From: Phaeosaccion multiseriatum
Lineage: Eukaryota > Protista > Ochrophyta, other classes
Reading direction: 5' to 3'
Assembly: GCA_965112735.1 (NCBI GenBank)
Contig: OZ218963.1
Location: 2,356,001-2,420,000, forward strand
DNA length: 64,000 nt
Part shown: piece by piece, positions 1 through 64,000 of the stretch
How the letters are laid out: each line of letters starts with the position of its first letter
How positions within the stretch are numbered: position 1 is the stretch's first letter
Notes under the pieces: model-generated
What the model saw: the letters and a program-made list of their open reading frames with translations, nothing else
What the model was told of the DNA's origin: nothing
Database searches by the model: none
Program-made: the position numbers and the translations under genes

Positions 1-189
1 TTACCAGCTTGCTGGCCCATGATGCTGATTCTCAGACTGCGAGTTACTTCTCTCCACTATGTGCGGTGGGGGGGGGGGGTTCGTCTTCTAGCAACGGTCT
101 TGTTAGAAGTCGTGCTTTTGCTAGACTGGTACCTCCCGGTCTGAATTCAGAGGGTAGGTACCAGTCTAGCAAAAGCACGACTTCTAACA
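1..189. mobile_element. Hairpin-ended element family A, partial (spacer plus terminal hairpin 101-189)
   Basis: 89-bp imperfect palindrome TGTTAGAAGTCG...CGACTTCTAACA preceded by the family-A spacer G-run; runs off the window start. Confidence 0.85.
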
Positions 190-627
190 GTAGCTGTGAC
201 CATTAGGGCTGGCACCTGGTTGGTACAGGAAAGAGGCATAGAGGCAGGGGTGGCGTTATGGCCAGGTAGCTAGCCAGTGCGAGGGGGGATGGGAGATAAA
301 GAATATATTGGGCATAAAGACATGAATATAAACGACTATCCCGGGCCCAGAAGAATATACTTCCACGGCGCCGAATATGCGCGAATATTCCGCGAATATT
401 CCGCGTCGAAGAGGAGAATATTCAGCCCCAGACGAAATATGCTGCTCAGAATATTTCCGGCCCTGCGGGCGGCCTAGTACTAGAGTTGGGCCTACCCCCC
501 CTGGACGTTCGTTTTCGTCTAAACAATTCGATAACACACCACAGGACCAATGTGCCAAGCTCAGGTAACATCACGCAATACTAGACCTATTCTAGGGAGG
601 AGGATAACTTGATGTTATCTGAGCTTA

Positions 628-1007
628 CTGTGATTTCGCGGTTGAGTGGCACTTTTTACGCCCAATTACGCCCCATTATTTTTTTTTTACGCCGAATGAC
701 GACTTTTTTTACGACGTTTGACGACGTTTGACGACGCTTTAGCCCCCTATTTTACGCCCCTTGACGCCCTTTGACGCCCTTTTATCTTCATTCGCCTTAA
801 TTTCGTCTAAAAAAAATCACGTAAAAAAAAATCACGGCGTAAAAGGGCGTAAAAGGCCGTAAAAGGCCGTCAAAAGGCGTCAAAGGGCGTCAAATAGGGG
901 GCTAAAGCGTCGTCAAACGTCGTAAAAAAAGTAGTCATTCGGCGTAAAAAAAAAATTAATGCGGCGTAATTGGGCGTAAAAAGTGCCACTCAACCGCGAA
1001 ATCACAG
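628..1007. mobile_element. Fold-back MITE, Tc1/mariner-type (TA TSD)
   Basis: Long TIR CTGTGATTTCGCGGTTGAGTGGCACTTTTTACGCCCAATTACGCC; TA at 626-627 and 1008-1009; splits GAGCT-TA-GCACA of the C hairpin. Confidence 0.85.
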
Positions 1008-1154
1008 TAGCACAAAAAAAAAAGGGGGGGGGGGGGGGGGGGGAAACTGTTATCCTCCCCTCGGGACGGCATGATGACGTTATCCTCCCCTCGGGACGAC
1101 TAACTTTCTCGTCACACAAGGGATCTGAACCCCCATCCTCGGAAATGTTTTTGT

Positions 1155-1475
1155 TGTTAGAAGTCGTACTTTTGCTAGACTGGTACCTACCCTCTGAATT
1201 CAGACCGGGAGGTACCAGTCTAGCAAAAATACGACTTCTAGCAAGCCCATTGCTAGAAGTCGAACCCCCCCCCCCCACCGCACGTAGTGGAGAGCAGTAA
1301 CTCGCAGTCTGGGAATCAGACTAATGGGTCAGCAAGCCAGCAAGCCGGTACCAGTTTTCGCCGAAAAATACGCTTTTTTCACAAGCGACAGCCAGGATTC
1401 GAGCTCGCAATTGCCTTGTTAGAAGTCGTACTTTTGCTAGACTGGTACCTACCCTCTGAATTCAGACCGGGAGGT
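1155..1475. mobile_element. Hairpin-ended element family A (H-S-truncated H)
   Basis: H 1155-1243, spacer, second H from 1417 truncated at 1475. Confidence 0.85.
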
Positions 1476-1499
1476 GCTAAGCTCAGATAACATCAAATT

Positions 1500-2311
1500 A
1501 TAGGGGAGGGGGGGGGGGGTCGTGGGTGATGGCCGCTACCATGGTTGTGAGCGACATAGCATTTGCAAGGAGGAATTGGCTTGGCTTATGAAGAAGCCGG
1601 GCGGGGCCTGAGCATGGCGAACCATAGAAGCGCTTGTGTGAGTACCCGGGGGTGCATTTGGAGAAGCGTCTGAAGGAAAGGGGGAACTCTATTTGGAGGC
1701 GTTAGCCGAAGTGAAATGGGCTGCGGACCTGGACAGTCGGAGCAGAGTTGAGGGACTTGACATTTGCTGGAGGGACATGTAGTTCAAGTGTGGTGAAGCT
1801 GGGTCAGGCTCAATTACGTATTATTAGGTAGGCAGGACAGTAAGTCAATGATGTGGGACGCGGACGTTTTGAGGCCTTGGTTGGCCCCTCCGCACTCCTG
1901 AACCCGTAAAGACCAATTGGATTGCTTCCTTAAACAAGGGAGCTGTCCAGGGTCTTAGGGTGGGAAAGCCCTAGTTATTAATACACTTGGTGCCAGCATT
2001 GGACTCTTATCTCTCCCCTCTTGGGCCCGGAACGGAGCGCTCAGCTTGGGGGTGCCTTCCTCCTCATAATAGAGGGAGGTGCCGGCCCCACACAAGCACC
2101 GTGGCAGCAGACTGAGTGAAGGAGTTTCCATTGTGAAGGACGTTTTGGAGTTTCTGTGTTCGGCGGCTGATTGGATAGGCACTGTTTTATATAAGACGAT
2201 CAAAGGGTGCATTCAGCTGGTCAAGGGGAACGAGAGCAGAGAGCGGACTCAAGATGTTGAGATAGTTTAGTAATGTGTTTACAGTTGTAGGAGAAGAGGA
2301 GGGGGGGGGGG
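1500..2311 (+). repeat. Diverged inverted copy of the 3' region of the 2312-6921 LTR element, ending in a polypurine tract
   Basis: 1520-1788 and 2093-2270 are reverse-complement matches to ~2650-3150; GGAGAAGAGGAGGGGGGGGGGG at 2290-2311. Confidence 0.7.
1789..2092. mobile_element. Solo LTR (304 bp) with 4-bp TSD
   Basis: TGTGG...CCACA, CAAG on both sides; empty site seen in the homologous region near 2875; 5' fragment repeated at ~32920-32985. Confidence 0.75.
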
Positions 2312-3137
2312 TGCTGCGATGTCCCTCCCGCACTATGATACGTAAGCTGTTGTGTGTGTCAACTAATATATATTGCCCTTAACAGAACCATAAACGTAGT
2401 ACGTAGAAGAGGCCCAGAGTTTCAGATCCCCAAGTGTGGACGTTATCAGTATTGGGCATCCCACAGACCCCAATAATGATCATATCACAACACCCCCCTT
2501 GGACCTAAACTCACTCTCTCCTAAACAGTCAACACATGTAAGATAGCAAGTAAAACGCATGTAAAACCTCGCTACCTCAGTACCTAATCACTAATCACTA
2601 ACCCAAGCTATCCCAAGACTAACCCAAGCTAAACTAAAACCCAAAACTACTTCAACATCTTCGAAACCAGGTACTTGTGCACCTGTGGAGTCAAAGCCTT
2701 GGTCATGATGTCCCCAAGCTGCTCCTTCGTGTTCAGATACTGCTCTCGTTCCCCTTGACCAGCTGAATGCACCCTTCATCGTCTTCATATAAAACAGTGC
2801 CTGTCCCATCAGCCTCCGAACACAGAAACTCATGTCCTTCACAATGGAAACTCCTTCACTCAGTCTGCTGCCACGCTGCTTGGACTACATGTCCCTCCAG
2901 CAAATGTCAAGTCCCTCAACACTGCTCCGACTGTCCAGGTCAGCAGCCCATTTCACTTCGGCTAACGCCTCCAAATAGAGTCCCCCCTTTCCTTCAAACG
3001 CTTCTCCAAATGTACCCCCGGGTACTCACACAAGCGCTTCTATGCTTCGCCATGCTCAGGCCCCGCCCGGCTTCTTCATAAGCCGAGTCAATTCCTCCTT
3101 GCAAATGCTATGTCGCTCACAACCATGCTAGCGGCCA

Positions 3138-5792
3138 TCACCCACGAACCCACCCGACTATCACACAGTCAGCCTGTTCGTCTTCAATGCCACTTGCCTC
3201 TAGGCGCTTCCACAATTGCTCACAAGTCTTAGCTGGTGACCCATACACATGTCCACCCAAGACTTCATGCCACTCTAACGTAGCACCCATATACCCCTCT
3301 ACAGGAAGACTCAAAATCCAGTCCCCCTCTTGTGTGCACAACTTGCTCACCCTTGGTCCTGCTTCCGCGTTGACCTCTCCCATACAGATCTTGCTCGCAC
3401 CGAACCCTCGTACCACGCTGACCTCTCCCATACTTCCCTGTAGGTACCGCATCCCAGTCCGTCTCCTGGGCGCCTCTGTCGCCCTCCCTGGCTGTCTCAT
3501 ACATCCAATAACGACTGGCCTGCATAGGTTCCAGGTTCTGCTCTGCCTTGCTCTGCTCTGCCTTGCTCTGCTCTGCCCTGATCTGGCTGCTCTGCTCTCT
3601 GTTGTGCTGTACGCTGCCTTCGCTGCACTCTCTGCAGCGCTCTTGCGGCGCTGTCTGCCGCTCTGTCCGACACAATAACGACTGGCCTGCATAGGTTCCA
3701 GGTTCTGCTCTGCCTTGCTCTGCTCTGCCTTGCTCTGCTCTGCCCTGATCTGGCTGCTCTGCTCTCTGTTGTGCTGTACGCTGCCTTCGCTGCACTCTCT
3801 GCAGCGCTCTTGCGGCGCTGTCTGCCGCTCTGTCCGACACACTGCCTGCTGGGGCTCTGCCGGCTGTGGCTCTGCCGGCTGTGGCTCTGCCCTCTGCTGC
3901 TGCTGTGCTGTCTGACTCTTCTCTTGTGTCTCCGCTGGCTCTGCCTGCTGCCGCTCTCGCTGTGCGACTGACTCTGCCTGCCTCTGTTCTCTCTGAGCTG
4001 CCGGCTCTCCCTGCCGCTGCTCTGCTGTTGGACACATCTGTGTCTCTGCTGGCTCTGCCTGCTGTCGCTCTCGCTGTGCGACTGACTCTGCCTGCCTCTG
4101 TTCTCTCTGAGCTGCCGGCTCTCCCTGCCGCTGCTCTGCTGTTGGACACATCTGTGTCTCTGCTGGCTCTGCCTGCTGTCGCTCCCGCTGTGCGGCTGGC
4201 TCTGCCTGCCTCGTCTCTCTCTGAGCTGCCGGCTCTTCCTGCCGCTGCTCTGTTGTCGGACACCTCTGTGTCTCTGCTGGCTCTGCCTGCTGTCGCTCCC
4301 GCTGTGCGGCTGGCTCTGCCTGCCTCGTCTCTCTCTGAGCTGCCGGCTCTTCCTGCCGCTGCTCTGTTGTCGGACACCTCTGTGTCTCTGCTGGCTCTGC
4401 CTGCTGCCGCTCCCGCTGTGCGGCTGGCTCTGCCTGTCTGCTGTCTTTGCCCCTCTCGGGAGTGGGTCCGTCCCTGCACGACGCTGCACATACTCTCCCG
4501 CCCGGCAGCGGAGTGTCCAATGCTACCTGCTGAGCCACGGTAGACTTTCTCGTCGGTGCCACTGCCTCTACGTGCCGGTCTGCTTGCACTACTTCTGTCT
4601 GCTTCTGCGCCAGCTGCTCCGTGCTTTCCCCAATTCTCTCTCTCTCCGTGGGACTCAGGTCAGTCCCCACAAGCCCACGGTTTGCTCCTACCCCTACCGA
4701 GTTTTCTACTCCTGGGTATGTCTGGACGGCCTCTGCTGCCATCGACTCTGTTTGCCCCGGCTCTCGCTGCCGTAGCTCTACGTGCTGCTCCTCAGACAGT
4801 TGCGGCTCTGTCTGCTCAGACTCTGCACGCACTGATTGCTGCTCTGCCTCTTCCGGCTCGGCACGCTCTGGTTGCTGCTCTGCCTCCTCCGGCTCTGCAC
4901 ACGCTAGTTGCTGCTTTGCCTCCTCCGGCTCTGCACGCTCTAGTTGCTGCTCTGCCTCCTCCGGCTCTGCACACGCTAGTTGCTGCTTTGCCTCCTCCGG
5001 CTCTGCACGCTCTAGTTGCTGCTCTGCCTCCTCCGGCTCTGCACACGCTAGTTGCTGCTTTGCCTCCTCCGGCTCTGCACGCTCTAGTTGCTGCTCTGCC
5101 TCCTCCGGCTCTGCACGCTCTAGTTGCTGCTCTGCCTCCTCCGGCTCTGCACGCTCTAGTTGCTGCTCTGCCTCCTCCGGCTCTGCACACGCTAGTTGCT
5201 GCTTTGCCTCTTCCGGCTCTGTACGCAACCCTCTCTCTTCATTAGTAAGGGGCCCTCCCTCACTATCAGGACTGATTCTACGAATATCGACCGACACTTC
5301 CGTTCCACCATCCGTCCTATCTTCTTCTGGCTCCGGCATACCATTTTTCCGTATGCCCAGCCTAAGACTACTAACGCAGCCTTCGATGTGGGATGCACCC
5401 TCATCACCGGGACAGGTATTACGTGTGTCAGCAAACACATCCGTTCCACCATCCGCCCCCAGTACCCTACCATATTGCCTGTCAGACATCTTGGTTCTAC
5501 CAGGGTCACTAGTATTTGTTGCTGCAAGCTGAATACTTGCTATCTGCGCTTCCTCCGATCTTCTCGCTCCGGCCTCGACCGCCCATGAAGCCTTCTCAGA
5601 CCTCCGCCTCGCGAAGTCCTCCCAAGCCGCTACCTTCTTTCCAAAGGCCGCTATTTCACTGCAGTAGGCCGCTATTTCACTACAGTCTTCGACGTTTCCA
5701 TAGTTCTCTACTTCTATATAGCGCTCCCTCACTTTCTTCATGAGAGATTGTGCCTTCTCCAACTCTGTCCAGGCTGCCAATTCCTCTGTCAA
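3138..5792 (-). CDS. Repeat-rich coiled-coil (gag-derived?) ORF of the LTR element; upstream part 5823-6115 separated by a stop
   Basis: 884-aa ORF with 36-bp (EPEEAEQQLERA) and 114-bp tandem units; no recognisable catalytic motif. Confidence 0.5.
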   Translation of the reverse strand: MTEELAAWTELEKAQSLMKKVRERYIEVENYGNVEDCSEIAAYCSEIAAFGKKVAAWEDFARRRSEKASWAVEAGARRSEEAQIASIQLAATNTSDPGRTKMSDRQYGRVLGADGGTDVFADTRNTCPGDEGASHIEGCVSSLRLGIRKNGMPEPEEDRTDGGTEVSVDIRRISPDSEGGPLTNEERGLRTEPEEAKQQLACAEPEEAEQQLERAEPEEAEQQLERAEPEEAEQQLERAEPEEAKQQLACAEPEEAEQQLERAEPEEAKQQLACAEPEEAEQQLERAEPEEAKQQLACAEPEEAEQQPERAEPEEAEQQSVRAESEQTEPQLSEEQHVELRQREPGQTESMAAEAVQTYPGVENSVGVGANRGLVGTDLSPTERERIGESTEQLAQKQTEVVQADRHVEAVAPTRKSTVAQQVALDTPLPGGRVCAASCRDGPTPERGKDSRQAEPAAQRERQQAEPAETQRCPTTEQRQEEPAAQRETRQAEPAAQRERQQAEPAETQRCPTTEQRQEEPAAQRETRQAEPAAQRERQQAEPAETQMCPTAEQRQGEPAAQREQRQAESVAQRERQQAEPAETQMCPTAEQRQGEPAAQREQRQAESVAQRERQQAEPAETQEKSQTAQQQQRAEPQPAEPQPAEPQQAVCRTERQTAPQERCRECSEGSVQHNREQSSQIRAEQSKAEQSKAEQNLEPMQASRYCVGQSGRQRRKSAAESAAKAAYSTTESRAARSGQSRARQSRARQSRTWNLCRPVVIGCMRQPGRATEAPRRRTGMRYLQGSMGEVSVVRGFGASKICMGEVNAEAGPRVSKLCTQEGDWILSLPVEGYMGATLEWHEVLGGHVYGSPAKTCEQLWKRLEASGIEDEQADCVIVGWVRG

Positions 5793-6115
5793 TAGCTCCA
5801 GTTCTTTCGCGTAAGCAGCTAACTACCGCTCCGATTCGCTTTCATTGTCAGGAACGGCTGTCTCTCCAACTGTTCCTTCTTTCAGCTCGGAAGAGAAGGT
5901 TTGCACCTTTGACTTGTAGCTCAAACAAATCAGAGAGCTGCTGCTACCGCTGCTGCCCCCCGTGCTGCCTCCCCCTCCCGCTATGGTGCCGCCACTGCTT
6001 GACGCACCTCCGGGGCCTCCTGCCCCTGACACAACAGAGCTTCCCGCTGCTGATCCTGTGTCTAACTTGGCCAATAAGTTGGTCAGGTTTGCTATCTGCT
6101 GCTGCTGCTGCTGCA

Positions 6116-6497
6116 TGTGCTAAGTTCAGATAACGTCTTATTATCCTGAACCTCTAGTATTGCGCTAGTAATTTTGTACTAGCGCAATACTAGAGGTTCA
6201 GGATAATAAGACGTTATCTGAACTTAGCACAAAAATATTTCCGAGGTTGGGGGTTCAGATCCCTTGTGTGACCAGAAAGTTAGTCGTCCCGAGGGGAGGA
6301 TAACTCGTTAGTCGTCCCGAGGGGAGGATAACGGATATGACCCCGCAACCCGGGGAAATATTTTTGTGCTAAGTTCAGATAACGTCTTATTATCCTGAAC
6401 CTCTAGTATTGCGCTAGTAAATAATTAAAATAAAATTTTATTTACTAGCGCAATACTAGAGGTTCAGGATAATAAGACGTTATCTGAACTTAGCACA
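6116..6497. mobile_element. Hairpin-ended element family C, complete H-S-H
   Basis: Two near-perfect palindromes TGTGCTAAGTTCAG...CTGAACTTAGCACA with AT-rich loops; TSD TGCA (6112-6115/6498-6501). Confidence 0.92.
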
Positions 6498-6921
6498 TGC
6501 ATTAGCATAAACATGTCTTGTTGAGAAGGTGGATCCCCTCCACCTACTCCTGGACTAGAGATATCAGGGAACGCATCGTCCCCATCCCCGTCCTGCTCTG
6601 TCCCGCTAGCATGCCCCCCAGGCATGGGTACCGCAAGACAGCACTACGTCTCCTGTTGATTTACACTCACTTCGTTTTCTGCCGCTGAACAATTAAATTG
6701 CGGAACCAGCTAGCTGTAAAGATGTTCGCGACAATTGTCGTGTTGCGATGTCCCTCCCGCACTATGATACGTAAGCTGTTGTGTGTGTCAACTAATATAT
6801 ATTGCCCTTAACAGAACCATAAACGTAGTACGTAGAAGAGGCCCAGAGTTTCAGATCCCCAAGTGTGGACGTTATCAGTATTGGGCATCCCACAGACCCC
6901 AATAATGATCATATCACAACA

Positions 6922-7153
6922 CCTCTTGGCCAAGGTCAGCTGCCTTCGGGATTCTTAGGGGTTGTAAAGAGTCACGTTGCTCTCCACCTAGGATAGGAGT
7001 AGCCGCATGGATAAGGTAATAGCAACCCCAAAGCCAGCCTGGCAGCCAGCCTTGTCTCTATTAGCTTTATCCGTGAGCCATCCTAAACGACCAACCTGCT
7101 GGGAGGTGAGTGAGAAACGGGCTGGGCCATTGACATAATACTGGCTTTCAACA
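6922..7153 (-). mobile_element. 5' LTR (6963-7153) plus leader of TRIM family 1
   Basis: Matches 13061-13324 with an internal deletion. Confidence 0.8.
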
Positions 7154-8014
7154 CATCGCACTGAAAGGCACAGCCTCCAAACCGGCCGCGAGCGCCTCCT
7201 CCGCTGCCACCACACCGACCTCGCTCGCCACTTCCACCTCCGCCTCCCCCGCCCTGACCCACTGCTGCTGCTGCAGTAGCTCCGGCGCCTCGGCGTCTCG
7301 GCGTCACCTTCTGAGCCGGCCACAGCACTGAAACTCACAACCGCGCGGGCCAGCGCACTGAAACTCACGGCCTCCAAACCTTCAGCGAGCACCTGCTCCG
7401 CTGCCAGCACCACACCTCCCCGCTCACCACCTCCACCACCTCCACCACCCCCTCCGCCTCTGCCACCTGCGGCTGCGGCGGTGGTAGCGGCAACAGCGAC
7501 TCCTCCTTGCCCTCCGCGCCGGCCAGCGCAGGGCAACGCACAGCCTCCAAACATGCCGCGAGCGCCTCCTCCGCTGCCGGTACACCATCCACGCTCACCA
7601 CCTCCACCACCTCCACCACCCCCTCCGCCTCCGCCACCGGCGACGGCGGCTGCGGGAGCGGCAAAAGCGACTCCTCCCCGCCCTCCGCTCCGGCCATCGC
7701 ACTGAAATTCACAGCCTCCAATCCGGCCGCGAGAGCCTCCTCCGCTGCCACCACACCGTCCCCGCTCACCACCTCCACCACCGCCTCCCCCGCCCCCACC
7801 CACTGCTGCTGCTGCAGTAGCTCCGGCGCCGCGGCGGCACCTTCTGAGCCGGCCACAGCACTGGAACTCACAGCCTCCATGCCTCCCTCCTTTACCCCCG
7901 CCGCCGCCTCCACCCCCGCCGCCGCCTGCATCGGCGGCGGCGGCAGCGACTGCTGATGCTGCCTCTGCTGCTGCGAGCGGAGCTTGACCCTGCCCAGACG
8001 CCGCATGTGCGCTG

Positions 8015-8216
8015 TGTTGGAAGGCCTCAGAGTGAGAAGGACCATAAGTCAATGGTCGGTGTGTCCTATATTACGTAGATTCTGAGTGGAGGAGGACGTC
8101 AGAACGGTGATCTTGGTATAAGGAGAGCCTAGCCTAGCAGGGCTTGCAAACGGGTTCCATCCCGTATAATATATCAAGGGTTACCACTTGTCTAAGCGGC
8201 TTAGGTCGCTTTTACA
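8015..8216 (+). mobile_element. 5' LTR of a gypsy-type element
   Basis: TGTTGGAAGG...TTTTACA; TATAA at ~8117; AAACGGGTT (8148-8156) complementary to AACCCGTTT (8216-8224). Confidence 0.65.
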
Positions 8217-8483
8217 ACCCGTTTTGACACAATTGCTGATGAGGATATCCGAAAAACAAAGGAAGGAGAGGCAGGACAGGACAGGACCGGGAAGGCAGGA
8301 GGCACACAGGCCATCTAGGACCAGACTCGGAGGCGGTAGGCAGTACCAGCACACGGCCTACAGGGGACAGTGGCTGCCACAGCGGTGGGCAGAGGATAGG
8401 CAGCAGGCAGGGAGCGAACAGCAGAAGCGGCACAGCAGTGTGGGGGTGACGTGAGGGGCGCTCGGTCGGCCACAGCGGCACCC

Positions 8484-11160
8484 ATGGCGGATTCTCCCAC
8501 CAGTGTGGTCCCGAGTGGTGTTCTGACTCGCGCCCAGCGCGCTGCCGCTGAGGAAACACGTGCTGCAGGCGAGGCAACAGCGACGGTCACGCCCCCATCT
8601 ACGCCTCGTACGTCAGGATTTCTTCAGCGTCTCTCTGGTGGCCTCACTGGGTTCCTCTCTCGGCAGTCGGCGGCCCTCTCGGCGGCTGACGAGGCGGAGG
8701 TGGACGCTCAGGCTGAGCGGGATGTGGACCGGGTTATCCAGGCGGGCGATCTGCATGCTGCTGCCCTCGAGGCTGATGCCGCGGCTGGAGCAGCAGGAGG
8801 AGGAGGAGGAGGAGGCGGAGGAGGAGGAGGAGGCGGAGGAGGAGGAGGAGGAGGCGGAGGCGGCAGCTGACGCAGTCACGGCGGAGGCACAGGAGGAGGA
8901 GGCGGAGGAGGAGGAGGAGGAGGAGGAGGAGGAGGAGGAGGAGGAGGAGGAGGAGGAGGAGGAGGAGGAGGAGGAGGAGGAGAAGGAGGAGGAGGAGGAG
9001 GAGGAGGAGGAGGAGGAGGAGGAGGAGGAGGAGGAGAAGGCGGATGAGGAGGAGGCGGAGGAGAAGGAGGCGGAGGAGGAGGCGGAGGAGGCAGCTGCCG
9101 CAGTGACGGCGGAGGCACCGGCGGGGCAGGAGAAGGAAGAGGCTCAGAAGGCGACGGCAGAGGAAACGGAGGAGGAGGCGGAGGAGGAGGCGGAGGAGGA
9201 GGAGGAGGAGGAGGAGGAGGCGAAGGAGGAGGAGGAGGAGGCGGAGGAGAAGGAGGAGGCGGAGAAGGAGGAGAAGGAAGAGGCTCAGAAGGCGACGGAG
9301 GAGGAGCAACCAATGTCGGAGGGGCTGGAGGCGGAGGAGACGGTGGTGGATTACGGGCACGAGGCTCGACAGACTGGTGCAGCAGCCGATGCAGCAATAG
9401 CAGCAGCGCTCTTTGGGGCTGAGCTGCAGGCAGAGGTTGAGGCCGCTGCACAGGGGCCGGCATGCGGGCTGGTGGGGGCGACGGCGGAGGCACAGCGGCG
9501 GGTCTGGAGGGCCCGACAGGTGGTGGTCATGCGGCGGTGGCGTGAAGGGCATGTGTTCCGCTGCCCTGCGTCTGCGGCTGCTGACGTGCCCCGGGGGGTC
9601 ATGGCTCTGCCGCTCGGGGTTCCTCCATGGGAACAGTCTCTCCGTGACCCCAGCCTGCTTCGGGAGTGGGTGTGGGCGGCGCAGGAGTGGGTGATCAGCG
9701 ACGCACAGACAGCTACGCAAGCTGCACAGCGCTGGGCGGCAGAGTGCGCGGCCGCTCAAGCGCGGGTGCTGATGTGGGCGGCCGAAACGTTTGTGATTCC
9801 GCCGGCTGGCCGTCGCGTGCCTTCGGGGGTGGGGGTTGGGCCTTCAGCCGCGACGGCAGGGCGTTCTGCTCTGCTGGTCGACGACTGCGATGATTTCGAC
9901 GCGCTGCTCGCGGAGCACGTCACCCTGCTGCCGGAGTGTAGTGGTGCTCTTCCTGCATTGTCTCCGACGGCGAAGGCGTGCCGAGCAGCTGCGCTCCTGG
10001 CACCAGCTGCCGAATCGGTGGAGAGGGAGTGCGTCAGTGGGTGCTCTCTGAGTGCGGAACGGGAGCCCTGTGAGGTGTGCGTGCAGCGAGCGAGGGTGGA
10101 GATGGCGGCGCTTTCAGTTACTGACGATACAGGGGCAGCGTATCTGCGGCGGGAGGCGAGGCGGAAGCAGATTGAGATGACTCTGGCGATTAAGCAGACA
10201 GGGCGTACCGGGGTGACGGTCAATCCGCGTGGGCATACGGTATCAGTGGTGCTTCAGTCTGCCCTTCAATTGCGCGAGCAGCTGTCACGGGCTCCGGTGT
10301 CGCTCACGGTGCAGGCCTTGGTGGACACCGGCGCCACTCACACGTGTGCCTCACGTGCGACCTTTGATCGTGGCGTCGCCGCAGGGGTCTTTCAGGTGCG
10401 CGATTTGGCGGAGGAACGAGTGGCAGTTCGGTACGCCACGACTCAGGCCGCTACTTCAGCCTCGCTCGGTCGGGTGTGGGTGCAAATCGCCCTCACGCCT
10501 ACGTGTCAGCCGGTGGTGGCCATGTGGGTAGTGGAGCACCTCGCCCGTCCCTTGATATTAGGCCAAGACGTGCTCACAATGGTGGGGGCGGTTACTGACC
10601 ACAAGGTTCATCAGCTGTACGTGCATCCAACGGAGGCGAGTTCCTCGTCGTCGGAGCCGCGGTCGGAGGTTGACGACACCATCGCCGTGGCCGCTGTCAG
10701 CTCGGGGGAGTGTCAGGTGCTGGCGACTGAGGCACTACGACTCGCCCCGGGCGGCAAGGCCGCGCTCGTGCTGGAGGTGGACGGGGGCGTCGCAGGCGGA
10801 CGTCTCAGTGTGGAGTTGGGTGCCCGCGGGCCGTTGCAGGCGCAGCAGGAGGCATTGTGGTGGCTGAATCACGAGCAAGTCCTGGTGAGTCGTGCGGCGT
10901 GCGTGGTCGGTGCCACGCAGCAGTGGAGCATCGGTATACACAATCAGCATAATGAGACGATCGTCGTGGTCCCTGGGCAGGCTGTGGGCGTGGGCACGTA
11001 TCTGCTGGCGGAGGAGGATCGGCGAGCAGCGGTGGAGGTGGCGTTATGTGAGCCGGCGCCTCTTGGTGCGCAGTGCACGCCGCTAGGGGCCCTTCGTCCG
11101 CTCCCGCGTCGATGGGCACGCTGGGGTGCGTCTCGTGGTGTGGTCGGTGGCGAGGAGCGT
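8484..11160 (+). pseudogene. Gypsy gag-protease region, frameshifted within a (GAG)n tract and truncated before RT
   Basis: ATG 8484 ORF shifts into the 8560 frame; aspartic protease motif ALVDTGATHT...LILGQDVL; long poly-Glu. Confidence 0.75.
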
Positions 11161-11410
11161 GGTGGTGGTGTCGGTGGCGGACGTGCAGCAGCAGCCGGAG
11201 GAGGAGGAGGAGGAGATGGCGGAGGAGGCGGAGGAGGAGGCGGAGGAGGCGGAGGAGGAGTAGGAGGAGGCTCAGAAGGCGAAGGAGGAGGAGGAGGAGG
11301 AGGAGATGGCGGAGGCGGCGAAGGTGGAGGAGGAGGACGTGCAGCAGCAGCCGGAGGAGGAGGAGGAGGAGATGGCGGAGGAGGCGGAGGAGGATGCGGA
11401 GGAGGTGGAG

Positions 11411-11491
11411 TGTTAGAAGTCGTACTTTTGGTACCTCCCGGTCTGAATTCAGAGGGCAGGTATCAGTCTAGCAAAAGTACGACTTCTAACA
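11411..11491. mobile_element. Solo family-A hairpin
   Basis: 81-bp TGTTAG...CTAACA; TSD GGAG (inside a GGA-rich tract, so weak evidence on its own). Confidence 0.8.
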
Positions 11492-11615
11492 GGAGGAGGA
11501 GTAGGAGGAGGCTCAGAAGGCGAAGGAGGCGGAGGAGGAGGAGGAGATGGCGGAGGCGGCGAAGGTGGAGGAGGAGGAGGAGGCAACGACGGAGCGCCCC
11601 GACAGGCGTGGCTCG

Positions 11616-13324
11616 TGTAAAGAGTCTCGTTGCTCTCCACCTAGGATAGGAGTAGCCGCATGGACAAGGTAATAGCAACCCCAAAGCCAGCCTGGCAGCC
11701 AGCCTTGTCTCTATTAGCTTTATCCGTGAGCCATCCTAAACGACCAACCTGCTGGGAGGTGAGTGAGAAACGGGCCACGCACCGTTTCTCACCGTATTTG
11801 CCTGGGCCTGGGCCATTGACATAATACTGACTTTCAACATCCCCGTCAGCCATCCCTGCACTTCTAACATCCCCCTGAACTAAACTATTGCGTGTCCCCA
11901 CGCAACTCAAAGCGGGTTCGCCTACTAAAGCTCGACTTGTAGCAAAAGCCTCCATGTTGCTTCCAATAAAAACGGATGAGAAATATGCAAAACTCACCCA
12001 GGTGTGTGCGACCGCTCCTCCAACACACACCCTCCTGTATTGGTGAGAAAACCCCACGACTCAAACTCACCCACACAGGCTCACGGATGAGAACATCCCA
12101 TGACTCAAACTCACCCGCGCAATTCTCTATCTCCACTCCTACTCGCCACCAGCGTTGCCAAAGCCTCGTTGCGCACCACTAATGCTGACTGCTCAAGTGT
12201 TTACTGGTGTGCCTACAAGGCACCCAGACAGTCCCTAAAGCAGCCTTGCGAGTATCCTTCTCTGTCTCCCGCCAAGCTCCGTGCAACAGCAACAGCCGCG
12301 CTGCTGCCACACTCGAAAGCCGTGCCCGCTGTAGGGCACCGCTCTCGGCAATTCTCTATCTCCACGGCCCACCAAGCTCCAGCAGCAATTTCCGTGCAAC
12401 AGCAACATCCGTGCTGCTGCCACACTCGAAAGCCATGCCCGCTGACTAAGGCACCACTCCCGGCAATTCTCTATCTCCACGGCCCACCAAGCTCCAGCAG
12501 CAATTTCCGTGCAACAGCAACATCCGTGCTGCTGCCACACTCGAAAGCCGTGCCCGCTGTAAGGCACCGCTCCCGGCAATTCTCTATCTCCACGGCCCAC
12601 CAAGCTCCAGCAGCAATTTCCGTGTAACAGCAACATCCGTGCTGCTGCCACACTCGAAAGCCATGCCCGCTGTAAGGCACCGCTCCCGGCAATTCTCTAT
12701 CTCCACGGCCCACCAAGCTCCAGCAGCAATTTCCGTGTAACAGCAACATCCGTGCTGCTGCCACACTCGAAAGCCGTGCCCGCTGTAAGGCACCGCTCCC
12801 GGCAATTCTCTATCTCCACGGCCCACCAAGCTCCAGCAGCAATTTCCGTGTAACAGCAACATCCGTGCTGCTGCCACACTCGAAAGCCGTGCCCGCTGTA
12901 AGGCACCGCTCCCGGCAATTCTCCATCTCCACTGCCCACCAAGCTCCAGCAGCAATTTCCGTGTAACAGCAACATCCGTACTGCTGCCACACTCGAAAGC
13001 CATGCCCGCTGTAAGGCACCGCTCCCGGCAAACTCAAAGCTACCGAGCTGCTGCCTGAGCCTCTTGGCCAAGGTCAGCTGCCTTCGGGATTCTTTGGGGT
13101 TGTGAAGAGTCACGTTGCTCTCCACCTAGGATAGGAGTAGCCGCATGGACAAGGTAATAGCAACCCCAAAGCCAGCCTGGCAGCCAGCCTTGTCTCTATT
13201 AGCTTTATCCGTGAGCCATCCTAAACGACCAACCTGCTGGGAGGTGAGTGAGAAACGGGCCACGCACCGTTTCTCACCGTATTTGCCTGGGCCTGGGCCA
13301 TTGACATAATACTGACTTTCAACA
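11616..13324 (-). mobile_element. Non-coding TRIM family 1 (LTRs 11616-11839 and 13101-13324)
   Basis: 224-bp direct repeats TG...CA; PPT GGGGA; no coding domains; flanks do not match. Confidence 0.9.
12280..13031. repeat. ~113-bp tandem repeat (~6.5 copies) inside the TRIM
   Basis: Unit ...CAATTCTCTATCTCCACGGCCCACCAAGCTCCAGCAGC... recurs at 12350, 12465, 12578 etc.; fewer copies at 17833-18245. Confidence 0.9.
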
Positions 13325-13582
13325 GGAGTCCTTTCGTTAGCCATGCCAGGCGCGGAAGAAGAAGGCGTTGAAAAGGCGGACGCAGCGGCGCCCGTCAGTG
13401 CGAGTTCCGCGATAGAAGGAGACGCACAGCAGCAGATGGCTGAAATGATGGAAAAGATGATAGCGGCAGCGTTGGCCAAACACATCACACAGCAAGGAGT
13501 GCCCACGGACAGCGGCGGGGCGGGGGATGGGTGCCCGGGGATCCCTGGGCCGGGATCCCATGGGCCGGCACAAAGCTCTAGA

Positions 13583-13676
13583 TAGAAGACGTCCTCTTTC
13601 TAGACTGTCAGCTATCCACTGAAATTTCACGTAGGGTAGGGTACCTAACAGTGTAGCAAAAGGACGTCTTCTAACA
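13583..13676. mobile_element. Hairpin family E (A/B-related), left end clipped
   Basis: TAGAAGACGTCCT...AAAAGGACGTCTTCTAACA with CTATCCACTGAAATTTCAC loop. Confidence 0.7.
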
Positions 13677-15161
13677 ACGTGGGGTACCTCGACGTGTTTG
13701 AGCCGCTTGGTCCAGTTGACGCTTCAGCAGCGCTGTGGAGAGGATCGGCTGATACATGCTATCCAAAGGGAACCAGGTGGCCCCACCTTCAGCCACAGCG
13801 AGAAGCGGGGAAATTCGCTCGTAAGCGTATTTTCCACCTGAGACGTTAATGAGCTTGAGGCCACAAGACAATAGGCCCGCCATATGTCCGAATGAGCTGG
13901 CACCGGTGGCCAGTACATCGGCTCTACTCATACACTTGATAGCGTCGCCTTCATTCCCATTTGCGTGGAGCACCACTTGAATGTCCGAGCTGTTGCTGCT
14001 CTGCGCTACATAGTAGCTTCGGAGCCTGTCGCCGAAGCCGCAAATACCGCCTTTCTCCCTCTCTGGGCACTCCTCTGGAAGCTGTGCTTCGTGACAAGCG
14101 CGAACCTCATCAGGGCGAATGGAAAGATGGGGAAAGTCCTTAAACGTATTTGTCTCCATGTCCGGGCAAGTCTCAGTTTCGGTAAAGACGTGAAACGAAG
14201 GTGGTGAATATCCCAGCTCGGATATCACCGACGCAATATGCTGCATAAGGTCATGCATGCTTCCCCAAAGCCTCATGCTACCAGTTCCCTTGTCCCCCAT
14301 TCGAAGATGAAACGCAACAGCCAAGGCGGACCCCGTCTCGTCATAGCCACACTCAGGTACCGTGTCGTACCCAGCTCGAGGGAAAACGTTGAAAGCCTCG
14401 CGTATGCGGCGTAGGCCTCTGCCGTACGACGAAGGCAATGGATGTTCCGGGAGCTGCCGCCACGGCTGCCCTTGTAGAAGTATCGCCGCGGCATGATTAG
14501 AATAGAGACTAAGCCGAGTCACGGTGTCATTTTTGTGTTGCTCGAGCATCTCCAGAATCTTAGCATCGCTACTTTCGCTACCTGGGGAAATCACAGAAGG
14601 TGGGGGCCCATCTCCCCCCAGAGGGATGTCGCTGGTGTAGTTGCCCAGATTGAGAAATTGCGCAACGTCAAGATCAGCGCATCGATACTTGTCGGCAAGC
14701 TCGACAAGGCCATTTGTTGTTGCTTTGTGACAATAAAGAGTGCCGTTTCGCCATGCTCCGCGGTGGCTCGGCAAGGCATCCCATGCGGCGAGGTCGAGCG
14801 AGGAATCCGTTGCAGGCGTCTCCTTCATGGGGGGAGCTTCCATCGTACAACCCAGGCCTTCTGCCACCAAAAAAGCCCACCACACTCTCATGACCTCTCC
14901 GCCTAAGCCATCGAAGTTTACTTGAACGCGAACGGTGCAAGGAGTTTGGCGGAGCTGCCATGCATTCATCAGATTCACGTTGGAGCCATTAAACCAGATC
15001 GGATCAAGACTGCTAGCCCACGCCTCCACTGCGCGGACGATTTCTTGTTGGTCCCACTCTAGCCCTCCAGTCGAATCTGCTGCTAGTGCTCCTCTTCCGG
15101 CCGAGAACAGCAGCAAAAGGCAAAGCGCTAAGCAGAGGACAGAGACAAGGTGAGAATTCAT
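13671..15161 (-). CDS. Secretory-pathway protein with fucosyltransferase-like (GT11/GT23/GT68-type GT-B) C-terminal domain
   Basis: Signal peptide; AVAFHLRMGD, FHVFTE and DAIKCMSRADVLATGASSFGHMAGLL resemble the HxRxxD / xxDD / SSF motifs of alpha-1,2-, alpha-1,6- and O-fucosyltransferases; stop codon supplied by hairpin E. Confidence 0.65.
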   Translation of the reverse strand: MNSHLVSVLCLALCLLLLFSAGRGALAADSTGGLEWDQQEIVRAVEAWASSLDPIWFNGSNVNLMNAWQLRQTPCTVRVQVNFDGLGGEVMRVWWAFLVAEGLGCTMEAPPMKETPATDSSLDLAAWDALPSHRGAWRNGTLYCHKATTNGLVELADKYRCADLDVAQFLNLGNYTSDIPLGGDGPPPSVISPGSESSDAKILEMLEQHKNDTVTRLSLYSNHAAAILLQGQPWRQLPEHPLPSSYGRGLRRIREAFNVFPRAGYDTVPECGYDETGSALAVAFHLRMGDKGTGSMRLWGSMHDLMQHIASVISELGYSPPSFHVFTETETCPDMETNTFKDFPHLSIRPDEVRACHEAQLPEECPEREKGGICGFGDRLRSYYVAQSSNSSDIQVVLHANGNEGDAIKCMSRADVLATGASSFGHMAGLLSCGLKLINVSGGKYAYERISPLLAVAEGGATWFPLDSMYQPILSTALLKRQLDQAAQTRRGTPRC

Positions 15162-15729
15162 TCCTATGATACTAGATAATCCAGACGTCGCATTTCCCTG
15201 TCTTAGGAACTGAAATGTTCTCCCCAGTGTAAATTAGTTATATCAAACCGCGAAAAGTGGTGTGCTAAAGCTACGAACAGTACAGACAGCTCAGGGGTTT
15301 GGGCTAATATATGCCGCGTCTGTTGCGACGTCGGTGCCCGTATTAATAGTCTCTTTACTGCCCGCTGCCTCAAGCGTGATCTCTTGTCTTGTACTTGCTT
15401 GGCAGTCTACAGGTCCCTTCGTTGCCACCTGGCACTTTCGGGACTCTCAGGTACGTTGAGGCGGGAACTCTCTTTAGGACCGTTCTTATTTCTATAACCC
15501 CAGAACGTCCACCCGGAAACCCCAGGCGAGATGGTCCCTCATCACCTTATCACAGTGGGTTTTAGAGGGCATCGACTTTCGGGCAAAATAATTTTAAGAC
15601 CCACTACAAGAAGAGCGTGGTAGGGGAGGTTCTCCCATAACTGCGCTGGGATGGTATTTCTTGTGGAGCCGTATGCTTTACTTAATACAGAGACAGACAC
15701 TGGAGGGAGGAAGAACCCAAGGCGCGTGT

Positions 15730-17334
15730 TGTGGAGGTATGCTCACAAATGTCGTCAGTTCATAGTTTCAGTTTCTTCGTTCAGTTTCAGTTTCCTTTTA
15801 GTTCTTTCCATCTCCTAAAATATTACTTCATCTCTCGTTGTTACGATATAAGGCATCCCAATATGCCTTCAGTATTATCCAAACGTTACGATATAAGGCA
15901 TCCCAATATGCCTTCAGTATTATCCAAACGTTTGGATAATACTGAAGGCATATTGGGATGCCTTATATCGTAACACTCGTCCTTTCGTTTTCTCACGAGT
16001 GCTCCACCTCTGGTGGATAGCGACTGACCTCCTGCTATGTGCAGGTAGGGTCTATTGCTATTGGTAGTCATCCTTTCAGTGCACGACTCCACAATAACTA
16101 GTTATTACCGGATAGTACATTTCATACACTTTCCAATTTCAGCGGCGACCAATGTCCGTCTCGCCACTACAACACCCGGTGGTAGGCTGTACACCACCCG
16201 CGGTAGGCTCTTCCAGCATCGAGGTCTACATCCAGCCTTTTTTGGCCGATCCCAGTCAGAGAGCGGCCGCAGTGGATCGATGCCAGCAGCAGATTGTGCA
16301 GCTCTTTTCGGCGCTGGATAAATGTGGGCAGCTCGCCGTGGTCTACAACGAGAGTGCGGACGAATGGGTAGAAGGCACAGCTTCTGCAATCAGCGGAGGC
16401 CTCGCTGCCGGCCTCAAGCCCCAACATGTTTTCCTACAAGCGGCGTACTCCACCTTTGGACCTCATTCTTCACACCTTCCAGGGCCCTCTCTTGGTGCCC
16501 AAGATCAGCTATGCCATCACGGATAACGACATGACCAAGTTGGTTACCGTGGGCCGCGCCACCCTGAAGGAGCTCGGCATTAATATCCAAGAGGCCCTTG
16601 GTAAGGCAGCAGCGACGCAGCACATCAAAGACGGCGCCACCGGCCCTCCGCGTCAGGCGTCGGAACGTACTGTCACCTTTCTCCGTGACCGTTACTCTCC
16701 TCACTTCTAATCTTCTTCTGTTTCCCTCGGACTCTTTCCTATACCTTCTGAGTACCAATGTGCCCTGAAATAATTCTCCCTACCCTCTGGTGTTTCTAGA
16801 CTGTTTGTGAGGCCGCTTTTTCCCTCCCCCTTGTGTGAGGCAGCTGTTCCCTCCATCTGTTCTGTTCCCAAGTCGGTGTAGCTAGGGCTAATTCTCTCTA
16901 CTCTCTGGTGTTTCTGGACTGTTTGTGTGGCCGCTTTTTCCCTCCCCCTTGTGTGAGGCAGCTTTTCCCTCCATCTGTTCTGTTCCCAAGTCGGTGTAGC
17001 CAGTCTGTGTGGATTTCCCTCTTTTCCTTACTTCCTTTCCTCCTATTTGTGTTCATCTCTTTCTCTTTCCTTATCATGTCTGCGTATGCACACATGCTTT
17101 CAAAGGGGGGACTGTGGAGGTATGCTCACAAATGTCGTCAGTTCATAGTTTCAGTTTCTTCGTTCAGTTTCAGTTTCCTTTTAGTTCTTTCCATCTCCTA
17201 AAATATTACTTCATCTCTCGTCCTTTCGTTTTCTCACGAGTGCTCCACCTCTGGTGGATAGCGACTGACCTCCTGCTATGTGCAGGTAGGGTCTATTGCT
17301 ATTGGTAGTCATCCTTTCAGTGCACGACTCCACA
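15730..17334 (+). mobile_element. Deleted gypsy derivative (TRIM-like), LTRs 15730-16093 and 17113-17334
   Basis: 222-bp LTRs TGTGGAG...CTCCACA; PPT AAAGGGGGGAC; TSD GTGT; residual protease tail (VGRATLKELGINI). Confidence 0.9.
15839..15975. mobile_element. Family-D hairpin (left arm duplicated) in a 5' LTR
   Basis: TGTTACGATATAAGG...CCTTATATCGTAACA; 5-bp TSD CTCGT; empty site in the sister LTR at ~17217. Confidence 0.92.
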
Positions 17335-18378
17335 GTGTGCACATTTATTACATTTAATTCTAATTCAAATAACTACTTCGAAGTAATTACATATGGAAAT
17401 GAAAATGGCGCTGGCCTGCTGGGCCCAGGTTAGGGCCAGACCCACCCCGCCGTGATGGCAGCTGGAGGGGTGAGGCAGCATCACCCCACGGTTCGTGCTC
17501 AAAAATGTTAGAAGTGCAGAGATGGCTGACGGGGATGTTGAAAGTCAGTATTATGTCAATGGCCCAGGCCCAGGCAAATACGGTGAGAAACGGTGCGTGG
17601 CCCGTTTCTCACTCACCTCCCAGCAGGTTGGTCGTTTAGGATGGCTCACGGATAAAGCTAATAGAGACAAGGCTGGCTGCCAGGTTGGCTTTGGGGTTGC
17701 TATTACCTTATCCATGCGGCTACTCCTATCCTAGGTGGAGAGCAACGTGACTCTTTACAACAACCCCAAAGAATCCCGAAGGCAGCTGACCTTGGCCAAG
17801 AGGCTCAGGCAGCAGCTCGGTAGCTTTGAGTTTGCCGGGAGCGGTGCCTTACAGCGGGCACGGCTTTCGAGTGTGGCAGCAGCACGGATGTTGCTGTTAC
17901 ACGGAAATTGCTGCTGGAGCTTGGTGGGCCGTGGAGATAGAGAATTGCCGGGAGCAGTGCCTCACAGCGGGCACGGCTTTCGAGTGTGGCAGCAGCACGG
18001 GTGTTGCTGTGGCACGGAAATTGCTGCTGGAGCTTGGTGGGCGGAGGAGACAGAGAACTGCCGGGAGTGGTGCCTTAGACAGCGGGCATGGCTTTCGAGT
18101 GTGGCAGCAGCACGGATGTTGCTGTTACACGGAAATTGCTGCTGGAGCTTGGTGGGCCGTGGAGATAGAGAATTGCCGGGAGTGGTGCCTTAGACAGCGG
18201 GCACGGCTTTCGAGTGTGGCAGCAGCGCGGCTGTTGCTGTTGCACGGAGCTTGGCGGGAGACAGAGAAGGATACTCGCAAGGCTGCTTTAGGGACTGTCT
18301 GGGTGCCTTGTAGGCACACCAGTAAACACTTGAGCAGTCAGCATTAGTGGTGCGCAACGAGGCTTTGGCAACGCTGGT

Positions 18379-20923
18379 TGTAAGGCATCCTTTTGCTAGG
18401 CTGGCAGCTATCCACTGAATATTCACGGGGGTAGCTGCCAGCCTAGCAAAAGGATGCCTACTTACATGCCTGTCAGTTAAGGTCGATCCTTCCCCCCCCT
18501 CCGAAAACTCCTCCGAAAACCTTGGGGGGGTAACTACCTAGGGGAAAGGCGCACTTTTATAGTGTCGACCTGTCCGTGGATCGATTTTTTGGGTCCGTGG
18601 AGCGATTTTTTTTGGTCCGTGGAGCGACTTTTTTCCTATAATTTTCTGCTCACCCCCCCCCTTCCCCCTCCTCTAAGAAGGTCAACGCTGCTTAAATAAC
18701 CACAACTGCTACATTCCAGCAGTAGTAATGGCTTAGTGAAGGATTTCTCATGGCAGGAACGTGGCAGGGCTGGTAGTAGCAGCAGCAGTCAAGCAAAGAG
18801 AGGAACAAATCAAACATTTCAAACCATGACACCACCAGCAGCAGCAGAGACAAATGGAGGAGAATGAAGAGGCCTTAGTGGGGCAGCACAAAAGGATGGA
18901 ACAGCACCACCTGTGTGACAGTCCTGAAGAGATTTCTGGCGCACAGGGCTCTGAGAATACGAGTGGAAAGGCCGCAGGAGCGCACGACGACGATGACAGT
19001 GATTGGGACGACGAGACTTGGACGCAAGCCGTTGCTCTGGCAGATGAAGCCGCTGCGGCGGTACAACCAGCGACCGCTTCGAAACCGGGCACTCAAGCGG
19101 CAGTGGAGACTGAGCTTGCGACAATTGCCGCAGCACAGGAGGAGACGCGGTGAAACAATTGCAGACAGCTATGCAGAGATTGAATATCGAGAAGGCGGCT
19201 GTAGAAGATGCATACGAAGTTCGAGGAGGACGAGGCCGGCCCCTGAAGGGAATAAGCGAGAAGCTGCGGTTGAATGGTGCAGCTATGAAAGGGATTGATG
19301 AGAATTTGCTTCTCCCAGCGGAGAAGGAAGAGAAGCGAGAAAGAGGGCTGTGACTTGTCTTCGAGCGCAGACAGGGTAGATGGTGCAAGTGGTGACCACT
19401 TCGTAGGGTTTTCTTCGCCGCCCCTTGGTCGCACGTCTAAGCGGTACGTTCTCAATGATCTCCTCTTCCTTCTTGATGCCTGGCTGCTCTTGTCCACGCC
19501 CCCCGCCCACTCTGGGCCGCCCTTTCTGAACATACCTTAACACACTTATTACCCCTGTTGTTCTCGCCCCCTTTTTACATCTTTTTTTGTGCTAGCAGGG
19601 GTGAGAAAGACGAGGATGAGGACGAGGAGGATGGAAATACGGGCGACAAGGGGGGGCGGTGGTAGTGGGGGAGGGTTTGGGAAGAATAGACCACCAGCGC
19701 AGACTGAGTTCACTCGAGGCGGCAAGGGATCCAAAGGAAGGGTTGCCTACCTGGCAAACTCCCTACTACAGGGCCTCGACGCCAAGCCGCCAGTCTGAAG
19801 TGGGAGGGCATGCCCAACGTGACGTGTTTGTCTGGCCCCCCCACCTCTTCCACAACCTTGGAGAGGACCACCAGCAGCCTCTTTGCGCATGGGATGCATC
19901 GTCAGAGTGTGTACAAGCTTATGGGTGGACGTCGCCGCAGCGGGCTGTGTCTGTCACCAGCCTCGAGCAGGAGGAGGAGGAGGAGGAGGAGGAGGGGAGG
20001 GAGGGAAGAGGGGGAGGAGGAGGAGGAGGAGGACCATCATCATCAGCAGCAAGAGAATCACAAGGGGGAGGAGGGGGGGGGGGGGGAAGGAGGAGGAGAA
20101 TCAGCTGTGGGAGGAGGAGGAGGAGGAGGAGGAGGAGGAGGAGTAGGAGTAGGAGTAGCAGGTGGTGCTGGTGCTGGAGGAGACGGGGGGGGGGGGCGGG
20201 GGAGGAGGAGGAAGAGTTGCAGGTGCTGCTGAGGCTGGAGAAGGAGGGGGGGGAAGGAGGAGGACGAGGAGGGGGAGGAGCAGCAGCAGCAGCAGCCGCC
20301 ACAGCACTGTGGCCGGCACGGAGGATCAGGGGCAGGAGCATCTGTAGCGCCTGCAGAGGCTGCTGCTGCAGAGGGTGGTGTCGCTTTCGGGGGAGGTGAG
20401 AGTACCCACGAGAGGCAGCTATGGAAGAGGAGGGAGGCCGCGAAAAGGAGAAGAAGAGAGGCAGGCGAGGAGGGAAAGGAGAAGGCGAGGCTCCAGAAAA
20501 AGGCAGCGCGGGAAAGGGAAAGATTACAGCAGGATAAGGACCGGCCAGAGGGTGATTTACCCGTTTCCGTGTGCATAGTATTGTATATACAACACTTAGG
20601 TCTTCTACAGTTGCCTCTACTCTGGGGAGGAGAAGGAGAGAGAGGAGTGTCGCCGCAGGCGGGGAAAATTTCTAATTCCTTTTTTTTCTCCTTTTTTGGG
20701 CCGGCGGTCGACGGTATAAAAGTGCGCCGATTTCTCCCACACCGAGCCTGTTACCTCGAATTTCAGTGTCATGCCCAACTTTCGCCCTCGGAAATTTTCT
20801 CACCATCCTCAGAATCGAACCCCGTCTGGGCATGTAAGAAGGCATCCTTTTGCTAGGATGGCAGCTATCCACTGAATATTCACGGGGGTAGCTGCCAGCC
20901 TAGCAAAAGGATGCCTTCTTACA
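18379..20923. mobile_element. Hairpin-ended element family B (H-S-H) enlarged by a nested TIR element
   Basis: H 18379-18466 and 20833-20923; TSD TGGT; empty site at ~12145. Confidence 0.9.
18548..20728. mobile_element. Non-autonomous TIR DNA element (~2.2 kb)
   Basis: TIR GGCGCACTTTTATAnnGTCGACC at both ends; splits the B spacer; no clean TSD; only low-complexity ORFs. Confidence 0.65.
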
Positions 20924-21459
20924 TGGTGGCGAGTAGGAGTGGAGATAGAGAATTGCGCGGGTGAGTTTGAGTCATGGGATGTTCTCATCCGTGAGCCTGT
21001 GTGGGTGAGTTTGAGTCGTGGGGTTTTCTCACCAATACAGGAGGGTGTGTGTTGGAGGAGCGGTCGCACACACCTGGGTGAGTTTTGCATATTTCTCATC
21101 CGTTTTTATTGGAAGCAACATGGAGGCTTCTGCTACAAGTCGAGCTTTAGTAGGCGAACCCGCTTTGAGTTGCGTGGGGACACGCAATAGTTTAGTTCAG
21201 GGGGATGTTAGAAGTGCAGAGATGGCTGACGGGGATGTTGAAAGTCAGTATTATGTCAATGGCCCAGGCCCAGGCAAATACGGTGAGAAACGGTGCGTGG
21301 CCCGTTTCTCACTCACCTCCCAGCAGGTTGGTCGTTTAGAATGGCTCACGGATAAAGCTAATAGAGACAAGGCTGGCTGCCAGGCTGGCTTTGGGGTTGC
21401 TGTTACCTTGTCCATGCGGCTACTCCTATCCTAGGTGGAGAGCAACGTGACTCTTTACA

Positions 21460-21556
21460 TCGTGCGCCAGCCCGCTGCCCCACTTCTCATGTTGCCGCAG
21501 GCGGATCGTGCTTTCCCGTTTAGACCTATGCCCTCTTTTGACATTCACTCCTGGAT
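21460..21556 (-). repeat. Fragment of a second copy of the exonuclease-gypsy pol 3' end
   Basis: Reverse complement of ~53276-53372. Confidence 0.8.
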
Positions 21557-21814
21557 GCAAATGTGGGTTCGAGTCCTACCGGCGGCATGATGGATATTTC
21601 CCGAGGGGGGGAGCCTGTGAAATACCTGAGGGTGGTACCCTGGGAAAAAGAACTGGAAATTGGTATTGGTATGGGGACAGTATTTAGGAGCGAACGTTTC
21701 GGTAGCACCAACCCCCCCGGTGTGAAGGTAGGACTCACAGAGCTCACCTTTTGTTACGATATAAGGCATCCCAATATGCCTTCAGTATTATCCAAACGGC
21801 CTTATATCGTAACA
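21557..21814. mobile_element. Family-D element (putative spacer plus deleted hairpin 21752-21814)
   Basis: GGGTTCGAGTCCTACC ... GGTAGGACTC inner inverted repeat, then TGTTACGAT...ATCGTAACA. Confidence 0.6.
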
Positions 21815-21899
21815 CCTTGCCGCTTGCTTTGGTGAGCAAGGCAGGGGCGGAGTGCCGTCGTTTTTTTCTGCCTCCGCTGCCACCGCCCTGTGACGCCTT

Positions 21900-23316
21900 C
21901 CGCCTCTTGCCTGACCTCGGGTTCTCGAGCTTCTTCAGTTAATGCCATCGTGAGTCCCCTCTGCGCCCCTTTCCTCTTGCTTTCACACAGAGGCACGCAG
22001 CATATCACACACATCCTCGTTGTCTTTCCGTTCTCGCACATGGCGCAACGGCGTAGACGACGCCTCGGGTGTCCGTCACCCACGCCTGGTGGATCACCTG
22101 TGGTCGGTGAGGGGCTGGGACAGTTGCCTTGAAAGTGTCGTCTCCCACCGTACAATGGATCATGCCATCACCGATGCGTGCCTCGTTCGCGAACTTTGCC
22201 GCCACCGCTCTCGCCAAATAGCGCGTGTTCTTCGTCGTCCTTGTCTTGATCTCCAATGACCGTAGTAGCAGTTCCTTCTTGTCACTCTTGTCACTCTCGT
22301 CCTCTTGAGCGACAGGGGCGCGCAGTAGGAGCAGACCGTCAGGGCTTGCGGCGAAGTGTTGCTCATTGCCTGCACATAAGCCCGCACTCCACGACATGAC
22401 TAGAGGGGAGAGTGGGAAGAGGTACAGACACGGCAGCATGACAAGTTTGGGAGCGTATGTGAGGCGTAGCGACGAAAGTAAGACAGGAAGGCGGGAGGGG
22501 AGGGGTGCTGAGGGACACCAGTGGCGACGCGGAGCAAAGGGCGAAGCGGGAAGGGAAGGGGAGGGGGGGGCGGGGCTATGCCAATTTGCTCGTCTCTCAC
22601 CTGACCCCCGGCAGCTTCTCGACGGCCTGGAAGATTGCAGCCTCGTTCACCTGACCCTCCTTCATGCCTCGAGTAGATACAACATGTCCGCCGAACCACA
22701 CGAACACGAGTCCACGCAACGGCGCCCGACGTCCATCAGCAGCCTTGTCTTCTTGTCCACCTCGTCGTGGCCTCCATCCGTGTTGGTGGCGTCGTCGTCC
22801 ACGCCTCCGAGGGGAGGACCGGGCGCGGTGTCGTACGTTTGTTCGACGCCGAGTGTGTCATCGTCGCCGTCCGAGTCATCCGAGTCCGAATCCGATTCGT
22901 CGCTCACGTCGTCGCCATCACCAATGAGCGCTCTTCGAATTCGTCAAGGAGGCTCGGAAGGTCCACCTGACTGTCCCAGGTGGCGCCTGAGGGCTGGCGG
23001 AGGTTAGGGTTTTGCAGGAGGATGTACAGCGAGCAACGTCAGGAGTGAGGAGAGCAGATCAAAAGGAATGGGAAAGGGTGAGAGGGGGTTTATACGCGCG
23101 TCTAACTCCATGCACGCAGTCCAAAGCAGCGCACTGCACACAGCAACTCGAAAAAGGCCCTTGGCCAACACACAGCTACTCACCGTTCCTCTGTCGGCCT
23201 TGAGGGGCGTCACATGCTGCCAGATGAACATGAAGCGCTCCACCGTCATAGGAGTGATGTCCGCTAATTTTGCCAGGTCTTCGAAGGCGGTTTCGGTCGG
23301 AGCCTTTGTGGTGCCT
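21900..23316 (-). pseudogene. Decayed DNA-transposon coding fragments: piggyBac-like pieces plus YqaJ/lambda-exonuclease-like domain
   Basis: MTVERFMFIWQH; Cys-rich RRCAMC...CVICCVPLC; ASPDG...LEIKT...QVIHQAWVT. Confidence 0.45.
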
Positions 23317-23530
23317 TGTAAGAAGGCATCCTTTTGCTAGGCTGACAGCTATCCACTGTGCTAAGCTCAGATAACGTAAAATTATCCTGAACCTCTAGTA
23401 TTGCGCTTAGCACACCACTGAAATTTCACGGGGGTAGCTGTCAGCCTAGCAAAAGGATGCCTTCTTACATTCCTGTCAGTTAAGGTCGATCCTTCCCCCC
23501 CCTCCGAAACCTTGGGGGGGTGACTACCCG
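23317..23530. mobile_element. Family-B hairpin plus partial spacer, with nested 58-bp family-C element (23357-23414)
   Basis: C insert TGTGCTAAGCTCAG...GCTTAGCACA flanked by CCAC/CCAC. Confidence 0.85.
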
Positions 23531-24435
23531 ACTCTGTGCTTTTGCATCTTAGAGCCGCAGCAGTCATGGACAATGTCGCGCGCCATGACCTACAACTGGC
23601 CTGAGCCACAGCCTGCCGGCGGCAGCCGATAGCCCTGGCCCCTGGAGCACCCCCTTCCTGGCCCTCCCCCACCCCGACGCCCGTCTTTGTTTGAAATTGG
23701 CAATGCTCGCGTCAACAATTTCGCAGATCTTGGCCACTGCTCGAAAAACTACCTTTTCAGTCCACTGCGTCCTGGCACCCGTTTCTTCCCCCTTCCCTCT
23801 TTTCCCCCTCTCTCCCTCCCCCTCAATACTTATACTTGTTTATTTTGTGTAAAGGGGGGTACATGGTAATTTCCAGGGGGTGCCAAAGCAGGGCGGGCAG
23901 ATGCGTCTGCTTCGCCCGTACTCCCATCCACCCCGTTGGATTCGCTCCCGATAATCCCACTCGTCCCCCCGGGCCGGGCGGGTGGGGAAACTTTTGCTGT
24001 CCCTGCCAGCCCCTTCTACGCGGTGAACTGCTGGGTTGCCCCCTTCGCTGTCCTCCTCACCGCGCTGAGCTCTTCGGCACTTGCTACAACTCTTGCGACG
24101 CCGTACTCGCGTCGCCTCCTCTTTCCACAGTTGTGAATGCTAGATTCTTGCTATACCCCGGTGGGATGAGCGTCTTACGTGGCCGTGCGGGCCGTTGGGC
24201 CCTCGCGTCAGTCGGCGCGGCCTATCCTTGCCTCCATCCGATCTTTCTATAATAAGTGCCAGTCCTCTGAAAATATCGCGTTTTTTTGCTCGATCGACAC
24301 ATAAACTCGTGCTGTTCGAAAAACTACTTTTTAACCTCAGAAAAAGGACGTGGTTACCCCCCCCGACAATAGAACGGCCCTCTTGCACACGACCGACCAC
24401 TTAACACACAAGCCTCACCGGGCTCCGCGGCACTG

Positions 24436-27400
24436 ATGCCGCAAAGGACGCTATGGGCGACTGTACTGATGCTGTTCTTGTCATTGGGGATGCTGTGGAG
24501 TAGCGGTCGGTGCGAGGGTGCGGTAGTTCCCGGAGGAGGGGCACTGCCATCGGCCGAGGAGGAAGGAAGGCACCATTCCGACGACAAAGGAGCTGGTGTT
24601 CCTGCTGGTGGGGATGCTACGGCTGCTGATATCACTGGTTTAGCCTTGTTCTCGAGGAAGCTGGAGGAGCCGCAAAGTGTACCAAGAGGCGGCAGCAGGT
24701 GAGTAAGGAGTTAGGAAGACGCCATGGAGGAGAGATCAGAGCGTTGGCCTGCCTTTGTTCAAGTGGTGTCCACGGGACCGAGGGGCGCTGATCTTCGGCT
24801 CCTCCGAAGCAGCCAAGGCTGGTGATTTGAGGATATCACGGCAGAACTTACCACTGCCTGGCCACCAAGATGAGAACGCACAGTTATGCTAGGGAAGAAG
24901 GGGGGGGGGGGGGGGTAGTGCGCCGGATACAGGAGTGCTGATCGGCGTGTGTTGGGGCACCTCTCCTCATCTTGCACACTCTCTGATGGACCTTTCTCTT
25001 CCCCTTCCACATCGGCCACGCACCCACATTTGGTATGCGTCGCCACATCGGGATACACCATGCACCAATTACCCTGGTCCTGATGGTGCCGCAGCGCGTT
25101 GGCTGCACATGGCAGCAATCCTGGGAGCCAGGGTGACAACCTGGGGAGTTCTCTCCACCGCCATAACATCATCGCGACTAACAAGCGCACGGATGATGGC
25201 AGTGGGCCGTTCACTCCCCTTGCTGCCCCGACAGATTTAGATATTTTTATCCACATGGAGGACTACCACCCGCAGCACCGGCAAGCCCACACTTTCCTTT
25301 ACATAGACTCGCAATTCGGAGAGGAGGATGCGACGAGTGGGGGGGGGGGCAGCGCAGACACCGACCCTGCGATTCCCGCTTTCCTGACTGCAGCGTACAG
25401 CATCATGATGAACGAGGAAATATGCGACAGGGATGTGATATTTCTCGTGAATGAGGAATTCGCTAGCGGGGCGAAGGAAGCCATGGATATCCTCATCCCC
25501 GCTGCCAATGAGAATCGCCGCCGGCTCAATGAAAGCCACCAAAACTGCTTTGGGGGCTTTGTTGTGAGGCTGAAAGTACCATTTTTCCCCCAAAAAGCCG
25601 GCCCTCCCCTTTGTCCCGACACGAGAGATCATTTCTTCTACATCAGTATGCAGAAGCTTCTTGTGACAGGCATGACAGAGTATGAAATGGTCGCGTTCCA
25701 AGACCTAGACTTGATCGTTCGACCAACGAAAGAGGGGGCGGATGTTCTACGTCTGGACGACGGCATTGACTTCAGGGCACAATACGGTAACCTCTCTCCA
25801 GTCAATGCCGGACTTTGGACCCTTCGCCCCAGCCACGAGGCCTTCGCGGACTTTCTCAGTGCCCTTAGAACCGGATTTTCAGAGGAGCTGGGATGGAATA
25901 ACGTGGGCCCACTGCCCAGGTGGGGCGAGGACAGTATTTTCATGGCGGGTGATGTTCATAATCTTCCCCTCGAGATGAGGCCGTACATGAACCTTTCTGT
26001 AGGAGAAACGATGCCATGGGTGCATTGGGGAGCGTGCGGAGACCAGGGGCTTCTTGCTGCCCTCTTCATCATGAACGCCCGTGCCTCTGAGGGTCATCGC
26101 AAGCGCGTCGCGTTCATCGAAGGCCCCCGCGACCCCGGGAGGATGAATTCGTTTACTCACTTCACAGGACTTCTCAAGCCCTGGAATATTCAGGCAGAGT
26201 GGTATATTCTACTACTCGAACGGAAGGGGCGACGCATGGAACTTCTCGAACTTTGGTGAGGAATTGGAATTGGGGCGAGATGTCTCCTCTACCCTCCCCT
26301 TCCGTCCTTTTCTTCTTCCTTTTTTCCCTCTCTTCCTCCCTCCCTTTTTCTTTGCTCCCTCCTTTTTTATTTCTGCCAAAGGGCGCTGCCCCATGAAGAC
26401 ACCCCCCCCCTCCCCTTTCTCCCCCAATCAGTCCGTCCCCTATCATCTCGACATGGCTTCCCCCCATGTTCATCATAACAGCCTACCACCACCCACTCAC
26501 TCACTGACAGCCGCCTGGCCAGCCTAACCCTCTTCTTCGCTGTCGAAGGTACAACTCCTTCTCCCAGCTCCTTCGCGACGTCCCTGGCGTACTTGAGCTA
26601 CCAGATGTCCAAGCAATTCAGCGTATCGTGTACGTCGATGAAGATGTGTCCGTTTCGGCCGCAGTACCGCCACCTACCAACGTAGCCTTTCCCTCCCGCT
26701 TTCGCACCGACGAAAACTGCTACGGAGATCGGTTCAGACTGTTTGCCTGTAAGCCGTCCTTTTTTATGCTGGGGGTGCAAAAGAGTGGGACCACCGACAT
26801 ATATAATCGCCTGGTGAAACACCCCCATATTGTCAACACGAAGACGAAGGAGCCCGGGTTTTGGTCTTACCATGCGCACCGTGGTGCTATAGAAGAGTTT
26901 CGTACCTACCTTGCCAACTTTGACCCGCTGGTGGAGACGCTGAACAGTTTCCAAATCAAGGCTGACAAGGCGGCTAGGCTCGGACAACCCCCACCAGAGG
27001 GTGTAAAAGGAATGGGGATCCACGCCAATATGATATCAGGCGATGGGTCCGCCTCTACACTCTACATGTACCGCCCTTTCTACGGACCGCGGGATGTCGA
27101 CGGTTTTCTAACCCCACAGCTCATCCACGGAAATCTACCCAATGCCAAGTACATTGCCGTCTTTCGCCACCCCGCGGATCGCCTTCTGTCGGAATTTCAC
27201 TTTTACTGGGTAAGTGTAAATCCCTGTAACGCAAACCTATTATGTGTTCTTAAATTATCCACAGCTCAGCTCATAGGGGGGGACTCTGGCCTGTTGCTGT
27301 CATTGAAAGTGAGCTACGAGGAACGGCGGGGTGAGGGACTCTCGTTCATGCGTGCACTCTCCTTCCGTACTCCCCATGTTTGCTTTGTCCTTCCCTCTCT

Positions 27401-28207
27401 CCCTCTTCACCGCCCTCGGTTCGCCAACCAAAACGTCCCACCATGGCCTCTCTTGCATGCCTGCTCTGTCCTTCCCCTCTCGCTCCCTCTTCACCCCTCT
27501 GTTCGGCAACTCCCCAGATCGCTGAACTTTATATGTGGGACGAGGAAGACCCCAAAGGGGCTATCGAAACGCGAGCGCACAAGCGATGCACTGACCCCCT
27601 GACACGATCCATCGAACACAAAGTTGGGCGGGCTGAAGAAAGGGCGGCCCAACCGAAGGGAGTAGTGGCCTCAGCACGAAAATCAGGACGAAAAGACGGA
27701 GCAGGAGTAGGGGGGTACGTTGGAGGGCCTGATGACCTACTTTTTGATGCTCTTGTGGACCTCAAAATTGAACGCTGGAAGAAATGTGAAGACGCCCGTG
27801 GAGCTGAGTATTGTGCTTTCTTGGACGAGTTTTCGGATAATCCAGGTCAGCTCTGTCCAGCCCTGGGTCTCGGTCTGGGCATGTATAGCATCTTTCTGGC
27901 CAAGTGGTTTCAAGCGGTGCCTCGGGAGCAGGTGTTGGTCCTTCGCTCTGAGGATTTCAAGGGTGACTTACGCGGGAGCATGTCCAAGCTGTTCGGCTTT
28001 CTCAGTGTACCACAGCCATCGGAAATAGAGTGGAAAGATATTTTGGTTAACGAAGTGGCAAATGCCCACTCCTACAGCCAAAGTACGGGGGTAAACGCGT
28101 CAATGATGGATGAGACCCGATCAAAGCTGCTCGAGTTTTACCACCCGTTCAATGTGCAACTGAATAACTTGCTGGGGGAGGAAGACTTCACCGCGCTTTG
28201 GGTGTAG
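24436..28207 (+). CDS. Bifunctional GT8 glycosyltransferase-carbohydrate sulfotransferase (CHST15-like); exons 24436-24698, 25095-26255, 26549-27209, 27518-28207 (924 aa)
   Basis: Signal/TM peptide; GT8 motifs QKLLVTGMTEYEMVAFQDLD, VNAGLWTLRPS, GDQGLL, HFTGLLKPW; PAPS-binding motifs GVQKSGTTDIY and RHPADRLLSEF; all three GT-AG introns keep frame (2775 nt). The first intron is the least certain. Confidence 0.8.
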
Positions 28208-28329
28208 GAAGACGGTTGCGGAGTAGGCCACTCGTCCATGCCACATCGGAAGCCAGTGGCCCCTTTTAATACACTTTGCTCTCGTTCTTACAAGTAGAAT
28301 CCATAAAGCTTTATCCCACCAGGAGTGAA

Positions 28330-29007
28330 CGCTGAATGGTTTATAGCGAGCCAATGACTCCTTATATACCGCTACAAAAAATATGCACAGAAGAAAAGAT
28401 CTCCGTCAGTAAGAGGTTCGATTCTCACCCGTATAGGGCAGTCAAATATTTTACGGCCGTTTCAGAAACCCGGCGCGAGTGGGAACAAGATCCTGCGGAA
28501 TATCCCCAGAACGCCAAGATGGCGGGGGGGGCGGTCTGATCAACTGCTCGCGAAGATTGAAGGGTGTTAGCGATTAGAATCGTTCCTCTTCTGTGCATAT
28601 TTTTGTAGCGGTATATAAGGAGTCATTGGCTCGCTATAATCGCTGAATGGTTTATAGCGAGCCAATGACTCCTTATATACCGCTACAAAAATATGCACAG
28701 AAGAAAAGATCTCCGTCAGTAAGAGGTTCGATTCTCACCCGTATAGGGCAGTCAAATATTTTACGGCCGTTTCAGAAACCCGGCGCGAGTGGGAACAAGA
28801 TCCTGCGGAATATCCCCAGAACGCCAAGATGGCGGGGGGGGCGGTCTGATCAACTGCTCGCGAAGATTGAAGGGTGTTAGCGATTAGAATCGTTCCTCTT
28901 CTGTGCATATTTTTGTAGCGGTATATAAGGAGTCATTGGCTCGCTATAAACCATTCAGCGCTGAATGGTTTATAGCGAGCCAATGACTCCTTATATACCG
29001 CTACAAA
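28330..29007. mobile_element. Head-to-tail tandem of a ~315-bp MITE (2 copies plus a fragment)
   Basis: ~60-bp TIR CGCTGAATGGTTTATAGCGAGCCAATGACTCCTTATATACCGCTACAAAAA; junction CATTCAGCGCTGAATGG. Confidence 0.8.
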
Positions 29008-29107
29008 GCACACAACGCCTTTGCTATTAAATTAAATTAAAGAAATGTTACGTAATCTAACGGGATAAAGGGCCGCCACACGCATTCACATAGGCCAGTT
29101 GGTGTTT

Positions 29108-29778
29108 GTGGAAAGTCGATTCGTAAGTCAAGGGCCCAGGCCCAGGCAGATACGGTGAGAACGGGGGGCGTGGCGCTCACTATCCTATGTGCGTAGGTGG
29201 TCGTTTAGGAATAGCACGCGATCAGTGAATAGAGGCAAGGCTGGCTGCTAGGCTGGCTTTGGAGTTGCTGTTACATTGTCCGTGTGTCTAGTTCTATCCT
29301 ATCTGTAGGGACAGCGCATGTCGTTTTACAACCCCAGAGCCAGCCTAGCAGCCAGCCTTGCCTCTATTAACTTTTCGCATGCTAGTCCTAAACGACCACC
29401 TACGCACATAGGATAGTGAGAGCCACGCCACCCGTTCTCACCCTATCTGCCTGGGCCTGGGCCATTGACTTACGAATCGACTTTCCACATCCCCAATAGC
29501 TATCCGTCACTTCCAACATCCCCTTGCGTAAAACGACGTACGCACGACCGACATGCGCTGTCGCCTACAGATAGGATGGAACTAGACACACGGACAAGGT
29601 AACAGCAACCCCAAAGCCAGCCTAGCAGCCAGCCTTGCCTCTATTAACTTATTGCATGCTAGTCCTAAACGACCACCTTCGCACATAGGATAGTGAGAGC
29701 CACGCCACCCGTTCTCACTGTATCTGCCTGGGCCTGGGCCATTGACTTATGGCCCATCTCATCTGAGGCCTTCCAACA
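29108..29778. repeat. Cluster of TRIM family-2 LTRs/fragments in both orientations
   Basis: 29108-29330 (+), ~29339-29525 (-), ~29526-29778 (-); similar to 36811-37062. Confidence 0.75.
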
Positions 29779-30002
29779 TTCACGGGGGTAGCTGCCAGCC
29801 TAGCAAAAGGATGCCTTCTTACATGCCCAGACGGGGTTCGATTCTGTGGATGGTGAGAAAATTTCCGAGGGCGACAGTTGGGCATGACACTGAAATTCAC
29901 GGGCTCGGTGTGGGAGAAATCCTAGGTAGTTACCCCCCCAAGGTTTTCGGAGGAGTTTCCGGAGGGGGGGGAAGGATCGACCTTAACTGACAGGCATGTA
30001 AG
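29779..30002. mobile_element. Family-B half hairpin plus spacer
   Basis: TTCACGGGGGTAGC...CTTACA then full B spacer; second hairpin cut after TGTAAG. Confidence 0.85.
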
Positions 30003-30344
30003 TGTTAGAAGTCGTGCTTTTGCTAGACTGGTACCTACCCTCTGAATTCAGACCGGGAGGTACCAGTCTCGCAAAAGCACGACTTCTAACAAGGCCATTG
30101 CGAGTTCGAACCCTGGCTGTAGCTTGTGAAAAAAAGTGTGTTTTTCGGCGAAAACTGGTACCGGCTTGCACCCATTAGTCTGATTCCCAGACTGCGAGTT
30201 ACTTCTCTCCACTATGTGCGGTGGGGGGGGGGGGTTCGACTTCTACCAATGGGCTTGTTAGCAGTCGTGTTTTTGCTAGACTGGTACCTCCCGGTCTGAA
30301 TTCAGAGGTTAGGTACCAGTCTAGCAAAAGCACGACTTCTAACA
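30003..30344. mobile_element. Family-A element H-S-H
   Basis: H 30003-30091 and 30256-30344; TSD not preserved. Confidence 0.88.
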
Positions 30345-30604
30345 GTGCCCGATACCGAGAAGCGGCCCAGGAAGCGCAATCGCAAGGCTAACCTCATTCC
30401 AGACAGCCAGTCCGCCAGTAAGATGTATGGTGGGCCTTGCGGACCTCGCTATAAAGTGTAAAAAGAGGGGGGTAAAGCTCTTTGTTGTTCATCCACTAGC
30501 TAGTCGCCAGTTGTGGTAGGGAAATTCTAAAATTTAGCACGATAATCGCCCTAGGGACATCACCGTGGCGCTCGGCTCCCCGCAGGCATAATCTCCCCTC
30601 CCCC

Positions 30605-31059
30605 TGTAAGAAGGCATCATTTTGCTAGGCTGGCAGCTATCCACTGAATATTCACGGGGGTAGCTGCCAGCCTAGCGAAAGGATGCCTTCTTACATGCCT
30701 GTCAGTTAAGGTCGATCCTTCCCCCCCCTCCGAAAACCTCCGAAAACCTTGGGGGGGTTATTACCTAGGATTTCTCCCACACCGAGCCCGTGAATTTCAG
30801 TGTCATGCCCAACTTTCGCCCTCGGAAATTTTCTCACCATCCACAGAATCGAACCCCGTCTGGGCATGTAAGAAGGCATCCTTTTGCTAGGCTGGCAGCT
30901 ACCCCCGTGAATAATGGATGGTGAGAAAATTTCCGAGGCAGGGCGAAAGTTGGGCATGACACTGAAATTCACGGGCTCGGTGTGGGAGAAATCCTAGGTA
31001 GTTTTGCCATAAATATTCAGTGGATAGCTGCCAGCCTAGCAAAAGGATGCCTTCTTACA
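30605..31059. mobile_element. Family-B inverted dimer (partly deleted), ~220 bp upstream of GMD
   Basis: H-S'-half H-S(part)-half H; TSD CCCC (within a C-run). Confidence 0.85.
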
Positions 31060-31280
31060 CCCCCCCCTGAGCCCCACTGAGAAGCCTGAAGCCCGCGCTG
31101 GCCTGCGGCCAGAAGCCCGAAGCCTGGAGGGGGCTATGGCCCAGAAGCCCGGAGCCCGAGAAGCCCTGCGGGGAGCTCCGATGGCGCCGCAGGCGAGGAA
31201 AATTTCTAATTTCTTTTTGTTCTCCTTTTTTGGGGCCACTTTGCGCCCCTTTTTAAACACAGACACACAACCCTATATAG

Positions 31281-32520
31281 ATGGCGGATATTGCAAAGCC
31301 AAAGGTTGCCCTCATAACCGGCATCACGGGCCAGGATGGCTCCTACCTCGCGGAGCTGCTGCTGGAGAAAGGATACGTGGTGCATGGCATCATTCGCAGG
31401 TCGTCTTCATTCAACACGTCGCGCATCGACCACCTCTACCAGGACCGCCACATCAAGGATGCCAAGCTCTTCCTGCACTACGGTGACCTGACGGACTCCA
31501 CCAACCTCGTGCACATCATCTACGAGACGCAGCCGGACGAGATCTACAACCTTGGCGCCATGTCTCATGTGAAGGTCGGTGAAGCAGAGGGGAAGTTTTG
31601 GAGAGAACATGGAAATTGGAAGAGGGGAGGGGAGCACTCTTCGTTGTTATGCGTATGCATGCTCTCTTTAACTTGCTATCGAAACAGAACTTGAGAACTC
31701 TTATCATCTCGCGACGATGTTCTTTCGTTTCAAGGTGTCCTTTGAGATGTCCGAGTACACAGCAGAGGCCGACGGCGTTGGCTGCCTGCGCCTCCTCAAC
31801 GCCATGCGCTCGGTGGGCCTGGAGAAGAAGTGCCGCTTCTACCAAGCCTCCACCTCGGAGCTGTACGGAAAGGTGCAGGAGATCCCCCAGAAGGAGACTA
31901 CGCCCTTCTACCCTCGCTCCCCCTATGGAGTGGCCAAGCAGTACGCCTTTTGGATGCTCATCAACTACCGAGAGGCCTACGGCATGCACCTCACCAACGG
32001 TATTCTCTTCAACCACGAGAGCCCCCGCCGCGGTCCCACTTTCGTGACGAGGAAGATTACTCGGGCAGTGTCTCGCATCCACCGCGGCCAGCAGGACTGT
32101 CTCTTCCTGGGCAACCTCGACGCCAAGCGAGACTGGGGACACGCTCGCGACTACGTCAAGGGCATGTGGCTCATGGTGCAGAGGGACACGCCGGAGGACT
32201 ACGTGCTCGCCACGGGAGAGTGCCACGAGGTGCGCGAGTTCGTCGACAAGGCCTTCGCCTACGCGGGCATTACCATCGTGTGGGAGGGCAAGGGGGTGGA
32301 CGAGAAAGGCTACAACGCCACCGATGTCGAGAAGAAGAACCCTCTCGTGCAAGTGGACCCGGAGTACTTCAGGCCCACGGAGGTGGAGCTGCTGGTGGGC
32401 GACCCTTCCAAGGCCAAGCGCGAGTTGGGGTGGGAGCCCGAGGTGACTTTCCAAGAGCTCGTCAACGACATGATGAAATCAGATCTCGAGCTTGTGGACA
32501 AGGGCGACAAGCACTCTTGA
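31281..32520 (+). CDS. GMD: GDP-mannose 4,6-dehydratase; exons 31281-31574 and 31735-32520 (359 aa)
   Basis: [70 protein letters not shown]; one phase-0 GT-AG intron. Confidence 0.98.
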
Positions 32521-32654
32521 GGACGATGGTCAAAGAGGAGGGAATGGTCCGTGATGGATTGGACCACGACGGTTGAGGAGGGGAGGTTGGTAGTGGGAAA
32601 ATTGGATTGTTCTGCGTTTTGTGCTTTTGTAGTAGCAAATACCAGGTCGATCAA

Positions 32655-32790
32655 GCCCAGATTTGCCTCCTCCAAATCAGATCTGACCCCCTCTAAATCA
32701 GATTTGCCTCCTCTAACTTAGATTTGCCCCCTCTAAATCAGATTTGCCCCCTCTAACTCAGATTTGCCCCCCACTAACTCAGATTTGACC
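32655..32790. repeat. 20-bp minisatellite
   Basis: CAGATTTGCCCCCTCTAA(A/C)T, about 6 copies. Confidence 0.75.
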
Positions 32791-32992
32791 CCCGACCCTC
32801 GATCAAGCACACATCGGAGTTTTCTGAAACTCAACAACTTAATTAAAAGAATGACTACTTACACATTATGCAGATGCCGTCCACCCACCTATAGGACACT
32901 GATCGTGCTTCTCTCTGTGTGTGGTGGAGCTGGGACAGGCTCAATTACGTATGATTAGGTAGGCCGGACAGTAAGTCAATGATGTTGTTAGA

Positions 32993-35900
32993 CCCTTGTA
33001 TGCCAATTAACCAATTAACCGCCCTGGATGTCAGTAAGAGTAAAACCTGGGTGGGCGGACACACCCGTTTTGCGGACAGGGCCTACCCCCCCCCCCCCCC
33101 CCCCCCCTTTTCTTCTTTAGCCACTACTGGCGCCGTACTTGCCTCCCTGTCTTGGCCCTGCCTCTTACGAACACTTTGCCACCTGTAGAAGTCGGGAGTA
33201 AGTTACTAAGGGATCATAGACTCAAATCTGAATTTGAAATCTGGAAAAGATATTACTTTTAGAAACTTACGTAAGTGCGTCGCATACTTACGTAAGTACG
33301 TCACATCCTTACATAAGTACGGCACGTAAGGGAATTGGGTGTCTGTCCGCTGGGAAAATTAGAAAATTAGCCCCCCCTCGCCCCCCCCCCCCCCCTTTTT
33401 CCACTTTCCAGAGGTGCGTGTGACTTTCTGCTCAGCGTCCAGAGTAGCCATAGGTAAGGGAGGCACAATAAAGCCATCGGAACCTCAAACAACCTGTATC
33501 CTTCAGAGTTAGCAGCAAAACCGATTAGCTGTCCGTTCACCCAGGTTTTACTCTTAGGACCGAAATTTTTTTGGCATTTTTTTGAATCGGGTGGGGCACG
33601 TGAGGGAAGAGACGAATACTAGACATACCGACTATCCCAGACGAAGCGCTTGCGCAAGCTTGAGGAAAACACAGTGAACTCGGGATTGGGCAGCTGAGAG
33701 CGTGCTCACAGCAGCTTTGTGGCAAGAGTTAGCGGGTGAGCGGCAAAGGTGCGTTTTTCTCCAACCTTGGTTTCGAGAGAGAGAGAGGACGGAGGGGGGT
33801 ATACCCATAGAGATAAGCCGTGGGCAAGATAGGATCTCCTCTCCAGGAGTATACGAAACTTTTCATATGCACCGCATGCTCTTCCGCCTCCAGCTCGTTG
33901 GCAATTTTGCCCCTGAAGTTAGGGTACTCCACCTTCACAGTTGCGTGTCTCTGGGACGTGGACGCTGCTCTATTCTACCGATTTTCAGGGCCCATCAGGG
34001 CGTCATCTCGTCCGCAGGACACGTCTGATGACCCCCGTACCGCCGCTGTCCATGGGCGGGGAGCAAGAGGTCTATCGCAGGTCGTCACCCGAGGTGGCCG
34101 AAAAGGTGAGGGCGCACGAGAGGGGGAGAGGGCGTGAGATGGAAGGCTTCGCCTGGCAGTTACGAGCGGGGCAAGGGGGATCAACATCACTCATATAAAG
34201 CATGGCTTGTGACAAAGTTTTAGCTTCAAAGGTCATAATCCCATGTGCAAAATCGCATACGTGTACTCCCTTATCTTTTGCCTTTGAAGGGCCCTTTTTG
34301 TGAGGTCATGAGCAGCCGATCCCACGCCCTGTCAGAGCATCGGTCTTGCTTAAGGGGCGTAATACTAACTCCCCTGCCCCCTGTTATTGCGGGACGTGGG
34401 TGGTGGGGCTATCGGGGGGACTTCGACATCTTCTCCCGAGGTCACTGCACAGGTGGGGAAGTATGAGGGTGGAGAGGAAAGGGAAGGAACCTTCCCGGCA
34501 GAGTCAAGGGCGACACAAGGTATGTTGTGGCATCTAGTGTGTGAGTTGTCAGATGTCCAACTTTCAGCTTCAGCGAGCTTAACCAGACATGGGAAATCAC
34601 CTCGTGTCCACCTCCCTAATTTTGGCCCCTTCGGTTATGTCATCACGAGGGTCATTACCGAGGCAGGAGAACGACTGCGGCGACCATCCTGCCTCTCTTC
34701 AGGGAGCGAGAAGGTAAGGAGCAAGGGGTTTACGAGCGGCAGTGGCCAGACGAGCGGGGGGAAGAGAAAGAGGCGTCAAGATAGAAGTCAAGCTTATCCG
34801 CCTCGTCGTCCACCCCGGGGGACGCCGTTGCTGCACGATCAGCTGCAGCTCGTCTTGGCTACTGCGGATGAGCGTGATCGTATTGAAGCCTACCAGCCAC
34901 GAGTGAGAGAAGCTCAATCAAGCAGCAGCTGGACGCGCCATCGGCAGCCGAGGCGGCCCTGGGAGCTGAGCCGGAGAAAGGGGGGGGGGGGGGTAGCGTG
35001 CTGTTGCTTTGGGTGGTGATGTTCGTCGTGGCACATGGTCGAGAAGCGATTGTGACTCAGGGGCGACAGGGCGATGAGCCGCAAGGCCATACTCAAGTCG
35101 CTGACCGCCCTGTATGCAGAGAGAGTGAGGTGGAGGCCGTGGCGGGGGGGTTAGGAGCTGCCAGAGGAGGGCTTGGCGGGCTACAGAGACGGATTTCGCA
35201 GGTAAGACGGAGCCTCGTGCAGCATCTGTAGTAGTAGTAGCCGTAGCAGCACCGATAAGGGGAGGAGGAGCAGTGTGTGTACAGTTGGAGCTGCCCATCC
35301 GTGAAATTGGGTTAAAATGTTAAAATGACGAATATATACATAGATAGCGTTGTAAATCGCATCCTCGCCAAGGAGAGCATGTAAAGAGTACCAAATCGGC
35401 GTATGGTCATGAGGTATAGCCTCGCGTTGTATCTGGCCCATATCTATCGTCATACCCTCTCTCCCCCCTCGATCGAGGGTCAGGATGACGACGAAAAGGG
35501 GCCCTTCACACTTGTAAATTCTCTCCCTCACTCTGTAGCTCCTGAAAGGACACTTCGAGTTGCCCAGCACTCAGCAGACTATATATCCCTCAAGTCCTCT
35601 CAAGGGTTTCACATCTCGTGGTCTGCTGGTCGCACACGCTCCTCCCTCTCCTCACCATTTTTGAGGTGAAAACTGCTGCCATAAGTGTTTCCATCTCGCC
35701 TCACCCCTTCTGCTCCACAGCACCTGCAATCGCACTCTTAGCTGCTCAACGTCGACTTGCATATGTGGGTCGCAGTCTGCTCAAAACCATTCCTCCCTCA
35801 TGGGCTCTTGCTCGCACACGCTCTTCCCCCACTCCCCCCTTGTTTGAGGCCCAAATTCCCGCCAAAGCAACGAACATTTCAGCTCCACATGTTAGCCCAC

Positions 35901-36227
35901 TATCTCCTAAGACCGCGCTCCCAGCTTCACATCGGCTATTTGACTACATAATCCGTATTCAGCCCGAAGATTATCACCTCTTGTGTGAGCTACGCCTCTC
36001 TCTTTCTCCCTTGTTCAGGGGCGAAGATCTCGTCAACATAGCAGCACATTTCACCTCCTAAATCGCTCTATACAGACCCAACAATCAGACTTTAAGCTGC
36101 TCAACATCTAGAATACTTTCTGTACCTCAGATATCCCGAAGATTTTCGCCTGTGGTGCTCTGCAGCGTGTGTAATGCCTCTTTTCCTGAGCTACTGACAT
36201 CCAGGGCGGTTAATTGACATACAAGGG
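32993..36227. mobile_element. 3.2-kb TIR element without TSD, decayed coding content
   Basis: TIR CCCTTGTATG(C/T)CAATTAACCGCCCTGGATGTCAGTA; splits an A-type arm TGTTAGA|AGT. Confidence 0.7.
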
Positions 36228-36332
36228 AGTTGTATTTTTGCTAGACTGATACCTACCCTCTGAATTTCACGGCGGTAGCTGTCAGCCTAGCAAAAGGATG
36301 CCTTCTTACATTCCCAGACGGGGTTCGATTCT
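36228..36332. mobile_element. Chimeric A/B hairpin plus start of B spacer
   Basis: Left arm TTTGCTAGACTGATACCTACCCTCTGAA (A), right arm TTCACGGCGGTAGCTGTCAGCCTAGCAAAAGGATGCCTTCTTACA (B). Confidence 0.75.
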
Positions 36333-36670
36333 GGTGGGAGGGGCATCTCCCACGTGAATTTGCAGGAGAACAGAGTATACCATGGCTGCCGTCGCTGTTG
36401 CTACGGTTCCGGAAGCACCAGCAGCAGAGGGGGAAGAAGCACCGCTTACTGCAGAGCAGCAGCAGATTCAGAACCTCCGAAACACCATCGCCCCACGCTC
36501 GAGAAGTGGATATGCATGCACCTCCACCATGCTGATCCGATACCTCTTCCGCAAGCACCCGGAGCTTCTGGACCCTGACTTCAGGACAGCATTTGCTCCA
36601 CCGGAGGGGGAAGAGGAGGAAGACGTTCGGATAATACTGAAGGCATATTGGGATGCCTTATATCGTAACA

Positions 36671-36810
36671 GGGAGGGAGGGAGGGAGGGAGGGAGGGAGG
36701 GAGGGAGGGAGGGAGGGAGGGAGGGAGGGAGGGAGGGAGGGAGGGAGGGAGGGAGGGAGGAGGGAGGGAGGGAGGGAGGGAGGGAGGGAGGGAGGGAGGG
36801 AGGGAGGGAG
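36671..36810. repeat. (GGGA)n microsatellite, preceded by half a family-D hairpin (36624-36670)
   Basis: Direct reading. Confidence 0.95.
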
Positions 36811-37290
36811 TGTAAAACGACGTACGCACGACCGACATGCGCTGTCGCCTACAGATAGGATAGAACTAGACACACGGACAAGGTATCAGCAACCCCAAAG
36901 CCAGCCTAGCAGCCAGCCTTGCCTCTATTAACTTATTGCGTGCTAGTCCTAAACGACCACCTTCGCACATAGGATAGTGAGAGCCACGCCACTCGTTCTC
37001 ACTGTATCTGCCTGGGCCTGGGCCATTGACTTATGGCCCATCTCATCTGAGGCCTTCCAACATCCCCAATGCCTATCCCGGGGCCTTCCAACATCCCCAA
37101 TAGCTATCCGCCACTTCCAACATCCCCTTGACAAGACTGCTGCGTGTTCCCACGCAACACAAGCGGATTCGCCTACTGAAGCTCGACTGTCGCACAAGCC
37201 TCCATGCTGCTTCCAAAAAAAGAAAACGGATGAGCATTATGCAACACTCACCCAGATGTGTGCGACCGCTCCTCCCACACACACCCCCTG
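36811..37290 (-). mobile_element. TRIM family 2: 3' LTR (36811-37062), stacked PPT/LTR-start units and 3' internal region
   Basis: TGTAAAACG...CCTTCCAACA; TTCCAACATCCCC three times; internal region similar to 11880-12030 and 46480-46600. Confidence 0.8.
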
Positions 37291-38145
37291 TAAAAAAAAT
37301 AAAAAAAAACCTGCAACTACCCCACCACAGTGGTGACGGACCATCAGTCCTTGTTGTGGTTGGCTGGGCACGAGGATACCAATTCCAAGCTGTTCAGATG
37401 GTACGAGCGGCTCTCTACGCACCACTTGCAGTTTGTGCATCGTCCCGGGAAGCAAATGGTGGTGCCTGACTGCCTCTCTCGCAACGCACTTCCGGTGCAG
37501 GAGTGGGCGACGCATGCGGGGGTAGACTTGGCCATGGTTGCGTGCGAGCGGCCGTCGCCCTTGCACACCTGGTGTGCTTGGATGGGGGTGCAGTTGAACC
37601 TGGTGGAAGGAAGGGGAGAAGGGAGCTTTCATTGGGAGGAGCCAACGGAGGGAGCACTGCTTCGCTTTCTCGCAGTGGCGCAACAGCTGCAGGGCGAAGC
37701 CGACACACGCCTGCCTATTCCTGTGCCTGCTGTGACGGCCCAGCAACAGCAGCAACGGTGCCACCACCAGCAGCAGAGCGGAGTGGAGGCCCTACAAGCC
37801 TGGCAGACTGCAGAGGTGGACTTGTCTGCGACGCAGTCTGTGGAAAGTCGTGCTTAGACCTCCACGAAACGGACTAGACACACAGATAAGGTAGCAGCAC
37901 CCCAAAGCTAGCCTGACAGCCGGCCTTGTATCTATTAGCTTATCTATGCACTGTCCTAAACGACCACCTACAGGAGGATAGTGAGAAACGGGCACCGTTT
38001 CTCACTGCGTTGCCTAGGCCTGGGCCACTGACATACGACTGACTTTCCACATCCCCGTCAGCCATCCCTGCACTTCTAACACTCCCCTGACAAGACTCCG
38101 GCACACTTCATCGCGTCAATCTCCTGCTGCCACTGGCGCTCCTCC

Positions 38146-39153
38146 TCAAGCTGCCGCTCTGCCGGATCCCTGACCCCGTCGGGCCTTACCTTGCGCTTCT
38201 TCGACCGCCGCCCCCTCCTCTTTGGCCGCGCACCAACTTCGGTAGTGGAACCAAGACCACTGAGAACACCATGCCACAGGCTCTTGCCAGTCCCGCACTT
38301 GCTGTGCCCGCGTGCTCTCCGCTTGAGCCTGCGTGTGTACCTCTTGCAGCTTGCGCTGAGCTTCCTCAGCCAAGGCAGCTTGTTGCGCCTGCTGCCGTCT
38401 CTCTTTCTCCCCGACGCGGCGCCTCTCCACCCGCTCCTGAGCCGCACACACACGCGCCCGCTCCAACTGTTCCTCCTCCAGCCAAACAGACTCGCGCTCC
38501 TGCCGCTCCCGCTCGAGGACCGCAGCAGACACTGACCCCTCTGCAAGCGTGACGCCAGCCTGCTCTACCTGCTCCTCCTGAGCCTGCGCTTGCGCCACCC
38601 GAAGCCGAGACTGCGCCGCGGCCGCCACCGTCAGCTCTAGCGTCTGCAACTCCTTCGAGGCTCTGCGCTGTGCTGCCTGCCCTGTCGTCGTCACGGCCTT
38701 CAACAGCTGAGCAAGGACGCGCTTGTATTGCTCAGTGCGCTGCACAAGCGTCACCACCACCTGGGAAGCTGTACCCAAGCCGTACCGCTTCCCTGCATCC
38801 ACCATCTTCCTCACCATGGCTCCGGTGGTCGGTTCGGTAGGGCAGCGAGAGAGACAGTGCTCCTTCTTGCAGTGAAAGCACGAAAAGACTTGCCCTGCCC
38901 CACAGTCGACCTTAGATCGTTTCTGCTTGCTGCCCGACCCCACCTGTGCAGCAGCTACCTGCACCTCCGACTGCTGCCTTGGATCCCGACCCAATAGCTG
39001 GCCCAGTAGCACCGGAAGTGCTGCAAGGTCCATCCTGATTCCATGCAGCTCCTCCATCAACCGATTGACCATGTCGTGATCCCCCATCGGTTCCTCCTGG
39101 GACCAGCCAGTACGCTTACTCTGTGCCAGCCGATCGCCGCGCCATACCGGCAT
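38146..39153 (-). pseudogene. Gag-like ORF, deleted copy
   Basis: Near-identical to 46706-48037 up to an internal deletion/frameshift. Confidence 0.7.
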
Positions 39154-39876
39154 CTTCCCTCTTGCTGCGCCCCTGCAGCTGCTCCCTCCGAGCGTGCCTA
39201 ATTATGCCTGATATCCGTGCCTGCTGCTGCTGCTGCTGCCTCTGCAGCTGCTGCGGTATCCAACACCTGCTGCTGCGCCCCCTGCCTCTCCAGCCAAGCC
39301 TGCTGTATCTCCTGCCGCTAACCTCTAAATCAGCGGTCCCCTCTGATTAAGTATAGCGGATACCCGTGCCTCCTGCTGCTGCCCCTGCAGCTGCTGTATC
39401 CAATCCCTTGCTGCTGCCCCTGCAGCTGCGCGCCAATCCTTCCGTGCCTCCTGCTGCTGCCCCTGCAGCTGCTCCTTGCAATATCCCTAGCTACCTCTTG
39501 CTGCCGATCCACGGTAGCGCTGCTGTGCCACTCTTTCAAAGCCAAGCAATAAATTCTCCCCTGTGGTAGATTGTCCTGCCTGAGGGTTTCCGGTCACACA
39601 TTCTGGGGTATAATAAGAATGTCGGTTTCCTAGGCACGCCCCGAGGGGGTTCAACGGCTCTAGCGTTTCACCCTCCTCTTTGTGGGCACAAGCTTTGCAT
39701 CAGCAAGTAGTAGAGATATATTATCAATACGGACACTGACGCCCCACCATAGGCGCAGCATATACTTAGTCCAAACCCCTTAACGTTTCTACTATCTTAG
39801 CTTAGCACAGAACTAGTTCTCGCTTTAGAAAAGCTTTGGAGAAGGATTTTCTCGGACCGATTGGAGGAGCGGCATC

Positions 39877-42800
39877 ATGGCGGTTCAAGGCATCATCATG
39901 AGGGACCCAACCCATTATCCGGAGATACGGACGCCTCTATCTGCGGAAGTCGTCAGCGAGTTCTTACTGCAGTACGATCAGTCCGCGCTCAGGGATAGGG
40001 ACAAGCCGCTGGATATCCCCAGCATGGTGCAGCTCATCGACCCAGCCCATCGTTTTGGAATAGCCATCGCCAATCAAGTGTCGGAGGCTCAGCTCACGTC
40101 CAAGATGGTACGGGATTACTTGGAGAGGTGGTTGAAGAAGAATCGCAGGGAGGACGTCAACGGAAATGCCACTCTCAACGAGATAATCAGGAAGACGGTA
40201 CTCGTGTAGTCACTATGATCCGGACCCTCTCCAATTCAAGCACAATCTTCAGTACATGTGCCAGCAATACCTTCGCATGATCCACGAGTCAGCAGCAAGG
40301 AAGGAGTACCTGAACTTGAACCCCACCGATACGAATTTCCTTGGTCCGAACGGAAAGCACGCTGCCAAAGGGATGCAGCGAGGCTTACTCACCATCATCA
40401 AGAATTATGACCCATGCATGGAGAAGATGCTGGTGGACGCGTTCAAAGATGGACAGAAGGACTGGGGAGAGCATCACGGGGAGTGGATGGAGAAATTCGT
40501 CAGACACTTGTGCCAGTGGGCCACCATGAGAGCGGCAGCACGGCGTATCGGCGGTAAGGCCGAACATTTCCTTCCCGGACTCAAGGGTGACCAAGGGGCA
40601 TCTGGAGGCGGCGGGGGAGGCGGTGGTGGGCAAGGCAAAGGTGCAGGCGGCAAGCGCAAGTGGCAGCAGGAGCAGCAGCCAAAGCGTACGGGTGCAGAGA
40701 CCTCCTCGAAGGAGACAGCAGCGGGCAAAGAGACAGCCAGCAACCCATTGAAGAAGGCCCGTACTCCGAAGTGCTGGGCCTGCGACAAGCCGCATCGGAT
40801 TGACGACTGCCCTACAACCACTGCCGAAGACAAGAAACGCATCAAGGCAGAGAAACAGAAGGCGTGGGAGCAGAGGAAGGCTGAGGCGAAGAAACCGGGG
40901 GTGACGTCCGTCTCATCTTCTTCGGCTGCGGCAGGTGTTTCTTTGCCAGGGCCAGTTGCTATGGACCTCACGGGAGACCGCATGAGCGTGGTTCTCGTGA
41001 ATGACACGACTCCGGAGGTGCGGATGTCGGCGCAAGCCCTGTTTGACAGCGGATGCGATGTGGGTATGGTCATGGGTGGTGACCTGGCTCGCACGTGGGT
41101 CGGAAAGGGTGGTGGCGTACTAGAGGCCTGTGAGCCTTCGGAGTGCGTCACTGCTGCTGGACCTGTGACTGCCAACGAAGTGTTGTGCGGCAGTCACCTT
41201 GAGATAGAGCTGAGTCATGGAAGCGTGAGTACAGCGCAGCTGGACAAGGAGTTCAGATCCATGTTGGTTCTTGAGAGCTTGGGCAGCAGACTGATTCTGG
41301 GCCGGCCTTTGCATAAGGCACTGGGCTTGGAGTCTTTGACTGAGCAGTTGCACAGAGTGCACGAGAAACGGTCGGAGGAGACCCTGCAGAGGGAGCGTGA
41401 CGACGCTTCCCCTGCGACAGGGGCTGCCCCGACTAAGCAGCAGAGTGTTGAGAAGAGCGTGTGTTCTATGGGCGTTGAGACCATCCAAGACTATGCTGAT
41501 TTTGAGGCAAGCAACTTCCCCGTGCAAGTATTGGGGGTAGGAGCGCAGGAGGTTGCGGCCGAGAGCCCCCCTCCTGTCGCCAGTGCAGAGGCACCAGAGG
41601 TTAGCGCCATTGGCGGCCAACCGCTTAATAGTAAAGACCGTGAAGAGTGTGAAGGTGTACCGGATACTATTCAAGGGCCATCAGAGGGAGTTCCCCCTTC
41701 TGAGGCACGCCGTAGAGAGGTGCTAGGTCCCATTGTGGACAAAGCAATCACTGATCATGATTTCCCTGCGGAGCTGAGAGAGCCAATGATGGAAGCTCTC
41801 TTAGAGTTCGACGTGTGGCGGGAAGAGTTGCTCTTTAGCGACGGCCCCGCTAACGTAGAGCCAATGGAGGTGACGTTTACCAATAAGGTACCGAGCTCCC
41901 GTCTCCCCATAAGGCAACAAGGCGCAAAGGGTGCTTTTGTAAATGACTTTTGCAACAAGTTGATAGACAAAGGCCTGGGTTATAGCAACCCGCAGAGCGC
42001 TCATGGCAGCCCGGCGTTTGCAGTGGGCAAACCCGGCAAGCCAGGCAAGTACCGTATCGTCTGCGACTTTCGCGAAGTCAATGAAAAGGTACAGAAGGTC
42101 GATTTTGGGATGATGAACATTGAAGACGCCGTAGCCTCCATGTTGGGTTGCCTATGGTTCATCGAGATAGATGGGGTTGACATGTATTGGCAATTCCCAC
42201 TAGGCAAGTTGAGCCAAGTTGCTCACACCTATATATTCCCAAATGGCAAAGTGACGCCAACTCGAGTACCCCAGGGGGCTAAGAACTCGGGCGCTTACGT
42301 CCAAGGCCAGATGACCCACCTCTTTCGCAAAGAGTTGTGCAAGACCCACGCCGTCTACATTGACAACGTAGCGTACTGGGCAAAGGTGGGAGAGGAGATG
42401 GTGAGTCTCACTCGATTGACGATGAAGCGCCTCCACAGTGCCAACATCAAGATAGGATTGAACTCGTTCCGTTTCGGTAGCGAGCTCAAGTTCCTTGGCC
42501 GCGTGCACGACCGACGCGGCACACGACATGACCCCGCCAGAGTGCAGGGCCTGACCAGTCTCGCGGCCCCAGAGACGGCTGGAGATTTGATGACTTTCTT
42601 CTGCAGCCTGCAGTGGTTTCATCGATACATCAAGGACTTCGCTAAGCTAGTGGGTCCTTTGAACGCGCTGTTGAACAAAGCCCTCGGGCAGGCTAACGCT
42701 AAGCCTCATCAGCACAAGCGCTCCAAGGCAGTGGCCAAGACGATTCCATTGGCTTCTGTGGGGTGGGACACAGAGCACGACGACGCTTTCTTCCAGATCA

Positions 42801-45721
42801 AGCGCGTTCTTGCACAGAACACGGTGCTGTCGCACCCAGACCCAACCAAACTGGCACTGGTATTCCCAGATGCTAGTGACCTCTACTGGGGATGTATGAT
42901 TACATACATAGACCCCAAAGAGCTGTGCCTTCCGGTACATGAGATGAACCACATCCCGGTGGCCTTCGGCTCAGGCGCCTTTGAAGGCGCAGAGCTGAGG
43001 CGTGCCACCATCGACAAGGAAGGAGACGCGACACTCCGAGGCTTGATCCAGAACGAGTACGCTTTGGTCGGTGCACAGAAAGTGCACATCTTTTGCGACC
43101 ATCGCAACTTGGCGTTCATGATGAGCAACGACAGCAAGTACCCTGGCATGACTAAGCCTATGAGGGACAGGCTGCAGCGTCAGGCCGTGCGCCTTCAGAG
43201 CTTTGACTATGTCATTGTCCACTTCCCTGGTTATCTCCATGATTGGGCCGACCCCATTAGCAGGCGGTACACGCACCCGGTGAGCCTCACCCCTAGTGTG
43301 CTCGCCTTGGGCAAGTTTGGGCCCATGCAAGTGTTTGACACTATGTGTGACGACTTCACTTGGCCCTCCACAACTGAGATTGCCAGTCTGCAGGCCGACG
43401 CTCTTCAGGAGCTCCAGCAGGCTAGCAAGGAGGTGGGAGAGAACGGGCGCCGCCTGCTCCTCTCATCAGTTGGCGACGACGGGTTGATTCGAGCGTGCCA
43501 TCCGACGAGCAACCCCGCTGACAGCACCCGCATTTGGATTCCCTCGGTGGGAGCCAAGGCGGAAGACATGCACCTGAGGCTGTGTGTGACTGGCCATCAG
43601 GGTATGATGGGCCATCAGGGAGAGACAAACACCCTGAGTGCTATTAAGGAGAAGTTCATCTGGCAGTCGCTAGACAAGGACGTGCGCAGCCTCGTTCAGA
43701 ACTGTCTCCACTGCCTCACCAACGGCAAGGGCGAGAGAGTGCCTCGCCCCCTGCTAGCTCAATGGCACGCCACTGGACCCCAGCAACTCATCTGGTTTGA
43801 CTTCGTCAAGATTGGCGATGGAGTCATATGGGCAGAGTCCCCAGAAGGGTTCATGAAGCTTCAGGTCAAGCAAGTGCTGTGCATCTTTGATGATTTTTCA
43901 TCATTGTCAATGTATGAGCCATGTTTGGAAGCTACTGCACGAGTGTGTGCACGCGGTCTGTTGCGCTGGTTCGCACAGCATGGCGTAGTGCCCAGGTGGC
44001 AGAGTGACCGAGGCAGTCATTTCCTAAATGAGGTGATACGTGAGTTAAGTCAGCTCTTGCGGTGCAACCACCACTTTGTGGTGGCACACAACCCATACAG
44101 TCGAGGATTGGGCGAGCGTGGTGTACAGACACTGCAGAAGATCATGAGATCAATGATGTCTGAACTACGGCAGCCGCCCGAGACATGGCCGCAGCTACTG
44201 CCAGTGATGGAGGCTGTTGAGAACAGCTCCAACAAGAGCAGTCGGTCTAACTTGTCTCCCATCCAGCTGCACAGTGGTCACGTACCACAGCGGCCTCTCG
44301 ACACGATTTTGATCCACGACGCGGATCGAATGCAAAAGGTTCGGCTACTGCAGCTGACCCCGGCGCAGAGAGACACCCTTGCGACACAACTCCATCAGAG
44401 GAAGGAGGGGCAGCGTGCCGAGGCGGCGCGCCAACTGACTACCCTCCGCGATCACAAGCGCGATGGCATCAACCAGAGGTTGATGAGTGGCAGACGTGGT
44501 GCAGAGCATCGTCAGGACTTGGCCAGAGCTAAGCAGCTCAACAGCGAGACGCTGTTTCAGGTCGGAGTCTACGTACTCGTTGCAACAGTAGGGCCTACAA
44601 GCAAGATACTAGGCAAGTGGCATGGGCCCTGCCGAGTGCTTGAAGCCCTTGAGCAACACGTGTACAAGGTGGAGGAGTGTTAGAAGTCGTGCTTTTGCTA
44701 GACTGGTACCTACCCTCTGAATTCAGACCGGGAGGTACCAGTCTAGCAAAAGCACGACTTCTAACAAGCCCTAATGCTAGAAGTCGAACCCCCCCCCCCC
44801 CACCGCACATAGTGGAGAGAAGTAGCTCGCAGTCTGGGAATCAGACTAATGGGTGCCAGCCGGTACCAGTTTTCGCCGAAAAACACACTTTTTTCACAAG
44901 CTACAGCCAGGATTCGAACTCGCAATGGCCTTGTTAGAAGTCGTGCTTTTGCTAGACTGGTACCTACCCTCTGAATTCAGACCGGGAGGTACCAGTCTAG
45001 CAAAAGCACGACTTCTAACACAAGTTCAGAGGGTAGGTACCAGTCTAGCAAAAGCACGACTTCTAACACAAGGCCATTGCGAGTTCGAACCCTGGCTGTA
45101 GCTTGTGAAAAAAGTGTGTTTTTCGGCGAAAACTGGTACCGGCTGGCACCCATTAGTCTGATTCCCAGACTGCGAGTTACTTCTCTCCACTATGTGCGGT
45201 GGGGGGGGGGGGGTTCGACTTCTAGCATTAGGGCTTGTTAGAAGTCGTGCTTTTGCTAGACTGGTACCTCCCGGTCTGAATTCAGAGGGTAGGTACCAGT
45301 CTAGCAAAAGCACGACTTCTAACAGGAGCTTGTGGGCAAGAAGCGTACCTATGAGGTACACATCAGCCGGCTCCGCTACTACTGCGGTGCTCACGTTAAC
45401 GTCACTACCGACGTACTTCAACAGATTTCGTATAACACCCAAGACTTTGTGGTGGAGGCCTTTGAAGGCCTCGTTAAGCACGCAGATGCTTCATGGCACG
45501 TCATTGTTAAGTGGCGTGGCTTTGACGCCCTCGAGAATAGCGAGGAGCCCATCGAGGCGCTGCACGAAGATACTCCACGTTTACTGGAGACCTACCTGCA
45601 GCACCATCAGGACAAGCAGTTGATCAGCGCAGTCCGAGCCTATCTGCGCAAGACTACGACGCGATCGGCTACTAAGCCGCCGCGCTCCGCGCGCACACGA
45701 AAGTGGACACAAACTAGATAG
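39877..45721 (+). pseudogene. gag-pol (Zn knuckle, protease, RT, RNase H, integrase, chromodomain); frameshift near 40200 and family-A insertion at 44678
   Basis: CWACDKPHRIDDC; LFDSGCD; YRIVCDFREVN, YIDN; FPDASD, CDHRNL; SDRGSHF; VKWRGFDALENSEEP. Confidence 0.93.
44678..45324. mobile_element. Family-A inverted dimer
   Basis: H-S-H-half H-S'-H; TSD GGAG; empty site in the sister copy at ~63405. Confidence 0.95.
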
Positions 45722-46705
45722 ACACACTTACTTCCCAGTCGGCTCGAACTGTCGCTTGGGGGTAGTGTGGTAGATTGTCCTGCCTGAGGGTTTCCGGTCA
45801 CACATTCTGGGGTATAATAAGAATGTCGGTTTCCTAGGCACGCCCCGAGGGGGATCAACGGCTCTGGCGTTTCACCCTCCTCTTTGTGGGCACAAGCTTT
45901 GCATCAGCAAGTAGTAGAGATATATTATCAATACGGACACTGACGCCCCACCATAGGCGCAGCATATACTTAGTCCAAACCCCTTAACGTTTCTACTATC
46001 TTAGCTTAGCACATCCCACAAATAAATTCTCCCACCGGTTCCCAAGCAAAGCCAAGCCAAGCAAAGCTAATTAAGCTAAACGCCCCTGACGGAGCAAGCT
46101 GTGGCGTGTCCGTGCCTTGGACACTAACCAAAAACGTCCACGTGCTAGTCTAGCGCACGATGAACTCAAAGTCTCCCTCTGCTGAGCCTATTGGTCAAGT
46201 GCCAAACTGTCTTCGAGCTTTGGGGTTGTGGAAAGTCGTGCTTAGACCTCCACGAAACGGACTAGACACACAGATAAGGTAGCAGCACCCCAAAGCTAGC
46301 CTGACAGCCGGCCTTGTATCTATTAGCTTATCTATGCACTGTCCTAAACGACCACCTACAGGAGGATAGTGAGAAACGGGCACCGTTTCTCACTGCGTTG
46401 CCTAGGCCTGGGCCACTGACATACGACTGACTTTCCACATCCCCGTCAGCCATCCCTGCACTTCTAACACTCCCCTGACAAGACTGTTGCGTGTCCCCAC
46501 GCAACTCAAGCGTTTTCACCTACTGAAGCTACACTGTAGCAAACCCCTTTATGCTGCTTCCAAAAAAACCGGATGAGAAATATGCAAAACTCACCCACCA
46601 GTGTGTGACGTGGCACTCCACAGGTCACCCTGCCACACACCTGCCACGGCAGGGTGAGAAAGCCCAAGGCCTCAAACTAACCCTCCGTGGCTGCGCACGG
46701 CTGCG

Positions 46706-48037
46706 CTAGCGCTGGCTCGTCCCCACCGTCACCTGCTGTCCCAGCGTTGCAACCGTACGAGGCACTCCATGCGCGGCCTGCTCCGTCGCCAGCAGCTGGG
46801 CCGCCTTCTCGTCCATCAGCTTCTGCAGCCGCGCCTGCGCCGCTTCCACTTGCTGCATCCGATCCTTCAGAGAGAGAGGAGGCCGGTCCAACCAGGCCGG
46901 ACGATCCGCTGCAATCTCCTGCTGCCACCGGCGCTGCCTTGCCGGATCACACTTCATCGCGTCCATCTCCTGCTGCCACTGGCGCTCCTCCTCAAGCTGC
47001 CGCTCTGCCGGATCCCTGACCCCGTCGGGCCTTACCTTGCGCTTCTTCGACCGCCGCCCCCTCCTCTTTGGCCGCGCACCAACTTCGGTAGTGGAACCAA
47101 GACCACTGAGAACGCCATTCACCCGCACTACAGGCTGAGCCACAGCCCGCAGTGCGTCCTCCCGCTCTTGCCAGTCCCGCACTTGCTGTACCCGCGTGCT
47201 CTCCGCTTGAGCCTGCGTGTGTACCTCTTGCAGCTTGCGCTGAGCTTCCTCAGCCAAGGCAGCTTGTTGCGCCTGCTGCCGTCTCTCTTTCTCCCCGACG
47301 CGGCGCCTCTCCACCCGCTCCTGAGCCGCACACACACGCGCCCGCTCCAACTGTTCCTCCTCCAGCCAAACAGACTCGCGCTCCTGCCGCTCCCGCTCGA
47401 GGACCGCAGCAGACACTGACCCCTCTGCAAGCGTGACGCCAGCCTGCTCTACCTGCTCCTCCTGAGCCTGCGCTTGCGCCACCCGAAGCCGAGACTGCGC
47501 CGCGGCCGCCACCGTCAGCTCTAGCGTCTGCAACTCCTTCGAGGCTCTGCGCTGTGCTGCCTGCCCTGTCGTCGTCACGGCCTTCACCAGCTGAGCAAGG
47601 ACGCGCTTGTATTGCTCAGTGCGCTGCACAAGCGTCACCACCACCTGGGAAGCTGTACCCAAGCCGTACCGCTTCCCTGCATCCACCATCTTCCTCACCA
47701 TGGCTCCGGTGGTCGGTTCGGTAGGGCAGCGAGAGAGGCAGTGCTCCTTCTTGCAGTGAAAGCACGAAAAGACTTGCCCTGCCCCACAGTCGACCTTAGA
47801 TCGTTTCTGCTTGCTGCCCGACCCCACCTGTGCAGCAGCTACCTGCACCTCCGACTGCTGCCTTGGATCCCGACCCAATAGCTGGCCCAGTAGCACCGGA
47901 AGTGCGGCAAGGTCCATCCTGATTCCATGCAGCTCCTCCATCAACCGATTGACCATGTCGTGATCCCCCATCGGTTCCTCCTGGGACCAGCCAGTACGCT
48001 TACTCTGTGCCAGCCGATCGCCGCGCCATGCCGGCAT
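46706..48037 (-). CDS. Gag-like protein with CCHC knuckle and coiled coil
   Basis: CFHCKKEHCLSRC; lies between LTRs; likely start MGDHDM at ~47971. Confidence 0.7.
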   Translation of the reverse strand: MPAWRGDRLAQSKRTGWSQEEPMGDHDMVNRLMEELHGIRMDLAALPVLLGQLLGRDPRQQSEVQVAAAQVGSGSKQKRSKVDCGAGQVFSCFHCKKEHCLSRCPTEPTTGAMVRKMVDAGKRYGLGTASQVVVTLVQRTEQYKRVLAQLVKAVTTTGQAAQRRASKELQTLELTVAAAAQSRLRVAQAQAQEEQVEQAGVTLAEGSVSAAVLERERQERESVWLEEEQLERARVCAAQERVERRRVGEKERRQQAQQAALAEEAQRKLQEVHTQAQAESTRVQQVRDWQEREDALRAVAQPVVRVNGVLSGLGSTTEVGARPKRRGRRSKKRKVRPDGVRDPAERQLEEERQWQQEMDAMKCDPARQRRWQQEIAADRPAWLDRPPLSLKDRMQQVEAAQARLQKLMDEKAAQLLATEQAAHGVPRTVATLGQQVTVGTSQR

Positions 48038-49030
48038 CTTCCCTCTTGCTGCGCCCCTGCAGCTGCTCCCTCCGAGCGTGCCTAATTATGCCTGATATCC
48101 GTGCCTGCTGCTGCTGCTGCCTCTGCAGCTGCTGCGGTATCCAACACCTGCTGCTGCGCCCCCTGCCTCTCCAGCCAAGCCTGCTGTATCTCCTGCCGCT
48201 AACCTCTAGATCAGCGGTCCCCTCTGATTAAGTATAGCGGATACCCGTGCCTCCTGCTGCTGCCCCTGCAGCTGCTGTATCCAATCCTTTGCTGCTGCCC
48301 CTGCAGCTGCTCGCCAATCCTTCCGTGCCTCCTGCTGCTGCCCCTGCAGCTGCTCCTTGCAATATCCCTAGCTACCTCTTGCTGCCGATCCACGGTAGCG
48401 CTGCTGTGCCACTCTTTCAAAGCCAAGCAATAAATTCTCCCACAAATAAATTCTCCCACCTGTTCCCAAGCAAAGCCAAGCCAAGCAAAGCTAATTAAGC
48501 TAAACGCCCCTGACGGAGCAAGCTGTGGCGTGTCCGTGCCTTGGACACTAACCAAAAACGTCCACGTGCTAGTCTAGCGCACGATGAACTCAAAGTCTCC
48601 CTCTGCTGAGCCTATTGGTCAAGTGCCAAACTGTCTTCGAGCTTTGGGGTTGTGGAAAGTCGTGCTTAGACCTCCACGAAACGGACTAGACACACAGATA
48701 AGGTAGCAGCACCCCAAAGCTAGCCTGACAGCCGGCCTTGTATCTATTAGCTTATCTATGCACTGTCCTAAACGACCACCTACAGGAGGATAGTGAGAAA
48801 CGGGTACCGTTTCTCACTGCGTTGCCTAGGCCTGGGCCACTGACATACGACTGACTTTCCACAAGTCACGCAGGGATACTGCTCGGCGTGCTTGGACACA
48901 GCGTCTCCAGCAATGTGGATGGCAGCCTACGCGAGCACCTCAGCTGGGTGTGAAGAAGGCGGTGATAGAGGCCTGGCAGCCGGGTCAGATGCCCCCATTC
49001 GTGAGCCACATTTCCGCAGCGAGGTGCACG

Positions 49031-49684
49031 TGTAAGAAGGCATCCTTTTGCTAGGCTGGCAGCTATCCACTGAATATTCACGGGGGTAGCTGCCAGCCTA
49101 GCAAAAGGATGCCTTCTTACATGCCTGTCAGTTAAGGTCGATCCTTCCCCCCCCTCCGAAAACTCCTCCGAAAACCTTGGGGGGGTAACTACCTAGGATT
49201 TCTCCCACACCGAGCCCGTGAATTTCAGTGTCATGCCCCACTTTCGCCCTCGGAAATTTTCTCACCATCCACAGAATCGAACCCCGTCTGGGCATGTAAG
49301 AAGGCATCATTTTGCTAGGCTGGCAGCTATCCACTGAATAATTTTAATTTTTTTATTCAGTGGATAGCTGGTTTTTATTCAGTGGATAGCTGCCAGCCTT
49401 GCAAAGGATGCCTTCTTACATGCCCAGACGGGGTTCGATTCTGTGGATGGTGAGAAAATTTCCGAGGGCGAAAGTTGGGCATGACACTGAAATTCACGGG
49501 CTCGGTGTGGGAGAAATCCTAGGTAGTTACCCCCCCAAGGTTTTCGGAGGAGTTTTCGGAGGGGGGGGAAGGATCGACCTTAACTGACAGGCATGTAAGA
49601 AGGCATCCTTTTGCTAGGCTGGCAGCTACCCCCGTGAATATTCAGTGGATAGCTGCCAGCCTAGCAAAAGGATGCCTTCTTACA
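49031..49684. mobile_element. Family-B inverted dimer
   Basis: H(49031-49121)-S'-central H(49295-49420)-S-H(49594-49684); TSD CACG. Confidence 0.95.
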
Positions 49685-50383
49685 CACGTACGTGTCTACG
49701 CCGAGGCACGTGCAGGCTCTATCGACTCAGTTGCGTACAGCCAAAGTGGTCGCCATGGATTCGGAGTGGGCGCGTCACCGACGGCGCGCGTCGCTGCTGC
49801 AATTGGCCGTGCAGGTTGGGCCGCTGCCGGATGTGGCGCGTGACTATGGGCTCTTGATTGATCTAGACGCGCATCAGAAGGCGGGGGGTATGATGGTACT
49901 GGCGCAAGTGTTGCGGGACCTGTGGGCCGAACCTTCGATTGTGAAGCTGGCTCACCACTGGAGTCACGACCAACGTGCCCTGGGCCGATGGCCGGCGCTC
50001 GCGGAGCATGTCCAGCACATCGTCGACTTGGTGGACACCAGTGACCTCTTTAAGCGCGTGTGCCCCGAACATGCTCAGTTCATCGGACTCCAGGACCTTG
50101 TCAGCATGTTTTTGGAGCAACACCTTAGCAAGGAGGAGCGGGCCACCGATTGGACGAAGCGGCCGCTGTCCGCCGCTCAACGGGAGTACGCGTTTGCTGA
50201 CGCTGCGGCGCTCCTTCGCCTCTGGCCTCGCATGGCGGAGTGTGTGCCGTTCGTCCATGGTGGGCCGGGGGTGGAGCTTAGCGCGATGAGCCCTGCTCAC
50301 ACTCCTGCGGAGCAGGAGGAGATGCAAGTCGGCAGGTTCATGCAGGCCGCGGTTGGTTATTGGGGCGATCGCGACCACGTGTC

Positions 50384-50857
50384 TGTTAGAAGTCGTACTT
50401 TTGCTAGACTGATACCTGCCCTCTGAATTCAGACCGGGAGGTATCAGTCTAGCAAAAGTACGACTTCTAACAAGACCGTTGCTAGAGGACGAACCCCCCC
50501 CCCCACCGCACATAGTGGAGAGAAGTAACTCGCAGTCTGAGAGGGCAGGTATCAGTCTAGCAAAAGTACGACTTCTAACAAGGCTAGTTGTGAGTTCGAA
50601 CCTTAGCTGTCGCTTGTGAAAAAGCGTATTTTTCGGCGAAAACTGTTACCATGGTCTTTCTCGCTCTGAGGCCTTCCAACAGCCCATGATGCTGATTCTC
50701 AGACTGCGAGTTACTTCTCTCCACTATGTGCGGTGGGGGGGGGGGGGTTCGTCCTCTAGCAACGGTCTTGTTAGAAGTCGTACTTTTGCTAGACTGATAC
50801 CTCCCGGTCTGAATTCAGAGGGCAGGTATCAGTCTAGCAAAAGTACGACTTCTAACA
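50384..50857. mobile_element. Family-A inverted dimer (partly deleted)
   Basis: H-part S-half H-S'-H; TSD TGTC. Confidence 0.93.
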
Positions 50858-53444
50858 TGTCACCGCTCTACATCTTTGGTGTCCACTCCAAGACGTTGGA
50901 GGTATTCGACCTGGCCAAACTGCAATTCAAACTGCAGTGCTCGTGGGAGACAATGATGCAGATGGTGGAGCGGTTCACGCGGACATATAAGCGCCAGCGG
51001 AAGGTGGTGGGCGCGTTGGCCAGTCATCTAGATACCATGATCGAGTTGCCATGGAAGCAAGTCCGTCAGGTGTCGCGTGACTACTTCTCGATGTGCACAC
51101 CAGCGGAGGCTCAGCAAACGGGTGCCGCGGCCGCTCATGCGTGGGCTGCATGGGAGGCCGAGCTTGAGGAGGATGCGTCTCGTCTGCTCTCGGAGGTGTG
51201 TCCAGCTGCCGTTGCTGGTGCCACCGAGGGTGAGGAGCTCGTTCCGGAGGAGGGCCGCATCACCCCCCCTGGGGAGCCGCCTGCTGCGGAGTCGCCGTCG
51301 GAGCCTGGTACGGCAGATCTACTGGTCACGGAAGAAGCAGGGGATGCAGGTAATGAAGCTGAGGATGCAGTGGATTCAGTTTCCAAGGAGCCGGGGGAGC
51401 AGGAGTCCACCTTGCAGCGCGAGCTTGATGGACATCGACGAGAGGCAGAGCGACAGTTTGGGTGGTCTCTACCAGGCACGGTGCCTGCTGCCGCGGCGCA
51501 CAGACGAGCGGCTGGAGCTTTGGGTGGCAGTCTGCATGTCGAGGCCGCGTGGTGGGTGCGTGCGCAGCGGGCTGATGCGGAGCTGGAAGCACTCCGTCGT
51601 CGTGTTCAGGCTGGGCCCACCGGCGGCGTGGTGGATGCAGGTGGGGGTGAGTTCTTTGTGGATGAGGACGGGCTCTTGATGCGTAAGTGGGCTCCTGGGG
51701 GCTTTCGGTGGCGGGTGCGGCACACTCGGCTACAAGTATGTGTGCCCAAGGAGATGCGGCCAGCCTTGCTGCATGCCGCCCACACCGATGCCATCGCAGG
51801 TGGGCACCAAGGCCCGGGACGTATGCTGGACGCGCTGCAAGAGCGCGTATGGTGGGAGAAGATGAATGCACATGCGCTGTATTGGGCCCGCTCCTGTCTG
51901 GCGTGTCAGACACGCAAGACTCCTCGCCGGCAGCCAAAGCCTGTACCGCTGTCGTCCATTTCCAAGGTGGATGGACCTTGGGCGGTCATGGGCGCTGATG
52001 TGGCTGGCCCCTTTCCTATGGGCATGGGCGGTGAGGAGTACCTCTTGGTGTTTCAGGATTGGTTCACGAAGTGGACAGTGGTGGTGCCTTTGAGGGCACA
52101 GGACTATACGGCGGAAGGTATTGCTCGGGCCTTCGTGCGGCATGTCGTCACCACCCTGGGTGTGCCCCGAGTGCTGGTGAGTGATCAAGGCTCGCAGTTC
52201 ACCAGTGCGCTCATGGGCGATGTGATGCGGGTTCTATCGGCGTCGCAAGTGTTCACGACGCCGATGCACCAACAGGCCAATGGGCAGGTGGAGCGCTTCA
52301 TGGCCACGATCAAGGACATGTTGGCGACGACCGTGGAGTCACAGATGCAGCAGTGGCCAGATTACGTCGCCGGGCTCACCTATGCGTACAACTGCCGCTC
52401 GCAGGAGAGCACGGGGATGGCGCCATTCTACGCCTTGTTCGGTCGGCACCCCCGGGTGCCTCTACAGGAGATGCTTCCGGCGCTAGTGGAGGACGGGTCG
52501 TTTTCGTCTGCCTCGGCATGGGTCCACGAACTGCGGGCACGTCTGGCTGCGGCTGCGGCGGTGGTCAATGGGAGGCGCTGCGACTACCACGGGAGATTGC
52601 AGCTGAAGAACGCCTCACGCCGTTGGCCGACGCCCCTGCGACCCGGAACCAAGGTGATGTTGTATCGTCCTGGTGCCGCCGCCCAGCAAGAAGGGGAAGA
52701 ACTCGAAGGGCCCCCGTCAGCGCAACTCAAGGCTCTGCAGCATTCGTGGGATGGTCCTTATACAGTCTTGCCTTGGCCATCTCTGGGGGGCTACTGTGCT
52801 CAGCATGGGCGGGTGAGTGAAGAGCACTATCAGGTCATGCAGCGCAGCGCAGTGTATCTGTCTATGAAACGGGTGCGCGGCAATGGTGTGGAGCAGCTGC
52901 AACGGGCGTACCACAGAGACTGGACGAAGCCGTTCATCGATGGGGTGAGCGAGCGGCCTTTCGGTCTCCCGGAAGGGTTCGCCAGGTATCATATCCGTTG
53001 GTGCTCTCCTCAGTGGGCTACCAGCGCAATGCAGGAGCAGCGTAGCTTAGAGCTGGACGAGGTGAGTGAAGGGAAAGTGCCCACGCTGGCGAGGATTGTG
53101 AAGTTCCGCTGGCGCAAAGCCACGGGGCTGCCACTGCGGCGAGAGTATAACGTGCGGTGGGCGGTGGCGGACGGCGGCACTTTCCAGACCTGGGAATGGG
53201 CTGAGTGGTTGCTGGAGCGGGGACACGCCAAGGCCATAGAGGCGTTCGAGAACGCCCTTCCGCACACTGCCCTTGATCCAGGAGTGAATGTCAAAAGAGG
53301 GCATAGGTCTAAACGGGAAAGCACGTTCCGTCTGCGGCAACATGAGAAGTGGGGCAGCGGGCTGGCGCACGAGACGCAATTCTATCGCTCGCATCTCGGC
53401 TTCTGAGGGAGCTGGCGGAAGAGGCGGGGGCGTAGTGAGGGGGA

Positions 53445-53639
53445 TGTTAGAAGTGGCCTAGTTGGGGTCCCTTGGGGACCCAATCAGTAGTGTAACGGCC
53501 GGAAAACGGGCCAACGAGACGGTAAATCAGTAATAAAGAAAGGAAGCGCAGCCTGCGTGTGGGCTGGCTTCCGGGTGCTTGCTTCAGCTTCTGCTCTGCT
53601 CTAGCTTGGCTTTGAGGCTAGCTGTCGGTAGTTTCGACA
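53445..53639 (+). mobile_element. Putative 3' LTR of the exonuclease-gypsy
   Basis: PPT GAGGGGGA then TGTTAGAAGT...TTTCGACA; AATAAA inside; right end inferred, no partner LTR in window. Confidence 0.65.
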
Positions 53640-53703
53640 CAGTTCATCATCTCCGCGGACTACACCATAGAGCAGCAGCCACAGCCAGGCGTTACGATGG
53701 CAC

Positions 53704-53888
53704 TGTAGCCTATATGAAGGCAACAAAAATATCGCCCATTCAAGGGTATCGATACCCATCCAAGAAGATGTAGAAGTCCTATGGGTACCTCAAGTCCACA
53801 TGAAACAGGAAAATAGTAGCTAAGAATGCTCAGATGGGAATTGAACCCGAGAGTGGTAGAGATTTTTGTTGCCTTCATGTAGGCTACA
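53704..53888. mobile_element. 185-bp TGT...ACA MITE-like element
   Basis: TIR TGTAGCCTA(T/C)ATGAAGGCAACAAAAAT; no TSD match. Confidence 0.6.
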
Positions 53889-54174
53889 CTACCCACTTAG
53901 ATTAGTATTGCGGCAACAGCACGCAGTTTGGCTGCGAAGTGTACACACAGGTGCTGGCTGGAGGCGGAGAGTGAGGTCGACGACGATGACGACGACGACG
54001 ACTCGCCTCCACCAAAGCGGGTTGTGATTGCGGATGAGCTCGAGCAGCGCGAGCAGCAGCGGCAGGCAGAGTGTAGCTAGGCAGCAGGAGCAGCAGGCAC
54101 AGCAGCAAGTGCAAGCAAAGCAGGCACAGCGCAACATGTCTCAAGGGTCCATCAACTCTATACTCGGACACGTG

Positions 54175-54519
54175 TGTTAGAAGTCGTACTTTTGCTAGAC
54201 TGATACCTGCCCTCTGAATTCAGACCGGGAGGTATCAGTCTAGCAAAAGTACGACTTCTAACAAGACCGTTGCTAGAAGACGAACCCCCCCCCCCCCACC
54301 GCACATAGTGGAGAGAAGTAACTCGCAGTCTGAGAATCAGCATCATGGGCCAGCAAGCTGGTAACAGTTTTCGCCGAAAAATACGCTTTTTCACAAGCGA
54401 CAGCTAAGGTTCGAACTCACAACTAGCCTTGTTAGAAGTCGTACTTTTGCTAGACTGATACCTGCCCTCTGAATATTCAGAGGGCAGGTATCAGTCTAGC
54501 AAAAGTACGACTTCTAACA
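54175..54519. mobile_element. Family-A monomer H-S-H (345 bp)
   Basis: TSD CGTG. Confidence 0.95.
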
Positions 54520-54527
54520 CGTGTTCT

Positions 54528-54880
54528 TGTTAGAAGTCGTGCTTTTGCTAGACTGGTACCTACCCTCTGAATTCAGACCGGGAGGTACCAGTCTAGCAAA
54601 AGCACGACTTCTAACAAGCCCATTGCTAGAAGACGAACCCCCCCCCCCCACCGCACATAGTGGAGAGAAGTAACTCGCAGTCTGGGAATCAGACTAATGG
54701 GTCAGCAGGCCAGCAAGCCGGTACCAGTTTTCGCCGAAAAACACGCTTTTTTCACAAGCTACAGCCAGGGTTCGAACTCGCAATGGCCTTTTTAGATGTC
54801 GTGCTTTTGCTAGACTGGTACCTCCCGGTCTGAATATTCAGAGGGTAGGTACCAGTCTAGCAAAAGCACGACTTCTAACA
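54528..54880. mobile_element. Family-A monomer H-S-H (353 bp)
   Basis: TSD TTCT. Confidence 0.95.
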
Positions 54881-55035
54881 TTCTTCATGCCTGGCCTTCG
54901 GGAGGAGGAGGTGCCCGAGCACAAGAGCATCAACGAGGCGCTCAATGGCGAGTCCGCTGAGGAGTGGAACGAGGCGTTACACAGAGAGGGCAATAGCCTG
55001 GAGCAGCACAAGGTCTGGGAGGTGGTTCCGCGGAC

Positions 55036-55244
55036 GTTCGATTCTGTGGATGGTGAGAAAATTTCCGTGGGCGAAAGTTGGGCATGACACTGAAATTCAC
55101 GGGCTCGGTGTGGGAGAAATCCTAGGTAGTTACCCGACCTTAACTGACAGGCATGTAAGAAGGCATCCTTTTGCTAGGCTGGCAGCTACCCCCGTGAATA
55201 TTCAGTGGATAGCTGCCAGCCTAGCAAAAGGATGCCTTCTTACA
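55036..55244. mobile_element. Family-B partial (deleted spacer plus H 55154-55244)
   Basis: Match to 49430-49684. Confidence 0.85.
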
Positions 55245-55526
55245 ACTGACTAAATGCATGTGCTGCCAACGCACTGGATTTCCAAGCTCAAGGTAAACCC
55301 TGATGGGACTGTGCATACGTTCAAGATGAGACTGGTGGTGGGGGGACATCATCAGGTGCAGGGCAAAGACTTTTGGGATACGTTTGCTCCGGTGGTGGTT
55401 CGACATTGAAGCTTTTCTTTGCGACCTTCGGTTCCCCCCCCCCCCCCCCCTTTTTTTATCCTGAACCACTAGTATTGCGTGGGGTTGTAAAACAACATGC
55501 CCTGTCTCCTACAGATGAGATAGAAC

Positions 55527-57163
55527 TGTTGGGATATCTCCCTCCTGGAGACTAGTGTCGTACTTGCACGAGTGTGGGAAAGCGTCTTATTAGCTACATA
55601 ACACGAAAAGAAGAAGAAGTGAACGGACTTGTACCAGCGATATGAGATCGATATCTAGTGTCGACATCGATTTATCTCAACACACCTCCTCGCCTGGTAC
55701 TGTCCATTCCGCTAACTACGCCCTAAAACCCATCATCTTTTCACGTAAAGCTACAAGTACTGCCGGGGTCACATGCTTCGTCAAAAGGTCAGCCAACTGC
55801 GCCTTCGAAGCCACGTACTCAAATGCAATAAGAGCCTCCTTCACTGCGTCTTGCAGAAAATGAAACCGAACATCAATGTGCTTCATCCTCCGTGTCGATG
55901 CATTGCTCTCTGCCAGCTTGATACACCCCATGTTGTCCTCAAAAACAACTGTCGCCTTCGACGAGTCATCAGGGAACAAGAAACTCAATACCTGCCTAAT
56001 GTATAATATTTCCTTCACACAGTCACTGGCCGCCATGTACTCGCTCTCCAGCGAAGACATCGCCACACTCAGCTGCAATCGCACACCCCAAGTGATAGCT
56101 GCACCTCCGTACATCAAAGCATAACCAGTCGAACTCCTGCGAGTGTCAACACATGCAGCGTAATTCGCGTCTGCATATGCTTCCAAAACACACTCGCCCT
56201 TGCCAAACACCAAAGCACGATCCACAGTACCCTTCAGGTACCCAAACACACGCATAGCCTGCTTCCAATGCTCAGGGCCGGGGTTCTTCATATACCGCGA
56301 CAACTCTCGAACAGCATAGGCAATATCAGGCCTTGTCCAGTTTGAGATCCACATCAAAACGCCCACCACACCGGGGTAGTCCTTGTCAGTCATAAAAGCT
56401 ACATCAGCTGCAGACGAGGGCTCCATACTCTTGCTGAGTGCTGTGCCAGACACACCGGGTGTCGAGTAAACTCGATCAGACTCCAAACCAAACTTCACTA
56501 TCATCTTCTTGATGTAGTGCTCCAATGTCAATGTGACAGTGCCTACGCTCCGGTTGAACACAACGCGCACTCCCAAAAACTGATCAACATTGGGCCCAAG
56601 TCTCTTCAACGAAAACTTGTTGTCCAGCTCTGTAAAGAGCCAGTCCACCACCTCCTGCTTTCCGCCGCAGGACAAATCATCAACAAATACAATGAGGATG
56701 CCAACAAGCTCCCCATTCTTCCACAAAACAAATAAACACGGCTCAGCGCCGCACTGTTGCCATCCAAGCTCAAGCAGAAACTTCACCAATGTCTGATACT
56801 GTGCTAAGTTCAGATAACGTCTTATTATCCTGAACCTCTAGTATTGCGCAATACTAGAGGTCGCAATACTAGAGGTTCAGGATAATAAGACGTTATCTGA
56901 ACTTAGCACAATACCAACGTCTCGGTGCCTGATGTAGACCATAGAGTGCCATCAGCAAGCGCATGACCTTGCCCTTCCGCAGAAAACCCGGAGGCGGCAA
57001 CACATACACCACCTCATGCTCTTGCAGAGGCGCATGCAGAAAAGCTTGATCCACATCAGCAAACTCACACACAAAACCAGACGTCTTCACGATGAAGAAG
57101 TGAACGGACTTGTACCAGCGATATGAGATCGATATCTAGTGTCGACATCGATTTATCTCAACA
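55527..57163 (-). mobile_element. Internally deleted Ty1/copia element (RT-RNase H retained), inserted in a family-2 LTR
   Basis: 3' LTR 55527-55682, partial 5' LTR ~57095-57163; 5-bp TSD AGAAC; ADVDQAFL, LYGLHQAPRRW, VFVDDL, YADANYA, KHIDVRFHF. Confidence 0.92.
56800..56910. mobile_element. Solo family-C hairpin in copia RT
   Basis: TSD ATAC; excision restores APRRWYQTLVKF. Confidence 0.93.
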
Positions 57164-57482
57164 AGAACTAGACACACGGACAAGGTAACAGCAACCCCAA
57201 AGCCAGCCTAGCAGCCAGTCTTGCCTCTACTAACTTATCGCATGCTAGTCCAAACAACTTTTGTTTGGGCCTGGGCCATTATTGACTTATAAATATTACC
57301 CAAAAAGTACAGGAGAACCTCCCCTACCACGCTCTTCTTGTAAAGGTTTGAGGGGTGAACCGAGAGAAAGGAATGGAAAAAGGAGCACTCCTTTGGAAGG
57401 AATTGGCCAACTCCTTTGTAATTCCTTTCCTTTGTATTTTACCCCCTGTGCTACTTTGCTCCTCCTGCCTCGCCTCCCCCTT

Positions 57483-60400
57483 TGTTGCGATATCCCCTCT
57501 ACAGAAACAGTGACAGGCCAAGTAGTGTCAACTCTTGTATTGTTGTATACCCATGAGAGATACGTCTAAGAAGTGATGGCTTTGGCGCCACACATGTACC
57601 TCGATATTCTATGTCGATATAGTGCTCAGTCACATAAGTCGATGTTCATCGTAACACCCTCCTATGACTGAATCACTATCTCTATTGGTAGCTGACACTC
57701 TACCACAAACACAAGGAGGAAACACTTGACTTGCCCCCAAACCCCTAATAGCAAAGTCCAGAAAACCTCATACCCTAACTACAAAACTAAGTACCCCTTC
57801 CCCTTTCCTGTCTCCCTTGTAAGTCAACATCCGCACAGCCAAACCCTGGTGCACCTGTGGTGCCAATGCCTTGGTCATGATGTCTCCAAGCTGATCATTG
57901 GTGCTGATGTATCGAAAACTGACGTGTCCCTTCTTCACGTGGTACTGCAGAAAATGATACCGAACGTCGATGTGCCTCGTGCGCTTCGAGCCTGCGTTCC
58001 CATTTGCCAGCTGAATGCACCCCTGATTGTCCTCGTGTAGCACCGACTCCGTAAGAGTAGCTCCCGGAAATAGAAACTCCAGAATCCCTCTGTGAAACAG
58101 TAACTCCTTCACTGCTTCTGCCGCTGCCATGTACTCGCTCTCCATCGAGCACTGCGCAATGACCTTGAATAGTGTCGCTTTGTGAGCGATCACCCCCCCC
58201 CCACATGTAATAACGTACCCCCCTGAGCTTCTGCGCTTGTCAACGTCATCAGCCCAGCTCGAGTCAGCGTATGCCTCCAGATGAAGCCCCGCCTCTCGAT
58301 CAAACTCAATCCCCAAGTCTAAACTACCCTTGAAATACCCGAAAATGCGCTGCAATGCTGCCCAGTGTCGAGGCCCCGGCCTCTTCATAAAACGCGCGCA
58401 CTGCATGATTGCGAAAGCTGCATCAAGTCTGACCCAATTTGTGACCCACAAGATTGACCCCACTGCTGAACAATAAGGCTTGTCACTCATGAACTCCTCC
58501 TCCTCTGCTGTGAGAGGTTCCATCGTCACTGACAAGTGCACTCCTTGCTCCGCTGGTGAACCGTACGTAGGCACCTCCATCATGTCGAACTTCTCAAGCA
58601 TCGCCCTCAGGTACCCTCCTAGCGATAGACGCAGGAGTCCCTTCTCTAACTCGTAATCTACTTCTACTCCCAAAAACTTCCCCTTGTTTGACCCCAGTCG
58701 CTTCAGCTTGAAACGCTTGTCAATTTCAGTGAAGGTGCGATCGATGAGATCACCCTCCCCTGCCCCTCCCAAGTCATCTACGTACAGTACGATGAGCCCC
58801 ACTAGTTCGTCCCCCTCGAACATTGCGAAAAGACAGTGATCAACTGGGCATTGTACCCACCCCATCGCGAGTAAAAATTCCACTACCACTTCATTCCACC
58901 TCCGCGGTGACTGGTGAAGACCGTAAAGGCTCTTCAGCAATCTCAGCACTTTCCCCATCTTCCTCATGCCCTCTGGTGCTCTGATGTAAACGTACTCTCC
59001 CTCATGCAAAGGTGCATGCAGGAAAGCCGTCTCCACGTCCGCAAACTCCAAAACCCACCCCTTGTTGCATGTGATAGCAAAGAACATCTTCATAGTTGAA
59101 CTCCCCACCACCGGTGCAAATGTGTCGAAATAGTCTTCCCCCTCTATCTGCTCGTTCCCCATGACTACAAATCGACATTTGAGCCTGTCCACTATCCCCC
59201 CTGTGACCTTGGCTCTGAAGAGCATGACTGCTTGCAGCACATTCATACCATCCTCATAGTCGACCTCCTCCCATACCTGGCGTTGCTCTATAGCGTTAAG
59301 CTCCGCCCAGTACGCCTCCGTCCATTCCTCTGCGTACTCTCCCGCTTGTGCCTGGGCCAGAGTGCGCGGTATCGGTACCTCGCTCTCCTTCAGGCCTGGC
59401 ATCAAGAACAGTGGTCCGAGTAGGGAAGAGACAGCATGTCAGCGAGTACCACGCGCTGCTCCTCGTCCCAGCTCCGGATGAGCCCTCCAGTCGTGCTCCT
59501 TGGCTCCCTTGTCTCCTTCGCCCACTGGTGTGTAGGTCCAGAAGCGATTGCTGGATGGCTGCGCGGGCTGCTGTTGCTCCGCCTGCTGCTCTGCCTGCTG
59601 TTGTGCTGCCTGCCGCTGTGCTGCCTGTTGCTGCACTGCCTGTGTTGCCTGCTGCTGCTCTGCCTGCCGCTGCTCTGCCTGCCGCTGCTCTGCCTGCCGC
59701 TGCTCTGCCTGCTGCTGCTCTGCCTGCCATGGCTGTGCCTTCTCATCCCCGCCAATGGTTGTGCTCTTTGAGGCCCCCCCCGGGCCCCAGTCATCATCGT
59801 CGTCGTCGTCATCGCTGCTCTTCTCTGCTTTGATGTTGGTGACGTGGTCGCCGAACAGAGTGCCGTCGTGCCTCTGCCTCGGTAAGATCGTGTAGGATGC
59901 GCTGTTGATGATGAGATTTTGCTTCACGACGTAGAAGCGATGGCAGCCGTCCCGATGGACCGTGTCATGTCCGATATAGACGGCGTCGTAGTTGTTGTTG
60001 GTCCACTTCCCTTGTCGACCGTTGTGCCGCACCTTCGCCCTCTCTCCAAAGATTGGCTCCTTGGAGGTGTCCGGCTTCTCCTTGAAGTACTGCTCGTACG
60101 GAGATGCGCTCTCCCCGCGCTGTGTTGCAGTATTGTGGAGGAGCTGCGAGTGATTGTATGACGCCCACCCCAGCTTCTCCGTGTAGTCCTCCGGGTGCGC
60201 CTCCTTCAGCAGTCCCAGCGCCATCCGCTTCAGCACGGTGTGGCGTGCCTCGTTGAGACCGTTTTGCGCCTGACACTCCGGGTCCGTGAGCGTCGTCCGT
60301 ATCCCTGCTGCGTTGAGCCTGGCCTTTGTCCCCTTTGGCATAATGAGCTCCGTCCCGTTGTCTGCCAACATCGTCCTAACCTCATATCCCCCACTCTCCT

Positions 60401-62719
60401 TCCCTGGTTGGAGAACCGTGGTTCCGAGGTCGTTCCACGCGTTCCAAAATGACTCCATACCCTTCCCCTGCCCCACTCTGGCCCATCCCATCTTGGTGCT
60501 CCTGCATACCCACTGGTAGATGTGTGTGTGGCGGTGCCCTGGAAGCGGAAGACTGTCCAGAGTCAGCTCGTGGAGAGGCCCTCCTGCAGGTGTGACTGCC
60601 TCACGACTCTGCGGCCTCTTCTTCAGCTTTGTGTCCGCACACGTCGCACATGGTACGAGCTTCCCACAGAGCTGTACCCCCTGCTCTCGTGCTTTCCTCT
60701 TGAGCTCTTGATCGGCAATGTGCCCTTGCTGGCAGTGGAAGTCCATATAGTCGTGGAACTTCTCCCCCCCACCCTCCCGCTGGATGGTGAGCATGTCCAA
60801 GCCTAGTGGCTCGTATACCGTCGTGTGCACTGCCGTTGGTGCGTCTGCTGCAGGTCCGAAAAACACCGGCTTCCCTGGTAGCCGCTGACTGCCCCCCAGA
60901 CGATCGGAGAGGTACTTCTCCGACAGGATGGTCATAGGTGCCCCTGGTGCCACTGTGACCTCCACTCCCTTCAACCCCCTGGTCCCTCCCTCAGCCGTGT
61001 AGCTGATGTTGAGCAGCCCCTGCCCAATAACCCTCATCTGAGAGCTGCCATCCGCAAGGCCTAGGAGGCCCTGCTTCTCCACGAAGCTGTACACCCCCTC
61101 CCTGTCGCCCACAACGTTCAGCGCTGCCCCGCTGTCCACCAGTACCTGCTCAGGAGGGCTCGGTGTGGTCCTCTGTGGTGACAGGCTGTTGATCGTGAGT
61201 GCTGAGACCGGAAAGATTGCGAATGCGGAGCGCTTCACCCCGCCCTTCTTTTCCTTCTCACAGTTGGCGCTCTTGTGCCCTGGCTCTCCGCAATTGAAGC
61301 ATAGCGCTGGCTGTTCGCACTCGTGAGCGTGGTGTCCCTTTTTGTTGCAGCGGCGGCAGAGGTCGTTGGCCTTGCTTCTGCCTTTCCCTCCCTTCCCTCT
61401 GCCGCCTCCCCCTTTGTTTTTGCCACCTTGCCCCCCACCACCAGTGTTTTGACTCCCCCCTTGCTGCGTCTGCTGCTGAGCCTTCTGTACTGTGATGTTA
61501 TACAAGGCGATAGACTCCGCCCTTTTGGTCTCCTCCGCTGTTCTCCTGCGCGTGCCGTCTTGAGCCTTCACCGCCGTTTTGAATGCTCTCAGGTCTGCCT
61601 CCGATTTCAGTGCTGCGCTGTGGAAGATTCCGAATGCGTCCCAGCTTTCCCCCATCTTTTGAAGCCAGGTGTCTTTCTTCTCGTTAACACTGACGTACTT
61701 CCTCACGTCGTCCTGCTCAGCATCCTGTAGGTCCATGATGCGCTCCATTTTTGATAAAGAAGCCAAGCCCTGTGTCCTCTGCTGTGGGACTTAGAGCCGT
61801 GAGCTGATCTGACAGAAACATTTTCCTCTGTGCCGGGGTGTTTCCCAAAACTGCCTCCTTGATGCCATCCATCAGCAGAATGATGTCCACCTCGAACTGG
61901 TGTGTTTGCGCCCCCGCCTCCACAATGTTCCTGACGCCCTCCGGTATTTTGCTCAGTATCTGTGCCCCGAGCTGCTGGTAGAGGCTGAAAGTGAGTGCAT
62001 ATTTCGGGTCCCGTCCCGAGTCCTCCCCCGTTGGAAGAATGCTGCTGTCCCACAGGAAAGCTTTCGCCCCTATCCCATCTATGTACCCCTTGACCCCTCT
62101 GTCAAAGCGTACGTACTCCTCGATGCTAGTATCCTTCATCTCCGCCTCCAGCGTCAGATTTTTAGGTTTGTAGGTGAGCTGCAAAAGCTCCCCCTGACTG
62201 TCCTCCTCGTCTGAGCTGCTGCCGTCCTCCTGTCTGCCCTCGGCCGCCGTGGCACCTCCCATCGATACCACCCGTGATCCAGATCCCCTGACCTGGGTTG
62301 CCGCTCCCTTTTGGAGAGCGTCTGTGAGATCCTGCAGTTTGTCATTCATTCTCAGGATGTGCTCCCACAGTGCTTCCGTAGACCTGTCTCCCCCCCCACC
62401 GCCCGATCCGGTAGGATTAGAGCTGGAGCTTCCCGTGCCCCCGCTCTCCCTGCCTCCTTCTGCCTCGTTGCCCGTCATGGCTACGTGCAGGACGTCCCCT
62501 TTCTCTCCTAGAGCTTTCCGACCAAAAAACCCGCCTGTGTGTCGCCGACCACCTTTGTAGAACCAGCTAGCTGTGAAGTGTCGCGACAGCTGTCGTGTTG
62601 CGATATCCCCTCTACAGAAACAGTGACAGGCCAAGTAGTGTACATCTAAGAAGTGATGGCTTTGGCGCCACACATGTACCTCGATATTCTATGTCGATAT
62701 AGTGCTCAGTCACATAAGT
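57483..62719 (-). mobile_element. Near full-length Ty1/copia element (3' LTR 57483-57656; 5' LTR from 62596, interrupted at 62720)
   Basis: LTR similarity; PPT AGGAGGG; gag-PR-INT-RT-RH order. Confidence 0.93.
57768..62478 (-). pseudogene. Copia gag-pol with one frameshift (~61750) and one in-frame TGA (59439-59441)
   Basis: Two CCHC knuckles; LVDSGAA; HHCC; ADNGTE, QNGLNE; LYVDDL; YADSSWA; RHIDVRYHF. Confidence 0.9.
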
Positions 62720-64000
62720 TGTGCTAAGCTAAGATAGTAGAAACGTTAAGGGGTTTGGACTAAGTATATGCTGCGCCTATGGTGGGGCGTCAGTGTCCGT
62801 ATTGATAATATATCTCTACTACTTGCTGATGCAAAGCTTGTGCCCACAAAGAGGAGGGTGAAACGCCAGAGCCGTTGATCCCCCTCGGGGCGTGCCTAGG
62901 AAACCGACATTCTTATTATACCCCAGAATGTGTGACCGGAAACCCTCAGGCAGGACAATCTACCACACTACCCCCAAGCGACAGTTCGAGCCGACTGGGA
63001 AGTAAGTGTGTCTATCTAGTTTGTGTCCACTTTCGTGTGCGCGCGGAGCGCGGCGGCTTAGTAGCCGATCGCGTCGTAGTCTTGCGCAGATAGGCTCGGA
63101 CTGCGCTGATCAACTGCTTGTCCTGATGGTGCTGCGGGTAGGTCTCCAGTAAACGTGGAGTATCTTCGTGCAGCGCCTCGATGGGCTCCTCGCTATTCTC
63201 GAGGGCGTCAAAGCCACGCCACTTAACAATGACGTGCCATGAAGCATCTGCGTGCTTAACGAGGCCTTCAAAGGCCTCCACCACAAAGTCTTGGGTGTTA
63301 TACGAAATCTGTTGAAGTACGTCGGTAGTGACGTTAACGTGAGCACCGCAGTAGTAGCGGAGTCGGCTGATGTGTACCTCATAGGTACGCTTCTTGCCCA
63401 CAAGCTCCTCCACCTTGTACACGTGTTGCTCAAGGGCTTCAAGCACTCGGCAGGGCCCATGCCACTTGCCTAGTATCTTGCTTGTAGGCCCTACTGTTGC
63501 AACGAGTACGTAGACTCCGACCTGAAACAGGGTCTCGCTGTTGAGCTGCTTAGCTCTGGCCAAGTCCAGACGATGCTCTGCACCACGTCTGCCACTCATC
63601 AACCTCTGGTTGATGCCATCGCGCTTGTGATCGCGGAGGGTAGTCAGTTGGCGCGCCGCCTCGGCACGCTGCCCCTCCTTCCTCTGATGGAGTTGTGTCG
63701 CAAGGGTGTCTCTCTGCGCCGGGGTCAGCTGCAGTAGCCGAACCTTTTGCATTCGATCCGCGTCGTGGATCAAAATCGTGTCGAGAGGCCGCTGTGGTAC
63801 GTGACCACTGTGCAGCTGGATGGGAGACAAGTTAGACCGACTGCTCTTGTTGGAGCTGTTCTCAACAGCCTCCATCACTGGCAGTAGCTGCGGCCATGTC
63901 TCGGGCGGCTGCCGTAGTTCAGACATCATTGATCTCATGATCTTCTGCAGTGTCTGTACACCACGCTCGCCCAATCCTCGACTGTATGGGTTGTGTGCCA
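62720..64000 (-). mobile_element. Second copy of the 39562 gypsy (3' LTR 62720-62967; integrase-chromodomain ORF ending at 63012), runs off window
   Basis: Near-identical to 44080-46013 without the hairpin insertion. Confidence 0.95.

Follow-up and report, generated by a model that had tools for sequence, protein, structure and literature searches.

Three intact glycan genes in a transposon-rich region

We analysed a 64,000-nucleotide window of the Phaeosaccion multiseriatum genome (contig OZ218963.1, positions 2,356,001–2,420,000 of the forward strand, assembly GCA_965112735.1). The host is an ochrophyte alga and a relative of the brown algae. Within this transposon-rich DNA, three intact sugar-chain genes fall inside 19 kb (13671–32520). 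These encode a fucosyltransferase-like (FT-like) protein, a GT8-sulfotransferase fusion and GMD. All three are nuclear genes. They occupy both strands, with spacers of 3–9 kb (Table 1). Open reading frames, Pfam matches and splice models place the genes where an initial annotation of this DNA had put them. That annotation also took them to be the only host genes in the window. This is not established; either of two long low-complexity ORFs could be a host gene. GDP-fucose synthase had been noted as absent from the window. Consistent with this, a tblastn search of the window with bacterial Fcl gave no match.

Table 1. Positions of genes, repeats and other features in the window.
Feature	Position	Strand	Description
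Long low-complexity ORF	3138–5792	-	No family; could be a host gene
Long low-complexity ORF	8560–11649	+	No family; could be a host gene
Left copy of ~1.7-kb non-coding repeat	11616–13324	+	Stops 347 bp short of the FT-like gene's 3' end
FT-like ORF	13671–15161	-	Intact, intronless, 496 aa, signal peptide
Inverted copy of ~1.7-kb repeat	17505–21459	-	96–99% identical; split by ~2.5-kb insertion
~2.5-kb insertion in inverted copy	18379–20923		Hairpin-type ends
Fusion exon 1	24436–24698	+	Start codon, signal anchor (MPQRTLWATVLMLFLSLGMLW), stem; open frame; consensus donor CAG|GTGAGT at 24699
Fusion exon 2, GT-A GT8-like domain	25095–26255	+	DLD, NAGLWTLRPS, HFTGLLKPW; acceptor at 25095; donor TTG|GTGAGG at 26256
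Fusion exon 3, N-terminal half of PAPS sulfotransferase domain	26549–27209	+	GVQKSGTT, RHPADRLLS; donor TGG|GTAAGT at 27210
Fusion exon 4, C-terminal sulfotransferase half and stop	27518–28207	+	Pfam Sulfotransfer_1 positions 138–189; acceptor at 27518
Spacer, fusion gene to GMD	28208–31280		60% (within 28602–31003) recurs elsewhere in window; no open frame of at least 130 aa
GMD exon 1	31281–31574	+	Rossmann N-terminus; Pfam GDP_Man_Dehyd positions 1–90, E 1.5e-37, 130 bits; donor AAG|GTCGGT at 31575
GMD exon 2, through stop codon	31735–32520	+	Pfam GDP_Man_Dehyd positions 89–332, E 2.2e-112, 376 bits

The GMD gene is complete

A splice-site model joins two exons across a single intron to encode 359 aa. 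The product is 75–77% identical to GMDs of brown algae and other ochrophytes. Exon 1 carries an N-terminal glycine-rich motif, the NADP-binding motif of SDR enzymes. The full-length match to PF16363 (SDR superfamily), above the cut-off of 27 bits, makes the assignment as GMD certain and bears out the earlier call. GMD is the first step of de novo GDP-L-fucose synthesis. By homology, the enzyme would convert GDP-mannose to GDP-4-keto-6-deoxymannose in the cytosol, opening the route to GDP-fucose. Ectocarpus has several introns in this gene, against one here; the Phaeosaccion genome is intron-poor in general.

A GT8-like domain is probably joined to a sulfotransferase

The four exons of the fusion gene sum to 2775 nt, remain in frame and have consensus splice sites. 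Exon 3 has no in-frame ATG ahead of the PAPS loop. We infer that the GT8-like and sulfotransferase exons are joined in one protein.

The sulfotransferase was assessed using Pfam models PF13469 and PF00685. The ORF at 26628–27602 matches Sulfotransfer_3 with 28.9 bits (cut-off 27) and Sulfotransfer_1 with 23.6 bits (cut-off 22). The C-terminal part, encoded by the ORF at 27380–28207, scores 18 bits alone against a cut-off of 22. In PDB alignments, the 5'-phosphosulfate loop GVQKSGTT pairs with GAAKCGTS of 3rnl and GPQKTGTT of NDST. Similarly, the 3'-phosphate motif RHPADRLLS pairs with NPADRAYS of NDST. Exon 4 has weak PDB matches to Teg12/14 and 3-OST. Judged by these motifs and scores, the sulfotransferase identity is solid.

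For the GT8 exon (25095–26255), there is no PF01501 match even at E up to 10, and the sole Pfam match is to PF03407 (E 0.28). The exon carries QDLDLIV, which contains DxD, and HFTGLLKPW, a C-terminal HxxGxxKPW motif. This pair of motifs defines GT8. The DxD region also aligns weakly with 6mw5, the structure of a GT8 enzyme (E 0.52), and GT8 clusters make up 9 of the exon's 30 language-model feature neighbours. The motifs and neighbours make a GT8 domain likely. Of the annotated GT8-sulfotransferase fusion, the sulfotransferase (above its Pfam cut-off) stands, the in-frame four-exon join is predicted, and the GT8 half is likely but has no Pfam match at threshold.

GT8 enzymes use UDP-sugars as donors, not GDP-fucose, and are not a fucose-transferring type. 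The fusion is predicted to be a type-II membrane protein, pairing a retaining, UDP-sugar-using GT8-type transferase with a PAPS sulfotransferase. In the Golgi, such an enzyme would attach a hexose, uronic acid or xylose through an alpha linkage and then sulfate what it has made.

The FT-like protein has a predicted GT-B fold and a fucosyltransferase-type motif

Exhaustive HMMER searching recovered 48 relatives of the FT-like protein. Only two are full-length. Both are from the brown alga Scytosiphon. Relatives in that species, which include CAN0144776.1 and CAM9392060.1, span 3–6.6 kb, compared with the intronless gene here, and two of them lie in tandem. Word-index protein searches, with the protein or with the family alignment, found no relatives. 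Scanning metagenomes with an alignment of the motif gave a single 3.9-kb contig, without gene context.

The family shares three motifs: AxH-x-R-x-G-D-K/R, FHVFSET..PCP and C-M-x-x-A-D-G..G-C-S-T-F-G-Q-x-A-G. In column counts, H-x-R-x-G-D-K/R is nearly invariant (H285 in 40 of 41, R287 in 40 of 41, D290 in 39 of 41), with K291 as the next residue. A downstream serine, S422, is conserved in all 10 of 10 members. The spacing of H285, R287, D290 and K291 equals that of the FUT8 donor residues H363, R365, D368 and K369 and is also NodZ-like. These FUT8 residues are the basis for calling brown-algal GT23 proteins genuine fucosyltransferases (PMC11468063).

Structural modelling was done with AF2. The model has middling confidence (pLDDT 62.8, pTM 0.59); prediction from the single sequence was useless (pLDDT 36). 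The model places a strand followed by the donor motif at the start of the C-terminal domain. With few exceptions, the best hits in VIA-align are enzymes of the GT-B type (Z up to 9.6–9.7). The modelled GT-B fold, with its fucosyltransferase-type donor motif, is what we find for this protein. Hence, our result agrees with the fucosyltransferase fold that the cluster proposal presupposed.

Does the enzyme use GDP-fucose? It could instead be a GT-B enzyme that draws on a different donor, or a GT-B relative without transferase activity, for example an epimerase. The fucan theme would then be an artefact of motif reading, and only GMD would be fucose-related. Consistent with this alternative, searching Pfam at E up to 10 with all 49 family members gave only noise. 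A family-profile search of the PDB gave no true match, only a spurious short match to a snake toxin. UDP-GlcNAc 2-epimerases, with assorted GT-B enzymes, head the structural matches, and the scores for FUT8 (Z 8.2), POFUT2 (8.1) and NodZ (7.4) are tied with those of non-fucosyl GT-B enzymes. The hhalign match to NodZ is itself weak (E 0.029, probability 1.7%), and the model is of middling confidence. However, that sole alignment coincides exactly with the motif HVRHGNG of NodZ, and the near-invariant motif with FUT8-like spacing also speaks for fucose. Two independent neighbour searches, of a fold atlas and of features, returned GT11 and O-FucT clusters. With the whole model, Foldseek ranked AtFUT1 second, although TM scores of 0.2–0.25 make this a hint only. 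Weighing these data, we regard the other-donor alternative as unlikely but a serious contender. The FT-like protein is probably an enzyme of the fucosyltransferase superfamily. It would be a secreted or Golgi GT-B enzyme with the H-x-R-x-x-D-K motif of GT11, GT23, GT65 and GT68, probably moving fucose from GDP-fucose.

Linkage and codon usage

Fucosyltransferases and PAPS-dependent sulfotransferases build fucose-containing sulfated polysaccharides in ochrophyte algae. The initial annotation read the locus as a functional cluster for sulfated-fucan biosynthesis. We do not find support for this claim, given the lack of linkage at related loci, the codon bias and the presence of a GT8 domain rather than a fucose-transferring type. 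Conserved synteny was assessed by tblastn at six GMD loci (including Ectocarpus, Tribonema, Chrysoparadoxa and Chrysophaeum) and four FT-like loci (Scytosiphon and another eukaryote). Partner genes were absent within 10 kb each side at all ten loci, which belong to distant relatives. Codon usage also differs. GC3 is 0.82–0.85 for GMD versus 0.56 for the FT-like gene and 0.56–0.62 for the fusion exons. As indirect evidence, this bias separates GMD from the other two genes by expression class.

The interpretation that we favour, with a probability of roughly 55%, is that three intact glycan genes, each with its own chemistry, lie together in a neighbourhood specific to this lineage. At most, this is a loose and recently rearranged association, not a demonstrated cluster. 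Some considerations weigh against mere neighbourhood. By our rough estimate, which uses assumed gene counts, three consecutive glycan genes that include the GDP-fucose entry enzyme and a candidate fucosyltransferase would be rare under random order (well under one triplet per genome). Neighbouring fucose-pathway genes also have precedents, in Chrysoparadoxa and at the brown-algal FK/GFPP locus. The synteny comparison, moreover, covered distant relatives and 10 kb to either side. A pathway common to the three genes is possible, if doubtful.

The stronger version of that idea is a true mini-cluster for a fucose-containing sulfated glycan, kept together by co-regulation. We think it rather unlikely. 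GMD would feed GDP-fucose and the FT-like enzyme would add fucose, and the genes for GDP-fucose synthase and transporters would lie elsewhere; we give this division of labour limited credence. Only tentatively can the GT8-sulfotransferase be assigned the addition and sulfation of a second sugar, or the sulfation of the fucan itself. The three functions are compatible with one pathway, and the improbable adjacency noted above favours a common role. The FT-like family is shared with brown algae, the classical fucan producers. Its tandem copies in Scytosiphon recall the tandem brown-algal GT23 candidates, in the portion of the gene lists covered (PMC11468063). There is a bacterial analogue, manC-manB-nodZ-gmd-fcl on pNGR234a, and brown-algal FK/GFPP adjoins a sulfotransferase gene (PMC6418280). 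However, linkage is conserved at none of the ten related loci, and codon bias is very unlike between GMD and the other genes. Furthermore, GT8 enzymes are no fucosyltransferases and the window is without GDP-fucose synthase.

Repeats around the FT-like gene

The genes had been described as separated only by mobile DNA. This applies to part of the spacers: 29% of the spacer at 15162–24435, and the larger share of the second spacer given in Table 1, recurs elsewhere in the window. The remainder has no assignment to mobile DNA, and no Pfam families were found in the spacer ORFs. The repeats around the FT-like gene and in the spacers are recent (96–100% identity).

Two copies of the ~1.7-kb repeat bracket the FT-like gene. 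The left copy comprises a 536-bp unit, 113-bp tandem repeats and, after these, a return of the unit's first 224 bp. Mobile DNA could have assembled the neighbourhood, with the FT-like gene recently moved or duplicated in and its position beside the other two accidental. Highly similar inverted copies on both sides would fit such an event, as would the lack of introns in a gene with long Scytosiphon relatives. However, the inner ends of the copies are unequal (224 versus 255 bp of the unit) and the repeat family recurs elsewhere in the window. Hence, two independent insertions explain the bracketing equally well. Intron poverty is also general in this genome, as the GMD gene illustrates. We consider the FT-like gene as transposon cargo improbable, a minor rival only.

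An endogenous giant-virus origin was considered since the nearest database GMD is on a virus-like contig; we rejected it as the main reading on account of the introns, the signal sequences on the fusion and FT-like proteins, and a GMD tree in which virus-like and brown-algal sequences form a group that leaves out the window sequence.

Discussion

A July 2026 review records no biochemically characterised glycosyltransferase for fucoidan synthesis (PMC13380512). A lineage-specific eukaryotic mini-cluster that puts names to the missing enzymes in the synthesis of fucose-containing sulfated polysaccharides would be of value here, but we hold out only modest hope that the locus is one. Were it so, which we doubt, the FT-like proteins would be a previously unrecognised fucosyltransferase family shared with brown algae, and the fusion a single polypeptide that both adds and sulfates sugar, beside the GDP-fucose entry enzyme. 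If the FT-like family truly transfers fucose, it offers a compact intronless candidate that should be easy to express and is overlooked by standard domain libraries. The GT8-sulfotransferase fusion would link chain growth and sulfation within one protein. Linkage to GMD would serve as a cheap guide for picking candidates; at present it is a lead only.

Comparison with known systems

The Chrysoparadoxa australica genome has GMD head-to-head with GDP-L-fucose synthase. Like the Phaeosaccion locus, this is a case of physical linkage within the de novo GDP-fucose pathway of an ochrophyte. Unlike here, the partner is the second pathway enzyme, the one absent from our window.

The rhizobial Nod-factor fucosylation locus of pNGR234a contains manC, manB, nodZ, gmd and GDP-L-fucose synthase. 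In both loci, GMD has a neighbour from the fucosyltransferase superfamily with the H-x-R motif, here a probable one. pNGR234a also encodes NoeE, a fucose-specific sulfotransferase. However, the rhizobial locus is a bacterial operon that also contains GDP-fucose synthase and the mannose-activating genes. The Phaeosaccion genes are eukaryotic and spliced, lie 3–9 kb apart on both strands, and include a sulfotransferase with a predicted fusion to a GT8 domain.

Candidate fucan synthases of the GT23 type in brown algae have a 458-aa representative, and the donor residues H, R, D, K and S are conserved in them (Mazeas et al. 2024, PMC11468063). They are far from FUT8 and their N-terminus is poorly modelled (PMC11468063). 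Where covered, the gene lists of that study show tandem copies; the portion of the GT23 list compared with the FT-like relatives contained no Scytosiphon genes. The FT-like protein is of similar size (496 versus 458 aa), has the same donor residues, is likewise distant from FUT8 and also has a poorly modelled N-terminus. It differs in having no sequence match to FUT8 at E up to 10, whether searched with the protein or with the profile of its family.

In brown algae, FK/GFPP adjoins a sulfotransferase-domain gene, with synteny in three species (Nishitsuji et al. 2019, PMC6418280). In one species, that sulfotransferase gene is fused to an alpha/beta hydrolase (PMC6418280). The FK/GFPP linkage is conserved across these three brown algae, whereas the Phaeosaccion linkage is conserved at 0 of 10 related loci. 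The pathways also differ, being salvage (fucokinase/pyrophosphorylase) there and GMD here, and the predicted fusion partner in Phaeosaccion is a glycosyltransferase instead of a hydrolase. Nevertheless, in both cases a gene for GDP-fucose supply lies near a sulfotransferase gene that carries a second enzyme, in one species of brown alga and, by prediction, in Phaeosaccion.

Three intact genes and their surroundings

The initial annotation placed three host genes between positions 13671 and 32520. Open reading frames, a Pfam scan and splice models bear out three intact protein-coding genes there. The identities also hold overall. The fucosyltransferase-like (FT-like) gene stands as a probable, rather than proven, fucosyltransferase. 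The fusion of a GT8-like domain with a PAPS sulfotransferase stands as a gene model. Spliced proteins, encoded by the GDP-mannose 4,6-dehydratase (GMD) and fusion genes, were searched exon by exon.

Coordinates of genes, open frames and repeats in the window
Feature	Position	Strand	Description
Low-complexity open frame	3138-5792	-	AEPEEAEQQLER units, poly-Gly, poly-Glu in the three frames
Low-complexity open frame	6988-8052	-	
Low-complexity open frame	8560-11649	+	
Non-coding repeat, left copy	11616-13324		~1.7 kb; inverted relative to right copy
FT-like gene	13671-15161	-	Intact intronless ORF, 496 aa, N-terminal signal peptide
Non-coding repeat, right copy	17505-21459		Inverted relative to left copy; split by insertion
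Insertion in right copy	18379-20923		~2.5 kb; hairpin-type ends, found again at 30611-30913 and 49037-49678
Fusion exon 1	24436-24698	+	Signal anchor; donor CAG/GTGAGT at 24699
Fusion exon 2	25095-26255	+	GT8-like domain; donor TTG/GTGAGG at 26256
Fusion exon 3	26549-27209	+	PAPS sulfotransferase, first part; donor TGG/GTAAGT at 27210
Fusion exon 4	27518-28207	+	PAPS sulfotransferase, second part
GMD exon 1	31281-31574	+	GDP_Man_Dehyd positions 1-90 (Pfam, E 1.5e-37); donor AAG/GTCGGT at 31575
GMD exon 2	31735-32520	+	GDP_Man_Dehyd positions 89-332 (Pfam, E 2.2e-112); acceptor before 31735
Diverged 536-bp-unit copies	36856-38090, 46182-48863		75-82%; beside gypsy elements

The two GMD open frames together cover GDP_Man_Dehyd end to end and, spliced at consensus sites, encode 359 aa. 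The best database relatives, all ochrophyte GMDs, are only 75-77% identical. They comprise a brown-algal cluster (Nemacystus, Ectocarpus, Saccharina, Sphacelaria), then Tribonema, Florenciella and Chrysophaeum. A quick tree places the window GMD as sister to the brown-algal group. Hence, the host is a stramenopile alga akin to brown algae, and the protein database contains nothing closely related to it. The closest database GMD (76.7% identity) occupies positions 10001-11191 of the locus fetched from a 29-kb contig, ENA ERZ21818090, and falls among brown-algal GMDs in the quick tree. This contig is gene-dense, encodes a C962R-type primase domain, has ORFs mostly without a family and looks like a giant virus.

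The four fusion-gene open frames join in frame at consensus sites, and all three acceptors are pyrimidine-rich. The modelled product is 924 aa (2775 nt). Exon 2 matched no Pfam family at threshold. It contains the motifs DLD, NAGLWTLRPS and HFTGLLKPW; the first and last correspond to the DxD and HxxGxxKPW motifs that mark GT8. Exon 2 also aligns weakly with the GT8 enzyme 6mw5 (E 0.52), and GT8 clusters are 9 of its 30 language-model neighbours. Exons 3 and 4 are, by sequence, a PAPS sulfotransferase. Sulfotransfer_3 and Sulfotransfer_1 score over their Pfam cut-offs, and in alignments with sulfotransferases of solved structure GVQKSGTT and RHPADRLLS fall on the PAPS-binding motifs. Because no ATG precedes the PAPS loop, the sulfotransferase frame requires an upstream exon. 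This need supports a model in which the GT8-like and sulfotransferase exons belong to one gene.

Spacers between the three genes contain no open frame with a Pfam family. Judged from the window only, sequence making up 29% of the FT-to-fusion spacer and 60% of the one between the fusion gene and GMD is found again at other places. The FT-like gene is flanked on both sides by the inverted repeat copies, which are 96-99% identical. Briefly, each consists of a 536-bp unit, 113-bp tandem repeats and the start of the unit again. Gypsy and copia elements occur in the remainder of the window. The claim that the window holds only three host genes is not established, because long low-complexity ORFs, including 3138-5792 and 8560-11649, are present. 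The three such frames, none of which matched a Pfam family, could represent either host genes or repeat artefacts. As initially stated, no GDP-fucose synthase was found in the window.

Linkage of the three genes

Although the genes and their identities largely stand, the functional sulfated-fucan cluster proposed from them is hypothetical and, in our judgement, unlikely. In its favour, three glycan genes in a row would be rare under random order; our own estimate, based on assumed gene counts, is far fewer than one such run per genome. There are also precedents. GMD is head-to-head with GDP-L-fucose synthase in Chrysoparadoxa, and pNGR234a carries manC-manB-nodZ-gmd-fcl. In brown algae, FK/GFPP stays beside a sulfotransferase-domain gene (PMC6418280).

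We examined GMD loci, with 10 kb each side, from Tribonema minus, Chrysoparadoxa australica, Chrysophaeum taylorii and Ectocarpus, the last of which contributed two paralogues from one assembly and a single locus from another. FT-like loci were taken likewise from Scytosiphon (two) and another eukaryotic assembly (two). Using all window exons, tblastn detected no sulfotransferase, GT8-like, FT-like or GMD partner at any fetched locus. Hence, conserved linkage of the three genes was not observed. This negative test is weak, since it relied on distant relatives and genes in brown algae lie far apart.

The Chrysoparadoxa genes (7374-12770 of the fetched locus) are divergent and about 550 bp apart. 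A synthase exon matches PDB GDP-L-fucose synthases (E 9e-16), and a GT47/RXYLT1-like gene lies 5 kb beyond the pair. In Tribonema minus, a NUDIX hydrolase gene (17880-18323 of the fetched locus) is immediately downstream of GMD, an order that recalls bacterial gmd-gmm pairs.

Enzymes of GT8 take UDP-sugars as donors and are retaining transferases. Hence, the fucose link is limited to GMD and the FT-like gene. GMD stands apart in codon usage. GC3 is 0.82-0.85 for GMD, 0.56 for the FT-like gene and 0.56-0.62 for the fusion exons, the latter two being similar to transposon ORFs (0.62-0.71). By this contrast, GMD resembles a housekeeping gene with high expression, unlike the FT-like and fusion genes. 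Codon bias may be usable as an expression-level proxy in the host genome.

A fucosyltransferase-like family shared with brown algae

The main gain is a small fucosyltransferase-like family, missed by Pfam, that the host shares with brown algae and that has one intronless gene here. The 13671 protein, encoded by the FT-like gene, matched no family in the Pfam scan and nothing in a PDB sequence search; a word-index protein search returned zero relatives. Exhaustive HMMER comparison with 1.84 billion representatives identified 48 (E up to 1e-3). The only two full-length ones, of 509 aa (E 9e-24) and 490 aa (E 4e-23), come from the brown alga Scytosiphon promiscuus and are annotated 'unnamed protein product'. 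ENA and Logan assemblies supplied the others, which are exon-sized fragments. Alignment revealed three conserved blocks: LNFAxHVRMGDR, FHVFSET..PCPS..F.EFP.WPV and LHVG.DV..ALSCMI.ADGVLMGCSTFGQVAGL.

An AF2 model built with the family alignment was middling (pLDDT 62.8, pTM 0.59), the C-terminal half being better. The leading VIA-align matches among 48,161 chains were mainly GT-B-type enzymes, with Z reaching about 9.6. They included FUT8 (Z 8.2 over 202 aligned residues), POFUT2 (8.1) and NodZ (7.4), whose scores were level with those of epimerases, heptosyltransferases and trehalose-phosphate synthases. Foldseek placed Arabidopsis FUT1 at rank 2. An ESM-atlas fold search recovered two GT11 clusters (TM 0.53-0.54), and a feature search a GT11 (0.94) and an O-FucT cluster (0.92). 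As modelled, the protein shows a GT-B fold, and the fucosyltransferase fold initially proposed was not refuted. We put the probability that it belongs to the fucosyltransferase superfamily at roughly 65%.

Mazeas et al. 2024 (PMC11468063) regarded divergent brown-algal GT23 proteins as genuine fucosyltransferases on the strength of the conserved FUT8 residues H363, R365, D368, K369 and S469. In the 13671 family, H-x-R-x-x-D-K/R occurs at spacing identical to FUT8, and a conserved Ser lies downstream. Across members, H285 and R287 are each conserved in 40/41, D290 in 39/41, K or R at position 291 in 39/41 and S422 in 10/10. The family profile gave one alignment to pNGR234a NodZ, exactly on HVRHGNG, at a weak E of 0.029 (probability 1.7%).

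Brown algae reportedly carry GT23, which numbers about 9 frequently tandem genes in Ectocarpales. GT11, GT65 and GT68 are reported absent from brown algae. Hence, the Scytosiphon relatives would most simply be GT23-type. One of the two full-length relatives sits beside a tandem paralogue (5218-8504 and 10001-13064 of the fetched locus), and this pair resembles the GT23 arrays that are on record from other brown algae.

Follow-up and report, generated by a model that had tools for sequence, protein, structure and literature searches.

We analysed a 64,000-nucleotide stretch of Phaeosaccion multiseriatum DNA (hereafter the window) in which four LTR retrotransposons carry a perfect palindrome at the border of the 5' LTR (Table 1). 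Two of the elements, E1 and E4, are copia elements, E3 is a chromodomain gypsy element, and E2 is non-autonomous and gypsy-like. Host genes are found between the repeats (31672-32520, 25084-28207, and 13671-15233). They include a GDP-mannose 4,6-dehydratase gene, whose best named relatives are from brown, yellow-green, and other stramenopile algae and make an ochrophyte host probable, frames that appear glycosyltransferase-like and sulfotransferase-like by eye, and a 520-aa ORF that lacks a Pfam match; the gene at 25084 has no Pfam match.

Table 1. Features of the palindrome-bearing elements E1-E4 and candidate primer sites of the F3 family (window coordinates)
Element	Feature	Position	Strand	Basis or remark
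E1	12-bp perfect palindrome, +1 to +12 after 5' LTR	6729-6740	minus	
E1	Second perfect palindrome, 10 bp, +25 to +34	6707-6716	minus	Identical in E4
E1	5' LTR, 181 bp, TG..CA	6741-6921	minus	99.5% to 2312-2492
E1	3' LTR	2312-2492	minus	Purine tract before it
E4	12-bp perfect palindrome, +1 to +12 after 5' LTR	62584-62595	minus	
E4	Second perfect palindrome, 10 bp, +23 to +32	62564-62573	minus	
E4	5' LTR, 3' part	62596-62719	minus	Interrupted at 62720 by second E3 copy; 33-bp deletion relative to 3' LTR
E4	gag-pol frames: zinc knuckle and copia-type RT	57768-62480	minus	Pfam (RVT_2, E 5e-41)
E4	3' LTR, 174 bp	57483-57656	minus	
E2	14-bp perfect palindrome, including last base of 5' LTR	16093-16106	plus	
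E2	5' LTR, hairpin element inserted at 15839-15975	15730-16093	plus	100% to 17113-17334 on either side of the insertion
E2	3' LTR, 222 bp	17113-17334	plus	4-bp target duplication GTGT
E3	12-bp perfect palindrome, including last base of 5' LTR	39809-39820	plus	
E3	5' LTR, 248 bp	39562-39809	plus	99.2% to 45766-46013
E3	pol: RVT_1, RNase H, integrase, chromodomain	40187-45720	plus	Pfam; hairpin elements interrupt at 44678-45324
E3	3' LTR	45766-46013	plus	4-bp target duplication TCCC, judged from empty site 48438-48441
E3, second copy	3' LTR (62720-62967) and integrase end, inserted in E4 5' LTR	62720-64000	minus	
F3b	Non-palindromic site after LTR	48640-48650	minus	11-nt complement inside LTR (Tf1-type)
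F3a	Non-palindromic site	13092-13100	minus	9-nt complement inside LTR
F3d	Non-palindromic site	8217-8224	plus	8-nt complement at 8148-8155

E4 (57483-62719, minus strand) has the RT, the TG..CA LTRs, and the purine tract of a Ty1/copia element. Its RT protein has only distant relatives, with a best identity of 38% among the 120 homologues listed. The element is not one open frame, as the frame changes near 61720-61790 and a stop is present at 59439. The copia element E1 (2312-6921, minus strand) is decayed and has RT/RNase H pieces at 2653-3094, which are 35-63% identical to the RT/RNase H of E4. Because a target duplication is absent, E1 may be recombinant. A third copia family, identified by an RVT_2 match, is present at 55527-57163; the end motif of its 3' LTR is related to the U5 end of E1 and E4, and its 5' junction is deleted.

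On the gypsy side, E3 matches RVT_1, RT_RNaseH, and Integrase_H2C2 above the Pfam cut-off, and Chromo below it (E 2e-4, scored on the second copy). The RT-RNase H-integrase order followed by a C-terminal chromodomain is that of a Ty3/gypsy chromovirus, with a weak Chromo hit. A protein search with the E3 pol returned five matches, the best at 29% identity, and the frame of gag differs from that of pol near 40200 (40187-40210), with no single open frame. E2 (15730-17334, plus strand) has an interior of ∼1 kb with short ORFs and no recognisable protein, and tblastn reveals no match between it and the other elements of the window. We call it gypsy-like because its 4-bp target duplication and TGTGG..CACA ends resemble those of E3. 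Nothing in the LTR and leader of E2 can be aligned to those of E3 beyond an 8-nt core, AACTAGTT. The original prediction, that palindromes occur in both gypsy and copia elements, is therefore upheld by the Pfam-confirmed E4 and E3, whereas E2 can be described only as gypsy-like.

The window also contains abundant small elements whose terminal repeats are near-perfect palindromes of ∼90 bp with TG..CA ends and 4-bp target duplications. These hairpin elements (54175-54519, 54528-54880, 50384-50857, 44678-45324, 49031-49684, 6116-6497, 11411-11491, 56800-56910, and 15839-15975) take the form of TRIM-like units, solo hairpins, and head-to-head doubles. At their ends they match the LTR ends of the window (9 nt of the E3 U5 end, 9 nt of the E4 LTR start, and 10 nt of a gypsy LTR at 53445), and for this reason they were probably moved by LTR integrases; possibly, they derive from folded-back strong-stop DNA. 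Between hairpin elements, and upstream of gypsy integrase-chromodomain sequence at 50620-53406, is an ORF with a 3'-5' exonuclease domain (49665-50426; DNA_pol_A_exo1, E 4e-21), which may be a host gene or an additional retrotransposon domain.

Comparison of the window with itself shows that all four predicted palindromes are present and perfect, that each adjoins the CA end of a 5' LTR, and that each of these LTRs has a second copy downstream with a purine tract before it. The copia palindromes begin at +1, and those of E2 and E3 begin with the final A of the LTR (16093 and 39809). The placement immediately after the 5' LTR thus holds for all four insofar as they sit at the LTR border, but two of them include an LTR base. 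The strand also requires correction for the copia elements, which read on the minus strand, so that their 5' LTRs are to the right of the palindromes. The chance that a palindrome of at least 12 bp begins at -1, 0, or +1 is ∼1.1e-3 per junction. Palindromes of this size number 32 across the whole window against ∼17 expected, many of them from fold-back repeats, and the 3' LTR ends, taken as a control, have none (0/6; best 8). Since E1 and E4 are homologous at the site and E2 and E3 have the 8-nt core in common, these are two or three independent cases rather than four. The palindrome feature is real and non-random.

The palindromes could have a role outside priming, either as DNA dyad sites for a dimeric host protein or as neutral palindromes perfected by template switching, with priming accomplished by other means. 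The window is indeed rich in perfect fold-back DNA and has an incidental 12-bp palindrome beside another TG..CA end (49684-49695), which we discounted as a fifth site, since it overlaps the target duplication of that end. Template switching can make palindromes perfect without selection, and both copia cores fit the E-box pattern CANNTG. Neither version, however, explains the fixed -1/+1 register at 5' LTRs of unrelated superfamilies (∼1e-3 each by chance) or the absence of a primer site, and we regard both as quite improbable.

The recognised primers of LTR elements are the whole tRNA, the half tRNA, and the Tf1-type self-primer, according to PMC6317226. As predicted, TGG is absent from the first 8 nt after the LTR at every junction listed (0/11), the four elements included. 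The LTRs of E1-E4 contain no Tf1-type complement above chance level, the best being 4-5 nt, which 571-1862 of 2000 shuffles reach. The identical search in the subfamilies of a third gypsy family, F3, recovered complements of 8, 9, and 11 nt (reached by 17, 7, and 2 of 2000 shuffles, respectively), which indicates that the search works as a test. The absence of TGG from E1-E4 corroborates the claim that they have no ordinary tRNA-3'-end primer site.

The F3 family has LTRs of 202-224 bp and is found at 8015-8224, 11616-13324, 17536-21459, 37839-38051, and 46227-48863; some copies form tandem LTR-interior-LTR arrays. All of the F3 complements end 60-62 nt ahead of the LTR end, and the letters change on both sides between subfamilies. 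The complement in F3d is 31 nt past a TATA-like box, and the LTR start of this copy (8015) is inferred, there being no second copy within the window. One F3a copy (6963) has a mismatch and a best complement of 5 nt, and the F3 junctions at 17759 and 29328 were left out of the complement results. From its sequence, F3 is likely a Tf1-type self-primer, and the palindrome is hence not universal in this genome.

A host RNA, such as a tRNA fragment or small RNA whose 3' end is self-complementary by chance or by evolution, might also serve as the primer. Half-tRNA priming is known in several copia lineages, and the sites of Osser, Bryco, and Bianca, which use it, likewise do not start with TGG (PMC6317226). 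No tRNA and no Rfam match is found within the window. Against 490 distinct viral and prokaryotic tRNAs, a non-host set, the best Watson-Crick matches at the required position are 8, 9, 7, and 8 nt for E1, E4, E2, and E3, respectively, so that, unlike in half-tRNA priming, no matching tRNA segment is present in this set. When G-U pairs are allowed, single tRNAs of the same non-host set reach 10, 9, 13, and 12 nt in the same order, and the 12-13 nt obtained with E2 and E3 favor a host primer. So does the finding that 9/490 of these non-host tRNAs contain a perfect palindrome of at least 12 nt, which shows that a working assumption of ours, that tRNAs cannot hold 12-nt palindromes, was wrong. Nevertheless, four different sites would require at least three different palindromic primers, and the copia sites differ at two positions that are both still symmetric. 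The Watson-Crick result with non-host tRNAs weakens the case for a host RNA primer, which we consider improbable.

The two copia elements permit a direct comparison. Their LTRs can be aligned over the last 14 nt only, and from the U5 end into the leader there is a homologous block of 52 columns with four substitutions and two single-base gaps, inside which both palindromes lie. Two of the four substitutions constitute a compensating central AT/GC change in the first palindrome. Compensatory changes had been proposed for both pairs of elements; they are found in the copia pair, where the central AT of one corresponds to GC in the other within homologous sequence, but they cannot be claimed for the gypsy-side pair, which is not alignable beyond the 8-nt core. 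Further in, the copia pair also share the second perfect palindrome, 10 bp long and the same in E1 and E4.

We propose that the palindromes, which occupy the primer-binding position in copia and gypsy elements with intact ends, are tRNA-independent primer sites that operate via RNA-RNA pairing, a reading to which we assign a probability of about one half. Two RNAs in one particle would pair antiparallel through the palindrome (12-14 bp), and the RNase H of the element would, by analogy with the RNA duplex of Tf1, nick one RNA just 3' of the palindrome. The new 3'-OH would then face the LTR border of the partner, and its extension into the U5-R of the partner would give minus-strand strong-stop DNA, with the un-nicked partner RNA templating the remainder of synthesis. 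The second 10-bp palindrome of the copia pair would probably aid dimer formation. The site would be primer and primer-binding site at once, as a palindrome is complementary to itself. In Tf1, the primer is set free when RNase H cleaves the RNA duplex between bases 11 and 12 (PMC7175516); the palindromic dimer would share this geometry, as the base after the palindrome faces the LTR border of the other RNA. That the LTRs of E1 and E4 have diverged except for the last 14 nt, and yet the 52-column block with both palindromes has been kept, counts in favor of this model.

Intermolecular pairing and fold-back had both been suggested originally, and the predicted energetics favor the former, with -13.2 to -21.7 kcal/mol for the dimer duplex versus 0 to -2.9 kcal/mol for fold-back. 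In a fold-back mechanism, the RNA would be cut past the palindrome and its end would form a tiny hairpin that primes on its own molecule. A 4-bp stem with a 4-nt loop that ends at the LTR border is predicted in E1 and E4 (-2.9 kcal/mol), consistent with such a mechanism, but E2 and E3 have no predicted hairpin (0 kcal/mol). Moreover, a hairpin would leave the central bases in its loop, where symmetry is unnecessary, and yet 4/4 sites are symmetric to the centre, which argues for the pairing of two RNAs. The AT/GC change that is compensated between the copia elements falls in this would-be loop, whose symmetry would matter only for pairing with another molecule. We therefore view fold-back as very improbable.

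Several observations count against priming by a partner RNA. In the predicted folds of the copia leaders, the first palindrome is partly engaged in a stem with the U5 end, and it is through the second palindrome that the dimer is predicted to form. There is one compensated pair only, and template switching, as noted above, can yield perfect palindromes in the absence of selection. Furthermore, the primer would, in this model, retain a long R-U5 tail, and plus-strand synthesis would thus need a stop or a second cut. To our knowledge, no known system shows such a stop or second cut.

The main rival to priming by a partner RNA is that the palindrome is a dimerisation or packaging signal, comparable to the retroviral dimer initiation site or the palindromes of Ty1, and that priming is achieved by other means. 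Ty1 has palindromic dimer signals. The predicted duplexes are stable, as such a signal demands, and the second 10-bp palindrome in both copia leaders means that symmetric sites have been kept away from the LTR border too. Like these signals, the sites described here are self-complementary 5' leader sequences able to pair two genomic RNAs. They differ in that the retroviral dimer site accompanies a tRNA primer-binding site and is located within a hairpin loop (PMC5445492), whereas here the palindrome occupies the position of the primer-binding site itself. Since nothing else adjoins the LTR, the dimer signal would leave the elements with no primer site, and we deem it unlikely, though a contender.

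Relatives of the elements were sought in contigs from public sequencing runs, among the records listed; one of these runs may be the source of the window itself. Two runs were left out, X6, which has two low-depth contigs only, and X7, which has no contigs. Record 17 of run X4, a contig of 3961 bp, contains a diverged relative of E3, which over 39730-39823 differs from it in 8 letters and has 4 gaps. The match continues across the palindrome and is lost 3 nt past it, with no change in 39809-39823 among the differences listed, which counts for the model. In contrast, a related copia subfamily (one contig each in runs X2 and X4) has the last base of the E4 palindrome changed, which breaks the outermost pair and leaves a 10-bp core; no other palindrome change is among those listed. 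This counts against priming by a partner, because the 3' end of the primer would use that pair, and would matter little to a dimer signal. As to whether palindromy is kept by other family members, the answer is thus mixed: the diverged gypsy relative keeps it and the related copia elements lose the outermost pair. Also counting against the model is an E3-related locus in 4/4 runs, in which only GAACT matches after the LTR before non-palindromic sequence begins; this locus may be a solo LTR, or else a junction that has decayed. At 62720, the loose-end consensuses were mixed (agreement 0.64-0.68), and we rejected them as variants once contigs resolved them.

Relatives of the E3 or E4 pol with flanking DNA were found neither in viral contigs nor in prokaryote genomes. 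A scan of metagenome contigs with the copia-leader pattern gave 99 loci, 0/99 with a 12-bp palindrome (best 10). We rejected these loci as chance matches, as none has protein or DNA similarity to the window.

The closest precedent is the Conserved Hairpin Site of the fungal GalEa copia elements, reported in 2017 (PMC5445492). According to that paper, these elements have no primer-binding site and carry a 9-bp sequence that is palindromic with the last A of the LTR, with a complementary second arm 12-41 bp downstream that matches at 8 of 9 positions; the site was described without a mechanism. E1-E4 likewise have no tRNA primer-binding site and carry a short palindrome at the border of the 5' LTR. 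The final A of the LTR is included in E2 and E3 as it is in GalEa, while the palindromes of E1 and E4 start at +1. In both cases, families that share a host have in common a conserved block that extends from the end of the LTR into the leader (33-62 bp in GalEa, 52 columns in E1/E4). The palindromes are longer here, 12-14 bp versus 9 bp, though longer GalEa variants may exist, and they occur in gypsy as well as copia elements of an alga rather than a fungus. A GalEa-type second arm in E1-E4 matches at best 6, 6, 5, and 5 of 9 positions, which 335-869 of 1000 shuffles reach. The E4 motifs KCRFVV, YVDD, and VRLDA differ from the KSRLVI, QTDD, and CQPEA given for fungal GalEa in PMC5445492, and no named GalEa reference is among the 120 E4 RT homologues listed. 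In the absence of a second arm and with different RT motifs, E1-E4 are not members of this group, though alike in position and symmetry.

Similar parallels and differences exist with the Tf1/sushi elements, which are tRNA-independent and in which the RNA of the element itself provides, in Tf1, an 11-12-nt duplex at the LTR border (PMC7175516, PMC4600332, and PMC6317226). E3 is, like these elements, a chromodomain gypsy. In Tf1, however, the 5' end of the mRNA serves as the primer and the primer-binding site is non-palindromic, whereas the LTRs of E1-E4 have no such complement. Elsewhere, palindromes inside bivalve TRIMs are mentioned without a mechanism in PMC6934838, a Tcn1 element is reported to have no primer-binding site at all in a paper that describes no palindrome (PMC2864245), and a paper on diatom elements (PMC2806351) contains nothing on primer sites. 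Further reports of palindromic primer sites, beyond the one fungal copia clade, were not found in the open-access literature. What was known is a palindromic site in fungal GalEa; what is new is that both superfamilies have it within a single genome, where a Tf1-type family is also present and none of the visible 5' ends has a tRNA site.

That a single genome has palindromes in young elements of both copia and gypsy type, and a Tf1-type family besides, suggests that these elements have converged on an additional mode of priming. If this is true, annotation tools that require a tRNA primer-binding site would miss such elements. More tentatively, and with considerable doubt, we suggest that this may be a fourth mode of LTR priming, with one packaged genome serving, via the palindrome, as primer for the other, that it may have arisen independently in copia and gypsy elements, and that the LTR elements of this alga, whose visible 5' ends have either a palindrome or a Tf1-type site, may all do without tRNA priming, as if the host restricts tRNA primers.

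Follow-up and report, generated by a model that had tools for sequence, protein, structure and literature searches.

Background

The 58-bp copy at positions 23357-23414 of the window (that is, of the whole stretch of 64,000 nucleotides analysed here, G000:C14:2356001-2420000, in a eukaryotic assembly of 67 Mb and 22 contigs) raises the question of which enzyme inserts a non-coding element that retains so little of one of its ends. The copy belongs to a group of hairpin-shaped repeats in a region that is crowded with nested LTR retrotransposons, and an earlier note on this DNA had proposed that these hairpins are minimal integrase substrates that parasitise the integrases of both gypsy-type and copia-type elements. 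In this work, we compare the hairpin families with the resident LTR retrotransposons in their terminal sequences and in the length of their target-site duplications (TSDs), and weigh the proposal against the alternatives.

The 58-bp copy and its insertion site

The copy is a mini-element of family C, one of four families that we designate A-D. It consists of a left arm of 49 nt and a right tip of 9-10 nt that is the reverse complement of the tip of its arm, and it is flanked by the TSD CCAC at 23353-23356 and 23415-23418. Its host is a family B hairpin unit at 23317-23469, which measures 91 bp without the insert and represents the filled site; the intact B hairpin at 49031-49121 serves as the empty-site reference. 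Since the intact hairpin carries CCAC only once at the corresponding place, 23357-23414 is a true insertion with a 4-bp duplication, and the statement of the earlier note that this copy has only about 10 bp of right end is correct. In total, three hairpin insertions are exact when compared with their empty sites: the C mini-element in B (CCAC), an A dimer in the gypsy1 pol gene (GGAG) and a B array in a gypsy1 LTR (CTAT).

The four hairpin families

Families A-D are defined by scanning the window for inverted repeats and TGT..ACA pairs, and no copy of any of them has coding capacity. Their common component is a near-palindromic hairpin unit (H) of 89-116 bp, both outer tips of which resemble the terminal (att) sequence of an LTR. 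In the larger elements, H forms the ends: these are H-spacer-H elements, whose spacers measure about 130-215 bp, palindromic dimers with the arrangement H S+ H S- H, and longer arrays. It is also found solo and as internally deleted mini-elements of 37-63 bp. In no family is the hairpin the sole form, and all four also make larger elements.

Positions of the hairpin elements are given without strand. Family A is represented in the window by a palindromic dimer (H S+ H S- H) at 44678-45324 (TSD GGAG), which lies within the gypsy1 pol gene and is exact against an intact gypsy1 copy; by a dimer with a partly deleted centre at 50384-50857 (TSD TGTC), which lies in the gypsy2 pol gene between the exonuclease and integrase parts; by two monomers (hairpin-spacer-hairpin) at 54175-54519 (TSD CGTG) and 54528-54880 (TSD TTCT), which are 8 bp apart; and by a solo hairpin of 81 bp at 11411-11491 (TSD GGAG). 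Family B comprises a palindromic dimer at 49031-49684 (TSD CACG) and an element at 30605-31059, whose TSD, CCCC, lies in a C run. Besides the mini-element, family C includes an H-spacer-H element at 6116-6497 (TSD TGCA), with hairpin arms of 55 and 60 nt and loops that differ, and a solo hairpin at 56800-56910 (TSD ATAC). Family D is represented by a hairpin of 137 bp at 15839-15975, with the 5-bp TSD CTCGT.

Pattern searches of the whole genome find about 306 tip matches for A, 99 for B and a few dozen each for C and D, and most hairpin copies are identical over 28 nt. Internally deleted copies that retain merely 9-13 bp of one tip are still flanked by clean TSDs, which fits the description of a minimal integrase substrate. 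In public metagenomes, there is no exact match to the A tip.

Three further properties of the families are recorded here. Family B is strongly clustered, most of its 99 tip matches being located on the contig of the window at G000:C14:2.37-2.73 Mb; this is suggestive of local hopping or of a chromatin domain that the family prefers. The spacers of all four families carry a motif resembling a tRNA T-arm or B-box (GGTTCGAnnC type) about 8-15 nt from the hairpin junction (window 54400-54430 and 49270-49294; loci L001, L014 and L022), and in A and B the spacer end with this motif faces the central hairpin of the dimers; neither ARAGORN nor Rfam detects a tRNA, and no tRNA or known RNA is found in the window. 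At the A element L068 (G000:C7:3934010-3934655), the reverse complement of the right flank reads exactly as the left flank of 30 nt, so that the locus as a whole forms a palindrome larger than the element and is not a simple TSD insertion.

The resident LTR retrotransposons

In Pfam searches of the window, 40256-44683 encodes gypsy-type reverse transcriptase (RT), RNase H and integrase domains, 57768-59405 a copia-type RT, and 50686-53406 integrase domains. These belong to three families. The gypsy1 family (5.8 kb, LTR 248 bp) has an element on the forward strand at 39562-46013, with LTRs at 39562-39809 and 45766-46013 and the TSD TCCC; its C-like sequence is the tip of the 3' LTR, and its pol ORF (40256-44683) is interrupted by the A insertion. 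The LTR of a second gypsy1 copy lies on the reverse strand at 62720-62967, where it is inserted in a copia LTR, and carries the 17-mer that is compared with the C tip below. This copy cuts the other LTR of the copia element (62596-62720), so that the TSD of that element is unreadable within the window.

The gypsy2 family (12.4 kb, LTR 195 bp) is represented on the forward strand by a 3' LTR at 53445-53639, the first 10 nt of which are the A tip, and by the integrase part of its polyprotein at 50686-53406. Full copies contain a single frame of 3251 aa with RT, RNase H, 3'-5' exonuclease and integrase. The 906-aa integrase ORF at 50686-53406 was considered as a stand-alone transposase and rejected, since it is the tail of this RT-RNase H-exonuclease-integrase polyprotein, split by an A insertion. 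The exonuclease, of the DNA_pol_A_exo1 type, sits between RNase H and integrase (window 49692-50426; L099:167-9922); it is unusual for an LTR retrotransposon and might have a bearing on DNA-end processing. At L050 (G000:C10:804280-805680), a gypsy2 5' LTR directly abuts the final base of an A hairpin (ACA|TGT, nothing lying between them), and the gypsy2 copy is without a TSD.

A third family with gypsy-type tips has a forward-strand element at 17506-21459, with LTRs at 17506-17759 and 21206-21459 whose first 10 nt are again the A tip. In addition, an LTR family that shares the A tip (window 11616-13324 and many sites in the genome) consists mostly of small elements with LTR ends about 1.5 kb apart and is likely a classical non-autonomous LTR element. 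The copia family (about 5.4 kb) has an LTR of 174 bp on the reverse strand at 57483-57656, one tip of which is the D tip over 9 nt and the other of which matches it at 10/11 positions.

The gypsy1 LTR pairs differ at 0-1 of 248 bases, and of six copia LTR pairs four are 100% identical and two about 99%; thus, these possible helpers look recently active. Directly 3' of the 5' LTR, the resident gypsy1 and copia elements carry perfect palindromes of 10 and 12 nt (window 39810-39820; L034-L045). The palindromes occupy the expected position of the tRNA primer site, and the resident autonomous elements are without a tRNA-type site. A comparable palindromic substitute for the primer site has been described in fungal GalEa copia elements (PMC5445492).

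Duplication lengths and tip sequences

TSDs were scored genome-wide at the outermost tip pairs. Clean TSDs number 13 in family A, about 10 in B and 8 in C, all of 4 bp (31 clean 4-bp insertions in the three families together), and family D has a 5-bp TSD in 12/12. Among the LTR retrotransposons, the TSD is 4 bp in 9/10 gypsy insertions (6/6 for gypsy1 and 3/4 for gypsy2) and 5 bp in 5/6 copia insertions. The earlier note had claimed that A, B and C resemble gypsy in their 4-bp TSDs and D resembles copia in its 5-bp TSD, and had named a majority of 4-bp TSDs among D copies as an observation that would speak against it; the genome-wide counts uphold the claim, and no such majority is seen.

For the tips, five LTR families are compared, at both of their ends, with the first 50 nt of the arm of each hairpin family. 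As a background, unrelated LTR ends share a prefix of 3-5 nt and at most 7/12 positions. Between the C tip and the 3' (U5) end of the gypsy1 LTR, 15-16/17 positions agree, and 16/17 in the window copies at 62720, 39793 and 45997. Sequences of this 17-mer class occur 56 times in the genome, compared with 0 for a reversed control, and are confined to C hairpins and the gypsy1 LTR. The first 10 nt of A equal the 5' (U3) LTR ends of gypsy2 (53445) and of the third family (17506/21206). The D tip equals the reverse complement of 57648-57656 in the copia LTR (9/9) and matches the other end of that LTR, at 57483, at 10/11 positions. With TGT fixed and ten ends tried, our own arithmetic gives a chance of about 0.2% per family for a 9-nt prefix. 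These matches of A, C and D are as the earlier note had given them, and its reservation that the similarity might be no better than that between unrelated TG...CA elements does not apply against the above background.

The match of B is weak. The count of 9/11 that the note had given for the motif at 8015 is right, and this motif also ends another LTR family of the window, but the match (9/12 or 9/11 at most) is insignificant alone, and B is convincing solely as a relative of A. The A/B tip motif also ends several other LTRs in the window; thus, A and B would fit a clade-wide tip rather than one named helper. In particular, the putative helper of A cannot be named, since its tip motif is common to several gypsy-type LTR families.

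No LTR parent is known for the A, B and D arms past their first 10-17 nt. The half-hairpins L092 and L093 resemble an LTR that begins with the A arm and were considered as pointing to a parent of A; they were rejected, as what lies downstream is an unrelated repeat, which begins beyond the arm in numerous further copies.

Candidate inserting enzymes

The integrases at hand lie in RT-bearing polyproteins. We consider it probable that families A-D borrow the integrases of the resident gypsy or copia elements; the hairpin origin and copying route proposed in the next section are less certain. A linear duplex of A, B or C would be inserted by a resident Ty3/gypsy integrase with a duplication of 4 bp, and a linear duplex of D by a Ty1/copia integrase with a duplication of 5 bp; about 9-13 bp of the tip would apparently suffice for the integrase. 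As judged from tips and TSDs, such borrowing appears well supported, because the best-matching LTR end of each family belongs to a superfamily with the same TSD length. The proposal that the hairpins are minimal integrase substrates parasitising both gypsy and copia is likewise a likely one, given the pairing of tips with TSD lengths and the mini-copies with clean TSDs. Note that it is from the structures, TSD lengths, tip identities, empty sites and one fold-back fossil that we infer which enzyme would insert each family. Note also that the hairpins are end units of larger elements and dimers, and that integrase borrowing alone does not explain their copying. No shared packaging signal was found, the spacers having no significant similarity to gypsy1, to the ends of gypsy2, to copia or to the third family; an apparent spacer similarity to resident LTR elements was rejected because the matches are nested B copies.

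Cassandra is an example of the TRIM and LARD types of non-autonomous LTR retrotransposons, which A-D resemble in being short and non-coding, in having terminal repeat units that flank a short internal part, and in their TG..CA tips and TSDs of 4-5 bp. TRIMs are short and non-coding and depend on the proteins of autonomous LTR elements (PMC6934838). A-D could thus be TRIM-like miniature LTR retrotransposons with palindromic LTRs, copied by the usual two-jump reverse transcription, with solo hairpins as solo LTRs left by recombination; integrase borrowing would still hold in this case, and the copying would be ordinary. In some family A monomers, the two hairpins are in fact direct repeats, and a classical small non-autonomous LTR family, that with LTR ends about 1.5 kb apart, coexists in the genome. 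However, the hairpin pairs are mirror-oriented in most elements, and hairpins take the place of simple direct LTRs at the ends. Moreover, no tRNA-type primer site was found: the spacers start without TGG-type sites, and there is no tRNA in the window. Nor does a polypurine tract adjoin the downstream hairpin in A, B and D, and C has only GGGGAAA 6 nt off, whereas in the resident elements a G run precedes the LTR by 1-3 nt. Since polar palindromic dimers, hairpin-only copies with variable loops and asymmetric mini-copies also speak against it, we regard this explanation as unlikely.

Even less probable, in our judgement, is that A-D are non-autonomous cut-and-paste transposons of the Ginger type, mobilised by a dedicated transposase related to gypsy integrase, so that the likeness reflects common descent and not parasitism. 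An integrase-type enzyme generates the 4-bp TSDs (5 bp in TDD-4/5) of Ginger1 and Ginger2 (TDD) elements, which have TGTNR tips and inverted ends of 40-270 bp (PMC2836005), and A-D indeed have TGTNR termini and inverted ends within this range as defined there. However, each end of A-D is a full hairpin, and the target preference of Ginger is missing: 0/31 of the 4-bp TSDs are CCGG, CCGT or ACGG, and none has the AT-rich target of Ginger2 (RTATAY). The tips match particular resident LTR ends; that of C agrees at 16/17 positions with the LTR end of an element that carries RT and has direct LTRs. The fossil described below ties that LTR end to hairpin formation. In the clusters examined, no hairpin pair surrounds coding DNA. 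Neither the 55 rve matches nor the hairpin clusters yielded an RT-less Ginger-type transposase gene with hairpin ends, in a genome-wide integrase scan that is incomplete, the rve profile having missed even the gypsy1 and copia integrases. The singleton integrase matches L094 and L098 were tried as a Ginger-type gene and rejected, since these integrase-only fragments are without inverted ends and L098 has 200-bp direct repeats. At the latter locus (L098:4305-5914; G000:C10:785000-794999), the direct repeats enclose about 1.4 kb of integrase-only coding sequence, and no RT is detected nearby on that strand.

Non-coding sequence, internal deletions and long inverted or palindromic ends are also features of Foldback (FB-like) elements and MITEs. 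In the known foldback and MITE superfamilies, TSD length and tips differ from the LTR-element type, whereas A-D have the TSD length and tips of LTR elements. It is very improbable that A-D are Foldback-type palindromes spread by host recombination, replication errors or an unrelated transposase, with a merely coincidental likeness to LTR tips. Long palindromes, arrays and the inverted duplicated flanks of L068 do show that host processes reshape the elements, but the insertions are precise, with TSDs of fixed length at dozens of unrelated sites, the tip identity is far above background, and the split between 4 and 5 bp follows the imitated superfamily. Finally, a chance resemblance to LTR tips is largely refuted by the TSD and tip statistics.

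Origin and copying of the hairpins

For the proposed borrowing of integrases, a possible origin of the hairpin is indicated by a single fossil. Genome-wide, there is one place with two exact gypsy1 tips in inverted, outward-facing arrangement, and it is present twice by local duplication (L002 and L003). The hairpin arms at this place are the last 54 nt of the gypsy1 LTR, with 96% identity. On the right arm only, 11 nt follow that are identical to the gypsy1 primer-site sequence after the 5' LTR, and the similarity to gypsy1 then ends. When the flanks are aligned to copia, the hairpin plus 13 nt proves to be a precise insert in copia-like sequence, with no TSD. In yeast, retrotransposon cDNA is captured at chromosome breaks. 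From the observed boundaries, we infer that the insert may be a snap-back strong-stop cDNA that entered a break with no part played by integrase. Its outline is just the one expected of such a molecule: the U5 tip forms its beginning, the fold lies at a discrete point after 54 nt, and the copy of the primer site forms its end.

Minus-strand strong-stop DNA would begin at the primer site and extend across U5 and R as far as the RNA 5' end; if it folded back and copied itself, and with it the primer, a hairpin unit with the same LTR tip at both ends would result. Without the primer copy, such a snap-back molecule would offer a perfect integrase tip at both ends. Self-priming of retroviral strong-stop DNA has been discussed (PMC6088434). 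Snap-back strong-stop DNA is a dead-end by-product, whereas in A-D such a product seems to have been turned into the end unit of transposing families. This origin is represented by one locus in total: no outward-facing inverted pair is formed by the U5 tip of gypsy2 or by that of the third family, so that no fold-back fossil of these families is found, and the match of A to the U3 end of gypsy2, not to the U5 end, is not predicted by a fold-back origin. The gypsy1 LTR contains a TATA-like run whose end precedes the turn-back point by 31 nt; this is compatible with a transcription start at that point, although it is too weak to count.

The copying mechanism is partly constrained by the structure of the copies. 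Hairpin loops vary from copy to copy, often with small new palindromes, and the arms grow by loop bases; for example, in the C element at 6116-6497 the arms of one hairpin are 5 nt longer than those of the other. Certain substitutions recur as mirror images in the two arms of a hairpin or throughout the four arms of an element (L031 and L010), which is unlike the behaviour of independent inverted repeats. In A and B, one arm is distinguished from the other by 3-4 fixed inner positions, and the copies inherit this asymmetry; since it is inherited, faithfully so in A, the hairpins are not rebuilt from one arm in every cycle.

The palindromic dimers provide a further clue, as the same spacer end is always at their centre (A 7/7, B 4/4 and D 2/2). 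In A dimers, the outer units are mirror images and the central hairpin keeps the arm asymmetry. A single strand 5'-H S+ H-3' that folds its 3' hairpin, primes with it and extends the second strand would yield such a dimer. Only one strand polarity would then be used, which suits cDNA. Considering that the polarity of the dimers may reflect as few as three independent events, we give a single-stranded, hairpin-primed intermediate of one polarity a chance that comes close to even without reaching it.

Parvoviruses form head-to-head concatemers and have an imperfect terminal palindrome that occurs in two orientations. In their rolling-hairpin replication, terminal hairpins prime DNA synthesis (PMC3087758). 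The likeness to A-D is one of mechanism and not of membership: A-D have no Rep/NS1-type nickase or capsid gene, and they are integrated with TSDs, as would be done by an integrase. As a tentative proposal, in which we place limited confidence, A-D might constitute an undescribed class of non-coding elements that are born from snap-back strong-stop DNA, copied in retrotransposon particles through hairpin-primed single-stranded cDNA (in a rolling-hairpin-like manner with no nickase) and inserted by the integrase of a helper, with lineages adapted to gypsy and to copia. A literature search of incomplete coverage returned no description of hairpin-ended elements that imitate LTR tips, and the novelty of these elements is provisional.

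Implications

In practice, annotation is liable to mistake A-D elements for MITEs, Ginger elements or solo LTRs, and models of retrotransposons and of genes are disrupted by them. Known parasites of LTR retrotransposons are miniature copies that keep the LTRs and priming sites. Here, the parasite is apparently cut down to the integrase recognition tip, which is shown twice by means of a hairpin, and two lineages seem tuned to two integrase superfamilies within one genome. The copies would thus be a natural read-out of how little DNA the gypsy and copia integrases need, and as the families look recently active, these ideas are testable in the laboratory. More generally, the elements point to a possible route by which failed products of reverse transcription may become new mobile families.

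Follow-up and report, generated by a model that had tools for sequence, protein, structure and literature searches.

The window analysed here, a single stretch of 64,000 nt, holds three families of short repeats (A, B and the similar C) that, judged from their sequence, are most likely non-autonomous mobile elements residing in the nuclear genome of an ochrophyte. Each element end in these families is a near-perfect palindrome of 89-116 bp. In families A and B the loop of one end hairpin keeps a single orientation relative to the unit, while the hairpin at the other end occurs direct, mirrored or symmetrised, in a state that is uncoupled from the ancestry of the copies in the window. Breaks and self-templated copying are concentrated at the apex of the hairpins. 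The explanation preferred here, which we regard as an even call, is that the elements are inserted by an integrase-type enzyme and are altered by fold-back or template-switch copying at the apex of the distal hairpin.

Architecture of the units and of an inverted dimer

Units of families A and B are ~345 bp long and consist of an 89-91-bp near-palindrome, a spacer and a second palindrome. Within the 64,000-nt window the 28-nt arm pattern has 41 matches and the full-hairpin pattern 14, against 0 expected for either. Folded as single strands, the hairpins reach -45 to -64 kcal/mol (z -16 to -23), and the asymmetry of their loops lies in the bulges that flank the apex, of one base on one side versus two on the other. 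Each palindrome carries a TGT... tip at its left and an ...ACA tip at its right, so that any two outward-facing tips are usable as the ends of a mobile piece. The tips read TGTTA in families A and D, TGTAA in family B and TGTGC in family C; the TGTNR tip by which Ginger1 elements are recognised thus fits A, B and D, and family C departs from it at the fifth base. Spacers of A and B are no more self-complementary than shuffled sequences, which rules out the unit as the remnant of one old palindrome; what self-complementarity they have is confined to the 23-28 nt adjoining the hairpins. Outside the window, neither the exact arm pattern nor a looser palindromic pattern had a match in metagenome contigs (collections that do not include the host genome), and a stop-free 98-aa reading of the element had none among 1.84 billion protein representatives.

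The structure is displayed most fully by a family A inverted dimer, which lies in a Gypsy-type LTR retrotransposon and has the following parts, together with the corresponding empty site.

44674-44677 (no strand): left target-site duplication GGAG, by direct reading; GGAG is single in the paralogue
44678-44766 (+): left unit's outer hairpin, of fixed orientation; near-palindrome of 89 nt, tips TGTTAG...CTAACA (-44.8 kcal/mol, z -16)
44767-44931 (+): spacer of the left unit; a C run adjoins the fixed hairpin
44932-45020 (+): central variable-end hairpin, a direct repeat identical at 89/89 positions to 44678-44766
45021-45068 (+): rearranged dimer centre, CAAG followed by a half hairpin (half loop and right arm) of the mirrored right unit
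45069-45235 (-): spacer of the right, mirrored unit; the arms of the dimer match at 252/254 positions
45236-45324 (-): outer fixed-orientation hairpin of the right unit, from the loop table
45325-45328 (no strand): right target-site duplication GGAG, by direct reading and paralogue comparison
63405-63408 (-): empty site in a second copy of the host Gypsy element, with the 4 bp present once and no insertion

In the left spacer the ~23 nt beside each hairpin are mutually inverted repeats (p about 0.003), and the spacer as a whole is not palindromic. The second copy of the host element is 99.3% identical over both 300-bp flanks of the 647-bp dimer site. Since the duplication surrounds the whole dimer and the paralogous site is empty, the 647-bp dimer was inserted as one piece; two insertions with duplications of their own are ruled out on the same grounds.

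Further copies in the window include monomer units, solo hairpins, a chimera and three more inverted dimers.

1-189 (-): family A unit cut by the window edge, reduced to its fixed hairpin (101-189) plus 100 nt of spacer
1155-1475 (+): family A unit, variable end direct and cut just past the loop by a family C-type arm
11411-11491 (no strand): solo hairpin of family A, one arm shortened by an internal deletion; duplication GGAG
18379-20923 (+): family B unit, duplication TGGT, variable end (20833-20923) direct
29779-30002 (-): family B unit, variable end an apex-broken half hairpin, with 6 nt of the fixed hairpin left
30003-30344 (-): family A unit, variable end mirrored, no duplication; directly adjoins the initial 6 nt of a family B hairpin
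30605-31059 (no strand): family B inverted dimer, CCCC/CCCC flanks in a C-rich context
36228-36310 (no strand): chimeric hairpin, family A left half and family B right half joined at the apex
49031-49684 (no strand): family B inverted dimer, duplication CACG, arms matching at 263/264 positions; centre symmetrised, with AT-rich filler and a short duplication
50384-50857 (no strand): second family A inverted dimer, of the other subfamily, TGTC/TGTC flanks
54175-54519 (+): family A unit, duplication CGTG; variable-end hairpin (54430-54519) perfectly palindromic over 90 nt
54528-54880 (+): family A unit of the other subfamily at an abutting target, duplication TTCT, variable end mirrored

The two hairpins of the unit at 1155 are identical as direct repeats (59/59), and the spacer of the family B unit at 18379-20923 contains ~2.1 kb of other, nested DNA. 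Half hairpins broken at the apex occur at 45025, 50541, 29779, 30867 and 31010. The adjacent units at 54175 and 54528 carry their own duplications (CGTG and TTCT) and are therefore two separate insertions, which rules out a replicative tandem spanning 54175-54880.

Orientation of the two ends and structure of the dimers

The loop beside the C/G run has one unit-relative orientation in all nine family A hairpins, as seen in the loop table and the alignment, and the fixed-end loops of family B agree in 7/7 hairpins, one of them a half hairpin (31010-31059) and another carrying a nested insertion inside the loop (23317). Both counts agree with those given in the earlier note on this DNA, as does its description of the opposite end as mixed or symmetrised, where direct, mirrored and symmetrised states were all found. 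The variable end of family A is direct at 1417 (cut just past the loop) and 44932, mirrored at 30003 and 54792, and symmetrised as the perfect 90-nt palindrome at 54430, with half hairpins at 45025-45068 and 50541-50580. In family B the end at 20833 is direct, those at 29779 and at 30867 are mirrored half hairpins, and the one at 49295-49420 is symmetrised and contains AT-rich filler.

As arms of the same dimer cannot be counted separately, the 16 fixed-end hairpins amount to 12 independent insertions, all from one 64,000-nt window. The fixed end is then 12 same and 0 other versus 4 same and 6 other at the variable end (Fisher p about 0.003, assuming independent insertions), and on a tree of the copies there are at least five state changes at the variable end versus none at the fixed end (p about 0.03). 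Orientation that merely tracks subfamily ancestry, the outcome that the earlier note had set against its own reading, is absent from the window: a mirrored and a direct copy (U3 and U5) show 0/71 differences in the sequence adjoining the variable hairpin, and a direct and a symmetrised copy (U7 and U8) likewise 0/71. Copies with identical flanking sequence thus differ in state, so that change at this end must be fast relative to substitution. Markers are also mosaic between the family A subfamilies in the alignment. A fixed orientation at one end is predicted by plain inheritance as well; it is the variability of the opposite end alone that calls for an explanation.

All four inverted dimers (44678, 50384, 30605 and 49031) have their fixed ends outside, in agreement with the earlier description, although four of four centred on one end corresponds to p = 0.06 one-sided. 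Their centres are all rearranged, with deletions or filler, and no two are alike. In the dimer at 50384-50857 the left unit is cut inside the spacer and joined to the half hairpin 50541-50580, and that at 30605-31059 has lost parts of its centre and of its right unit and has a half hairpin as its right outer end. Arm identities are high (252/254, 155/155 and 263/264 positions), at 99-100% versus the 2-16% by which separate insertions in the window differ. Dimers are present in both A subfamilies and in B and must therefore have formed repeatedly.

The earlier note took one fixed end, one flip/flop end and palindromic dimers as the signature of rolling-hairpin replication in heterotelomeric parvoviruses. 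On that reading, free linear molecules with self-priming palindromes would undergo parvovirus-like rolling-hairpin synthesis, with hairpin transfer at one end and asymmetric resolution at the other, and the dimers would be replicative intermediates. The contrast between the ends, the palindromic dimers with near-identical arms, the high stability of the terminal palindromes as single strands and the decoupling of the variable-end state from ancestry are all in keeping with it, but the dimers are centred on the wrong end. The heterotelomeric model has the left end, which keeps a single orientation, copied as a left-to-left dimer bridge whose asymmetric resolution fixes that end, and only tetramers bring two flip/flop right ends together (PMC1185569); the bridge is thus expected on the single-orientation end, whereas here the centre is the variable one. 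A single clean central hairpin is also predicted, and 0/4 dimers have one. Neither 4-bp duplications nor LTR-type tips follow from the model, no Rep/NS1-type HUH nickase-helicase Pfam domain was found in the 27 window ORFs of at least 170 aa, and the looser palindromic hairpin pattern had no match in the viral contig collection. With the dimer centre, the lack of a Rep match in the window ORFs, the duplications and the tips all against it, the parvoviral interpretation is not supported, and we consider it very improbable. The snap-back, self-primed intermediate that the earlier note also proposed fares better and is plausible; it was the rolling-hairpin mode of replication that found no support.

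A second explanation dispenses with copying altogether and treats the families as cut-and-paste MITEs. The fixed end would then reflect descent together with a requirement for movement, and the states of the variable end would arise within the chromosome from the instability of palindromes, by cleavage of a cruciform or hairpin apex, recombination between arms, or template switching at the replication fork. Dimers would form when two copies insert side by side in inverted orientation, or through aberrant gap repair at a donor site, and would subsequently move as long-inverted-repeat elements. Double insertions of transposable elements are a known phenomenon (PMC5932611), and an abutting pair is directly visible at 54175/54528; the four bases that part the full hairpin from the half hairpin in the middle of the dimer at 44678 would also fit, as would the 4-bp duplications around all forms, the mosaic markers across subfamilies, and the differing deletions and filler at every dimer centre, which are expected of unstable long palindromes. 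However, flips after insertion should strike both hairpins similarly, and the counts are none against at least five; the near-identity of the dimer arms compared with separate insertions also counts against it, and copies with identical flanks are already in different states, which demands change that outpaces substitution. This explanation is possible, if on the unlikely side.

Target duplications, tips and resident LTR elements

Duplications of 4 bp flank 11/12 testable elements of families A, B and C, and they accompany solo, half and internally deleted hairpins, monomer units and inverted dimers alike. The duplicated sequences (GGAG, TGTC, CGTG, TTCT, CACG, TGGT, ATAC, CCAC and TGCA) are mostly GC-rich. 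None matches the CCGG or CCGT targeted by Ginger1, and as a set they do not conform to the AT-rich RTATAY target of Ginger2/TDD (targets from PMC2836005). The presence of these duplications on all forms, together with the clean empty site of the dimer, indicates that the elements enter the chromosome through a staggered-cut enzyme of the DDE type.

The tips point in the same direction through their likeness to LTR elements in the window, of which the relevant copies are as follows.

17506-17759 (+): LTR-like repeat whose first 10 nt, TGTTAGAAGT, are the family A hairpin tip
21206-21459, 11616-11869 (-), 37871-38081 (-) and 46259-46469 (-): further copies of this LTR-like repeat, with a related one from 53445
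39562-46013 (+): host Gypsy-type LTR retrotransposon, with 248-bp LTRs (TGTGG...GCACA) at 39562-39809 and 45766-46013
40256-45721 (+): pol gene of the host Gypsy element (RT, RNase H, integrase zinc domain and chromodomain), with one break, caused by insertion

Outside hairpins, the family A 10-mer tip occurs at 6 sites, all of them (6/6) starts of LTR-like repeats, and the family C 9-mer tip occurs outside palindromes at 3 sites, all of them (3/3) 3' ends of Gypsy LTRs; the family C tip matches the Gypsy LTR 3' end at 15/17 positions, exactly at the terminus. By this comparison the TGT...ACA tips of the hairpins copy the tips of co-resident Gypsy-type LTRs. TGT-type tips combined with 4-bp duplications are a published signature of integrase-related insertion (PMC2836005; PMC6839031). 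Two observations count against an integrase explanation: the identity between tips and LTRs spans just 10-17 nt, and the sole complete Gypsy element is flanked by a 5-bp duplication with one mismatch (TCCCC and TCCCA) instead of by 4 bp.

Relatives of the Gypsy pol were found only at 22-24% identity. A separate ORF at 50860-53403, a possible autonomous partner, preceded by a 3'-5' exonuclease ORF, contains integrase zinc and core domains, lacks RT and is closest to Gypsy pol proteins (about 30% identity); its borders bear no outward-facing tips of its own. Within the window there is no element that combines an integrase gene with exact A, B or C tips at both of its own ends, which likewise speaks against the integrase explanation, no Ginger-type transposase with such tips, and no intact copy of the LTR family that shares the family A tip. 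As for host genes, the best match of a GDP-mannose dehydratase exon in the window, at 77% identity, falls among ochrophytes.

The same tips and duplications would be expected if spread were RNA-mediated, with miniature LTR-type or SINE-like retroelements copied by a retrotransposon RT, second-strand synthesis primed by snap-back, and the cDNA inserted by integrase. Under this hypothesis the end hairpins that are identical as direct repeats (89/89 at 44678-45020 and 59/59 at 1155) would resemble regenerated LTRs, the G run on one strand a purine tract, the mosaic copies the products of template switching, and the one-end-centred dimers snap-back at a cDNA end. The position of the G run is nevertheless wrong. 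A purine run lies directly before 5/6 of the LTR-like tip sites (the exception being 17506) and before each of the two Gypsy LTRs, and in the LTR elements of the window the purine-rich run is no more than 3 nt from the TGT tip, as opposed to 21-28 nt in A and B. The end hairpins of A units are direct and identical in some cases (44678, 1155), mirrored in others (30003, 54528) and symmetrised in one (54175), and the mirrored arrangement, seen in 2/6 A units, speaks against this hypothesis. The family A spacer further contains runs of T4 and T6 on one strand and T5 on the other, with a T4 in each left arm, and runs of T4-T6 would stop RNA polymerase III. A tRNA-derived SINE is ruled out, as ARAGORN and Rfam found no tRNA-like head and such runs lie inside the unit on both strands; ARAGORN found no tRNA gene in the window, and no Rfam family, ribozymes included, was found. 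A box-like (polymerase III) motif is no more than a lead. Taken together, RNA-mediated spread seems quite improbable.

Proposed formation of the mobile molecule and comparison with known elements

In the preferred explanation, insertion would be the work of a DDE enzyme of the integrase type (the integrase of a retrotransposon, or else a Ginger-like transposase), acting on a molecule made by directional copying from the C/G-run end towards the other end. On reaching the distal palindrome, the growing strand may fold back on itself or switch arms, which would yield a flipped loop or a perfectly symmetrised hairpin, and if copying continued back along the new strand the result would be an inverted dimer with its fixed ends outside. 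The near end, copied straight through or under constraint, would keep its single orientation, and the copied intermediate could be DNA or cDNA. The direction of copying is deduced from 12 insertions and 4 dimers (p about 0.03-0.06). Signs of self-templated copying are the perfect hairpin at 54430, the apex-broken halves, the apex-joined A/B chimera at 36228 and the identity of the dimer arms, and inverted duplications are documented to arise when single-stranded hairpins fold back and are copied (PMC7467729). Three features count against this explanation: most variable-end hairpins keep both bulges, which a simple one-arm fold-back copy would erase; adjacent double insertion, as at 54175/54528, could build dimers without any fold-back; and no retrotransposon integrase is known to cut an element out of a chromosome, which leaves the free ends without a source.

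A more specific version of integrase-dependent spread, which we rate as unlikely, would have directional copy-out run from the C/G-run end to the distal palindrome, without excision and without a full retroviral cycle. Fold-back there would give the flipped and symmetrised hairpins and the dimers, the double-tipped palindromic products being inserted by the integrase of resident Gypsy-type elements, and the families would then be DNA parasites of that integrase.

If the tip mimicry is functional, small non-coding elements would be borrowing the integrase of LTR retrotransposons or of Ginger-like elements by means of two-tipped palindromic ends, a design that would let a bare 81-116-bp hairpin, a unit or a dimer each act as a mobile piece. 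The contrast between the ends and the fold-back products centred on the apex would together let the making of a mobile intermediate, a step not yet described for integrase-related DNA transposons, be read from sequence, and would do so in an ochrophyte host whose mobile elements are essentially undescribed. Should the pattern dissolve genome-wide, the families would be ordinary MITE-like repeats with unstable palindromes.

Among known systems, Ginger1 and Ginger2 (TDD) share with these families TGT tips like those of Gypsy LTRs, terminal inverted repeats that are tens to hundreds of bp long, and 4-bp duplications (PMC2836005; PMC6839031), but the families described here have other target sequences and each of their ends is itself a palindrome with both tips. 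Foldback elements and long-inverted-repeat MITEs are likewise short and non-coding, with very long inverted repeats, duplications and frequent internal rearrangement; in them, however, the palindrome is formed between the ends, whereas here it lies within each end, the hairpins of a monomer may be direct or mirrored, and the tips copy LTR tips. TRIM/SMART elements and retrozymes resemble the families in being small, non-coding and dependent on Gypsy machinery, with TG...CA repeat ends and short duplications. The families differ from these in that their end repeats are palindromic and not always direct and that, in place of the purine tract abutting the 3' repeat by which TRIMs are recognised, the G run is 21-28 nt from the hairpin. 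Solo and half hairpins with their own duplications set the families apart from both TRIM/SMART elements and retrozymes, as does the lack of any ribozyme match in Rfam, on which grounds a retrozyme is ruled out. Helitrons and IS200-IS605-type elements, which are expected to have sub-terminal hairpins bound by an HUH enzyme and to lack duplications, are ruled out because 4-bp duplications are the rule here, and DIRS/Ngaro-type and Crypton-type elements are ruled out by the presence of duplications. Hairpin-mediated foldback inversions of chromosomes also leave inverted duplications around a short palindrome, the centre being symmetrised or deleted (PMC7467729), but the products seen here are bounded by transposon tips and target duplications and must therefore have formed before, or independently of, their present chromosomal site. 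Heterotelomeric parvoviruses, finally, share terminal palindromes that carry asymmetric bubbles, a single orientation at one end against two at the other, and palindromic multimers; they differ in that their bridge is on the fixed end, whereas the families described here are chromosomal copies with 4-bp duplications and LTR-type tips, joined at the variable end, in a window without a nickase gene.

Hairpin architecture and insertion

The sequence at 44678-45324 is an inverted dimer (two mirrored units) of family A with a unit length of ~343 bp, in which each unit is built of an 89-nt near-palindrome with TGTTAG...CTAACA tips, a 165-nt spacer carrying a run of 12-13 C near this hairpin, and a second hairpin of 89 nt. 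The single-strand fold of the 89-nt hairpin (-44.8 kcal/mol, z -16) is interrupted only by one one-base and one two-base bulge, either side of the apex, and these bulges serve to mark the orientation of the hairpin. The arm pattern has 41 matches in the window versus 0 expected.

Parts of the family A dimer
44678-44766, outer hairpin of the first unit
44932-45020, central hairpin, followed by four bases
45025-45068, half hairpin at the centre, next to the mirrored spacer
45236-45324, outer hairpin of the mirrored unit

The layout of family B is identical, with related arms (TGTAAG...CTTACA), and the window holds three further palindromic families: C, with arms of 55-60 nt and present also as an arm fragment (1476-1500), and D and E (15839-15975, 21752-21814, 28587-28704, 28912-29007), the tips of D being TGTTAC and its duplication 5 bp long, and E lying inside a 310-bp tandem duplication. 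Immediately before the homopolymer run of families A and B (C12-13, 44788-44800; C8, 49152-49159) stands a short, diverged copy of the hairpin's arm tip, and an arm fragment of family C type precedes a run of G13 (1506-1520). The surroundings are repeat-rich eukaryotic DNA of ~55% G+C with Gypsy- and Copia-type pol genes, the Gypsy pol having relatives at 22-24% identity only. A host-gene block (25099-32520) contains an ORF without Pfam match (25099-26259), sulfotransferase-domain ORFs (26628-28207) and a GDP-mannose 4,6-dehydratase exon (31717-32520) whose best identities are 77% (brown alga) and 76% (another eukaryotic entry), the remaining named matches being mostly further ochrophytes. The stretches 3811-5298, 8600-9760, 11200-11600 and 12219-13144 hold tandem arrays of 114-bp, 36-bp and 113-bp repeats and long GAG/GGA-type triplet arrays, the latter giving rise to long spurious ORFs.

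Of 12 elements in families A, B and C that could be tested, 11 are flanked by direct duplications of 4 bp; the twelfth, the A unit at 30003, has no duplication at its flanks.

Elements and their 4-bp duplications
44678, A dimer, GGAG
50384, A dimer, TGTC
54175, A unit, CGTG
54528, A unit, TTCT
11411, solo A hairpin, GGAG
49031, B dimer, CACG
30605, B dimer, CCCC (weak, in C-rich surroundings)
18379-20923, B unit, TGGT
56800-56910, solo C hairpin, ATAC
23357-23414, internally deleted C hairpin of 58 nt, inside a B loop, CCAC
6116-6497, C hairpin-spacer-hairpin unit, spacer strongly palindromic (z ~10), TGCA

The dimer at 44678 lies in a Gypsy element (39562-46013), within its pol gene. This element has another copy in reverse orientation (63012-64000, running past the window end; LTR end 62720), which shows 99.3% identity across the two 300-bp flanks of the dimer; the alignments of the two flanks overlap there by exactly four bases, so that the 647-bp dimer represents a single insertion with a 4-bp staggered cut. 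The pair at 54175-54880 was considered as a tandem and rejected: it consists of two insertions from different subfamilies with abutting targets, CGTG then TTCT (54515-54531), which indicates that new copies land directly at the tip of a resident hairpin. Five separate hairpin-element insertions are found within 6.2 kb (49031-55244); ACGTG is present in three of the five targets (49031, 50384, 54175), and GGAG occurs as a target two times elsewhere, which suggests a target or regional preference.

Orientation of the two ends

Loop orientation was compared using a loop table and two alignments (A1, A2) in which all units run the same way. As seen in the earlier note, the hairpin adjoining the C/G run (the fixed end) has a single orientation, in 9/9 cases in family A and 7/7 in family B (one of the seven being only a half hairpin and one carrying a nested insertion at its apex). 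That the unit's other hairpin (the variable end) differs among copies also holds for both families, the loop table and the alignments agreeing with the lists of the earlier note, and all four inverted dimers have their fixed ends outside, again as noted there. Half hairpins occur at both family A dimer centres.

Orientation states of hairpins
Family A, fixed end: 101, 1155, 30256, 44678, 45236, 50384, 50769, 54175, 54528
Family A, variable end, direct relative to the first hairpin: 1417, 44932
Family A, variable end, mirrored: 30003, 54792
Family A, variable end, perfect 90-nt palindrome: 54430
Family B, variable end, direct: 20833
Family B, variable end, mirrored in halves: 29779, 30867
Family B, variable end, symmetrised with filler: 49295-49420

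A fixed orientation is already predicted by inheritance alone, and the informative signal is the variable end. The 16 fixed-end hairpins amount to 12 independent insertions, and all results come from the one window. Two pairs of units have 0 differences over the 71 nt adjoining the hairpin and differ in state (U3, mirrored, versus U5, direct; U7, direct, versus U8, symmetrised). The variable end requires at least three state changes in family A (neighbour-joining spacer tree) and at least two in family B, versus 0 in either family for the fixed end (sign test, p ~0.03). Orientation counts of 12/0 versus 4/6 give ~0.003 in Fisher's test with insertions treated as independent, and the single polarity of the four dimers reaches p = 0.06 only. 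Given the identical flanks and the changes on the tree, orientation does not follow ancestry alone in this small sample; tracking of ancestry alone is what the earlier note had counted against its own reading. The distal end thus switches state faster than substitutions build up, and the near end is unchanged.

Probable fold-back copying at the hairpin apex

Arm identity within three of the dimers is 252/254, 155/155 and 263/264, and separate insertions diverge by 2-16%. The two A dimers come from different subfamilies, so dimers arose on at least two occasions. At 54430 the left half of the hairpin has been copied back exactly, with one extra base pair at the tip of the loop, and half hairpins broken at or beside the apex are common. 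In a chimeric hairpin (36228-36310), which a B spacer follows, the left arm with its half loop is of family A and the right arm with its half loop of family B, the join lying at the apex. Apices are also insertion sites of other elements. The hairpin apex is a hot spot of breakage and self-templated copying. The dimer centres are all different (one-and-a-half hairpins, loss of spacer, AT-rich filler, or a deletion reaching the mirrored spacer). Plain cut-and-paste, together with double insertion and instability of palindromes in the chromosome, would account for these messy centres as well as for the target duplications, but it offers no account of change in only one of two equivalent hairpins, and this main rival is considered rather unlikely.

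In alignment A1, three units (1-189, 1155-1475, 54528-54880) mix diagnostic positions of both A subfamilies (e.g., the hairpin of one type with the spacer of the other), which points to recombination, conversion or template switching among copies.

LTR-type tips and comparison with known systems

The tips of family C correspond to the Gypsy LTR (39562/45766) at its 3' end, the 17-mer at the end of the host LTR agreeing at 15/17 positions and exactly terminally, and the family A tip is identical over 10 nt to the start of an abundant LTR-like repeat. Outside hairpins the A 10-mer marks LTR starts in 6/6 cases, and outside palindromes the C 9-mer marks LTR 3' ends in 3/3; past the shared 10-17 nt, arms and LTRs are unrelated. 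A third tip of TGT type (TGTTGGAAGG, from an LTR-like repeat) directly adjoins the apex of a half hairpin of family B (29765-29779), and one arm of the 50384 dimer has a 33-nt piece with the TGTTGGAAGG tip in its spacer (~50660-50692). The families are mobile, non-coding, double-tipped, palindrome-ended elements that have LTR-like tips and insert in one piece, with a stagger of 4 bp.

A purine run directly precedes 5 of the 6 tip sites of the LTR-like repeat carrying the A tip. The hairpins of two units, direct and identical, would agree with an RNA route with reverse-transcriptase snap-back; a purine run that is displaced, units that are mirrored and T runs inside the unit weaken this route, and it is quite improbable.

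Pattern scans, two of metagenome contigs and one of viral contigs, gave no match to the element, nor did a search at the protein level in which a reading of it was the query, and no autonomous partner of the hairpin families was identified in the window. An ORF at 50860-53403 encodes Gypsy-type integrase zinc and core domains without a reverse transcriptase, and its integrase shares only 24% identity with that of the other Gypsy element. Upstream on the same strand is a 3'-5' exonuclease ORF (PF01612, RNase D/Mut-7-like), with no reverse transcriptase or RNase H within or between the two ORFs; this gene region (49692-53406) has one interruption, by insertion, and after it come a purine run and, at 53445, an LTR-type TGTTAGAAGT tip. 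The integrase ORF may be the source of the enzyme. An integrase-type enzyme would carry out insertion, a directional copying step would make the molecule to be inserted, and at the distal palindrome fold-back or a switch of arms would produce flips, symmetrised hairpins and dimers; this scheme as a whole is held with moderate confidence.

TGT-type tips with 4-bp duplications are a published mark of Gypsy integrases and integrase-related Ginger transposons (PMC6839031, PMC2836005). The two target preferences of Ginger transposons are not seen in the duplications here, and the sole complete Gypsy element of the window has a 5-bp duplication with one mismatch. Minute virus of mice and its relatives have a single-orientation left end, which does not act as an origin in hairpin form and is copied into a dimer bridge with asymmetric resolution; their right end flips and is resolved either as a hairpin or inside tetramers (PMC1185569). 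The dimer polarity found here is the opposite, no Rep/NS1-type domain was found in the 27 ORFs scanned in the window, and the 4-bp duplications and LTR-type tips are foreign to the parvoviral mechanism, so that the rolling-hairpin replicon of the earlier note appears very improbable. The snap-back intermediate proposed with it fares better: such a step is plausible, and the near-identical dimer arms, the symmetrised hairpin and the half hairpins point to self-templated copying at the apex. Likeness to parvoviruses goes no further than terminal palindromes that carry an asymmetric bubble.
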